DNA of 64,000 bases from Epiperipatus broadwayi (GCA_028023455.1 JAQFVV010000002.1:13888001-13952000); one strand, 5' to 3'. Positions 1-64,000 are shown, counted from the stretch's first letter. The notes: generated from the sequence alone by a model not told the origin. Translations and numbers: made by a program.

Positions 1-3000
1 TCAAGGTATAGATCCAGGATAGTGTCATATTTTCAAGTAATACACACATTAAATAATTTCATCAATAGTTTTCATTTTTTTCACATATTTGTCAAATCCT
101 TATGTTTAAGTTTTTTTCTTTCCTTAATTGGGAATCTTTGCACTATATAAAATAATATTCTAAATATTTATTTTTTTTAATTTTAACTTTATGGTCCTAG
201 TTTTAATTTCGAACTATCATAAACTGGCCCTTCTCAAATTTTATTAAAACATGTTTGACCATTATAATTTTCACTAATTTTTTACTTAGACCTTTCATCA
301 TCAGTAATTTTATAAAAATAGAAATGGAAAATATATATTTTCTTTTTATTTTCATATCTTTTCATCATTATTGCTTTAGTTTCATTTATTGTCATTCTAA
401 TTCTCCAACAAATTTTATCATTTCTATTTATTTCATTTTCATTATCTGTAAATATTGGCATTATTGTAAATATGTTGTTATGTTTCATTCAATTTTGACT
501 TCTTTGTCAAGGTCACTTTTTCGATTTTATTAATATGAATATTTAACAAAACTGCAAAAAGCAAGCCTGTGTTACACCACTAACTATTATTTGCTGAATG
601 ATCATTTTAATCTTAAAGGATATCATAATATACACACAAATTTACTATACACTTTTGTGTTTTTGTTTTGAATATTCAACAAAATAATCTAATTCATATT
701 AGTAGACACTGTTTTTTAGACTAATGAAAAATACTCCCCCACCCCAACATTTCTTTAATGCTTATCACACATTTCAATTGTATTTCTGCCACATTAAAGT
801 CTTTATTTGTGAGTGCTTACAATTAAAAGCTTGGGATGACATTTATTTAGTATACTGTTGAAAGAACATTAAATTTATTTGATAGAAATATGAAATTATG
901 TATTTTGTGTGCAACTTTAAAATTAATTTGTGCGTCTATAACATAGTGCATGTTTGAGTTTTCTGTTAATGTTGAATTATAAAATAACTCCATTTACATT
1001 TGATAAAGTTAATTTAAAATTATATTTATCATTTTAAACATCTTTTTCCTCCTTTGATACTTAAAATTAAAAAAATATATATAATTATATTTTTTTATGT
1101 ATACATATTTTTAAATACATGGCCAATTTTAAAATAGTCATTTCTTATTTAGTGCATAATTTCATAGTATAGTTTTGTTAATGACTTTTTTTTTCACTCA
1201 AGGGATAATGACTCATTTTACCCATGTTAAAATTTATAGTAGTAATACATTAAGGCCTAATATGATTAATAAAATGTATTCGTTATATAATCTATTGTAG
1301 TTTACATTGATACATGTATTTAGGTGTAATCACAGCATCTATCCTTGTAAAAAAACAAAACAATTATTTATGGCAGAAAATAAATACATGTAAAAGTACA
1401 TATAAAATTAATTGCTATATATGCTGCATATTTATATTGTAATGAAAACTAAAATCTAACTATAAACTAAACTTACATTCCCTAATAAAAATTCACAAAT
1501 TACTTTTAGATCTGCTTTCTTGCAAGATAATATTCAGCCGTGGCTTTATGTATACTAATTGACTCATCATGCTTTTTAATGCTGTACATTTTTTTTGCCT
1601 AAATCTGATGGACCATAGTTTGCTGACAGTAAATTCCTTTGCAGGTACAGCATTTGTAACAAGTGTTTTACTAAAAAAAATTTCTTTAATAATGTTTTGG
1701 CTTTTTCACAAATACCTTATTAACATGATCAACTGCCATCGGGTTTTAAATTCATATTAGAAAAAGGGTTTCCATTTGTTCTGTATTGTTATAATATAAA
1801 TTGTTCAAGCTGGAACCTCTTTTCTCTATCTTTGTAAATTCATTTACTCATACTGTACCATTTACAGTGTTCTATTTTAGAAGTGATCTTTTTCTATTTA
1901 ATTATTGATCAGTTTTTTGACTTTTTTTTTTTTGCTCATAATACAAATTACCATTTTAATGTATATAAAAAGAATTAAAAAAAAAAATACAGATGAATAA
2001 ATTGCAAAAGATAAACCAAAATAAGCCCACAAAATATTATAAAGATATATTACGCTTTACACAAACTTGAAAGACTTTGATATCAATCAATAGATTTTAT
2101 TATAACATTTGCTTTTTCAGCCAACATCATTTGTTGATTTGGGAATCTATGTTTAGCACTTAAATTTCTTTTATTTTTATCATAATTTCACTTCACATAC
2201 ATAAATTATAAACCATTACTATCTTTATTAAAATAAAATGCTAAAACAATGTGTGTCTTTCCAAAAACAAAATGAATAAATAAATAAAATTACTTAATAT
2301 GTAATAATTTTTGAAAACAACTTATTTATAAAAGAATTTTGTACTATATATTGCATAATGTATATATTTAAAACTATGAAAGCAGTACTGCTATTAGTTG
2401 ATTCGTATTTAGATAGATGTTCTGGATTGTGAGTTTTTTATGCTTTCAAAATTGTATTGTCATCTATCTCATTTAAGATTTTTTTATTTTTATTAGGCTA
2501 TTGTATGAGCTATATTATTTTTTCTAGCTTTGTGAACTGCTGAAATTTGGTTAAAAATTCAGATTTTTTTTTGATAATAAATGATATTTCAGTATGAACA
2601 GAATTTTCATTTTTCAGGTGATAAAAATATGCTTTTACTGCATTTTTTTCTTAAAACAGCAATTTTGTATTGAGTTTATTGAAATATAATGACGACCAGT
2701 GTCATCCATTATATATAAAACAGCTTGAGTTTGAACTTTCCACAAAACATTAATTGCAACTCAATTATATTATTATAATACATAACATTATAATAAATTA
2801 CTGCATTAACAACAATTACAAGAAAAATTTGTTAATGCATATAGTGTAGTTTTATTCATAGTAGATAATGTAGCACTGATTATATTTGTTTATATTTTTG
2901 CAGACTCACAAGTGAGAAAATTGAGCTTAGATGTTAAAAGTTATTGGATTTTAGGTAGCTAAATTAATGATATTGCACATTTACTATTGTGCTTTTTTTA

Positions 3001-5600
3001 TGCTGTATTAAAATAGCTTAATAAGATTTTTTCACATTGCCTTTTTTTTATTGTGTTTAACTTAGCATGTTGAAGGTAATTAGTGATTGCTGTTGAAGTT
3101 GCCACTTGTTCAGCATTGTTATTTTATATTGGTATGCATTTCTCATTAATATCAGTGCATATATAGTTATTATTTATTCATAATAAAAGAAGGGAAAAAT
3201 TTTTGCACCCCAAAATTTGTAAGCTGCTTTTAAAATGTTTTTCAGTTTTGAATGTGTTATTAATCTACGTTTCCATTTAAATTTATAATTCAAGACTATT
3301 TTTAGATCTATCTTTTAGATTTAAGGTTAGGATACTGTTTTAGATTTAATGTTATTTTAAGTGTACTTGAATTTTAGACTTTCAGAAATTCTTTTCAGCA
3401 TAGAGTTATGTTTTTCTTCTAAGAAAAAAGAAAGCAAATCTTTGTATTTTATATTTGCCTATTATGCAGAGATGACTTATTTATAATATATTTGAAATAA
3501 GTATTATGTGCGGAATTTTTTAATAATTTATTATTTATTTATCTTTGTCTTTTTCTTATCTGTAAATGTTCTAAATAATAAAAATGATAACATTACAATT
3601 AATTGCAAGTACTTTATGATAGTAAATCACTTATTGCATTTTGATTTACAAGTGTCAAAGTTACTCCATCCATAACTTTGACGACATGATCTGCTCTGTA
3701 TGAATACATGAATTATTATCATTAATTATTTATTAAACTATAGTTTATCTCTACTCCAAATATTTAAAGATTAATATATGTGTGTTTATGTTAAACACAC
3801 ACACGGAATAATTCAACATCATTTCTATTTTTCCATGTGTAATATCTTTTATAGATGTTCTTAACCTGGAATGGAGGTTATTAAGTATATCTGTAAATCA
3901 AGTATTTATTTTTTTAAAAAGGAAAGGGTATAAAAAAAAATAATTTTATTTATTTACAGTACTTTTGAGAATCATATAAAGATATAAATACACATCATCA
4001 ATTGTCTAGCATTTTATCTAATACCAGATGTATTCGGTCTATGAAGGCCGTGGTTTTTTAATTGGTTGGTTTAACAAATTTTTTTTGCTTTGCAGAGGCT
4101 TTGAATAAAATGCTCGTAGTCAAATTAAGCTTCTAAATTAAAATTTAACTTTTTGAATATACCTGTTATATTTGATATGTGAATTTGATGGCATTATAAA
4201 AACTTAATGACGGAATTACTTCCTTTGTGTAAAATATTCTTCATAATGCTGATAAATGTAATAGTTTTTTAAATTGGTTATGAATTTGAAACGTGACGGC
4301 CTTATGAACAAACGTACATTCACCAATCAGACAACAGAGAAAATAGGGATTTTATTTATCTAATATAATTAAATAAAATATAAAAAATATGTGTAGACAG
4401 ATATAACAAATTACACTTACATAATAATAAACTATTAAATTTATAAGTATAGGATTTAAAGCATTCATTCATAAGTGCGTGTATCCAATCTAATTCCAGA
4501 AAGTAAAAACAAAAATGGTAATGGCAGAAAAAAAAAAAAAATGAAGTAGCTAATTCTGTTGTCTATTTATTTGATATACTATGATGCCCTCTTTTAAGGT
4601 TTTTTTGTAGCAAATTCTATTGTATTCTATTTTTTTATTTTTATTTTCCCAATGAAAGGAATCAACACCACACTTTGTTAGAATATTTTTTGAGGTAATA
4701 TTTATAATTCAAATCAGACCCCCCTCCAACCCCAACATGAAGTTCACCCCCCCCTTTCATTAAAAGTCTCACAAACAATAGATTAAATTATAACACAACT
4801 AGTAAGCTGAAGAATATTGTTCCGTGCTACATTTCCATGTAATAAATTAGACACTGACAATCCTATACACAATTAATTTAGTTATAATAGTTATATCACT
4901 ATGAGAAAATATATCTTCTTTTCTTTGATAAATGCAGCAGCTGCATATCCCTATTTGTGTTCCTATCTAAAAAGTTATCAAGATATTTGAATTAATTTAT
5001 TTTCCCAAGTTGATAAATATCCAAAATAGAAGTTGCTGAACCAGTCTTTACAGATTGTAGTCAAAGCATTAAAAAACTTTATAGATTATTTTTGAATTGG
5101 CAAGAATAGCGTAATCATCAGTATATGATAAAAATTTAAAAGCTAAAAAATTCTAAATTCTTGTTCTTGCTTTAAATCAATTCAATTTTAAAATTTTACC
5201 CATCAAACTCATATTTTGATAACTTTTTCCTCATTGCATCATGTATAAACTATAATGTGCTTATACTTCAATGAGCAATTACTAATTTCAAGTATTATTA
5301 TAAATCTTTTCAAATGTCTTGAACAAAGCAGTGAAAGTAATATATTATGATGAAATATTTGTTGTTTTAAATTATTTCATCTAAATTCTTTGCCATACAT
5401 TGGTATGTCATTTTATGTGATGGAATAAATGAAAACAAGAGATCATCCTCTGATGACTAAATCATATATTGGTCTGTCATTTTATATTATGGATATAAAG
5501 TTGAAATCATCAGACAAATAGTGCTTGTGAGAAACACCGGTTTCCACACTTGCATGGAACACAATTGAAATACCCCACATTTGGGAATCCTAATTTATAC

Positions 5601-5658
5601 ATGTTCATAGGAGCTAATGAAGTCTTTTAATGTTCATAGGAGCTAATGAAGTTTTTTA
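5601..5658. repeat. 29-bp direct tandem duplication
   Basis: atgttcataggagctaatgaagt(c/t)tttta occurs twice back to back. Confidence 0.85.
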
Positions 5659-6146
5659 ATTGCTCTAACTTTTTTGATAGGCTATCTTTATTAATCCTTG
5701 CTACCATTTCAACATCACATCTAGCTCATATCACTGATTATTTCACTCGGACTTTAGAGCATAATTTTTTGATTGTGATCAATACGGATATATAATTCAA
5801 TATAGAAATGTATTGTAGAGAATAAAGATTCTATCTGACACAAAACTTTAATTGAGCAAAAGTTTAATACTATGTAATAGATAAAATTCCTCAATGTAGC
5901 AAATATAATTCATCACAAAATACATTATTAGTAGTAGCTGATAATCTACTCACATACATTTCTCTGGTATATAAATTCTTAGGAGAATAAAAATAGTTAA
6001 ATATGCAATTAAAATATACTGATTTTATAATGGAAATTGAAGTGTAGTTACATGGATAATTTTATAATAAAATGAATCTTATATATAAATGCCTGTATTT
6101 TAATATAATACTCTGTACACGTTATGTTGCCCACAGACTTATTTAA

Positions 6147-6316
6147 GAGGACATAGTTTAATATCGTAATCAAACCCGAAATAATTATTACCGCTTTGAT
6201 AAAAATACTAAATTATTTATATTTTATGAGATATAACTATCGATAACTCCAAAATTATACATTTTAATTCATACGCTTTCTTGATTCATTAATTTCCAAC
6301 TATAACTATGGCCCCC
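6147..6316. mobile_element. Small MITE-like element flanked by TTAA (Kolobok- or piggyBac-type target site)
   Basis: TTAA|gaggacatagtt ... aactatggccccc|TTAA: imperfect terminal inverted repeats between TTAA at 6143-6146 and 6317-6320. Confidence 0.4.
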
Positions 6317-9300
6317 TTAAACACACCGAGGCCTAAAGTTGCGGCGCCAAATTCAAATAACTGGTTATACCCTCACTTCCAGGAAATATAAAATAATAAT
6401 AATAAAATGGAACTAGCTTAGATAAATAGTTATGCTCAGCTAAAATGCATCTAATCGATAATAAAGATATTCTTTGTTAATGTCTATTGTTTAACTAGCT
6501 CTAACTAATAAGAAATAAAAATATGGTTCGGTTTTATAAACTAAATAAATCAATATTTATTAACCTTTTGACTGTTTGACTCGTTCTTAATCGAGGCAAT
6601 TTTTGATACATATTCGTAAATTCGTTTTTAATCGAGTAAATTTGACATCGCTGTAAATTGCTTAGTTTTTGGACTACGTTTACGGTTTTAACGTCATTTT
6701 TTAGAACGCAAAAAGTTTTATAATATACTGCCATCTATTGAATTATTTTACAAGTAAAAAATCAATTAATTGATGATTTATGTCAAACAAAAACTAAGCA
6801 CTGCCTTTTCACATCTTTTCTTGAATCTTATTGGCTGTTGAAATTTTGTAAACAAAAGAAAATGGAAAAGCTCCGCCTTCTCATCATCTTTTCTTGAATC
6901 TTATTGGCTGTTAAAATTTTTATATGGCTGCCAAAAATTAAAAATTTACGAACGCTTTTGTTTTATTTTGAAAATGATAAACGAATGTTTTAGAGCATTT
7001 TAAAAATATTTTTTGATGAAATACAAATAAAATACAAATTATTTTCATATAATATGTCAAAAATAAATATTATTTTACAAAAATAGTTACGATTTTAGCA
7101 AGAATTATTTATTTATTGCAAAGTCGGGAAAAAAATCATAACGTGAAATTATGATTGCGTTTCTTTTCATGTCAACCGTAACAAATATTTTTAAAATTAA
7201 AAATCAAAATTTATTTTTGAAAAATTTCGTTTATTTTTATAATGTGAGAAATTACTAATATACTTTTTAAAAAAATAAAGTGAATATATTTAAAAAGTAA
7301 TAATTTTGAAAATTGATAATTATTTTGTATAGTAATTAAAAGTTGAGTGATAAAGAAGAAAAGGAAAAAGGTTAAATCATGAGACCATGAAGTGAGATAC
7401 AAATGGTAATATGAATTACGTTGAGCCAATATCCACAGGATACCACCTCAATGGCATAAGAATACTATCCCCCCTATTATTGCAAATAATAAATTTATAG
7501 CATTCTTATGACTTTAACAATAATTAATTAATTAAGATAATACTGCTAAAAAAAATTTAATTTTTGTTAACTACATTCGTTTTAAAACCTAATTAAATAT
7601 TTTATAATAGCTAATTTTATATTGTATCTTGTGATAGACAAATAAACATTTTCAATTCTATAGTACTATTTTAAAGCAATTTTGAAACTTTATTAACAAG
7701 AAAACTTGTAAGAACACATGTATGAATATTTACATGTCACATGACTTAAAACTCAAGACATAACCTGTATCAATTTCTGTCTGGAAATAAAATAAATGTT
7801 TAATTGCAGAAAATATTATATTAAAGAATAATGATATAATAATATAATTTAGAATAATAATTTTGATACTATAAAATTAAATACACCTTTCTCCACCACA
7901 AATACTACTTTTTTAAATAAATAATTTTAAATACAATTATTAAATATAATTTTCATTTATAAATATACTATTTATTTAATTGTAGATTATTGCTTTTAAA
8001 ATTCAGCTTTTAATACTTATTTAATACATAATTTTATTATGGCCAGCTTTTCCAACCATATAAAATTACATTATTTAGCTTTAATTGTCTTTAATATATT
8101 TAGCATAATTTTATGCATTAAATATTCTCATTTTACTTTAACTAAGCTTTTAAAAAGTCTGTCATCATAACATAGTAATCATACCAATAGAATACATCTT
8201 TGGTTTAAAATTTTTTAGAAAATTGACACAATAAATTTATTTAGACCTAAAGAAAAGGACGATATTATATTGGAATGTACTTTGATTTTGTGAATGCATA
8301 ATGAAATTAAAATGAATCATAAAGCAAATGATGCAACAGTAGCAATTATTTTGTGTATTACATATATCCATGCAACGTGTGATGGTTTTAATCACTGGAA
8401 AGTACCTTTAAAATATGTCAATTTGTACTCTTGTGATTAGTATTACCATCAAAGTATTCTTCTTATGTAGCTATATAATAATTTGGACAATGTTCCTACT
8501 TCTAGAAGCAAATTAGAAATGGATATACTTAATATTCCTTCTAATACAGAAATAATATCTTTCACATATTTGTGTAAAATAAGCAACATCTCTTTTACTT
8601 AAATTCTGCTGGTTTTTAAATTATAGTGATGACATTGAGTAGAGGTGTCAGGTAATAACTTGTTTTTTTTACAACCAAAATAAGTTTTAGTTATGAAGCT
8701 TTATGTTCATTGCTTTTTTCAGTAATTAGTAATTAGCCATTATAGTATCATTAGTTTCATTGCTAGCTCAATAGCAAGTATATTAATGCTAGTTATTATA
8801 GAAATATGATTTGATTTCATTATATGTTATGTATTAAGTGTATTAAGAGGACTATCATTCTTTATTAACTGATGATTGTTTAGATCAGCTGAGGTATTTT
8901 GAATCTAATAAAAAGTTTAAAGGAGTTGGTATAATATTTATATTGAACCTGGTCCGAGGAAGAGCTTTACTCTTGCTGGGCTTAAATGGGTTAACACCTT
9001 TTATAATAACTTTAAAAACATGGGCCGGACCAGCCCTTCAAGCAGAAAAGTAAAATACCATTGATAGATAAACCATCAACAATACCTATAACCAGATCAA
9101 GGCTACACAAAGCATAACCTAAGATCGCATTTCCAGGCTATGCACTTCTTGTCTGCTAGATTAAAACCCCTGCCATCCAAAGCATTTTATTTGTTTTGAG
9201 GATGAACCTCAGGTGACAGCTAACCATAGTTATATAGTCAGCATGCTTCAGATGATAGACACACAATCCAGCGCTTGAAATATCCCTTCACTAGGTCATA

Positions 9301-10530
9301 TTCTTAAATCAGGGTCCAGCACATTCATTTAACACATAAAACAAAGTAACTATGCACTTAAATTACTGGTAATGCAGTGACAAGAGAGAAAGAGAATAGA
9401 GCAAATACTATTTAAGCAAACATTAATATTTATTTGCGCACACATATATTTTACACTAACTATAAAAAAATTTTACATAAGAAAATTTTAAATGATTACT
9501 TTCAGGCTGTAGTTATAATAGTATTTCATTAATTAATAAAGAGTATGGACTGTGATCAGAATATATTTAAAAGTATCTTTATCTAGGTTTTCATGATTGT
9601 CAGTTTCGAACCTGTTGGCTTTTTTATTATCATTGATGGTTTCAGAGCTTGTTTTCCATTCTTGTCTTGATAATGGGAGAGTTTTTGGCAGCGTCTACTT
9701 CACCATTTTGGCATTAGTTTCCAGTGAGGGTTCAGGCAGTGACAGTTGATTTACGGAGGACTCTGGGTCCTGAAGCCAGTCAAATACTTTTAAAGGCAAT
9801 TTAGCAAACATTTTTGCTAGATCTGCGGCTTCTGCATGCAATAATATTTTGTGTTAGACTTCTGGATCTCTGTAGCAATGAATAATAAAATGCACAAAAT
9901 GAAGACCGGACTGAATTTGATCACAAAATGAAGACCGGAATGAAAGATGGTGATAACTTTATACCCTTCTCTGTCATTGTTTTAATTTCTTATCATTATT
10001 TCAATTTTGATCATAACTTGAATGTTTGTTTTTAATTAATTTTTACATTTTGTTAATGTACTCGATTTTTACATTACACGTTAATCTAATCTTTTGCTTA
10101 GATTAATCTGTCTTGCCGATAAGATAGTTTACAATTTGTAGTTATTAGAATTATTGATTTCAACTTATTATCAGCTAGAAATCCTTTGAAGTAATTATGC
10201 TTGCGAAAGTTTTCTTTTACAAACAAAATTTCGTATTAACGTTCTATATTTACTTATTTGTTCTTTAAAAAGAGGAAGAAAAACAAGTTTTAAATGTTTT
10301 CTAATTCTATTTTAGATTTCTCCCCACCCCGTTCTCTTTTTTTAAAAAAATATAAACGCAATTTTATTTTACAAAATTGCATTTTAAAAATCTGAAAACA
10401 AAAGAAAACTACTCTAAAACATATTATACTTTTTTTCTTAATAAATCTGATCATTTATTTTTAAATGAAAAACATGTAATGTGACTATATATATGCTCCT
10501 GGCAACATATATTTTTTGTTCGCATTACAT

Positions 10531-12900
10531 TGTCATCATCATCATCATCATCAACCATTATCAATCCATTGCAGGATGGTCTCTCCAAGTTCAAACCATC
10601 TCCAATCTTTAGCTTCTCCACATCATCCCTGCACCCTTTTTTATTTCATCCACCCATCTCATATGTGGTCTCTTTCTTAGTCGTTTACAATCTCTTGGAA
10701 TCCAGTTTAAGATTTCAATTGTTCATCTATTATCATCTGTTCTAGCAATATGTCCAGCCCAACTCCACTTCAGTCTTTTAATTTTTTCAATAAGGTCAGT
10801 AACACCTGTTTGTTCTCTTACTCATATATTGCTTTTTCGATCTCTTCTTGTTACTTCTAACATGCATCTCTCTATACTTCTTTGAGTGGTCTGAAGTCTC
10901 TGTATTGCTCTTCTATTAGGTGTCTAAGTCTCAGACCCATAAGTAAGAACTGGTAAAACCCATTTATTAAAAACCTTTTTTTTTTCAAACCCATAGGCAT
11001 GTTTTCTTTTAGTATCAAGCTATTGCTACCAAAAGCACCCCAAACAAGTTTAATTCTATGATTAATTTCATCCATTATATTTCCATCTGTATTAATAATC
11101 TGACCAAGATATTTGTAGCTGTTAACTACTTCTAACTCATCATAACCAATCTTTATTTTCATATTTTGAGAAAATCCATTGAACATTACTTTAGTCTTTT
11201 TAACATTTATCTTTAGTCCTACTTTCATCTGATAACTCCTGCAACATTTCCTGCAGCTCTAAAGCATTATTTGCAAAAACAACTACATCATCTACAAAAT
11301 CTAAATGACTTAAATTATCTCCATTTACTTTTCACTTCTTTAGCTTCCCATTTTAATCCACAAAATACTTCTTGCAGCACTGCTGTAAAAAGTTTTGGAG
11401 ATATGGAGTCACCCTATCTTACACCCTTCTCAATGTTGACTTTCCTTGTATCATTATGTAATCTAATTGTTGCTGTTGCATTTTTATAAATATTCTTTAA
11501 AATATGACATTATCCTGGATCTATACATTGATGATCCAATGCTTTTTATAGAATCAAATGCCCTACAAATCCAAAGCATAATAGCAACTTATATTCATTT
11601 GTCCATTCTATAACTTCTCTCAATACCTGGATATGATCTATTGTATTAAAATCACTTTTAAATTCAGCTTGTTCTCTTGGTTGGTGGAAATCCAATGTTT
11701 TGTGTAGATGAGTTGTAATTATCTTGGTAAAAAATTTTGTATAAAGCTGATAAAAGACTGATAGGTCTGTAATTCTAATATCTTCTTTATCACCTTTTTT
11801 AAATATTAATATTAATACTGCATTTTTCCAATGATATGGCACATCTTTATCATTTATACATTTGGTATATAACTTAGCTAAAAAAATTTATATTTTTTCA
11901 CCTGCTTCTTTTAATATATCAATTATAATTCCATCCTTACCTGGAGCCTTTCCTTTCTTCATAAATTTAATTGCATGTCTCACTTCTTCATTTAAAATTC
12001 TGGGCAATTTGAAGATATAATAGATATAGGAAATACTTGTTTTTTTATTACTATATAATTCTTGATAGAAATCTTCTACCCATTTCATGGTCTCATCTCT
12101 CTTTTTAGTAATAGTTCCATCTTTTTTCCTTATTGCAGATATAAATTTCCTACCAAAACCAAAATGTTGTTTTACACTCTTGAGTCTTTTATTTTCTTCT
12201 ACAGCTTTCCTTGCTAGTTTACAGTTATACTTTCTTATATTGTTTTCAACTCTTTTCCGTACCATTTTACAGAATTCGAGGTATTCAATCTTTTTTAATG
12301 CATCATTTTTGTATATTTTCACATTCCTTCTTTTTTTCATAAATTCTCTGGTCTCGTAGAAATTTTATTGGTCAATTGCTGCTTTTTTCTACCAGCTATC
12401 TTTGTTGCAGTTTTTAAAAGTATATCAGTTATATTCTTATTAATTTCATTCAAACCTGAATCATGTTCAGAATCTACTAATACTTGAAACTGATTTGTAA
12501 GTTCTAATCTAAATTCATTAGAGTGTTTCTAAAGATTAGGAATATCAACTGTAAATATTGTTTTTCTTATTAATGTTTGTCTCTCTAGTTTTGCATTAAC
12601 ACATATCTTACATCTTACTAATCGATGATCACTTCCTGTGTTAAATTTTCTAAGAACATTACAATCTTGAAATATGTATTTTCTGTTAGTCAAAATATAA
12701 TCCAATTCTGCTGTATCTTCATTTGGATGTTTCCATGTCCATTTCCTTTTAACATTTTTCTCAAAAAAATAATTCATAATATAAAGTTTTCCTTTTTTTG
12801 CAAACTCCACAAGTCTATGACCTCTCTCGTTTCTATTACCATAACCAAAATTACCTACAGCACTTTCATCTTTTATTTGTTTACCAATTCTAGCATTAAA
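10531..12900 (-). mobile_element. RTE-clade LINE, 5'-truncated, frameshifted (APE C-terminus + RT + (GAT)n tail)
   Basis: Minus-strand ORF fragments with SDHRLVRCKI (APE), APGKDGI, WKNAVLILIFKKGDKEDI, YKYLGQII (RT). (TCA)n at 10533-10552 is the trinucleotide 3' tail typical of RTEs. Confidence 0.9.
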
Positions 12901-13709
12901 CATTATGTATGTTAAGGTATTTAGAAATTTCTTTACAATTAATAAGTGCAGATTTAATAAAATCAATATACGATAGCTAGATATGTATATTTTTCATCCT
13001 ATACTTCTGATATCTTTGTATTCTCTTCATTAATAATCTTGACAAGGTTGGTTAATATCTTTGTTTTTATTTTGCTTAGCATTTTTCTCTAATTGTTTTG
13101 TTTGAGTGGTAGCATTACAGGATATGGATAAGTGATCATAATTATATTCAATAGCTGAATACCACTTCAAATTAAGAAGAAAATATTAATCACAAACAAC
13201 TATGCTGAAAATCATTAATTGTAAAATGCTATCATGAGGCTTGTCAGATCCAAAGCATTTAACTCATTAAAGACAGATTGAAGAGTGTTTTCCAGCAGTT
13301 TTTGTATATTAAAAGTAAATGAAAGGTATTTACAGACATAGTACAAAGAAACTTTATATAAAAGAAAAATACAAAACTGCAAGAAATACCAATGGGATTT
13401 GATTACTGCAGACTATAAATTAAGAAATTAATGAAAGTAAGTTAGAACTTTACTGCAATATTTTATTTCAGGAGAAAACTATTTATTATTCAGACAAAAG
13501 ACTCGATATTAAATACTGTGGCTTCTATTGTCAATAAGAATATTCTTAGGATTGTCATTGGATATAATGTTAGAATGAACATTTAGTTTCAATTCAATTT
13601 CAGTCACCCATTTAACATTACTGTAATAATAACTTAGATACTATCAACTTAAAGTGGTTGTCAGGTGCAAACATAAATTCACAAAAATTTAATGCAGGGA
13701 AAATATATA

Positions 13710-14615
13710 CGAGGGAGAACCCAAAAATAATCTGAATTGTTCTCTGGTTTGTGTGCTGTTGTAATATATTCTTCTGCTGTTACTTCTTGCAGGAACACTT
13801 CTGCATCAATCTGCCAAATGACTTCACCGTGTCAAATTGTGGAGCTACGTAGCACATTTTTTTGTAAAGTGCATTTTGTGTATTGTCGATTTTTTTTTTT
13901 AATGACAGAAAAGTTCCGAACTATGTGAAATTCTGTTTTTGTTTACAGAAAATAACAATGAAAACAGTTAAATGCTTGAAACAGATTATAAGCAAAGCTA
14001 ATCTCATAAAACACAAATTTATGATTGGTTTGATTGAAATGTTAAATTCATCACGTCCCTAAAAAGCTTTGCAGGTGAAGTTCAAAGTCAAAATGCTGAC
14101 CTTTTTTATGCAAACGACATATTTTCTCTCAGATTTAGTTTGTAACAGTCAGGCATTTTATCTGCAAGTTTTGAAACATTTATGTGATGCGGTAAAACAT
14201 AAGCATCCTGTTTTGTGGCAAAGAAAAGAATGCCGGTTCCACCCCAACAAAGTGTTAAAAGTGTTATCTTTCAAAGTCTTGACTGTGAAGCACTTTTTAA
14301 CTAAATTCACCATGACCCAACTTACCTAGCAGCCATATTCGCTCGATCTTGCTTCTTGTGATTTTTTTTTTTTGATTTCTTGAATGAAAAAATATCTTTT
14401 TTTTTTTTGCGGACTTAGAAGTGGTGGAAGAAAATGATGAAGGCATTAGGCATTACTTTGCAAGTATTTCTGAAGTACTTTGTAAAATGTAAAACATGTT
14501 TAGATTGGTGTATTGCATCAAATGGATAGTAATTTAAAAGATATTAGATTTATGAGACTTAAAATTAAATAAATTTTTTATTATAAAATTCCGGTTATTT
14601 TTGTGTTCCCCCTTG
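13710..14615 (+). mobile_element. Internally deleted mariner DNA transposon
   Basis: TA|CGAGGGAGAACCCAAAAATAATCTGAATT and AATTCCGGTTATTTTTGTGTTCCCCCTTG|TA form ~29-bp imperfect TIRs with TA TSD. A degenerate PYSPDLAPCDFFLF motif lies at ~14333-14375. Confidence 0.85.
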
Positions 14616-15399
14616 TACTTTTAGTGATTAATGGCTAGAATGCTAAAGTTGAAAATAAAAAAAGGGGAAATGTTTTTAGGAAGAAATTGAAAGCAAGAAA
14701 ATGGACAATTATCAATCTGTAAATTTAATTATTTTTTTATAAATAGCAATATTTTTTTTTTTGCAGCAAGAGCATTGTGTATACATACAAACAATATTGG
14801 CTAAAGTTTACAGGAATCATATTGAATTGAATATGATCTTGGGCAACAACAGTGGATAGTAAAATATAAACTAAGAACACGTTGTGAAACAGATGAATTA
14901 TTAATATGTAAATTTTGAATGAAGCTGAAAAAAGAACTACAAGATTGTCCTACATATTAAATATAACTTGAAGAACATACTCATTGCTTTAAGAATGATA
15001 TCAGAAATCACTTTTATATTTACAACATGGATGATGAAAATGAAAAAATAATTAAAGAAGCTTCTGAGAAAAATTCAAATAACATGAAACAAGTAGCAAA
15101 ATCAAAATAGAAAGTCAGAAAATGCAATCGTAATTGTGGAGATGAAATGGCAAAATTTTAAAGTTTTTTAAAAGAACTGATTAGAAAATTGCATAGTACA
15201 TCAGGAATCGTTATTAAATCAATATTTGCTAAGACACTGAAAATGAAAACCAGCTTGTAAAAACAAGTGGTACTATTTTCAGACATTCACGACATCAAAA
15301 GAAAGATTCCATCATAAATAGATTTACTGACAAATACCAATGATCAAATTATAACTGAAGTAACAAAGAACAAAAGATATAAGGAATATACATAAGTGA

Positions 15400-16600
15400 C
15401 ATCCCATAAACTTACCAATATTTTTTATGAAATACCTTGTATAAAGAATTTTCATTTATAAAAAAAATTGCTTCAGATTGGTCTTGGGATAATTGACAAA
15501 AGATAATGCTATTCCAAGTGAAGGCATTGTATCAGAAATTTTGCAAAAAAATTGAACTAATAAAACTGCTGGTTAAATTATACCAGTTAATTGGAAAATT
15601 ACTTAATGGTTTCCATTATAAAGTTGGATGAAGCTAAATTATATACTTAATCTAAAGCAAGCGAGTCTTGACAAATTAATGCTTTATTTTATATAATTCA
15701 AATTTGAGTCAATGATAGAAAAAAGAGTTCCAAATATAAAGAATGAATTCATGAAAAAATGTATAGATCTAGACTTTTACTAATATATGTTGAATAAATT
15801 AAAAAAGTCAAGGAATATCAAAATTTTGTATGTGGGTGTGTTATTAATTACAACAATTCCTTTGATTCAGTAGATTTTAGTAAAGTAGGTGTATCATGTT
15901 TCATTATTTTTATAAGGGATCTCTATATAAGACTAGAAATTATAATTATAACAAGTTGTTGTTTTACATTGGCAAAAATGTTGACAGTTTTGGCACTCCA
16001 TCGATTCAACATGTAATGTGTAACTTACAAAGCTATAGTATATTGGACAAAGACTTGTGTTGAATCATCAGTCTCAAGTTTTTGCTATTACCACATTTAT
16101 TATCTGAATACTCTCATTAGGAAAGTTAAAAAGTAGGTTAAAATGTTGGATTGTGGTTGAATATGAATGGGGCAAGGATTATGATTTTAGGGTCATCAAC
16201 TAACTTCAAAGTTGATAATAAAGAGATAGAAATGTTTGACAGTTATTGTTTTCTTGAACATATTCGTCAGCATAGGATCAAGTAAAGAAATTTACACAGT
16301 AATAATTGCAGGCTCTACTGGATATACTGGTTATTATTAAGAATGAAGAGCACAATTGTTTAATTGTAAGGTATTTTTTAGGATTATTCTAAAAAAAAAA
16401 AGCATAAAAGTATCATGCATAGCAAATCATATTGAATTTTCAATTAAAATGCAAAATGGTCAAGGTGAAGTTATCAAATTTGTCTATTTCATGAGTTTAA
16501 TTTTGTAGAAAAGCATGCAAATACTCTGAAAAATTAATGATGGCAAGAGAAGGCTGAATAACGATGTGTTATGTAGAGTTATCAAATTTTTGAATCTCTG
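15400..16600 (+). mobile_element. Highly degenerate LINE RT remnant
   Basis: Ordered decayed motifs resembling PGxDGI..EIL (~15515), IPxxWK (~15581), AFDSV (~15857) and YKYLG (~16365), with many stops and frameshifts. Confidence 0.4.
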
Positions 16601-17931
16601 TTAGCTATGTTTGTATAATGTCATTATTTATTGCAAAAACTATATTTAAGAAATATTTTTGTAAGGCATTATATAAAATTGTTAAACATTTTATGCAAGG
16701 CTTTAATTAACTAGATTTTAGGATGCAAACTCATTTATATAAAATAATTCTTGTAAATTTAAGGTGTAGATTTTTTCTTATATTCAGAAGATATTTTTTT
16801 TGTGGTATATTTTTAATATTAAAGTTTACATAAATTAACCCAAAAATTGGAATTTAAAGATATGGTACTTATTGCGTGTGTGTGTACAGTTTACGATATT
16901 CAGGCAACCAGTTTTTCATCTCAATGTAAACGTGATCAAGCTTAGAAAAAAAAAAAAAGCTGTGAATAAATTTTACAATATACTAGTAGCTGGTTTTCCA
17001 TCTCAGCCATGCACGATCAAGTTTATAAATAAAATTTCTTGGGTTTATTATTAGTTGAAAGTACATGTATTTTTTTATTTTTTTATTATCATTTCCAAAT
17101 TTGATGTGTAGTATTTCACATAATAAAATGTTGTTTAAGCATAATGCTAAAAGTTTTACAAAATTTAAAAATATATTTAAAGCTTATACAGACTTAAAAC
17201 ATCAAAAAGAAAGACTACTATTACTTTTGTATAAGAGAAAAAAGTTAGTGGGTGGGAAAAAAGACTATCTCCTAGAGTGTGTGTTCACTTGTAATGAAAG
17301 TCAAACATTTTGCTATTCATTTTATTTAAAAAATCAAATTTCAATATAGTTGAGAGGTTTTTCTTATTTTTTTCAGTGAATGGATGAATGAATAAACACA
17401 TACTCAATAAAATATATTTAAAATGTGTCCCCTCAATTTATTATTAGTAACTTTATTTTGAAAATTTTTTTGTTTATACTATAATCTTAATTTATATATG
17501 CATATTATGCATATAAATATATATAAATGCGCATGTTGAAAAATGCTGTATACTTGCAGTTCAACAAACAATATGTATTTTATTCTAATCAAAGTTTATC
17601 TACAAAATATGGACTATTATATGCAGTGTAAATGAGGAAAGCTTGTAACAAAATATAGCGGATATTGCTATTCCATTGTATTTTATTGTTTTGGATTTTA
17701 TTTATGATAAAAAAAAGTTAATATACCATTTGGATAACAAACAATTGTTATTGTTTGTGTATATCTTTATTACAGATGTTAGGACTGTTTTCATGGATTT
17801 TATTTTGAAATTATGTATTACATCATCTCTTTAATCATTAGTTTATTTTTAATTATTAAACATTGTTTAGAAATAGTTTATGAACAATACACAATGAATT
17901 ATATGTAAATATTTGTTTCCTTTATTTCTAG

Positions 17932-18076
17932 GTCTTGGAAAAGAAGGTAAACCTTTTACTGATCCCGAAATTTTACGTAAATTAACCAATTCAGTTAGTT
18001 GTGCATTAGATGAAGCTGCTGCTGCTCTAACTCGTATGAGAGCAGAAAATTCAAATCAAGGAGGACAAGTTGATGG
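17932..18076 (+). CDS. ANKHD1: Internal coding exon of ANKHD1/ANKRD17 (mask) orthologue, region just before the first ankyrin repeat
   Basis: Acceptor tttatttctag| at 17931 and donor GG|gtatgt at 18077. Translates (G)LGKEGKPFTDPEILRKLTNSVSCALDEAAAALTRMRAENSNQGGQVD(G), matching the conserved DPEVLRRLTSSVSCALDEAAAALTRM motif of ANKHD1/ANKRD17/Mask. Phase 1 start, phase 2 end. Confidence 0.95.
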
Positions 18077-19803
18077 GTATGTTAACTTCTTTAATGTTTG
18101 TACATTCATTAAGAAATTTACTGTATTTACCTTACATACTTAATATATTCTAAGGAAATGTAAGAAAGTAAAGGCTCATTAATAAAAATAAAATTTTATG
18201 TAACAATAGTTAATCACTGACAATATATTTTAATGAGCCAGAGAAATTTAAATTTGCCAGACTTGTTACTTTCAGTTTTCTCAAGCTGTGAAGAGCTAAA
18301 TATGACGGCTATTCTCTGTAATTAATATGCAATTGTGTGCTCTATTATTACATTTTATTGGCAGGCATTAAACTTGCTGAAAATTAAAAAGTAGCAGCAC
18401 TTTATGTAACTAGCAAAATATTTTTCACAGTTTAGAAAGCTTTAAATCTATTGGAAGAGTTGCAAGAAAATGATGCATATATGATTATAAGAGCAATCAA
18501 AAAAAATTCTCTTAGGAAGTTGAGATATTTGTATATCTATTCAAAAATTTATATAGAATGTTATGAAAACTGATTTAAGAAGTGATTTGATTAGATAAAG
18601 TATCAATTAAAAGTTATTTTTTTGATTTTTATATATATTTAAGTTAGAATATTCTTGACACAATTTTTGTAAATTTTGTAAAATACATTGTTTTGAAATG
18701 TTGAAACTTATTTACTACTTTTAATGATAAATTTTTATTAAATTGTGTATGTATAGTTTCCTCTCTCAGCATCAATGCAAAAATGCCATACAATACTTTA
18801 AGTGCATTTCTCTTGTTTCTTAAAATTAATATATCAGTGTGAATTATGCCGGATCATTAATGATGAGTGTTATGTTAATTTATTTCACTATTTTTTCAAA
18901 AACAAACAAACAAACAAAAAAAAAACAACAGTTAATTATGAATGTGAATAAGAGAAAGAAATTTGACATTTACAAAAATTCCATCCATTAATTTAGACTG
19001 TCTGCTTAATTTGTATAAGAATTGAAATATTTATGATTGTTATTCGTGAGCCTTTAAAATATAATGGATATGATTTTTTAATTCTTGTTTCAGTGTACAA
19101 TCATCAGATAGTCTTTAGAAATATTGTTATAACGAATAACTATAGAAGCCATTCATTATATTACCATAAAGGTTCTCTGTAGTTTAATTCTGTTTCTTGA
19201 AATTTTGCAGCAAATTTGTTAATATTTTTAATAGTTTTGTATTTTGCTGTATGAATTCAGCCTTAAATTTACTGCAACTTTTCTTCGACTATGGGAATAC
19301 GATTTTTTATAATTAGGAAATATTTGAACGTAGTCATAGGATTAATGTCTAAAACATTAATCCTTCGGTGCTGGATTTAGAAGATACTTCATATATTTAT
19401 GTGTTTGTGTATATATATGTATATTGTACCGCTTATGAAAAAAAGCGATCCCCGTGAAATTTGTGTTTACAATTTTTAAAAATAAAGTTCTCATAAACAA
19501 CGCAAAGGTTTTAATAAATAATATGTAAGTCAGCATAGAAATCTATAAAAATTTAAAGAGTTATTTGTTAAAAGTTTAATAAAAGAAGTTTGAAGAGTTT
19601 TTTGTGTTTAAAAAAAAAGTTGTTTGCTAAAAAGCAATTAATTCATAGTTTCACGGGGGAATTAAAAGTAGTTGATGTTCATATAATTAAAAATATTTCT
19701 TTTCATTTAAGTTAAAGAAAAAGGAAATCTTAAAAACTAAAACTTGATATTAGAAATATATATGTGCGTAAATGCCAAGGTGATTTTAAACATAGCAAAA
19801 TGA

Positions 19804-20445
19804 GTGCTTGTTGATAAAATAAATGTGTGTGTGATTAAGTCAAATAATTTTTTACTTTTGGGAAATATATGTATTCAAGTACGAGTGCGTGTGCGGCGCA
19901 ACTGTTCCATTGTTGACAAAAATTTTTTACATATACAAAATAAACCGCTTAACACTCACATCACACAGGATAAACCCAGATTATTGCTTCCATATATATC
20001 CAATTTACACAAGAAATTGCATTCCATCCTCAACAACAAATATCAGCTTTGTTTTCGAACCCCTCCAAACTCTAACAATTTAATTAATAACACTAAAGAC
20101 CAAACTCCACTTTTGCAGACCCTCCACACAGTATATAATATTGCATGTTCCAACAATAATTGTAAAGGCACATATTATGGGGAAAGCAGAGCATCTTTGT
20201 CCACACGATTAGCACAACATAAATATTCATACAATAGAGCTCGCAACGATCCTTCTACCTACTCAGTTTTCTATCAGCACCAGAGCACAAGTCACCACGA
20301 GTGCATTCCAGACAATCCCACAATCGTGTGTAGAGAGAGACATGACCTTAAAAGAAAAATCAAAGAGGCCTTATTCGTTTCACGAGACAATGATGCCATA
20401 AATAGGAAGGACACATGCTACGCTTTATCGAAGAAATGGAATTAG
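19804..20445 (+). pseudogene. Open PLE C-terminal fragment: RT thumb/linker + GIY-YIG endonuclease; the first ~35 codons are probably flank-derived
   Basis: 213-aa ORF from the track with VYNIAC..C...YYGE, R..QH, KRKIKEA and INR motifs. Confidence 0.8.
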
Positions 20446-20581
20446 CATATTTGCATATCATTAAATGTATTAGCAAGCTATGATTATGAAAGCAAGATCC
20501 TTTGAAAGCGCTCATTTTTAGTTATCTATTTTGTATTAATAGCTTTTGGGAACAGTTGCGCTGCACACGCACTTGTACTTG
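19876..20581 (+). mobile_element. 5'-truncated Penelope-like element (GIY-YIG endonuclease part) with inverted terminal copy
   Basis: ORF 19804-20445 contains TVYNIACSNNNCKGTYYGESRASLSTRLAQH...RKIKEALF (PLE GIY-YIG). 19876-19908 is a 33-bp inverted copy (2 mismatches) of 20549-20581. Confidence 0.85.
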
Positions 20582-22760
20582 AAATATGTGTGTGTTAAAT
20601 ATTAAAAAATGATATCGAAAGTTGTAACGAGCACAGACGTTCGTTACATTGTTTTTTTATATATAATTATTAAACAAGTTAAAATAAAAAGTTCGCATTT
20701 AAAAACTTTCTTTAAAAATTAAAAATTGAAATTAAAATATCGTCTTAAACTCTTATATATTAAGTCGCACAGATAATAAAAATTATTAAAATAAAATTTT
20801 TATTAAAGAAAAAGTATTTTAAAACTAAATTTTAAAAAGATTTGGAGATGAAATTATATCTTTAAATTTATCTTTAAATATATTTTTGATTTGGAAAACA
20901 GGTTAATTAATCAGAAATGGAAATGATTGTTAATTAGTTAAATGTAAACCAGCCTTCGGCATTTAAATGTAAAAACACTGGTCAGATAAGAAAACAATAA
21001 AAACTGTTAGCAAATAAGAAGAAATCCCTATGGAATCGGACCGCAGCGAAAGAATCATCACTCCATGACGCAATGTTAATTCAATCCTTTGACAAAAATA
21101 TAAAAAGGACAAGTTTTGGAAAGCATAAGTTAGTGGTTAGTGACTGGAAATTGATTGATTATTGACGATGTAACAGCTAGGTGTTAGCGCTGGGGGGATT
21201 GAAAAAGACGCACAGCTTCAATCCCTTCAGTTCTGCTAAGAAAGAGAAAAAAATGGGCCATCGTTTATACAATGAGGACCAACTACACGAAAAACAAAAT
21301 CTCCAAAGGATAAATAAATAAATCAACCGGATAATAATCTTCGGACGGCCAGGAATATAATAGGATGAACTATTTCAATAACCGTAAGAACTTTAAAATT
21401 TATGAACAGTAAATTAAAAACTTTTCATATTTAAAATGATTTTAATATTATTCTATCTGACCAACAATATTGATTAATTGGTTATAATTTTATTTAATGT
21501 ATTTAATTTGTAAAATCATTTCCATTTATTTATTTATTTATTTAATTTTGTTCTTTAAGTTGTTATGATTTCTGTTTTCCGTTAAATAAATTATAAAAAA
21601 AATGTTAAACTTGAGTCGGGCGTGAATGGCTGTATCGATTTGTAAAGATAATTAAGGGAGGGTAATCTTGGGTTGCTCATTTCGTGGTTGAATTGGTTCA
21701 ATGGATTGGATATATTTATGTAATTAGTAGGTGTAAGCATGAGATCCGCTACGGGCAGGATTATAAAATACGCCACACACCCTCTGTTTGCCTATGGATG
21801 GGTTTGTAAGTCGGCAGAAGACCGCAGCCCATTCCTATGGAGTTTTTAGTTTATTGATCTACTTGCCCACAGATGTCACATTCCTGTGGGTGGAGAGTCA
21901 ATGTCGTTTTTCTTTCTTCATATTGTTCAGATGTACATTCCTGACAATATAATTGTGTTGTCGTATCATGCTACATTGAATACATGAATGTATCAGATGG
22001 ATTGGCGCCGGTTGATTGCGAAATGTGTTGCCTAGGGTTAAATAGGGATAGAATATTTTATTTTCGAATGCAAATCTATATAGTATATTCAGGCTCGATC
22101 CTATAAAACTATTAAATTTAAGTTGTTTATAGACGCTTGCATAGATTGGCTATCGGTTAAATATGTTTGCGTTTTCATATTTGATCAAAATATATAGACA
22201 TTCGACAAATACTGATACCTTACGGTGAGTATCTAAAAGGTATTTATTCGGATGTCTTTTAAGTTATTGGTGACGATGCAGGTATCTTACGATGAATACT
22301 AGAGGGTTTCTTATATTTCCCTCTGCAATTGTCAGTAATCAATAACTTTGTATTTTGATCGTTTATGTTTACTTTGAAATGTTTTTGACCGTTGAAATCT
22401 ATGTAACCGATCTATAGCAACATATTAAACAGGTTAATATAATCCCATCTGTGCGAACTTGATTAAAAATGTAAATTTATAATATAATAGTAATGCAATG
22501 TAAATTAAAGTAAAATCAAAGTAAAAAAAAAAAAATAATGTTAAATGTTAAATTAAATGTAAATCACTAAAGTAATTTTAAACCTTATATATATGTGCAT
22601 AAATAAATGTTTGTATGTGAATTACTGGCAGTGGCTTACTTTATTCTTTTATATCCTAGTAAATGATATTATTAAATCTCTGCTATTCCACTGAGCTAGT
22701 GACATGGGCTAACGACCGGAATCAAAATTTAAGAAAAAAAAATATATATTTTTTTTGACT

Positions 22761-22973
22761 CACGTATCTGCCTACTTTATAAATTTTTCTAGGTTCAAAT
22801 GCCTAGATGGCGCCCCGTAGTGCAGTTTACGTTAAGTCGCATTCTCCGGATCGTTACAATGAATTATAACGATCCAAACGAAGTGGTAGATCGCATCGCA
22901 CCGCACCGCACTACCAAAGGGCGCCATCTAGGCATTTAAGCCTAGAAAAATTTATAAAGTAGGCAGATACGCG
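22761..22973. other. Central hairpin of the fold-back element: ~55-bp stem closing a 103-nt structured loop
   Basis: 22761-22815 pairs with 22919-22973. The loop has GGATCGTTA/TAACGATCC (22848-22875), TGGTAG/CTACCA (22884-22916), the alternative pairing GTAGTGC/GCACTAC, and 4x YCGCA (22891-22910). Confidence 0.85.
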
Positions 22974-23067
22974 CTGTTAGGATTCCACTTTATTTACATA
23001 TTTAGATCGTTAGCCCATTGTCACTAGCTCAGTGGAATAGCAGAGATTTAATAATATCATTTACTAG

Positions 23068-23099
23068 TATATAAAAGAATAAAGTAAGCCACTGCCAGT
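23068..23099 (+). promoter_or_regulatory. Putative TATA + initiator pointing outward from the palindrome centre (mirror copy on the minus strand at ~22624-22655)
   Basis: TATATAAAAG at 23068-23077, with CAGT 28 nt downstream (23096-23099). These are short motifs in AT-rich DNA, so support is weak. Confidence 0.3.
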
Positions 23100-23380
23100 A
23101 ATTATCATACAAACAGATTTATTTATGCACATATATATAAGGCTTAAAATTATTTTAGTGATTTACATTTAACATTTAACATTATTTTTAACTTTGATTT
23201 TACTTTAATTTACATTGAGTTACTATTATATTATAAATTTACATTTTTAATCAAGTTCGCCAGATGGGATTATAGAAGCTTGTTTTAATATGTTGCTATA
23301 GATCGGTTACATAGATTTCAACGTCAAAAACATTTCAAAGTAAACATAAGCGATCAAAATACAAAATTATTGATTACTGA

Positions 23381-23860
23381 CAATTGCAGAGAAATATAAG
23401 AAACCCTCTAGTATTCATCGTAAGATACCTGCATCGTCACCAACAACTTAAAAGACATCCGAATAAATACCTTTTAGATACTCACCGTAAGGTATCAGTA
23501 TTTGTCGAATGTCTATATATTTTGATCAAATATGAAAACGCAAACATATTTAACCGATAGCCAATCTATGCAAGCGTCTATAAACAACTTAAATTTAATA
23601 GTTTTATAGGATCGAGCCTGAATATACTATATAGATTTGCATTCGAAAATAAAATATTCTATCCCTATTTAACCCTAGGCAACACATTTCGCAATCAACC
23701 GGCGCCAATCCATCTGATACATTCATGTATTCAATGTAGCATGATACGACAACACAATTATATTGTCAGGAATGTACATCTGAACAATATGAAGAAAGAA
23801 AACGACATTGACTCTCCACCCACAGGAATGTGACATCTGTGGGCAAGTAGATCAATAAAC
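23381..23860 (+). pseudogene. Cryptic Cys-rich reading frame in the right arm (mirror on the minus strand of the left arm); product unknown
   Basis: Frame 23381-23833 has one stop (TAG 23558) in 151 codons, inside a candidate 123-nt GT-AG intron (23487-23609). CxxC motifs lie at 23726, 23764 and 23829. In the left arm CQEC-x18-CDIC is in one frame (21946-21869, minus). Confidence 0.35.
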
Positions 23861-26800
23861 AAAAACTCCATAGGAATGGGCTGCGTCTTCTGCCACTACA
23901 AACCCATCCATAGGCAAACAGAGGGTGTGTGGCGTATTTTATAATCCTGCCCGTAGCGGATCTCTGCTTACACCTACTAATTACATAAATATACCAATCC
24001 ATTGAACCAATTCAACCACGAAATGAGCAACCCAAGATTACCCTCCCTTAATTATCTTTACAAATCGATACAGCCATTCACGCCCGACTCAAGTTTAACA
24101 TTTTTTTTTTTATAATTTATTTAACGGAAAACAGAAATCATAACAACTTAAAGAACAAAATTAAATAAATAAATAAATAAATGGAAATGATTTTACAAAT
24201 TAAATACATTAAATAAAACTATAACCAATTAATCAATATTGTTGGTCAGATAGAATAATATTAAAATCATTTTAAATATGAAAAGTTTTTAATTTACTGT
24301 TCATAAATTTTAAAGTTCTTACGGTTATTGAAATAGTTCATCCTATTATTATCCGGTTGATTTATTTATTTATCCTTTGGAGATTTTGTTTTTCGTGTAG
24401 TTGGTCCTCATTGTATAAACGATGGCCCATTTTTTTCTCTTTCTTAGCAGAACTGAAGGGATTGAAGCTGTGCGTCTTTTTCAATCCCCCCAGCGCTAAC
24501 ACCTAGCTGTTACATCGTCAATAATCAATCAATTTCCAGTCACTAACCACTAACTTATGCTTTCCAAAACTTGTCCTTTTTATATTTTTGTCAAAGGATT
24601 GAATTAACATTGCGTCATGGAGTGATGATTCTTTCGCTGCGGTCCGATTCCATAGGGATTTCTTCTTATTTGCTAACAGTTTTTATTGTTTTCTTATCTG
24701 ACCAGTGTTTTTACATTTAAATGCCGAAGGCTGGTTTACATTTAACTAATTAACAATCATTTCCATTTCTGATTAATTAACCTGTTTTCCAAATCAAAAA
24801 TATATTTAAAGATAAATTTAAAGATATAATTTCATCTCCAAATCTTTTTAAAATTTAGTTTTAAAATACTTTTTCTTTAATAAAAATTTTATTTTAATAA
24901 TTTTTATTATCTGTGCGACTTAATATATAAGAGTTTAAGACGATATTTTAATTTCAATTTTTAATTTTTAAAGAAAGTTTTAAATGCGAACTTTTTATTT
25001 TAACTTGTTTAATAATTATATATAAAAAAACAATGTAACGAACGTCTGTGCTCGTTACAAAGTTAAAATGTAAAAACAAAATTTGCAATGCCTACCAAAT
25101 GAAAACACGTAATCAAAAGCTTATCTAAGGAATGTATTCAAAAACAATGGAGAGATAGCCGGCGGACATAAAAACCAATTACCAAAATGACAACAGGTCA
25201 TCTATATAAATAGTCCGGATTTTCATCAATCAGATCAGTTGAGTTCAATCTATCAGTTGAGATCACAATCGGATTAAATCAGTTCTCAGTCAGTCTTCTC
25301 ATGTATTTGATAATAAAGAACATGCAGCGTTAATCGTCATCAGAATCATACGACTTTGCTCCAGCCTGAGTCCGATGAAACAGCCAACCTGCCCAGGAAA
25401 AAGTAATGCCTGCTTAACAACTTGAAAAATCGCCAGGAATATTTAGCTGTCTAGGAATAGTACCACAGAATACTAAGCATTAAATCTCCACAAGAAAAAC
25501 CTCAAATCTAATCGGTTAGAAATATTTTTACGTGAAGTAACAACCAGCAAGAAGACAAAGTCCTATTGAAAATAAAGTTCACAGCAAGAAGTATCCACGG
25601 TCTAAAATCCTAGGTAACAACATTTTCTTATTTCTATTTATAATTAATGTAGCCATTGCAATAATTTGAAGCCTTCCAGAGTCAGTTAACAAATGAACTC
25701 TAGCATGCATAAAGAACTATTGATGTGCGTGTCTTGAAATGTCGTATATGTGAATGCTTTAGTATATTTTATATTGATTTCATGTATTTTAAGTGCTTTG
25801 TATTATTTAATACTCTTTGTTATATTATATTGTATATCTTACTATAATATGTGTGGCCATTATATGCAATTATCGTTGTCTAATTTAATAAAGTTTTATA
25901 AAAGTAGTTTAAACTGTGCAATAATAAATGTTTAGTTAAATAAATTATCTTTAAACTTAAAGCTTGTCGGTCAATTCTTTTTACCACTAATTGAAGCAAC
26001 AATTTGTTATTGTATTACTTTTGATTGAGCTAGTCATGGGATACTTCAAACGCTGGATTATGGGCCTGCTGTCCCAGCACATTAGTTCTAATAGCTAACT
26101 GGCGCCTGAGGTTTACCTTAAAACAAATAAAAGTGCTTGGATAGTAGATCGTGTTATGCGTTGCATAGCTCGGTCTGATCGTGGGTATTGTTGATAGTTC
26201 TGCTATCGATGATATTCTCCCCTCGGCTCGAATCATCTTACGAATGCATCCGGTACAATATATACATGTTTATTGGTACAGTAAGATTCTTGAATCCATA
26301 TTATTTTTAAACAGTAATTAATACCATGCAACTTGTATTTTAACATTGTAAACAATATATTTTACATTTTCTCCCCATCTCTTTTAAAAAATACATATAT
26401 ATTTGACTTTTTTTTATTTGTGATGAAAATTGAATGCTACTGTCATAGCATGTGTTCTACCTACTAGATAGCAGCAATATAGGACATAACAATGAATGAT
26501 GAAAAAAACTAATTCATATGAATTAAAATGCACATATTTACTGTTGATTTTACAGCAAGAAATTTATTAAATAAATGTATAAAAATAATTTATTTAGTAA
26601 AGAAATAAATGTTTATTATTGAATTTATTGCAAAAATTGTATTAAATAAAAGCATGAAAATAATTTATATGGCAACCAAAGTAATACAAAATGAATAGGT
26701 CTTGTTTAATATTTTATGTTAAGATAATTTTTGATGTGAAGTTAAATTTGAAAGCATGAAAATAAAGCAAGCACAATGTTACAAAAATTAACTCATATGT

Positions 26801-27559
26801 ACCTGAAAAATATTTCACATACAAAGTTTACTGAAAGTATTCAAAATAATATTAATCATTCAGTGTTGAATAATAATTAAATTTAATGGAATGAAAATGA
26901 GGGAAAAATAACTTTCACTAGTAGCAAAGTAATTTTTATCAAACCATTTAAAATGGAATTACAATTTAATTTAATAATATGAAGAGAAAAACAAGGTACA
27001 AAGAAAATTGAATAATCATTAATTTTAATTATATAAAAAAGTTTTTAAAATTTTTTGCATTCACTAACAACAAACTATTTTATCTTTATAAATTTTCCCA
27101 GTGTCTTTCTAACCATTTAAGTAAATGTTCAAATACTTAGTTAAATTATCAAACAATTATTCTTTTAATAAAACATTTAATTTTTTTTTCCAACTTATGA
27201 TGAGATTAAATATATAATCACAAATATAATTATATACACATCTTTTCACTTCTTTTTCTTTTTAAATTATAGCTCCATGATAATAAATATATAAATTCAA
27301 CATTCCTTTTCTTTTTAAAACTTGTTTTTATTCTAACTATAATTTTCTTTCTCCTTCCAATACAACGTTTCAACTACATTCTGTAGTCATTATCAAGTTT
27401 CCTCCTTCCCTATAGTTGGAATAAAAACAAGTTTTAAAAAGAAAAGGAATGTTGAATTTATATATTTATAATCACAAATTTAAGTATGAATATATTTTTC
27501 TTCACCCCTTTTTACTCATGCACTTTCTTACAAAAATTTAATGTTTGTTTTATAAACAT

Positions 27560-27890
27560 CAAAGATTGATGGTGATTATGGATGTTAAAAAACCAAAGAC
27601 ATCAAAATATATAGATACTGAACTGATTTCTGATCTATATGACTATACAAGTGAATGAGTTTGATTGAAAACATTAGTGTATTTTCATTTGGACTTGTAG
27701 TGGTTGCTGGAGAGTTGCATTAAATCTAAAGATCTAAATGCAGGACTCGCTGATGTATTGCCACAAGCTAGAAAGTAATCTGGGATATATGATGACTAGG
27801 CACTAGATAGGGATTTTGATGCTCAAACCTTCTAGCATCCGTTGATTACTATGGCTTATACTGAGTAGCATTACTGTATGGAGAGAGTTG
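27560..27890 (+). mobile_element. Old, diverged copy of the hammerhead-bearing repeat at 61100-61510
   Basis: Collinear similarity (actgaactga..ctatatgactata, gattgaaaa, ggattt..atgc.caa.ccttct, ttgattact.tggctt..actgagt.gca) and a decayed ribozyme core ctgatgt...gaaagtaatctggg at ~27750-27785. Confidence 0.6.
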
Positions 27891-28676
27891 CTACAATTTT
27901 ATAAAAACTTCACAAATCTATAAGAAAACTGCAAATTTAGTTCATTTTAATATTGTTCAAAGTTTAATACTAATTAAATGTAGCAGTAAACACACTAAAA
28001 AAAGTCTTTATAAAAATATTTATTAATTACAGGGCATTCATTGTTTTAAATACTATCATTATTATAATATTTCAAATAATATTAACTTAATGAAAATGTT
28101 TGTAATATGGTAGCATTGAAAATTGAATCAATGGGAAAAACAAAACAAAACCATAATACATCACAGCAGTAAATTTTTGTAAATAAGGTATTTTCATCTC
28201 AGATTTTCATACACATCAGCATTCTAAATTAAATTTATTATGGTTATTTTATAATATCAGGCAATAATTGTTTTTCGTTAAAATATGGATTTATAGAATA
28301 TTGTATTTCATCTAAAGTTATTAGATAATAATATTCAAGGATTATTTTCAAATGTTTTATTGTCTTTTACATTACATCCAGTATAGTTGAACTATTTAAT
28401 CTTTCATAATAGGATTTTACCTTGTTACAGATATTGTAAGAATTCAATATGTCTCATTCTTTTAATGATGAATCATGCTAACATCATTATGGGTATTAAA
28501 AATATTTGAGCCAATGACCTTTAAATCCTTTTAAAAAAAAAAAAATGAATAAGTTCAACATTTAATGAGATTATTCAAGATCTTTACACTAAGGCAGCAG
28601 GTCCCAATCTTTTTTCTCTTGCATATTTCTCTATTAGGATTTTTCCTCTCGTATATTTCTTAGGTTTTTTCCTCTC

Positions 28677-28813
28677 ATGTGGCCATTGATTAGTATCCTC
28701 TCTCTTCATTATCCACATCCATCTTTCAAAAAAGTTTGTTTCTTTTCAAATTATGTGGCCAGTGATTAGTATCCTCTTTCTTCATTACCCACATTCATCT
28801 TTCAAAAAAGTTT
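28677..28813. repeat. Near-tandem duplication, period ~76 bp
   Basis: atgtggcca(t/g)tgattagtatcctct...atctttcaaaaaagttt starts at 28677 and 28753. Confidence 0.8.
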
Positions 28814-29019
28814 TTTGTTTTTTTCTAATTTGTTAGGTTAGCTAAAATCAAACTACTAAAATTAACCTAATGATATTTATTAGGTTTAATTTTGATTTTA
28901 GATTTAACAATTTATTTCAATTTTTAAATTTATTCAACATGGCTTTTAATAATTGTAATGCAATCCTTGAGCTTGTTTCATGGATCCTAATTTTTTAAAA
29001 TCAGGTTCAAATGAAGACA

Positions 29020-30630
29020 GATATAATGTCATTTAGACATTTGGTTCATAACTTTGCTAAAATTTTTTCTATTTCTTCACCTGCTTCTTTTAATATATCA
29101 ATTATAATTCCATCATTACCTGGAGCCTTTCCTTTCTTCATACATTTAATTGCATGTCTCACTTCTTCATTTAAAATTCTGGGCAATTCGGAAGATGTAA
29201 TAGATATAGGAGGTACTTGTTCTTTATTACTATATAATTCTTGATAAAAATCTTCTACCAATTTCATGATGTCATCTCTCTTTTTAGTAATAATTCCATC
29301 TTTTTTTTTTTATTGCAGATATAAATTTCCTACCAATACCAAAATGTTGTTTTACATTCTTGAGACTTATTTTCCTCTACAGCTTTCATTGTTAGTTCAC
29401 AGTTATACTTTCTTATATCATTTTCAACTCTTTTCCGCACTATTTTACAAAATTCGAGATATTCAATCCTTTTTAATGCATCATTTTTGTATATCTCATA
29501 TTCCTTCTTTTCTTCATAAATTCTCTAGTCTCAGTAGAAATTTTATTGGTCAATTGCTGCTTTTTTCTACCAGCTATCTTTGTTGCAGTTTTTAAAAGTA
29601 TATCAGTTATATTCTTATTAATTTCATTCAAACCTGAATCATGTTCAGAATCTACTAATACTTGAAACCGATTTGTAAGTTGTAATCTAAATTCATTAGA
29701 GTGTTTCTAAAGATTAGGAATATCAACGGTAAATATTGTTTTTCTTAATAATTTTTGTCTCTAGTTTTACATTAACACGTATCTTACACCTTACTAATCG
29801 ATGATCACTTCCTGTGTTAAATGTATTAAGAACATTACAATCTTGAAATATATATTTCCTGTTAGTCAAAATATAATCCAATTTTGCTGTACCTTCATTT
29901 GGATGCTTCCATGTCCATTTCCTTTTAACATTTTTCTCAAAAAAAGAATTCGTAATATAAAGTTTTTCTTTTTCTGCAAACTCCACAAGTCTATGTCCTC
30001 TCTCATTTCTATTACCATAACCAAAATTACCTACAGCACTTTCATCTTTCATTTGCTTACCAATTCTAGCATTAAAGTCTCCCATAACAATTTTAAAATG
30101 TTTACTCTGATCAAAAGCCTTTTGTACATCCATATAAAAATATTCTACTACTTCATCACTATGAGAACTTGTTGTGGCATAAACCTGAATTATCTGCATT
30201 TGGTATCTGCTATTAAGTTGTATAACTAATCTTGCCACTCTGTCCGATACACCATCAATCTTGACAATATTGTTCTTCCACTTTTTATTTATAATTAATC
30301 CTACTCCACTTGTATTTCTAATATTTGTGCCTTTATAATAGAGTATATGTCCACTTTTTAAATCATCTCTTCACCTTTTCTTCTAACTTCACAAAGTCCA
30401 ATAATGTTCCATTTAATATAAGACAATTCTTCTAATTCTTGCAATCTTCCTTCACTTGAAAGTGATCTGCAGTTGTATGTACCTAAATAAAAAGTCATCA
30501 TCAAATGGCAACCTGGGTCCGCAATGGGGATTCTTAGCACCCTCCGCCTTCGGCCACCAACCGCTGCCGTGGTTGGTGACTTTATAACCTCCTGGGAATA
30601 AGGGCCATGCTTTATTTTTGTCTGTCATAA
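29020..30630 (-). mobile_element. RTE-clade LINE, 5' part (N-terminus + APE + start of RT), 3' part missing
   Basis: LGTYNCRSLSSEGRLQEL..IIGLCEVRRKGE, IIQVYATTS, VMGDFNARIG, LDYIL, SDHRLV and APGNDGI. Closely similar to the 10531-12900 copy. Confidence 0.92.
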
Positions 30631-30870
30631 TTGTATATATGTATTGGAAAAATATTTATCATTTACACAAACATTCATTCTGCCTTATCAGGCACTGAGA
30701 AGAAAGACCATGGTGTTTCTTGATCTTAAACTCAGAAGTAAAAAGCCAATATTACTGACCACGCTGGCTAATAATGCGTACCTTTTATAAAAAAAATTAG
30801 TGATTAGCTGAGATTATTTCCCCCAAAAAATCTATTGCCTTATATTTAATATTAATTTAGATATTTTAAA

Positions 30871-30973
30871 TTATAATATTTAAGTTATAGTTAAAGCAAT
30901 ATTTTACATTATAATATTTAAGTTATAGTTAAAGCAATATTTTACATTATAATATTTAAGTTATAGTTAAAGC
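30871..30973. repeat. 38-bp AT-rich minisatellite, ~2.7 copies
   Basis: Unit ttataatatttaagttatagttaaagcaatattttaca at 30871, 30909 and 30947 (partial). Confidence 0.9.
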
Positions 30974-33900
30974 TAATGGTTAAGTTATACTTTATATGTA
31001 CTGTATTTTAATTTATAATTATTAATTTGCTTTTTAACTACATAATTTTTTAATTATATTTTATCATTTTTATGTATCATTTTTTAAATTGATATAATAA
31101 AAGAAGACATTGTGTAGTGTGTTAAAAGAAAAGATTCACTTTAGAATGTATTTTAGCGAAATTGTTAATATGTTGCCCAGGTTGGGGGTGACATTTTGTT
31201 TTTTTTTTAATATAAAAAAAAACTTTTGAATTCATATTGTATTTTTATTATTTTTACATAATTTTTATGTTTGTCTATAGTACAATCAATATATGGGATT
31301 TCATATATATATAATCACACATATATATATATACACACACTATCTAATTTTTTTCTTTAGGATAACCAAGTTGTGGTCTCACATAACTAGAACCTTGGGT
31401 TTTAGTAATAAATCTTCAATATTAAAACAATTCTTGTTAAATGGATTTAATTCAGCACTATTATGTCTAAAGCAGCTTTTATTTTTGGGCACCAATGTTT
31501 ATAAACTAGTTTATTAATACACTGTTCTAGTAATGATTATTTGCAATTTTTTCCTATTTTTTAAAATTTATATGCTCAGGCAATATTTTGCAAAAAATAA
31601 AATGCATTAGCACATATTAGCTTTCAAACAAAAATAAAAAATTGTTTCTTTGGATATTTATAAAACAAAATATTTAATAAAAGTAAAAAAACATCAAAGT
31701 ATACTATAACTATTTCATTTTCCATAAAATATTATTACATCAAACATACATTTATATAAACTAATAATAATACATATTGATAAAATAAAATATATAATGC
31801 AATGCCTAATGTTAAATTAAGTAACTCATTATCAAGTTTCTTAGTTCATTTAAATTCATACATTTAAAGAAAATAATAGATAGACTTTATAATGAATTAT
31901 TTCTCACATAAGTATTCACAAAGTCTTAACTTAGATTTTCCTTTCGGTTATTTCCATATATGGCTATGGCCTTGTGTTCTGTTGTAAGTTTCCTTTTTGG
32001 TTTCACAAGCCATTTTTTGATAGAATATTATTGCAGTTCGTGATTTTCTTTTGGTGTTGACAGTAAGCTAGGTATGTAGGCAGTGTCTTAGATAAAAGCT
32101 TCCTTTTTGCAGTAGATAATTAGCATGGCCATATCGCTGAAAGCATTTGGTTTGATAGCTCCTCATATTTTACCAATATATATATGGTTTCTATATTAAT
32201 AATGTAAGTTTTTTACTTAGACTAGCATGATAACTGATGAATAAGCAGAACTTAAGAATCAGCATTCAAATGATAATAGGACTTAACAGCAGAACAGCAG
32301 CATAAGATAATCTGAGAATCATATAATCAATCTAAAATAATCTGTTGACTGCTTTATATACTGCTACCACAATTCCTTGCATCACTGTTTATCACACTTT
32401 TTATATAGTTTTTCCTCTATGTGGGTCTATAATTCCACATAACATTTTTTCTCATCAAAACTTTACATAATAAAAACATATTTTTGTCTGTTTTATATAG
32501 TACACATTTAGGCTATAAAAAGAATACTTTAAATGCAAAAATGTTTATTTTACATCTTAAGAATTATTATATCAAAGTAAAAAAATAATTTTTCATTTTA
32601 AAGATTAAAACTAAATTTTAATTAATTCTTTTTTTAAAAAATTAGACATTCAAGTCAAGCATCTTTAATTAAACTTATTTCAAGCTTTTTCATTACAGAT
32701 AAGACATTTTTAGTCAATTATCTATAATCAAATTGAGTTTTAATATTTTATTTGTTGATAAGACATTTTTTTTGTCAATTATCCGTAATTAAATTAAGTT
32801 TAATCATGTGATTAAACTTATGAGTTTTCTGGGTGTGGAAAAAGAATATAAATAATGATAAAATATCTTACCAATGTTAAGCATATTTCCCCTTTTTAAT
32901 TTTTTTTTTTTTGTTTCTTTGAACAATCTACTTCAATCTCTGCATGCTATTACATTTTATACATATTAATGGTACAATATATTACATATATGTAAAAGTA
33001 AATTGCACAGTTTTATTGAATTATGGTACCAATTACAAGTCATGTTAATATTTCTGTAGGAATTTTATTTGCATTGATTATGAATTTGATTAAGTTATTT
33101 CTCTGGAATTCCCTCAATAGTGAGCAATGAAGATACCTTAACTTTGTGCTTAATTGTTTCTTCAAGTCATCGTCCCCCCTTTCCAAAGTTATGGTAAAAG
33201 CAATCATTGTCTACTTTTATATTAGAAAATTCTACTTGCAAGAAACAACATGGTTTTCAAAAGAATTTGCTTTGAACTTTTAGCTTATATTTTTTACTTT
33301 TAGAATTTAACAAAAAAATTTAAAAGAATTTGGACAGCTATAAAGTTTTTGATAAATTACTTTTTAGAAAGCTTTGTTTATACAATTTATATTTTGAATT
33401 TAAAAATAGATATCTCAGTTTTTTTTAAAATCAAGTAAATTAGAGGATGAATGGATTTTTATCCAATATTTATTTTGTAAATGATAATGCACTTGAAGAC
33501 TTTTTTCTAATATTTTCAATCCACAGTCTTACTAATATTAGAATTTAAATTCAAAATTTTCTTTTAAGCATCAATTATCTTCCATCTTATTTACCCATAG
33601 AAAACTCATTAAATTGTTCCTTGTATTATAACATCCAAAAAATTGTTTAATGAAGCAATGAAAATTTAATTCTGCCTCAATTAGCTAAAATGTAACTTTC
33701 CTATATCTTTTCCAATTTTTGATTTTGCAGTTTTTCAAAAATCATTCAAATTATATCTGTATTTGATGATTACTTTTCTAGTGATTATGTTTTCTCTATT
33801 TGGCAAAATTTATTATAAATATATATATTTTTCAGAATCAAAATTTATTTTTTCCATTTCACAATCATTTATCTTATTTAAAATTCAAACTTGACAATTG

Positions 33901-35019
33901 TTTGCATATCTGGTGTGAAGCAACTCAGTTTGACTAATTAGTGATTTATTTCTTTGACTTTAATCTTCTACCTTTCAATTCCTAATCTATTCTTTTCTGT
34001 AAACAGTAATATGGTTACTGTAATTTCTATATTTGCAAAAGTAAATTCTTTATTTGATTTTTTTTTCCAGCATTGTTATTCTGTTATCTTGACTCACACT
34101 AGACTTTCTAATTCTGATCAAATAGGTTTTTTTTTAATGCTGCTTTTACCATTTTCATCCATTTTTAATGCATCAATAGGATGATCTTCATGTTAAATTA
34201 TTTTCTTTGACTAGTTTCTCTTAACATCCATTTATCTCATAAATTTTATTTTCTGGGTTTCTTTCAATATCTTGGAATGAAGTTTGACAGCAATTATCCA
34301 TCTTTAGTCATCTTTTCTAATAATTTATCATTCCAATTCAACTTTGAATGACTTTAAATGTTATCTGTTCTTTAATTCATTTTGTTACTCTTTTACATAT
34401 CTTCATAGTTCTTATAACATGCTCCAACGTTTGATAGCATTATTTTGTAAAGAGCCACTTTATATAGAACTTTTTATTTAGTATTTTTTAATAATACACG
34501 ATTCTTTTAAAAATGATATTAATACTCTATTGCTCTTTAGCATTTTTTGTTATTGTTATTTGTTTTACTACTGACTAGTCTTTGAAGTATTCAATGCTCA
34601 TGTTTTTTTTGTGCATCAATGAAAAGTTATAACTAATTTTTTTTACATGGGACAGAGCGATGCTTAATTAAATCTTATTTTTTGGATTTCTTTCTCATCA
34701 AGGTTATAATTTTATAAATTAATAATCAACATTTTTAGATTAAGCTTAATACATTAAGAATTATTAATGCTTTTTATCTCTATTGTATTAAAAAAATTAT
34801 AAACTTGATATAAAAATACTTTTTAAAATTGGTATGTATTAAATTAGAATTATATTCTAAACTTTAACCTGAAGATCATGCATTTATTTTATTTTATCCA
34901 TTTTTCAAATTAGTCATATATAATCATATAGTTAATTATGTCAGTGTTGATGTACTAATATGTGCATTTATTAAGCTATTAGTACATTCACAAATGTGAA
35001 TTTTTTTATTTTTTTATAG

Positions 35020-35164
35020 GTCTTTAGCAGAAGCTTGCAGTGATAATGATGTAGGCACTGTTAGACGTATATTGGATGAAGGTGGAAGTGTACATGAAAC
35101 TTCAGAAGAAGGTGAAAGCTTATTATCTCTTGCATGTTCAGCGGGTTATTACGAACTTGCACAG
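35020..35164 (+). CDS. ANKHD1: Internal coding exon of ANKHD1/mask, first ankyrin repeats
   Basis: Acceptor tttttttatag| and donor CAG|gtaata. The first base completes the GG|G codon from the previous exon. Translates SLAEACSDNDVGTVRRILDEGGSVHETSEEGESLLSLACSAGYYELAQ. Confidence 0.97.
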
Positions 35165-35659
35165 GTAATAATAACAATAATTAATTTCAAAAATGTATAC
35201 TTTAAATATAAAACATTTGTGTCAATACTTGATAAATTAATTACAATTTGTTATATAATTTATGGTTTAGAACCACAAATATTTTAAATATAATCATAAA
35301 AGGTATAAGTCAATGAAGCATTATTATTAAAAGCATTTTTTTTTATCAGTTATACTATTGAATATACTTTTATTAACATTTGATAATTAATAAATAGTCT
35401 TATGATCATTCATTCTTTTTAAAAGTTTATGAGTAAGAGTACTTAGAAATAATTTTTCATTAAAAAAAAAAAAAGCATTGAGTAATATTTACATAGTTTA
35501 AGTACATTTAGATATAATAAATTAAATACAAGATTTAAAAAACCAAAATTAATAAAAATAGGTAAACAAGTGTACATTAATAAATGGAGAAACTCATAAA
35601 AATGTTCAGTTGTTACGTTCTAGCTAAAGATAATTTTTCTAGGCAGATAGTTAAGAGCA

Positions 35660-36075
35660 TATAAATTGTACACACACGTATATTTGTGACATACAGAATG
35701 GAACAGTTCAATGATATTAATAATATTTAACTGCGCTTGATTTCGATACTGTGTACCAGACTTGTGGCGACTTAACTAAACTGACCTGTTAATATTTCAT
35801 TGTTTGCCCAATGGGATACTGGTCATTCTTTTATTGATAATGTTGTTACACTTGGTAGTAAATCAGGACTGTTTTATCTTCCTCTTCCTATCATTAGACT
35901 TTTTGCAGACTGTACTAATTATTTGACGGTAAAATTTATGTCCAGTATTTTTTTTGTGATTGGAGAAAACAGAATTAACTTGAGAGTCCACTTTAAGATT
36001 TTTTTATATTGATGTATGTGCTGTCATATAAATGCGTTGATATTATAATGGACTATGTTTTTATCCTATTTTTTT
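35660..36075 (-). mobile_element. 3' fragment of a Penelope-like element (same family as 41665-42720)
   Basis: The + ORF at 35800 and the - ORF at 42378-42641 are homologous antisense shadows of the same GIY-YIG C-terminus (..RKRKIKE..). Confidence 0.75.
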
Positions 36076-36759
36076 TATTATGTAGTTTAGACTAGCCAAA
36101 TTATATACGTACCGTTATTTAAGCAGAGAGGAAAATATAGTCAATACTTTAATATTAACTATACTAATGGTCAGACAGGGTATTATCTATAAATTCACAG
36201 ATCTCTGCCTTGAAAAAGGCCATTAAATCCGCTCTTCCTACTAAAAGCAAATACCTCTTCCATGAATACTTTTAACTTATACTTGGGTTGCACTCAGCTG
36301 TCATTCAGAGAATTAACTGGAAAATTCACAAGCGATTTTAAACATTTCAGACAGCTACCTCAATTGAACGTAAGAAACTCACCTTATTAATGATCAGATA
36401 TTAAATATTTAAAACAAGACTATAATTGACAAATTTTGTTTTGACTAAATTTCATATGGTGAGAGATCAGAGAATTCAGACTTTGCAAATGAACAATTAA
36501 ATAACATATTTATTTATATATTACAACACCAAATTATAATAATATAAAATATAACAAAACTTGAATTACTTACAAAATTATTTAAAAAAAAATTAATTAG
36601 TATTAAATAAGGAAATGCTAGTTTATGTATTTTTTGATTTAACAAGATTTCTAAAGGAAAATCTAAATCTTACTCCCTTTTGCTTCAGTTTAAGTCTAGA
36701 CTTTGATTCAGTTTGGCTTACATTTGACCTAGGTTCTGGTTAAGGCTTGTCCTGAGGTA

Positions 36760-37200
36760 ATCATCTTTTTTCTTCTTTTTTTTTGCTTTTGATGGTGCTT
36801 TGAGTCTAAAAGATATTTAATGTCTTCATTTGTAAGGTGTGAGTTTGAAAAGTATTATGGCAATAGCGGCTTATAGCTTCTTTCCAAGACGGCATTTATC
36901 TTCATTTTATTGTCTGGCTATATTCTTGAACATATGATGGGTGGATGTTTCAACAATGGCAGATCAGCTTTTTAATCACATTTCAGGATCTCCATAATTT
37001 ATAGATACTGCATGGTGAAAGACCGAATGAACACCCTTTTGCGAATCTAGCAGAGCATAGTGGTGGTAAGAATGCAGAAGTTTCTATACATTGTTTGATC
37101 ACAGAGCACAGTGGTGGTAAGAATGCAGAAATTTCTATACATTGTTTGATCCATAAAATTAGGAATCTATGATAGCAGAGATCGCAGAATTCAGAAGGTA
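36760..37200 (-). mobile_element. Degenerate LINE ORF1 (gag-like zinc-knuckle) remnant
   Basis: The minus strand gives C..C/H..PSY-like remnants (CSARFAKGC..SPCS, CHC.NIHPSY) followed by a Lys-rich stretch, with frameshifts. Confidence 0.4.
37051..37151. repeat. 51-bp tandem duplication
   Basis: cagagca(t/c)agtggtggtaagaatgcagaa(g/a)tttctatacattgtttgatc at 37051 and 37102. Confidence 0.92.
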
Positions 37201-40200
37201 ATATCAGCAATATGACAGTAAATATTAATAGTAGAATAACTACACTAATGAAAATTTATTTGCTTTTATATCTTTGATTAATTATTGTTCTGAGAATCAC
37301 CCACACCAATTGGGTTTTCAGGTTTTTTTTTTTATTAATTAATTTAATTAGGCTTCTTATTAATTAGAACATTACTTATCTAATCGGTTGACTGATTTTC
37401 AGTAAAAACATTTAATCCCTTTTTTGATTTACTAATTTACAAACTTATTTTATATTTGATTAGATAATAATTTTACCAAAACTAATTTACCATCCATTTT
37501 CCTTTTCAAATATTGGCCAATGATATTACATTTTTTTTCAATAGAAAATCTAATTAAAACTCTTAAATTATTACTACATTTTTTCTTCTACTTTTCTTTT
37601 ATTTTAAATCATTTATTTTATATCAAGTCTCGTATAATTTGATTTGAGTTTTATTCTTTTTTTTTTTGTTGTTGTTTAATTCTAAAGTGGTCTTTTGTTT
37701 TCTATCCAAAATGTCTCATCTTTCAAATTACCATTATAATGGCTATTTAAGTGATAGCTCTTTTTCTTTTTAAATATAGATATTTTATTTTTAAACCATT
37801 TTATGTAACATATATTTTAGTATTTTTTACAATACACTAGCTTTTGTTTTAACCACAGGAAATTGCATTGCAGTTAGATTTTTGGAAAATAATCAAACTT
37901 ACGATTTCATACTTTTTAAATTGTTCTATCCTATTTTTTGAGTTGTTGGTTAGTCTATTTAGACATAAGGGTGATATGAATACAACGTTTAAAATCTTTA
38001 CAAATTATTTTTTTAAACCTTGTATTTAGTTTTGGCACATAAGCTAAAACATTGTGTTTTAAACTTAGCTTTGTTGTAAAACAATTTAATTATCTATTCG
38101 TATATATAAAATTCCTGTTTTGTCTGTTGTCTGAATATATGTTTGTCCATAACAGTTTACACATCTTTTGAATTTTTTTAATTCAGAGAGTGCTAATCCA
38201 TACTTTGTCTGTTGTCCATAACGCTGTCACATTCACAACAAAAAACTATACCTTACTATAACTTAATTATCAAATATAACAGGTATATTTAAAAATTCTA
38301 AATTTTAATTAGTTTTATTAATTTAGTTTTATTAATACTTTAATTTATTGTGTACATTTCAGAAATGTTCCTTGCCGGATACATTTCTGAAGTGTACCAA
38401 ACAGGCTGGGTGGTTCCAAATGTTTTTTTTTTTAATTTGTAAATTTCTCGCATTTATTTATGTAATATTAAAATTTTTTGTTTAATTTACATTAAGTTTT
38501 AAAAAAAAATTGTTAAAGCACCCAATTAAAAAAAAACTACTACAAAAATGATGACCTTAGATCAGGTACATTTCTCACATTTATTTATATAAAATTAAAA
38601 TCTTTTGTTTAATTTACAGTAAATTTTAAAAAAATTTTTTTTAAATCATCCAATTAAAAAAAACGACAGCCTTGGAAAGGCCAGTATGTAAACTTGTATA
38701 TTTTTATTGTGGCTCACATTTACTAAGTCATTAATATATTTCTCAATATTCTTTTTTATATCTGCCTCAAATTTACTTAGATGAAAATTATAGTGTAAAA
38801 AAAGCATTTAAATCTTGTCAATTTATATTTTAGAGAAAAGTGTGATGTTGGATTTATAAAGCCTTTTACATTTAACAGCTTGATAACCATTTTGTATGTG
38901 AATTCATTATAGTAACGATCCTGCCATTTGATAAAGATATTATCGAAGTTAAGCACAAATTATAATCCTGTAGTTAATGCTTAATAATAAAAGATAACTT
39001 TTGAGATTTCACACCTAAATTTAAATAACAGGGATTAAACAAGTTAGGAGGAAAAATATAATTTAATTTAATCATAAATTATACTGATGGTCAGACCTAG
39101 CTATATTCATAAAAATATTATAGACTACAATCATCTTTCCAGAACATTAAATCACTCCTAATTAACTAACAGAAATTAGATAGTCTATAGATTACGGATT
39201 TATATTAGATTTTAAATCAGAGCAATACTCAACACTGGGATATTGATGGGATGATATTCTACGCCATTAGTATTATTAAACCGTACCATGTCATGACTAA
39301 ATTTGCTAGAGCATGAATTCTTTATCTCACTAACTAATACAAAATTAATTTATTATATTTAAATGGTAGAAATTTATGAGAAGAGAAACAGGAAGCTAGA
39401 TTAATAATAAAAAATTTTTATTATACAATAAGACATATATAAAATATTAAGATACTATAACATTAAATTATAAAATAAATACATAAATATTACTATCCTT
39501 CAGGTCATCATGCTTAAAACAAACTATTACAATCCTTCAGGTGATCACACTTAAAACTAAGTTTTATCAAAGTCTCCAGTTTAAAATCTCTTTTTGTTAT
39601 GCTTAACATTTTTCTTCATTTGTTTGTTTTTACATTATGGAGTCTATTCCGGTAGTTAAGATGCTATAAATCCATTCTTGAAAATTTAGAAATATTAAAT
39701 TTTCAACTTTAGCTGCTTTATATTTTAAATTATTTAGGTTATATTTCTTTACCTCTCTAAAGACACAAATATTCCATGAGAGAGGACTTTCATTTTACAG
39801 TTATATTCAAGCATAATTTTTTAATGTAGGTTAAACACAATCCAGAAATAGTAATTCAAGTTTGATTCCATAGTTGGCTAAAAATAAATAATTAACCCAG
39901 GCTACATTGCTGCCAGAGTAAACGGTACACACCCAGTGGCTCCCATGAGTCATTATGATTATTTTATAATATTTATTTTTGTTCATAACTTGATTGCTTA
40001 ATAAAAGTAAACTTGAAGTCTTTACAAGCAGCTAATGATGACTACCAAACAAAAAAAGAACTTTAATAAAAAAAATTATTACCCTGAGCATTGTTTAAGT
40101 TAATTTTATTACTTACAATAACAACAAAAAATATTTGTTGCAATACAAAATCCTTTTTTTATAAATCAGATTTCAATTATTTAAATTTTAAATAATTGAC

Positions 40201-40399
40201 TTTGAACTTTGAAAATGTTAAATTTAGAGGCAATACAAATTTCGAATCAGTGAACTAAAAGAAAACTTTTCTTTTTTTAAAACTTACTTGTTTACTCTTT
40301 TATTATTATTATTATTAAAATTGTTACCCCAAAAGTAATCAACACTTAACCACTCTTGTGGTCAAATATGTATCTTGCTTTGCAACTGATACAATATAT

Positions 40400-41400
40400 T
40401 AGCATTTAAATATGTTAAAGTTTCATTAATTTCAAATTCTATAGTCCATATTAAACCAAAATTACTACATCTCTCTTTGTCCATGCACAAAAACATCAGC
40501 ATATCTTCTATGTAAAATATCATAATTACTTTCTACAAATGGCTGTATAATATCTTCAATTTCTGAGATGTACAAAGTGCAGATGAAACCGTTGACTACT
40601 AATCCCATTGGCCTGCCTTCTCCAGTTGATAACAGGTTTTTTGCATAACTTGCAGTGATTTTCCCATCAGCTTATTTTAAAACTTCCATAATAAATTTGG
40701 CTTTATATACATCTATATTATGTTCTAATAAGAACTTTTTAATTATGTTTATGGATTGCTTACTGTCACTGATCTGTATAATTGGTACACATCTTGTTAG
40801 GCCATATAATAATTATAAACAGTCTTAGCAGATTTCACTGTCTGTATAAATTTGAATATAGATTTAATCTTAAATCTACTAAAACCTATCAACTTTTACA
40901 ATGTATTTGCTATGAGATGAGATGCTTTATGATATTAGCAACCTCCAAAATTCCTTATTAATCTCAGAGGAGCATTCTCTTTATGTATTTTAACATTTGC
41001 AAATAAACCTATTGTTGCTGACAAATAATTTCTCAAATATTCTTTTCTAATAAATGTTTTTCCATTATATAGGTGTAAAACACTGGTAATAAACTTATCT
41101 TTCATTGATTTTAAATTATAATTCTCGATTCTTTTAAATTTCAATTTATTGATTTGCTGAAACATTTTCTCATTATATGCGTCTTTATACATTAAAACAC
41201 TTTATCTTCTTTCATACAAATAATGTTTTTCTCTTACAACATTGATTTGAAATTAACTGTTTTATATCAAGGATTCTGCATTCCAAAATAATATTTATCC
41301 ATTAACTTCATAACTATTTGCTTGATTACGTCCACTTTTTTCTTAGAGAATTCATATGCAGTCTCTATATCTGTAATAATCTTCATGATCCGATTTCTTC
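40400..41400 (-). mobile_element. Penelope-like element RT fragment
   Basis: Minus ORF ...GLFANVKIHKENAPLRLI (PLE RT N-terminal motif), followed on the minus strand by G.PMG-like (~40610) and R.YAD (~40500) remnants. Confidence 0.85.
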
Positions 41401-41408
41401 AAGGTCCT

Positions 41409-41662
41409 CTGACAAATTTTGGACATATTCTAATAGGAGTTTGAATTCTGTCAACATTTTTACAGTTGATAAATGTACATAATTATCTTATGTTTCCATA
41501 TAGGCTGTTATATTTTGTAGTTTGTATATCCAAGTTTCCCTGTCAAATTTTGGATATATTCTAATAGGGGTTTGAATTCTGTCAACATTTTTACATTTGA
41601 TAAATGCACACAATTATCTTATGTTTCCCTATAGGCTGTTATATTTTGTAGTTTGTATATCT
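41409..41662. repeat. ~131-bp tandem duplication at the junction of two oppositely oriented PLE pieces
   Basis: caaattttgga.atattctaatagg.gtttgaattctgtcaacatttttaca...gtagtttgtatatc repeated at 41409 and 41540. Confidence 0.9.
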
Positions 41663-41664
41663 CA

Positions 41665-42720
41665 AAAATTGAAGATCATATTATATAGCCATTTGTAGAA
41701 AGTAATTATGATATTTTATACAGAAGATATGTTGATGATGTTTTTGTATATGGACTAAAAAAGATGATAAGAGAATATGTTCAACAATCTAAATAGTAAT
41801 TCTGGCTTAATATGGACTATAGAGTTTGAAATTAATCAAACTTTAAAGTATACGAGACCGTAATGTGTTTACATATAAAATGGTTATCAAGCTGTTAAAT
41901 GTAAGAAACTATATATCCATCATCACACATCCCTCTAAAATATAAATTGACAGGATTTAAATGTTTTTACACCATAATTTACATTTGTGTAAATATGAGG
42001 CAAATAAAAAGTGGAATATTGAGAAATATGTTAATGACTTAGTAAGTATGAGCTATAGTAAAAATATATAGACAATTAAGATTGATTTATGATAAAACTA
42101 AGTTTAAAACAATGTAGATATAAATAAAAATAAAATGGACAAAGAATGGATTTCTTTGGTTTTTGTGCCAGATCTAGATACGAAGTTAAAAGAAATAATT
42201 TGTAAAGATTTTAATATTGGATTCAGAATACCCTTATGTTTAAATAGACTAATCAATGTCTCAAAAAATAGGGTAGGACAAAATGATAAGTATGAAATCA
42301 TATATTCAATTGTTTGTCAAGAATCTGACTACAATGCCACTTATTATGGTGAGATGAAAACTAGTGTATCGTTGTGTTTATGACAGCATATATATCAATA
42401 CAAAAAATCTCAAGTAGGTTCTCAAATTAATTCTGGTTTTTCCAATCACCAGAAAAATACTAGATACGAATCTTATCCTCATATAATTAATATTGTCTGC
42501 AACGAACCTAATGATAGGAAGAGGAAGATAAAAGAGCTGTGGTTTATTGCAAAGTGTAACAATGTTACCAATAAAAGACACACCAGTGTCGCACTGAGCA
42601 TGCACAGTCAGTTTAGATAAATCGCCATGTGTCTGGTACACAGTATATCGAAGGCATGCTCAGTTAAATATTACTAATATTGAATTGAATCCATTCTGTA
42701 TGACACATAAATATACATGT
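41665..42720 (+). mobile_element. Penelope-like element 3' half (RT C-terminus + GIY-YIG), degenerate
   Basis: agatatgttgatgat (RYVDD) at ~41726, IIYSIVCQESDYNATYYGE (ORF 42135-42383), then ..RKRKIKELWFI...NKR. Confidence 0.88.
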
Positions 42721-42907
42721 GTGTATATTGATTTATTTAAGATCATATAAATAAATGTTCAATCATTATTTTTTTTTTTTACCAGACTAATCTCCACATT
42801 GAAACCTTATTCAAACAAATAGTAAATATAATGTAGAAAAATTAGAAATCAATAAAAAATACATTTTTTCTACATTTTAATGTTTTTTGTTTCCTGTTCA
42901 TATGCAG

Positions 42908-43963
42908 CAGGATTAGGGAATCTTTTTTCTGTCAAGAGCCAATTGGATATTTATAATACCATTTATGGGCTATGCAAAATTATCGACTTAAAAATTAGCC
43001 TGCTATATTTAATTAAAAATTTAATTAATTTACCCCTAATGAGTAGGGATGGATAATCTTTTCAACTGGCAGACGAGTTTCATCTTTTCCTTTTTAAATG
43101 AAGACAATAATTTTTTTGTGAAATAAAAATAAAGTTATTATTAATGATTGTTTGACATGTAATGATAATTTCTACAATTTGTCTTGTAACTATTTTTTAT
43201 GACATATTTGTATTCTTGAATTTCTTTTTATGTTTTGGACAGATTAATTCTACTGCAGCTAGAATGCAGTCTTTTATAAACTCCCCTTCAGAAAATGGTT
43301 TCAAATTTTTCTGTTTTTTTTTTTTTGTAATAATGTAATTTTCTTTTAGAGAATTTTCTGACTTGTTTGTGCTTTTTATGAAACATATTTTAATATTTAT
43401 TTCTTCCCCAACAATTTTGTTGTAATCAGAATGTTTTGAGAAATAGTCTTTCTTAATATTGTATTCTTTATTAATTGAAATACTTTCCAGATATATCAGG
43501 CACATTGATTTTCTATTTTTTTTTTTTATAAAAGAAATAATGCGATGGTCTATTGCTTTTGAAATGCATGATTTTCTGTGTCAATTTTATTTATCTTACT
43601 TGGTGTAGCTTATCCTTGTTAAAAAAAATAATTAAATAATGATAATAAAATGAACAGTTTTTTATTTTTGCTAATATACATATGTGAAAATTGCAATAAA
43701 ACCCAACAAAATGCTCTCAGCATTTATGCAATATGGATAATTTGTTAGAATATTGGCCCTCTGTTAAAATGAATCAGAACTGTTATAAAGGCTGGAGAGA
43801 GAAAAAGATGTAATTGAGGAATAAATATTTTACTTAACTCTTAGTTCAATATTTGCATTGCATGCATGTGTAATTAGAAATTTTATACAGATGCATTTAT
43901 ATACGTTTTTTAAAATGTCCCAAGGGCTGGAGTTGGTCCAAGGGCCAGAGGTTCACATTTCTA
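42908..43963 (-). mobile_element. Internally deleted hAT (Charlie/SPIN-group) DNA transposon
   Basis: ORF 43197-43505 has KEYNIKKDY..KH and KPFSEGEFIKDCIL..ICP (GTF2IRD2/Charlie-type transposase N-terminus). Decayed CAGG..GGGAA.C / GGTTC....CT ends, with candidate 8-bp TSD atatgcag / atatacaa (6/8). Confidence 0.8.
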
Positions 43964-45129
43964 ATATACAATGATGTATACACATAAATATACTTTTTTA
44001 AATATATATATATAGCTGTCATTAACTTGTGACATAAATGTTATCACCATTATGTAATAGAGATGGCAATAATAATAATTTGTTTATATATTGGTATATT
44101 GAAAATTATAGAGTTAATTATATTTTATTTGATACTATATGCATATAAATGTGTGTTTCAAAAACACAATGTAGTTTGTTATTTATTGTCCATGAATTGC
44201 AGTATCTGTGAAATATTCCAGAATCAAAGGTGACAGATACGGGGAACAATGGTATATATTCTTTTGTTGGAAAAACAAATACAGCTTGCTGACAGTATTA
44301 TAAGAATTTAAAGATGACTAGAGGTTTTGGTTATAAAATTTTAACATTTTGAGTGTGTATGAAAGACAGATAACCTGAGATATGCAAAATAAATAGGTGG
44401 ATCTTATCTTTTAAGAGGAATAAATTTAATGATGAGCTATTGTTTATTATAACAATATCTAGAAAGTAGTTGAGTAGGAATTTTAGCAAAGATGGTGGCA
44501 TATAAAGGTTTTCTAATTTGGATAAGAAAGTTCTAAAAATTATTTAACTAATCTTTCAGATCAAAATGTTCAAGAACAAAATCTGTAAAGAGTTTTTTCA
44601 CTTTATAATAATGGGTTTATAAATTAATTGGAAATATAATAATCTTAACAGGAAATAATCTTAATGTATTATTCATATTCTAGAAGCTATGAAACGGGAT
44701 AAAAATTCTATAAATAGAATGATAAGTTACATTAATTAGTAGCAGATGAGATGAAGAGCTATCATTGTTTGATTTATCTTTGAAATTTATTGTGATATTC
44801 ATTAAATGTTTCCAATTACCGTGACAAGCAGATTATAGAGAATAATATTAATTATTCAAACTTTTAGGATGTGATAGTGATAGCTTTCATCAGAATGGCA
44901 TAATTCAATAAATTTCTTATGTAATAATTGATTTAAATGATGGTTCTTGATTTAACTTTTGAGAAGAGCAAAATATCTATAAATGTAATGGGCTTTAAAA
45001 TTGAATGGAAACAATGTTGCACATAAGAAGATGCCTTAAAAATCTCTGTTGGGTTGTGTCAAGATTTTATTCTAGATTGGAAATTTTCCAATATGATAAA
45101 AATAATGGAATGATTCATCATTATTTTCA

Positions 45130-46270
45130 ATCATTATCACTCGACTGCAGCATGAAGATGTCTCCAAGTTTAATCCCGTTTCTCCGATCACTAGTCTCTT
45201 CCCCATATTACTCCAGCACATTTTATTATTTCATTTATCCATCTCATGTGTTCTTTTTTTAGGTCTTATACAATTTCGTGGATTCTAATTTAGGATTTCA
45301 CTTGTTCATCTTTTCTAACAATATATCCAGCCCAATTTTATTATTTCAGTCTCTTAATTCTTTCAATGATATCAATGATAACTGATCTCACTCATGTATT
45401 TTGTTTTCGATATATTGCTTATCTATTAAGTGTTTAAGTCTCAGATCTATAAGTAAAAACTTGCAGAACACATTTATTAAAAAACTTTTTTTCCAAACAC
45501 ATAGACATATTTCTTTTTAATATTAAGTTATTTCTACCAAAAGCACTCGATCCAAATTTAATTCTATAATTAATTTCACCCATTATGATTTCATTTCTAT
45601 TGATAATTTGCCAAGATGTTTGTAGTTGTTAACTTTTAACTCATCATTATCAGTCTTTATTTTATTTTGAGAAAATTCGTTGAACATTATATTTTAGTTA
45701 TTTTAGCATTTACCTTTAGTTCAACTTTGTTACTTTCATCTGATAACTTGCAACATTTTCTGAAGCTCTGAAGCATTATTTGCAAAAACAATTGCATCTT
45801 CTGTAAAATCTAAATGACTTAAATATTTATCTCCATTTTTATTCCCTTAGCTTCCCATTTAATCGACAAAATACTTTTTGTAAAAATGCTGTAAAGTGTT
45901 TTGGAGATATGGAGTCAACCTGCTATATATCTTTCTCAATGTTAATCTTCCTAGTATCATTATGTAACATTGTTGGTAAAAAAAAATTCAGAATGATTAT
46001 ACTCTGCGTCTATATCTTTATGTTTCAAAACTTTAAACACTGAAGAAATACTTATAGAACCAAATGCTTTTCATAATCTACAAATCCAAGCATAATGGCA
46101 ACTCATATTCATTAGTTCTTTCTATAACTTCTTTGAATTTTTTGGACATGAGACACTGTACTAAAGCCATTTTAAAATCCTGCTTGTTGTTTTGATTGGT
46201 TAAAATACAAAGTTCGATGTAGACGAATTGCATTTATCTTGATAAAATTTTTGTATAAAATATATCTTTT
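45130..46270 (-). mobile_element. RTE-clade LINE, 5'-truncated degenerate RT and 3' end
   Basis: Collinear with 10560-11750 (atttgcaaaaaca..tctgtaaaatctaaatgacttaaat, ggagatatggagtc, aaatccaagcataat). Confidence 0.85.
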
Positions 46271-47033
46271 ACCTATAATATAGAAAGCCAAATAAGGAAA
46301 TTATCAATACAAAACTTATCAGTTATATATATATAACTTCAATATATAATATGGAAATCAAGTTAAGGAAATCAATAGTCAATAGAATTTAAGAAAATTT
46401 AATATTTAAATCTTTATATTTTATTTTAGATATATCACATGAATACAATAATTAAGAGAATTTTTAAATTGGGAGGAGGAGGGGGATTTTTTTTGGGAAA
46501 TAGATCTTTTAGAAGAGAAAAACTGTTTTGATTTTTATGTGGATTGAAGTTCTATTATTGAGATTCCTTTGAATATTTGTAAATTTGATTTTTAATATTT
46601 TTACTAAAGAGACAATGAGATGATTTATTAGACCAGTAATTGAGAATCCATTTAAGCTTGAGAACTACATTTCTCTTCAAATTGTATAAAATCAAATCAA
46701 TTTCTTTTAAGAAATTAATATTTGATCTTTTTTTTTTAGCATTTTTGTTTAACAAACATGAAAATATAAGAGAAATGATGTTCATAATAAAATATACTTT
46801 TAAATCTTATTCGTCAAAAAGTAAAAAATAAAATAAAAATAATTTTACAAAGTGATTTAAAGTAATTTTTATTTAATATTTTCACAAGAATATCTATGAA
46901 AATTCATTAAATTGTATGTATGATCTGGTTGTTGTGCATCCTTAACAAATAATACATGTTTTGTTCAGTATTGTGTTTTCATTCTTTAGTCTATTTAAGT
47001 TTATTAATAAAATTTACATAATTAATTTTTATT

Positions 47034-47217
47034 GATAGAGGGACCTCTCAAACCATAACACAAGATAGCCAAGATAGCAACTTTTATAAAGATAAAAACG
47101 GCTGTCTTATTTTTAACCTAACTTTCCACTTATATAGATTAGGTTAATGATAAGACAGCCGCTCTTATCTTTATAAAAGTAGCTATCTTGTGTTGTGGTT
47201 TGAGAGATCCCTCTATC
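47034..47217. mobile_element. 184-bp MITE forming a near-complete hairpin
   Basis: gatagagggacctctcaaaccataacacaagatagc...gctatcttgtgttgtggtttgagagatccctctatc. Inner blocks (cttttataaagataa, cggctgtcttat, ttaacctaa) also pair. TA flanks gagg/cctc. Confidence 0.78.
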
Positions 47218-47913
47218 GGCAAAATAAAGATATTGTTTGACAATTATAAATTTCAAGGCACATTTGATACACGTTATAGCCTGACTTAAAAGTATTTACA
47301 TATACTTCCTGTGCGTTTAATAAATAATTAGAACTCTATAATTAATTTTTGTATTTTAGTAAAAATGCAACTGTTTATTGCAATGTATTGGCTGTCTTTT
47401 TTGTCTGTTTTTACGGCAGCCAATAATTTTCTTAAGTCCTTTTAATAAAGGAATTTGAATTAAAAGTTATTTAAGATTGAAATTATTGCTCATTTCAGTA
47501 GTAGCTAATTAATACAGCAATTTTTATAGGAGATGATTTCAGTATTCTATTTGAACATTTAGAAATACATTTTTGGTCATTTTTATTTTACCTTTTTCAT
47601 TCAATAGAATGAATATTCAAAACATTCTCTCTATCTCCAATCTTTTGTGAAAGGAGTTTTTCTTGACAGATTCAAATACCATATAATAAATTTTTTCTTA
47701 TTAATTGTGAATGGGAATAAGATTTTTAATTCAACAGTTAGATTTTTTTATTAGATTGCATTAATTTGATGAAGTACAATATAGTGACTTTTTTTTTTTT
47801 GGAGAATTTTGAATATTTGACTTTTGTTTTTTTAACTTTTGCATTACAGTTACATATTATTTTGAACAATAGTTTAATTAATTTAATGCAAGTATTTTCT
47901 TTTTTTTTTCAAG

Positions 47914-48061
47914 GTTTTATTAGCTATGCGTGCAAATGTTGAAGATCGAGGTGTAAAAGGTGAATGCACACCTTTAATGGAAGCAGCAAGTGCTGGTCAT
48001 GTTGACATTGTAAGACTTCTTATTGCACATGGAGCTGATGTAAATGCACAATCACACACAG
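47914..48061 (+). CDS. ANKHD1: Internal coding exon of ANKHD1/mask, ankyrin repeat
   Basis: Acceptor ttttttttttcaag| and donor ACA G|gtgaat. The phase 0 start continues ELAQ. Translates VLLAMRANVEDRGVKGECTPLMEAASAGHVDIVRLLIAHGADVNAQSHT(G). Ends in phase 1. Confidence 0.97.
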
Positions 48062-51000
48062 GTGAATATTAATCCACACACATATATATTTATTCAATTT
48101 AATTTCTAAAAACCTAGATTGATCAACTATTTGTCCACTATGGAAAAATGCTGTTCTATAAATAATATACATATTTTATGCTAATGCTTATATAATTTTT
48201 ATTACTTGAGATCTTATTTGTTGAGAAGCATTTGTATGATTTACTCCCCCTCGTTGCATATATATATATAACAGGACTGTTACCTTTGTTTGTATGATTG
48301 TGGAACAACAATTTGCATTAAGAAATGTTGCATTTTATAAGAGATGGAATTGCATAATGTTTGAACAATATCAAATCATTTATCATAGAATGTGTTCTTT
48401 ATTTTACTGAAAGATATTAATGGGGGCAAACATTGATTATTTATTTATTTTTCATGAATGATTTTCAGAACTTTATTAATATTTGTATGAAGAGAAAGAA
48501 AAAATCATAGAAACAATGTTTCTATGTAGTAATTATAAACTCTCATTCCTAAAATAGTAAAACACCATGCAACTAATCATTCAACCAAGATAATTTTGTG
48601 ATATTTAAAAGTTTATCTATAATTATACAAATATGCATTTTTATTTTATGTTAAAAATGGTTATATCATATTCTTACTAATGATTTTTATTTGATGTAGT
48701 TAAAAATATTTCATATATAATAATTTTATTTAAAGTGGAAAATCTCTTGATTCTACTTTCTCATTTATGCAGTTGTGATCCTAAAATTTACAAAATAATA
48801 TTTTCAAAATCATATAATATAGGCAGGGGGACTCTCAATGTTTCTTCAATGAATTTTGTTAGCAATTATTATGAAAAATTATATGAATGTGAAATTGGTT
48901 ACAAACATAATTTCAACTAAAGGATTTTTGTCAGATACTTTAGATTTGTTCTTTCATAAATAAATAATTATACCAAAAAACTGGTATAAGAATAAGATAT
49001 GCCTATTAGTTTGATGACTACATGAATGCTAAGGATGATAAGATAACTTTTATTTTTTATCATTTATAATGAAGCTTGATTTAGCTTAAGGAGTTATATA
49101 GTGCAATAAGTGCAGGAATTATAATATGTCGAATGGTTTCTTCATCTAACTACATAACTTACAACAAACAGACTCGCTGTTGGACAAACATGCAGAAAAT
49201 TGGTGCTAATAGCAATCAAGATTCATTATGTAACTAAGCATTCGAAAAATTTCATTGCAGTTTGTATATCTAAAGGTGTTTACACTTAAGAAAGAGGATA
49301 TATGACCAATGACAGATCATTATATTTTAGGTTGGATAGATTAGGTAAAATTATTATTATTATTATTTTCCAATTAGAAAATACTTACTTTCTGCAAATA
49401 TGAAGATTATCTTTTTTTCTATATCAATTCATTGAACATTAGGAAGAGTAATGTCAAAGAAAAATAAGTTGGCTAAAATACTGCTATAATATGAACTCTC
49501 GTAATGATGTCATTTCTATGCAGTCTAATTATTAGAGTTTTTTTTTTTTTTCAATTTCCAAACTTAAAAACTCATTTAATTAATTGTTGAGAAAAATGTA
49601 AATATTGATTTTTTTTATTTTTTATATGATATGACTAACAGTATGACAATCCATTGTCTGAATTATGTTTACAATATTATCATTTCCACATCAATTAAAT
49701 ACTAAACAGGTAATTCTCTTGCTTTGTTTCTTTATTCATTATGTTTTCTCACATTTATGATTGATCACCTGTAGAATGGCATAATAAAATCTCTCTATTT
49801 CACATAATGGAAGCTTTATAGGCAGCAAGTTTATAAAATAAATCTTTTTTTTATCATATACAACATAAAAAAAAGTAGGTATTCTCACACAAAAAATGTG
49901 AGGATGTTTCAAAAATGTTACTTGCAGTACATTATTATCTTGAAATGTATTATTAGAATTTATTATAAAAAATTTAAATGAAAAAAAGCTATCATTCATT
50001 TTTTAAAGAAATTTAAGAGTGATTGTTTTTTTCTTTCATATAGTTTTTTAAAATTCATTTCAAGTTAATAGATGAAAATAAATTGTAAATATTAATCATG
50101 AGGCAAAAGTTCTTACACATTTTTAAAACATTTAAAGATAAAGATTGATCTATAAGTACCATACAGTTATTAAAAAAAAAAAAAAGACAACTTTTTTTTT
50201 AATTTGTGAAGTTAAAAATTATTGAAAAATGCTTTTTGTCAAATATTCAATTTTGTTTCAGTTACTGTATTTGAAAATAAATTTTATAATAGGCACCTGT
50301 TTTTAATAAATTTAAAAGTAGTTTTAAATAACTGTTGATAGGAGAAAAAATATTATATAGAAATTTAAGAATACAGTAGGAAAAGTGTTGTGTGTAGTCA
50401 TAGTCTGCTCTCTTTAATAAAAATGGTAGGTTTATTCCATTTTTGGAAAAGCCCATTTATGAAAAATACTCAATAATAATCCATCACAATTTGTTAAAAC
50501 TGTAATGTTAATGCATCCATGAGATATCAGGCTGAGTTGAAATTCAAATTGATAATGTTCCATAGATGTAAAGTGGGGATTGGAGTAGGATATTATTTTG
50601 TCATTTTTTCATTCAGTTATTCCTCAGTAAGATTTATTTGCTGGCAGTTGTATATAGAACTCGTAAGTTTTATATTTTACAATAGTTTTAATTATACAAT
50701 TTTTTAATGTAGACTAAACAAATTTACATTTAATGATGAATTTCAAAAAGAATTCTCATTCATTAATTTAAATGCTTCTTGTAATAATAAAACAAAATTG
50801 GTTTGCTAAAACTGTACAATCTCTTTTGTGTTGCTCTTAAAAGCAGGAGTGATATTCATCAATAGCTGATAAAATAATAAAATTGCTATTAGCAAAACTT
50901 TTTTTGCCTATCATACTGTGTTTCATAATCAAAATTTTGATCTAATGATATTTTTATCAAAATTAATTCAAAAGATTTATCAACTAAAGTTTTTTATGCA

Positions 51001-51779
51001 TATAAGAAATCAAAATCAATTATCATTAATATTTTGTCACCCATATAATGTTGATTAAAGTAATAATGGATTTCAATAAAACTAAAAGTATTACAATATT
51101 TCTAGGTGCATCAAATAAAAAGAATTAATTTTTCCTATCATTGTGCAATATTTATTGCCTAATAGTGTTGTGTTAATGTTAAAATTATAGATTTTGCTTT
51201 TTTATCTAGTGAAATATCTGAACTACACAGTATTACATTGAAAAAATGATAAATTCTCCCTATTAAAAAAAAAAAAAGTGCTCCGGGTGCTGATAATACT
51301 AATACACACTTTGGAAGTTATGAAAGAATTAGTAAGAATAATGTATGACGAAAATTTGAAAATCATTTAGAGAAATTATTGGTATTAGTTGTGGAATACT
51401 TACTCATAATTGACTAATATACTGTTGATTGCCTGCCATTTAATATCTAAAGCTTTATAGTTAAAATTTATATAATCAGAATTGGAGAACTCAAAAATTT
51501 TGTTAGTGAACAGTAAAAAATTATGCAAAAATCAATGGAGCATGTGAATACAATATATTTTTTAGGTCCATCAATTAATAGAAGACTAAGTATTATTGAT
51601 GGACTTAGTATTTTCTTTCTTAAGAAAAAATGCCCTGTGATGTTAAAAAATTTATTTGAAAATCCTTAATTTGAAATTGTGGGTGTTATTTGTAATAAAT
51701 CAAAAATTTTTACATTTCAAATATATGTTATCTATGTTGAAAAGAATAATAATTACAAAAGTGGCTTACTATATGCATT

Positions 51780-52330
51780 GAAAATTTTGCTGATATATTC
51801 TATTGGGTATTAGAATAAATGAACTTCTTATTAGTAATGATAGACAAAGCAAGCTAAAAGTAATAATAAATGAAAGTGAAAGTATTGAGACCAATTTTTT
51901 TCAAATGATAAAGAATTTTTATGAAACCAGCCAAAACTATATAAACAGATGGAAAGGTGTCTTAGAAAATAATAAAAAATTTAAATGGATCTTATTGAAA
52001 AAGATATCTGAATGGACAGAAATTCAGAATAGTTTCAATGAGCAATTTATGACATAAATAGCTAGAGAATGAACTCACTTAGTTTGTCACTGGGCACTTA
52101 TAAAACACATAATTGATAATTATTTAGAAAAATAGAATAGTGAAAACATTTCTTTATCTGATAGATGAGTGAAAAAACAATTAAATTTTCAGAATATTAA
52201 TAATGCAGAATTCATTCTTTGTCTTTCCAGATAAACTGCTTTATAGATAGAATATTTTCTACAGTGAATATGAAGCAGCCAAAGTAGAAATCAAGATCAA
52301 GTTGGAAACCATGCAAAGATTAATAATTGT
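51780..52330 (+). mobile_element. Degenerate hAT-type transposase C-terminal remnant
   Basis: ORF 51803-52057 has FY...NYINRW..FKWILL...W.EI. Downstream, ttcattctttgtctttcca....gatagaatattttct resembles the hATC LCLPG.NA..ERIFS dimerisation motif. Confidence 0.5.
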
Positions 52331-53405
52331 ATGACAAAATTGTATTGTAGATCATGAAGAGTTTTACGATAAGATTGTAAAAGACTAAAATTTGTTGCAG
52401 AAATTATTCTCATCTAAAAAATATTCTTGAAATAAATATTATGATGAAGAGTCATCTTTTACGCTTACATCAATCTAATTATTATTTGTATTCTTTTCTG
52501 TCATTTTTAAATAAAACATGTTAGAATTTAGAATAATTTTTTACTTCTTCTAGTAGATGAACTAGAATTAAGGTAAAGTAAGTGAAAAAGAAAAAAACCT
52601 CTTCTTGCCCTGTTTTGGCATTAAGGGATTACAGTCAACTTAATATTATTTCTTATTTAAGTATAGATATGTATACAGTATGGTAATAATATACATCACA
52701 TGACCATTACTCTAGCTTGCCGTGTGTGGCAATACATATAGTGAGTTTTGCCTGTTTTAATATTAATATACATAGGATAGATTAAGTATATTAATATCCA
52801 TACGTAAAAGTAAATATTGCAGTATCATGCAGTAAGGCAGATTAAATGTGAACATTATTTTATGGGAATTTGACTCTTGTTTTTTGCTAATTCAATCTTC
52901 ACATGATTTTTTAAAAAATAAATCAAATGTGAAGAATGCCGTCCCATTATTCTGAAATAGAAACTTACTTATAAATATTTGTGTTTGTGAATCTTTGTAA
53001 ATCTTTGCATTTATTTTATTTTATCATGGTTTTAATACATTCCTTTTTAATAATGTTTATCTATCTCAGTTTTGACTTCTGATCACAGTTGATTCTAGCA
53101 GGTTTTGTTCTTTTGTCTTTAGTAGATGCAGTCATCATATTGAGACTTCAATCATGTCATATTAAAAAAATCACCTTTTTTTGATTTTTTTAAGAATTTA
53201 AGTTTTACTTTCTTTCACAAGCTTTTTAATTTGATGTCATTTCCCTATCAGATGCTTAGGTTTCTATTTGTAAAGCAAAAAAAAAAATATTTGTATGTAT
53301 TTTCATCTCTGTTTAAATAATAATATGTTTGCAATTATTTGCTCCAATCCCTTTATGTGTGTATGCACACACATATTGCTTGTATAGCTATAATTTATAC
53401 AGTTA

Positions 53406-54357
53406 CCATGTTTCCTGGAAAATAAAATTGGTTCTTATAATAATTTTTGCTCTAAAATTTATCATAGGGCTTATTTTCAACTGATGTCTTATTTTTTCAT
53501 GTACAAAAATTGATATTTATTCAAGTATTTCTCTTTACAGAAAGCTGTAAGATTCTTATCCTGGGAGTCCCTCTCTCCCCAATTCTTTTTTTTGTACTAG
53601 TTAGAATAGCTCTTTTGGGGGAAGGGGGATTCACAATATTATTTCGTTTAAATTTACTATTAAATCAACTGTTAATTGAAGACTTGCCTAGACGAGAATG
53701 ATAACATAAAAATGGTGATTACAATTAAGAATGGTTTGTCCACACAAAAGCAACAGAAAAAATGCAAGCACAAAAATTCAGAAAATGTTTTTGTATTTTT
53801 TTTTTAAACTTTTCTTTAGGAGAAAGATTAATGATTTAATTTAAACTAAATGTTTATTATTAAAATCACTTCCAGTTATTTATAGTCTATTATAGAAGGG
53901 GAAAAAATGTTTGAGAAATCAAATTAATTATTATTTTTATCTTGAATATTTAAAAGCTACCATGATGAAACTAAAACTAAATCAAGCATTCTAAATCTAA
54001 GAATTAAATGTAAGTATCTAAAAATATATAAATGAAATTATAAATTATCCGATATACTGCCTTGTGGTAAATAAATTGTTTTTCTATACAAGTAGAATTA
54101 CGTTTGTCGAAAATGATGCAGGGGAAAATACAAAGGAACCATAACATTTATGTTAGCATTTATTTAAAGCATTAATGTCAATAATATTGTTTATTTATAC
54201 ATTTATGACTATAATTCAATATGTTCATCATGTGTTTGAACAGGCCGACAATCTTAACTAGAGTTTATATTTGGAGTAGGACTTTTAATATAAGCATCCT
54301 GAAAAATCATGCTAGGGCTTTATTTTCTGGTTAGATCTTATTTTCAGGGAAACACTA
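53406..54357. mobile_element. Non-autonomous pogo/Tc2-type DNA transposon
   Basis: TA|CCATGTTTCCTGGAAAATAA ... TCTTATTTTCAGGGAAACAC..TA terminal inverted repeats, plus the subterminal tagggcttattttc motif at both ends. Confidence 0.68.
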
Positions 54358-56109
54358 TAGTATAATTAGTGTTTTTTGCAATATTTTGTGTAATTCCAAA
54401 TTTTGTGTTTAAATAAAAATAAAATTTATAAACGGTAACAGATTATAATACTGTAATAGATTTTATGTGTTAATTAAATATTTGAATTTTGTATATTAAT
54501 TATATTTAATCTTAATAATATTTGTTTATATTATATTTTTATTATAATTAAACTACACTAAACAGTGTTGTAATGCATACCATTTGTATCTAATTACTTA
54601 TTCATGATGACTGTTGCATGCATGCATGCATGTTCATTGTACACAAATATATAATTACATTAAACAGTAAGCTTTTTAGCACTGGTGAGTAAATGGGCAT
54701 TTAGTTATTTTTAGTTGGAGAGAAAAGGTGTAGGTTATGCTTATCGATGTACTAATTTTAATAATAAAAATATTATTGTACATTATGTACCTGCTTCTGT
54801 AGATGAATCATCTGTGCTTCCTCTCAAAGAATTGATATAATATGATCTATTTTATGGATTAAAAAAGGAAAACTGCCAGTTGTTTAAATGTTAGCTTAGT
54901 GAAGCAAAAAAAAATTGTGTAAATGAAATTATGTTTGTTGATTGATAAGATTTGAAAGGATGGTCAAAAGGGACAGGGAATAATATCTGCTAAAAGAATG
55001 AGTTTTGAAGATATCTCTGAAAAAATATTAAATTTCTTTAGAATATAATAAAGAATATTAGCAAGATAATAGAGCTCTGCTATATGGGAAAGAAAATGAT
55101 CAACGAATAAAACCTTAAAAAGCATGTTATTTATTTTTGTATTAATCTAGTATAGGCATGGGCAATCTGAAGTCTGTGGGCCAAATAGTTTTTTATGACT
55201 CCTATATATCATGCTTAATGTAAAAGTTAAGAATAATTTAAAATATATTCTATAGGCTATAATTTAAAACTAATTTATTATGTACGGTTGCACATCTGTG
55301 CTAAGTGCATAAATATAATCTTCATCGTACATTTAGTGTCTATTTTCATTTTTTGTTAAAAATTAAAAATTTATGTCCTTATGCAAATATTGAAAACAAA
55401 ATTTACTAAAATGAAATTTAAAAATTATAATATTTAAAAAGAACATTGGCACACAAAACGAGGGTGGGAGGGGGTGTAGTATTTCACACTTTAAAATTTT
55501 GTAGCCTGCTACTCAAAAGGAAATTGCTCATGCCTAAGTCTAGATTATAATATTATTTCAAAGATATAATTACATAATTTAATAACTTTTATATGCTTTA
55601 GAAAATTTGAATAAGAATTTTAATTGAAAATTGAAATGATTATATTTAACTATATGAAATTTGATATATATGTTTTATACAAGATATGCAAATTGAAATA
55701 CATGAAAGTTTTAATGCTTAAATTTTTTCTGTTTAATGAAGAAATGCAATCTTTTTTTTTTTGTATACTTAATATGCAAAAAAGGTAGAAGATTATTATG
55801 AATTTAGAATAGTGTATTTTGGATTATTTTTGCAGTAATTTATTTTTGTCTTTTTAAAAGCTAGTAACAGAAGTTTTTTTCCTTTTTATGAAGAATAAAG
55901 AATTGAGGAATGTATGATTTTAAGTAATAAATTTAGCATATAACTGAAATTATTAAACACTAAATTTGGCTAATAAGGTGATGCATTATTAGTTAGTTAA
56001 ACAGATGTGACATTTATCTTAATATAGATACGAAAAGCTGTTTATATAAATTCTCTCTTGTTGAATTATTTCATTTTTTTTTCCAATTTATTTTAAAATT
56101 TATTTGATT

Positions 56110-57285
56110 ATAATATGATTATAAAATGGGATATTATTGGACTTTGTGAAGTTAGAAGAAAAGGTGAAGAGACAATTGATTTAAAAAGTGGACATGTACT
56201 GTACTACAAAGGCACAAACATTAGAAGCACAAATAGTGTAGGATTCATTATAAATAAAAAGTGGAAGAACAACCTTATAGAGATTAATGGTGTATCAGAC
56301 AGTGGCAAGATTAATGGTAGATAACAAATACAGATAATTCACATTTATGAACCAAACAAATTCTTATTATGATAAAAAATTGAAGGATTTTTATATGAAT
56401 GTATAAAAGGCTTTTGATCAGATCAATCAACACTTTAAAATTATCATGGGAGACTTTAATGCTAGAATTGGTAAACAATTGAAAGATGAAAAGTGCTATA
56501 GGTAAATTTGGTTAGGGTATTAGAAGTGAGAGAGGACATTGGCTTGTGGAATTTGCAAAAAAAAAGAAATTCTTTATATTGTGAATGTTTTCTTTGAGAA
56601 AAATACTAAATGGACATGGAAGTATCCAAATGAAGGTATAACAGAATTGGATTATATTTTAATTAACAGAAAATATATATTTCAAGATTGTAATGTTCTT
56701 AATAAATTCAATGCAGGAAGTGATCAGCAGTTAATGAGATGTAAAATATGTGTTAATGCAAAACTTTAGAGAGACAAAAATGATTAAAAAAACAGTATTC
56801 ACTGTTGATATTTCTAATCTTCAGAAACATTCCAATGAATGTAAATTATAATTTGAAAATCATTTTCATATATCAAAGATTTTGAACAGGGTTCAGATTT
56901 AAACAAAATCAACAAGAAGAATATTCATATACTTTTAAAACTGCAACAAAGATAGTTGATACAATAAAATAGCAATTGACCAATAAAATTTCTATTGAGA
57001 CAAGTCAATTTATGAAGAAAAGAAGGTTTATTAAAATATAAAAATAATGCATTAAGGAAGGTTGAATATCTAGAATTTTGTAAAATGATACAAAAAAGAG
57101 TTTATAGCGATATAAGAAAACATAAGGGAAAGCTATAGAAGGGAATAAAAATCTCAAAAAAGAATTGGTGGTAAACTTATTTTTGTAATAAGAAGAATAG
57201 ATGGAATTATTATTAAAAAGAAAGATGACAATCATGTAATATGTAAAAGAGTTCTCGTCAAGAATTATACAAAATAAATGAACAA
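56110..57285 (+). mobile_element. RTE-clade LINE, 5' half (APE), split by a PLE insertion
   Basis: IKWDIIGLCEVRRKGEE, MGDFNARIG, LDYILINRKYIFQDC, GSDQQL. It continues at 58995. Confidence 0.88.
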
Positions 57286-57289
57286 ATTT

Positions 57290-58985
57290 CAAATCTCCAA
57301 CTCACTCCAGTCGTACATTTCAACAACAAGCTTAACTGCGATAAATTTGTTTAATCTATTCTCCACCCACATAAAAACAAAGGCATTTCAATGTCAGAAT
57401 ACCATCGAGTTTATCCATCCTCCACTAAAGCCCCGAGAATATTTGCTAATGTTAAACTTCATAAACCCAGAAAACCGCTGCGTTTAACGATGGATTTTGG
57501 GGGAGTTTATTATTTCCAAACTGCTAAACTGATTAATCAACTAGCTTGGGCTTTGGAAATTATTCCAGTAATTCTTCGTTTCAATTTGTGGACAAAATCA
57601 AAAATGCCACGATCGAGGACAACTTCTGCATGACTATGCTCAATGTTAAAGAATTATATGGATCAGTTGATCGAAAACAATCCATTCAGATCATCCAACA
57701 GGAATTGACCAACATTCTCTCATCTGAATGCATCAATTTCATTGTTTCATTTTTGACATGGGTGGACAAATACATCGATACCACATTTGAGTACAATTGG
57801 TACATGAAAAAGGGTTGGCCTATGGGTCTCCCACACAGTCGAATCGTCACCAGCATCTTCCTTAATCATTTTGAAAAACTAATTATATCCAAATAAACAA
57901 GCTGACTGCCCTCACATTATATACACACGGTATGTAGATGATGTATTCATCATAGCCAATCAACACTACAAATTTGTATTCAAGACTTATTACAAAACAC
58001 CAATCTAACCATCAACTCCACAGCAGAAGATGCCTCCCATAGTCTAAAATACCTTGATCTTCATCTAACGCATGATGAGAGAACAATAAATTACTCGATG
58101 ATGATAAAAGCCCCCTGAAATCAGAGACTTTATACACCCATACTCCAATTCCCCAAGCTCTCATAAATTTGCAGGCCTTCATGGATTCTTATACAGAAAT
58201 ATGCAACTATGCAAATTTGAATCTGATAGAAAAGATAATGTACATCTCTACACCAAAGGCCTACTACAAGCAGGCTACAAACTCAACACCATTAATCACA
58301 AAATTAAACAATTTTATAAGAAAATCGCAAACAATTTTAAGCTTCCATATATTACCCTTCCACATATACCTAAAATCTCCAACCAACTAATTAAAGTCTT
58401 GGCCAACAAATTTAAAATAAGTTTTCACACACACCCTTGCCCCAAACCCCTCTGTACCAATCATCTAATCAATAATTCTTAAAGACAAAATCGACCCTTC
58501 TCAGACCCCCCCATGTCGTTTATAGCATCTCATGCCCCCAACCCGGATGCCGTGCCATTTATTATGGTGAAAACAAAGCCGGCATAACCGCCAGGACCGC
58601 TCAGCATAGATACACCTACAATAGAGCAAAGAAAAATAATGACAATTCTTCAACATTCTTAGAACATTTCAAGAAGACAGGCCATATATTTGAACCCTCC
58701 GACCCCAAAATAGTTTACATAGAGAATAACGACATCAAATGGAAAATTAGAGAAGCGTATTTCATTAATGGCAACAATAACTATCAATAGACATGATGCC
58801 TGCTTTGACATTTCCAAATGTTGGGCTATCTAAATCGTTTGCATATACTTTGCATATCGCCTTTATTTCTCTGTTCTGCATTTCGCATTATCACTAGGAA
58901 TATGAGGCAAACGGCCTCGAAAGCGCTTAGCGTTTAATATTTTTTGCATTCTATATAGCTTCTCTTTCAAGCGCTTCACGCGCTT
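57290..58985 (+). mobile_element. Near full-length degenerate Penelope-like element (RT + GIY-YIG)
   Basis: APRIFANVKLHKPRKPLR, KGWPMGLPHS, tatgtagatgat (YVDD, ~57931), YLDL, then VYSISCPNP.CRAIYYGE...QHRYTYNRA. Related to the 19804-20445 fragment. Confidence 0.92.
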
Positions 58986-58994
58986 TTAATTTTA

Positions 58995-60532
58995 TATATT
59001 ACAATAGTAAAGAATAAAATTATCTCTTGCAAATAAAATATCTTTTGAATTGTCCAAGATTTTAAATGAAGTGAGACATGCAATTTAAGTTATGAGGAAG
59101 GGAAAAGCTTAAGATAATGATGGAATTATAATTCAATATCTTAAAAGAAGCAGGTGAAGAAATGGAAAAATTGTTGACAAAGTTGTATTCCAAATGTCTA
59201 AATGATAAAAGATGTACCAGATGATTGAAAGAATGCAGTACTAATATTAATATTTAAAAAAAATGATAAAGTAGACAGAAATTACTGATCTTCCAGTTTG
59301 TATTCTATACAAATTTTTTTACCAAAATTATTGCAATTTGTTTACATCGAACTTTGTATTTTAACCATCCAAATGAACAATCAGGATTTTAAAATGGCTT
59401 TAGTACAGTGGATCATAGCCAAGAAATTGAGAGAAGTTATAGAAAGGACCAATGAATATGAGTTGCCATTATGCTTTGGATTTGTAGACTTTGAAAAGGC
59501 ATTTGATTCTATAAAATATTTTTTCAGCGTTTAAAGCATTGAAAAATCAAGATATAGACCCAGAACATTGTCATTCTGAAGAATATTTATCAACATGCAG
59601 CAGCAATGATTCTATTATATAATGATACTAGGAAGATTAACATTGATAAAGATATATGATAGGTTGACTCCATATCTCCAAAAATTGTTACAGTATTTTT
59701 GCAAGAAGTATTTTGTGGATTAAAATAGGGAGCTAAAAGAGTAAAAGTAAATGGAGATTGTTTTAAGTCAGCTAGATTTTGCAGATGATATACTTGTTTT
59801 GCAAAGAATGCTTCAGAGCTTCAGGAAATGTTGCAAGAATTATCCTATGAAAGTAACAAAGGAGAACTAGAAGTAAATGCTAAAAAGATTAAAGTAATGT
59901 TCAATAAATTTTCTCAAAAGAAGCAAATAAAGATTGATAGTGATGAGTTAGAAATTAGCAACTATAAGTAATTTGGCCAGATTATTAATACATATGGAAA
60001 TATAATAATTGAAATTAATCATAAAATTAATCTTAGATGGAATACTTTTGGTAGAAATAATATTAAAAGGAAATATGCCTATGTGTTTGAAAAGAAAGAT
60101 TTTTACTAAATGTTTCACAAATTATTACTTATAAATCTAAGACTTGGATACTTAACAGAAAAGCAATGCAGAGACTTGAAGACCACTCACAAAGTATGTA
60201 GAGATGTATGTTGTTAATATTCGAAATGAAACATTTGGGTGAGTGAACAAACAAGTATCATTGATGTCATTGAAAGAATTTAAGAGACTGAAATAATGGA
60301 ATTGGACTGATCATATTGCCAGAAATGATGATAATAGATTTTAGTTGACATGTTAAATTGGTTCCAAGTGATTTAAAATACCTAGAAAAGGACCATGTGA
60401 GATTGATGCATGAAATAAGGAAGTGTGCTGGAATGATATAGAGAAGAGAGGCTAGGGATTGGAGAAACTGGATTGAACTTAGAGATACCTTCATCCAGCA
60501 GTGGAACGATAATGGTGAAATGATGATGATGA
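58995..60532 (+). mobile_element. RTE-clade LINE, 3' half (RT + (GAT)n tail)
   Basis: LPLCFGFVDFEKAFDSI, ttttgcagatgat (FADD, ~59778), and a gatgatgatga tail at ~60521. Confidence 0.9.
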
Positions 60533-60733
60533 ATATGCCTTGTTTAAATAATAATTATTTGTAAGATAAAAAGTTAACTTAGCATAGTTTTATGTATATG
60601 TGCGAAACACATGTATTAAGTAATTGTATTAAAACAGGCAAAACTCTCTATACGTATTGCCACTCAGTGCAAGCCAGAGTAATGTCAGAAGCTTGTACAT
60701 AAAATCCCCATCTCGTGCCTACTCATCCAATAT

Positions 60734-60773
60734 CCCCAGACTGGTTTCTGGCTTTTGGCCTTAGTCAGTGAGG
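60734..60773 (-). ncRNA. Minimal type-I hammerhead ribozyme, core variant (CUGACUA)
   Basis: Minus strand CCTCA CTGACTA AGGCCAAAAGCCA GAAA CCAG TC TGGGG. The G8 position is mutated. Confidence 0.65.
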
Positions 60774-60897
60774 AGCCTTGGATATGAGAGCTCTGCAACT
60801 TAATCTCAGGATTTAATGCAACCTTCCAGCAACCATCTTTTATCTCTACTTAACTACGCAACTATGATCTAGGTGCAGCGCTCTCATATCCAAGGCT

Positions 60898-60937
60898 CCT
60901 CACTGACGAAGGCCAAAAACCAGAAACTGGTCTGAGG
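60898..60937 (+). ncRNA. Minimal type-I hammerhead ribozyme with intact catalytic core
   Basis: CCTCA CTGACGA AGGCCAAAAACCA GAAA CTGG TC TGAGG: perfect stem I (CCTCA/TGAGG), CUGANGA and GAAA boxes, near-palindromic stem III ACTGGT, and a GUC triplet (cut after 60932). Confidence 0.8.
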
Positions 60938-61334
60938 ATATTGGATGAGTAGATCGATTTTATGCACAAGCCTTCTGGCATCATCCTTTGATTACTCGGG
61001 CTTCCACTGAGTGGCAATATGTATAGAGAGTTTTGCCTGTTTTAATAACAGTTATGAGCAAGCATAAAAATGGGGATCGTGATGTTTTTTGGCTTAAAAC
61101 CAATCCTGCCTAATAGGATAGTGATGGCTATGGTTATTAATGAACCAAAGTTCCCAAAATGTATAGGTACTGAACTGAGTTCAGACCTATATGACTATAT
61201 AGGCTAATGAGCTTGGATTGAAAATATTAAGGTGTTTTCAATTTAAGACTCATAGTTTTGTAGTTAAGTAGAGATAAAAGATGGCTGCTAGAGGGTTCCT
61301 AAAATCTAGGTGCAGGGCTCTCATATCCAAGGCT

Positions 61335-61374
61335 CCTCACTGTCGAAGGCTAAAAGCCAGAAACTAGTCTGGGG
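61335..61374 (+). ncRNA. Minimal type-I hammerhead ribozyme, core variant (CUGUCGA)
   Basis: CCTCA CTGTCGA AGGCTAAAAGCCA GAAA CTAG TC TGGGG: perfect palindromic stem III ACTAGT and GUC triplet. The A6 position is mutated. Confidence 0.7.
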
Positions 61375-62049
61375 ATATTGGATGAGTAGGCAGTAGATGG
61401 GGATTTTATGCACAAGCCTTCTGTCATCCATTGATTACTCTGGCTTGCACTGAGTGGCAATACGTATAGAGAGTTTTGCCTGTTCTAATAACAGTTATGA
61501 GCAAGCATAAGAAATGGTGATCATGTGATGTTTATTGCCTTAAGTAAATCGTATATTATGTATTGTAATATATTCAAACTATAACTTAGTTATTTTATTA
61601 CACATGTTGCATACTTGTATATTATGTATTGTAATATATTCAAGTTATAACTTGTTATTATATTACCCATGTTGCACTGTTAATAGTTATGTCTATGTCT
61701 GGAATTGGACCGTGAATTATTTAAGTAAGCTATACCGTACACCCTGATATTAAGAATGATCATAGTTAAGTGAATAGTAAGTTTAAGCAATAATTAATCA
61801 TGCACATAGTATAAAAATTGACATACTATTGAGCTGAATTAAACATAAAGAAATATTTTCTCCATCCCTCATAATTAACTTGGAATAAATTATATGAATA
61901 GAAATGTCATGAATGAACTTTATTATAAAATGAAATTTGGTTGTAGTGTTTAAAAATAATTTACTATTAAAATGAAATATGTTTATATATTTCTGAATCT
62001 AAGATATGATCATTAATAGAAAAATAATGTAAAGATTATAGACCATATA

Positions 62050-62260
62050 GGAAGAAATAAAAGCAAATAAACTGAGTTTTGAAAATGATATTGGAAGAAA
62101 TAGAATTAAATTGATCATGTTGCTATTAGAAATGACAATGAACGGACAACTGGAATTCTAAATTGATTTCCAAGAGATATTAGGAGTTATTAAAAAAAAA
62201 TCACATGAGAAAGGTATTTATGAGATGAGAAAGTTTGCTGGAGTTATGTGAAAAAGCAAA
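62050..62260 (+). mobile_element. Short degenerate 3' fragment of the RTE family
   Basis: Resembles 60260-60440 (ttgaaa...gaattaaattgatcatgttgc..agaaatgac, attgatttccaagagat). Confidence 0.5.
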
Positions 62261-62698
62261 GCTGTGAATGGGAATAATTGTTATATACCATTGAAAAATT
62301 ATGAGGTTGGCATATACAGGTACAAATATCATTGGAAATATGGCTGTACTACAATATACTATTCAAACTCAATCAATAATTTTGAAGTTTGATACCTAAT
62401 AATGATTATATATCAATAATATTTTCTATTGTTTTTATTTTGTTTAACTTATTTATCTAATTGGCCCAGTAGTATTTTTTTAATTACAAGACAGTTGTGA
62501 ATTTATTTGAAGAATGGAAATAGTAAGTGCTATGCTTGCACAATTAATAAATTTTGAACATTTCGTCTATTTTTAGCTTTCATCTGATGTATTTCATCAA
62601 TATGTATTTCAAAAGTTTTTTTTTTAAATAATAATAATTTTTAAACATAAATCTAATTTTTTTTTTGTTTTGTCCCCCCCTCCCCTTTAATTTTTTAG

Positions 62699-62722
62699 CA
62701 CTGAACAAAGAAAATGCTGGAT
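62699..62722 (+). CDS. ANKHD1: Candidate 24-nt alternatively spliced microexon of ANKHD1/mask (encodes ALNKENAG plus a junction codon)
   Basis: Branch-point-like CTAAT (~62653), ~40-nt polypyrimidine tract ending tttttag|, and consensus donor |gtaagt. The length is a multiple of 3 and the exon is open in phase 1, matching the upstream exon end. No transcript evidence is available here. Confidence 0.55.
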
Positions 62723-64000
62723 GTAAGTAAATGTTTTATATTTATTTTATTCTATATACAAATATAACTTTTTAATATTAATATGCAGTAATTTATTAAT
62801 CTTGTATATTAATGAATGATATATATGTATAATTATTTTGTAGTAATTATTTATGTAAAAATATTGGAATGCAATAATTAGTTTGAGATATGAAAAGACA
62901 AAAAATTAAAATAAGCACTTGTAAAGAAATTGACAGTTATGAATATATGGTTCAAAATGTGGATAAGGGCAAACTTTATGTAAGAAAGTTCTAAATAATT
63001 ATCAATCAACTAGATTTTATATTACAGTACTTTAAAACTGATTTAGTATGCATATCGTAGGAATAAACTTGCTTAATATGTCAAACCATTATTCTCAATA
63101 CACAAAATAGACATTGTACTAAGCTAATTAGCCATATAATTAATAATGTAGAATAAATGACATTATATATTGCAATAATATCTTGAAGCAAATGATCTAT
63201 ACTCTAAATTTTCTGTGCTTATGCCTGAGCTTTCAAATTGTTATTTTGTTCTTTTTTGACTTTGGTTTTTTTTTATAAATACAATTATTTAAATTTGGTT
63301 ATTTCTTTCTTAAACATACCTTAATCTGATTTTATAAAACCATGAGAGGTAGTACACTTGCACTCTGCTCAAGATAAAATCTGTTGATAATTTTGCAACT
63401 TGAGATGAAATTTATGAATCATAAAAACAAAAAAAAAAAAGATATATTGAAGAAAATCGGGGGGGGGGGGAACTTCAGAAGAGTTTCAGACTAACACATA
63501 TAAAGATATATGATGAATTCTTTTAAAGAAGTTGCAGTATAATTTTTAGGATATGTACAGTTTATATATATTATAATTATGGCAGGTAAACTGCAGAAAT
63601 TCATTATATTATATTCGAGACATCTATGTAAGCATGGGTAAAAAAGTCATGAAAGAATGATAATATTAATTGGAATTTAGCTAAGTTGAGAAAATAGATA
63701 ATTAGTTATTAAATTATATACTATCCAGTAAAATATGTAATTAATAAAAAGATAGAAGCGAATGTAAAAATTAAATAAAAACTGAAAAAGCAAAGGGAAT
63801 TGATTAAAAATACAGGAAGAAATTTGAAACATTAGATAAAAAGAAGTAAAATAAGGTCATGCCTCACTGATATAGCCGTAATAGGTATGTTTGCAATAGA
63901 GTAAATTGCAATTGAATGTGTAGAATATAGATCTATGAAAGTTTAATAATTATTTATCCAGGGAGTAATTTGGATTTTAAAAAAGTAGAATGCAGTGTTG

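What the first reader, a model, noticed from the sequence alone, without database searches (positions are those of the whole stretch)
20623..25059. 4.4-kb fold-back element with TGT...ACA ends and an exact 4-bp TSD: candidate undescribed mobile element
Seen: two ~2.1-2.2 kb arms that are reverse complements almost base for base in the outer parts, a 103-nt spacer, TGT/ACA ends, and AAGT duplicated exactly on both sides. No transposase, integrase or RT is visible inside. Known: TG...CA ends with a 4-bp TSD are the footprint of retroviral-type DDE integrases (gypsy LTR elements, Ginger DNA transposons), but Ginger TIRs are short, LTRs are direct repeats, and Polinton TSDs are longer. Inference: a non-autonomous element mobilised in trans by a Ginger/gypsy-like integrase, whose body is a self-complementary snap-back molecule. 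It could be an integrated head-to-head replication intermediate of a hairpin-ended linear DNA (virus- or plasmid-like).
Basis: partly seen in the sequence, partly recalled or inferred. Interest (0 to 1): 0.9.

Follow-up and report, generated by a model that had tools for sequence, protein, structure and literature searches.

The report
Inverted pair of LTR-like repeats
The 4.4-kb fold-back is real: two slightly different copies of a 2.2-kb non-coding, LTR-like repeat lie tail to tail in an intron and appear to have been inserted as one piece by a retrovirus-type integrase, but only this one copy could be examined.

Summary
Two arms of about 2.2 kb (20623-22860 + and 22863-25059 -) are reverse complements, end in TGT/ACA, and are flanked by AAGT on both sides. 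The chance of such a flank match is about 1%.

The "103-nt spacer" is not a spacer. It is the diverged inner end of the arms, and only 2 bp separate them.

Each arm is a complete unit with its own 8-bp terminal inverted repeat (TGTAACGA...TCGTTACA). All five exact copies of that 8-mer in the 64-kb window lie at the outer ends or the centre of the element. Each arm therefore has the end structure of a solo LTR.

The arms are a mosaic. The outer 1.68 kb has 2 substitutions. The inner 0.56 kb is 47-92% identical, with conserved blocks. They are therefore two variants of a family, not a snap-back self-copy. Nothing inside codes for a protein.

Best reading (confidence about 0.4): a tail-to-tail pair of LTR-like units integrated in one step through its two TGT ends by a gypsy-type DDE integrase. 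It is probably an aberrant by-product of an LTR retrotransposon.

Rivals are a Ginger-like non-autonomous DNA transposon, nested insertions followed by deletion, a PLE-type event, and an assembly artefact.

No other copy was found, because no eukaryotic genome could be searched. The family status is untested.

The parts
20619..20622 (.). Left copy of the 4-bp target-site duplication AAGT
   Evidence: Read directly. Chance of a flank match is about 1%.
20623..22860 (+). Left unit (L), 2238 bp, non-coding and LTR-like. It starts TGTAACGA and ends TCGTTACA plus AT.
   Evidence: No Pfam hits in its ORFs.
20623..20648 (+). 26-nt terminal motif. The 8-mer TGTAACGA and its complement TCGTTACA are 10 nt apart and can form a small hairpin.
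   Evidence: two exact copies, one at each end. DNA fold -5.9 kcal/mol, z = -3.35.
21334..21356 (+). 23-bp stretch present in L and absent from R, flanked by AATA-type microhomology
   Evidence: alignment; sequence read.
22763..22815 (+). Conserved 53-nt block in L, 96% complementary to its partner in R. It holds a TATAAA, a CTAGG...CCTAG hairpin and TGGCGCCC, and lies between two unalignable patches.
   Evidence: I12.
22848..22860 (+). Inner tip of L: GGATCGTTACAAT, carrying the terminal 8-mer TCGTTACA plus AT
22861..22862 (.). Centre: 2 bp (GA) between the two units. If AT is not counted as part of the units, the gap is 6 bp, ATGAAT, at 22859-22864.
22863..22875 (-). Inner tip of R: GGATCGTTATAAT, one mismatch to the L tip
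22919..22971 (-). Conserved 53-nt block in R, the partner of 22763-22815
   Evidence: I12.
22863..25059 (-). Right unit (R), 2197 bp, the same unit inverted. It is a different variant in its inner 0.56 kb.
25034..25059 (-). 26-nt terminal motif of R, identical to that of L
25060..25063 (.). Right copy of the 4-bp target-site duplication AAGT
   Evidence: Read directly.

Best explanation
The fold-back is two copies of one ~2.2-kb non-coding unit set tail to tail with 2 bp between them.

Each unit has the end structure of a retrotransposon long terminal repeat: 5'-TGTAACGA...TCGTTACA-3', an 8-bp terminal inverted repeat with TG...CA. The pair entered the intron as one piece. Both outward-facing ends are the same 'TGT' (U3-type) end. 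A 4-bp staggered cut, the stagger typical of gypsy-group integrases, left AAGT on each side.

The most likely source is an aberrant product of an LTR retrotransposon. Two DNA copies from two different family members were joined at their other (U5-type) ends, and the integrase then used the two free TGT ends. The inner ends still carry two bases (AT) beyond the CA, as unprocessed ends of retroviral-type DNA do. The outer ends stop exactly at TGT/ACA, as integrated ends do.

If the units are LTRs, the internal parts were lost afterwards by LTR-LTR recombination in each half. Alternatively, the unit is a whole non-autonomous element.

Shown: the anatomy, the unit ends, the duplication, the lack of genes and the mosaic difference between the arms.
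Inferred: the enzyme, the one-step insertion, the end-joining and the LTR identity.
For: - The exact 8-mer TCGTTACA occurs 5 times in 64 kb against 0.77 expected, with no shuffle reaching 5. All five are in the element: two at each outer tip and one at the inner tip of L. A one-mismatch copy lies at the inner tip of R.
- The 13-nt inner tips face each other across 2 bp, against 0.02 expected.
- TGT/ACA ends and an exact AAGT duplication. Chance is about 1%.
- TGTNR is the end pattern of Gypsy LTRs (PMC2836005). Gypsy-group elements of D. melanogaster make 4-bp duplications and Pao-group elements 5-bp (PMC3276498).
- Integrase removes two nucleotides from each LTR end before joining (PMC1905944 abstract). 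This fits AT being kept at the inner tips and absent from the outer ones.
- The arms are different variants. There are 2 substitutions in 1681 outer columns. The inner part has 92%, 47%, 91%, 55% and 92% blocks. This is as expected for two family members with conserved cis-acting blocks, not for a self-copy.
- Neither unit alone has a matching 4-bp flank (AAGT/ATGA for L, GAAT/AAGT for R). Only the pair has one.
- No ORF, Pfam domain, tRNA or Rfam family lies inside.
Against: - This is a single locus. No other copy, no direct-LTR partner, no gag/pol, and no primer-binding site or polypurine tract next to a unit was found in the window. No eukaryotic genome could be searched, so 'LTR' rests on end structure alone.
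- If the units are LTRs, an extra step is needed to lose both internal regions.
- The sharp contrast between a near-identical outer 1.68 kb and a diverged inner 0.56 kb is not predicted in detail. It needs chimeric templates or gene conversion.
- Seven 1-bp gaps clustered at 21710-21907, all in one arm and with no substitutions among them, look like consensus errors. They raise some doubt about local assembly quality.
- The AT beyond the CA is only 2 nt of evidence.
Confidence: 0.4

Rival explanations
1. The element is a non-autonomous cut-and-paste DNA transposon moved by an integrase-like (Ginger-type) transposase. It is either a true fold-back family with 2.2-kb terminal inverted repeats, or a composite of two adjacent inverted copies of a 2.2-kb element that moved using its two outermost ends, as bacterial composite transposons do.
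For: - TGTNR ends and a 4-bp duplication are shared by Ginger1, Ginger2 and Gypsy LTRs (PMC2836005).
- The element has no coding capacity.
- The pair, not the single units, carries the duplication.
- The terminal 8-mer is repeated in inverted orientation 10 nt inside each tip, which resembles multiple transposase-binding sites.
- The arms being two variants fits a composite of two family members.
Against: - Ginger1 inserts at CCGG/CCGT and Ginger2 at RTATAY. Here the target is AAGT within GAAAGTTAAA.
- Ginger TIRs are 40-270 bp. Here they are 8 bp per unit or 2.2 kb for the pair.
- GingerRoot makes 6-bp duplications.
- No integrase-like ORF is present anywhere in the window.
Confidence: 0.2
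2. The structure arose locally in several steps, and the pair never moved. A full-length LTR element inserted at AAGT. A second family member then inserted in the opposite orientation just inside its 5' LTR. A later deletion between the identical 8-mers at the end of the inverted LTR and at the end of the first element's 3' LTR removed everything else.
For: - It uses only common processes: nesting and microhomology-mediated deletion.
- It explains why the arms are two different variants.
- It explains why the outer AAGT pair is intact while neither unit has its own duplication.
- The terminal inverted 8-mer means both orientations end in the same TCGTTACA on the + strand.
Against: - It needs an insertion within 2-6 bp of an LTR end, plus a deletion whose two endpoints fall exactly in the two 8-mers.
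- No remnant of an internal region, a primer-binding site or a third LTR copy is left.
- The 2-6 bp between the units show no primer-binding-site start.
Confidence: 0.15
3. It is an assembly or consensus artefact: for example, a solo unit wrongly doubled, or two haplotypes or paralogous copies joined in inverted orientation.
For: - Palindromes are hard to assemble.
- Seven 1-bp gaps are clustered in one arm with no substitutions among them. This looks like an unpolished consensus.
Against: - The repeat stops to the base at TGT/ACA, and the flanks are unique and non-complementary. A fold-back chimeric read would mirror the flank as well.
- The arms differ in a structured, mosaic way, and the inner tips are complete unit ends.
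- The exact 4-bp duplication.
Confidence: 0.07
4. It is a target-primed reverse-transcription product of a non-autonomous retroelement. This would be Penelope-like or LINE-dependent 'dual priming', in which both nicked target strands prime on the 3' end of an RNA. The result is two inverted full-length copies meeting head to head.
For: - The window holds several RTE-type fragments and putative Penelope-like fragments. One lies 40 bp upstream.
- Penelope-like elements often form inverted pLTR structures, with palindromes at pLTR ends and flanking duplications (PMC3846280).
Against: - TG...CA ends with an 8-bp terminal inverted repeat are not a feature of target-primed elements.
- The arms have no similarity to any RTE or Penelope-like fragment in the window.
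- No hammerhead or other Rfam match was found.
- Reported Penelope duplications in A. vaga are 8-10 bp and pLTRs are about 200 bp.
Confidence: 0.05
5. This is the first reader's alternative: a snap-back (self-primed) molecule, or a head-to-head replication intermediate of a hairpin-ended linear virus- or plasmid-like DNA, that was integrated.
For: - The overall palindromic form.
- The near-identity of the outer 1.68 kb.
Against: - A self-templated copy starts with identical arms. Here the inner 0.56 kb contains unalignable patches next to conserved blocks.
- Both inner tips are complete unit ends rather than an arbitrary turn-around point.
- There are no genes of any kind.
- There are no hits in the viral collection.
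Confidence: 0.05

Closest known systems
Solo LTR / LTR of a Ty3-gypsy-group retrotransposon
   Same: - TGTNR...ACA ends and a short (8-bp) terminal inverted repeat.
- Non-coding.
- A 4-bp duplication of the kind gypsy-group integrases make.
- The 2.2-kb size is within my recollection of the known range (not checked here).
   Different: - Two units lie in inverted, tail-to-tail order instead of direct order around gag-pol.
- The duplication flanks the pair, not each unit.
- No primer-binding site or polypurine tract is adjacent.
- No full-length partner could be looked for.
Ginger1 / Ginger2 (TDD) DNA transposons (Bao, Kapitonov & Jurka 2010, PMC2836005)
   Same: - Integrase-type TGTNR ends, a 4-bp duplication and inverted terminal repeats.
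- The authors themselves proposed that Ginger TIRs arose from two LTRs in opposite orientation.
   Different: - The target here is AAGT, not CCGG/CCGT or RTATAY.
- Repeats are 2.2 kb (8 bp per unit), not 40-270 bp.
- There is no transposase and nothing at all between the repeats.
Composite transposons and 'double' elements (bacterial IS-flanked composites; maize double Ds; both recalled from my own knowledge, not tested here)
   Same: Two inverted copies of a unit that each have both ends, able in principle to move through the two outermost ends.
   Different: - Those are cut-and-paste systems with known transposases and usually carry cargo between the copies.
- Here the copies abut (2 bp apart) and the enzyme is unknown.
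Penelope-like element inverted pLTR structures (PMC3846280)
   Same: Inverted repeat insertions flanked by duplications, with small palindromes at repeat ends. Putative Penelope-like fragments are abundant in this window.
   Different: - No RT/GIY-YIG sequence in or between the arms.
- TG...CA ends.
- A 4-bp rather than 8-10-bp duplication.
- Units ten times longer than reported pLTRs.
Drosophila Foldback (FB) elements (features recalled from my own knowledge)
   Same: Long inverted arms with little or nothing between them, and no coding capacity.
   Different: - FB arms are built of tandem subrepeats and make 9-bp duplications.
- Here the arms are unique sequence with a 4-bp duplication and TG...CA ends.

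Membership tests
LTR of a Ty3-gypsy-type retrotransposon (solo LTR) | TG...CA termini with a short terminal inverted repeat | tested here: met
   Each unit has TGTAACGA...TCGTTACA (R has TCGTTATA at its inner tip)..
LTR of a Ty3-gypsy-type retrotransposon (solo LTR) | 4-6-bp target-site duplication flanking each element or solo LTR | tested here: not met
   L is flanked by AAGT/ATGA and R by GAAT/AAGT. Only the pair is flanked by AAGT/AAGT.
LTR of a Ty3-gypsy-type retrotransposon (solo LTR) | The same sequence occurs as direct repeats around gag-pol, with a primer-binding site after the 5' LTR and a polypurine tract before the 3' LTR | not testable with these tools
   - No eukaryotic genome can be searched by DNA.
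- In the window there is no third copy and no gag/pol domain.
- TGGCGCCC lies 36/47 nt inside the unit end, and the arms diverge right after it. It is therefore not placed or conserved as a primer-binding site.
Ginger1 / Ginger2 DNA transposon | TGTNR termini and a 4-bp duplication | tested here: met
   TGTAA... ends and AAGT/AAGT flanks. Criteria from PMC2836005.
Ginger1 / Ginger2 DNA transposon | Target preference: CCGG/CCGT (Ginger1) or RTATAY (Ginger2) | tested here: not met
   The inferred pre-insertion target (flanks joined on a single AAGT) reads GAAAGTTAAA.
Ginger1 / Ginger2 DNA transposon | Terminal inverted repeats of about 40-270 bp | tested here: not met
   2.2 kb for the pair, or 8 bp for the single unit.
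Ginger1 / Ginger2 DNA transposon | An autonomous relative with the same ends encoding a gypsy-integrase-like transposase without reverse transcriptase | not testable with these tools
   None is in the window. The source genome is not searchable.
Foldback (FB) superfamily | Arms made of tandem subrepeats; 9-bp duplication (criteria from my own knowledge) | tested here: not met
   TRF finds only short AT-rich microrepeats in the arms. The duplication is 4 bp.
Penelope-like element (inverted pLTR insertion) | RT plus GIY-YIG ORF, or arms homologous to the pLTR of such an element | tested here: not met
   The arm ORFs have no domains. The arms do not match any putative PLE fragment in the window. 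No hammerhead ribozyme was found.
Polinton/Maverick or hairpin-ended linear virus or plasmid | Polymerase, integrase or capsid genes; 6-bp duplication for Polintons | tested here: not met
   There are no genes. The duplication is 4 bp. There are no viral-collection matches.
DIRS-type retroelement | Inverted terminal repeats with an internal complementary region and a tyrosine recombinase; no duplication (criteria from my own knowledge) | tested here: not met
   Nothing lies between the arms, no ORFs are present, and an exact 4-bp duplication is present.

The most novel reading that the evidence does not exclude
The locus is a member of a living family of non-coding fold-back elements built from two inverted LTRs and moved as DNA by a retroviral-type integrase. 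That would be the transitional form between gypsy-like LTR retrotransposons and Ginger-type TIR transposons that Bao et al. (2010) could only postulate.
Probability: 0.12. Interest if true: 0.75.

Novelty: new variant of a known kind. Interest (0 to 1): 0.45.

Why it matters
If the pair did go in as one piece, it is natural evidence that a retroviral-type integrase can use two like ends. That would turn direct LTRs into terminal inverted repeats. This is the step proposed, but never observed, for the origin of Ginger DNA transposons from gypsy-like retrotransposons (PMC2836005).

There is also a practical side. The element places a hairpin with a 2.2-kb stem inside the primary transcript of a conserved gene, an ANKRD17/ANKHD1/mask orthologue. 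This makes it a candidate source of double-stranded RNA and small RNAs, and a potentially fragile near-perfect palindrome.

If it turns out to be a one-off aberrant insertion or a local rearrangement, it is only a curiosity.

Tried and rejected
**Other copies**
- The 26-nt terminus, a 24-nt internal piece and the 27-nt conserved block were scanned in the window, the viral contigs, the metagenome contigs (both scans used) and the prokaryotic genomes (both scans used). All gave 0 hits outside the element.
- BLASTN of a whole arm and of both flanks against the window found no further copy and no paralogous empty site.

**Proteins**
- The longest arm ORF has no homologue.
- The arm ORFs have no significant Pfam hits (best E=0.016, below the family cut-off).
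- Exact look-up of the neighbouring ORF found nothing.

**RNA**
- No Rfam family reaches its threshold.
- A sub-threshold MIR6140 hit across the centre (54.5 bits against 140) reflects only the hairpin shape.
- No tRNA was found. A T-arm-like CTAGG...CCTAG hairpin next to TGGCGCC was therefore dropped as a tRNA-derived feature.

**Primer-binding-site idea**
- TGGCGCCC looked to me like the start of a primer-binding site.
- It was rejected because it lies inside the unit, is not preceded by a CA end, and the arms diverge immediately after it.

**Species identification**
- The RTE query found no hit above 58% identity.
- The host exon is too conserved to place. The best hit is 90% identical, on a TARA ocean scaffold with no DNA similarity.
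- The neighbouring ORF gave no hits.
- The organism remains an unidentified AT-rich metazoan.

**Families rejected**
GingerRoot (6-bp duplication), Polinton, FB and DIRS.

They were primer-binding-site starts and LTR-end tetranucleotides of well-known retroviruses and retrotransposons, and tRNA ends. I stopped, used none of them in any tool call or as evidence, and give none here.

Full report
**1. The observation**

The inverted repeat is real. Collinear inverted blocks run from 20622/25060 inwards to 22815/22919, and a gapped alignment of the arms is 95.5% identical over 2.2 kb.

Reading both strands shows TGT at 20623-20625 and ACA at 25057-25059. AAGT sits directly outside on both sides, at 20619-20622 and 25060-25063.

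The 26-nt terminus occurs twice in the window, once at each end in inverted orientation, against none expected.

A 4-bp flank match has a chance of about 1% in this AT-rich sequence.

The flanks are unique and are not mirror images of each other. That argues against a fold-back chimeric read.

The arms hold no ORF above 90 aa stop to stop, no significant Pfam hit (best E=0.016, below the family cut-off), no homologue, no tRNA and no Rfam family.

**2.

The "103-nt spacer" is the diverged inner end of the arms.
- The arms align again at their tips. GGATCGTTACAAT (22848-22860, +) faces GGATCGTTATAAT (22863-22875, -) across 2 bp, against 0.02 expected.
- The tip contains TCGTTACA, the exact complement of the outer terminal 8-mer TGTAACGA.
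- That 8-mer occurs five times in 64 kb against 0.77 expected, and no shuffle reached five. All five are in the element: two at each outer tip (10 nt apart in opposite orientation, forming a small hairpin) and one at the centre.

So each arm is a complete unit bounded by TG...CA with an 8-bp terminal inverted repeat. That is the end structure of an LTR. The fold-back is two such units tail to tail: L at 20623-22860 (+) and R at 22863-25059 (-).

**3. The arms are two variants, not one copy folded back**

| L coordinates | Identity between arms |
|---|---|
| 20623-22300 | 2 substitutions in 1681 aligned columns, plus ten indels |
| 22301-22714 | 92% |
| 22715-22762 | unalignable (47%) |
| 22763-22815 | conserved (91%; 96% in the ungapped repeat) |
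| 22816-22847 | unalignable (55%) |
| 22848-22860 | conserved (12 of 13) |

- The ten indels in the outer part include one of 23 bp with microhomology, and seven 1-bp gaps clustered at 21710-21907, all in R.
- The conserved 53-nt block holds a TATAAA, a short hairpin and TGGCGCCC.
- Conserved blocks between free-running patches are what two members of a repeat family look like when cis-acting sites are constrained.
- A self-primed or replicated hairpin would start with identical arms and diverge evenly.
- Why the outer 1.68 kb is near-identical is not settled. It could be chimeric templates (same U3-type part, different R-U5-type part) or arm-to-arm gene conversion.
- The seven clustered 1-bp gaps are more like consensus errors than evolution.

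**4. Surroundings**

The element lies in a ~17-kb intron of an ANKRD17/ANKHD1/mask orthologue on the + strand. The exons are near 17913-18100 and 35021-35167.

The window is 27% G+C and full of retroelement debris.
- RTE-type LINE fragments carry endonuclease domains.
- Three fragments looked to me like Penelope-like elements. The ORF at 19804-20445, 177 bp upstream of the fold-back, is 40% identical to one at 58476-58787 that follows a weak RVT_1 match.
- No library or search confirmed the Penelope-like label, so it is from memory only.
- The arms resemble none of these fragments.

The species could not be identified. Its own repeat proteins are absent from the protein collection, where the best RTE hit is 58% identical.

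**5. Mechanism**

Shown:
- Two complete TG...CA units in inverted order, 2 bp apart.
- An exact 4-bp duplication around the pair. There is none around either unit alone (AAGT/ATGA for L, GAAT/AAGT for R).
- No genes.

From the literature:
- TGTNR ends are the Gypsy LTR pattern, shared by Ginger (PMC2836005).
- Gypsy-group elements of D. melanogaster make 4-bp duplications and Pao-group elements 5-bp (PMC3276498).
- Retroviral integrases trim two nucleotides from each LTR end and make 4-6-bp duplications (PMC1905944 and PMC4422553 abstracts).

Inferred:
- A retroviral-type DDE integrase joined the two outward TGT ends of a pre-formed tail-to-tail dimer to a 4-bp staggered cut.
- The inner ends keep AT beyond the CA, as untrimmed ends would. 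The outer ends stop at TGT/ACA, as integrated ends do. This is only 2 nt of evidence.
- The dimer would come from end-joining of two DNA copies of different family members at their U5-type ends.
- If the units are LTRs, each half later collapsed to a solo LTR. If the unit is a whole non-autonomous element, no further step is needed.

I put this reading at about 0.4.

**6. Rivals**

- **Ginger-like non-autonomous DNA transposon, or a composite of two inverted copies (0.2).** It has the same end and duplication type. It fails the Ginger target preference (CCGG/CCGT or RTATAY against AAGT) and the TIR length (40-270 bp).
- **Nested opposite insertions followed by a deletion between the identical terminal 8-mers (0.15).** It explains the two variants and the intact outer duplication using ordinary processes. 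It needs very exact endpoints and leaves no internal remnant.
- **Assembly artefact (0.07).** The clustered 1-bp gaps hint at weak consensus. The base-exact ends, unique flanks and mosaic arms speak against it.
- **Penelope-like or LINE dual priming (0.05).** Such elements do build inverted pLTR insertions with palindromes and duplications (PMC3846280). They lack TG...CA inverted termini, and the arms match no such element here.
It is contradicted by the mosaic arms, the complete inner tips and the absence of any gene.

**7. Comparison and novelty**

The unit works like, and looks like, a gypsy-type LTR. Membership cannot be shown without a full-length partner.

The pair works like a TIR transposon of the integrase type. 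It fails two of the three testable Ginger criteria.

I found no paper in the held library describing a TSD-flanked tail-to-tail pair of LTRs. That is weak evidence, because subscription literature is missing.

Bao et al. explicitly proposed two oppositely oriented LTRs as the origin of Ginger TIRs. This locus has that architecture.

I rate it a new variant of a known kind. Interest is moderate (0.45) because it is one copy with an unproven family. It would be high only if a census shows it to be a mobile family.

**8. Limits**

- No tool here searches eukaryotic genomes by DNA. All scans of the viral, metagenome and prokaryote collections were blank.
- Copy number, polymorphism and read support are therefore untested.
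- I stopped, used none in a tool or as evidence, and print none here.

Noticed in passing
window 19804-20445 (+), with inverted 35-nt repeats at 19874-19908 and 20549-20583: A 213-aa ORF lies 177 bp upstream of the fold-back. It is 40% identical to ORF 58476-58787 and is bracketed by a 35-nt inverted repeat (I14). It looked to me like the GIY-YIG end of a 5'-truncated Penelope-like element. Pfam, NCBIfam, PDB and homologue searches gave nothing.
   Followed up: partly
window 57355-58787 (+); 42108-42617 (+); 35805-36018 / 42387-42600: These are further putative Penelope-like fragments. One has a weak RVT_1 match (E=0.037) followed by the GIY-YIG-like ORF. A 214-nt inverted pair, 76% complementary, lies at 35805-36018 and 42387-42600 (I4). 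One arm of that pair sits just after a host exon.
   Followed up: partly
window 10875-12993 (-), 29049-30624 (-), 45750-46250, 56097-57125 (+), 59289-60060: At least five fragments of one RTE-type LINE family are present, 80-98% identical to each other, with Exo_endo_phos_2 domains. The best outside relatives are only 58% identical. All are broken by stops or frameshifts.
   Followed up: partly
window 17913-18100 (+) and 35021-35167 (+): Two exons of an ANKRD17/ANKHD1/mask orthologue were identified. The exon at 35021-35167 is up to 90% identical to database proteins and the exon near 17913-18100 up to 78%. The fold-back therefore sits in a ~17-kb intron of a conserved gene, on the sense strand's transcript.
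   Followed up: yes
window 21710-21907 versus 23799-23993: Seven single-base gaps, all missing from the right arm, lie within 200 bp with no substitutions among them. They open a 78-aa ORF in the right arm only. This may be a local consensus error in the assembly.
   Followed up: no
window 22765-22969 (-): A sub-threshold Rfam match to the plant miRNA precursor family MIR6140 (54.5 bits, gathering score 140) spans the centre of the fold-back. It is most likely only a reflection of the long hairpin shape.
   Followed up: partly
window 60691-61513: A cluster of ~90-120-nt direct and inverted repeats, relatively G+C-rich for this window, has about 440-bp spacing (D3, D10, I11, I20). A diverged copy lies at 52696-52785. 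It may be a short interspersed or MITE-like repeat.
   Followed up: no
window 41400-41661; 38439-38667; 30861-30999; 28667-28818: Short tandem duplications with periods of 131, 127, 38 and 76 bp lie in the intronic repeat debris.
   Followed up: no
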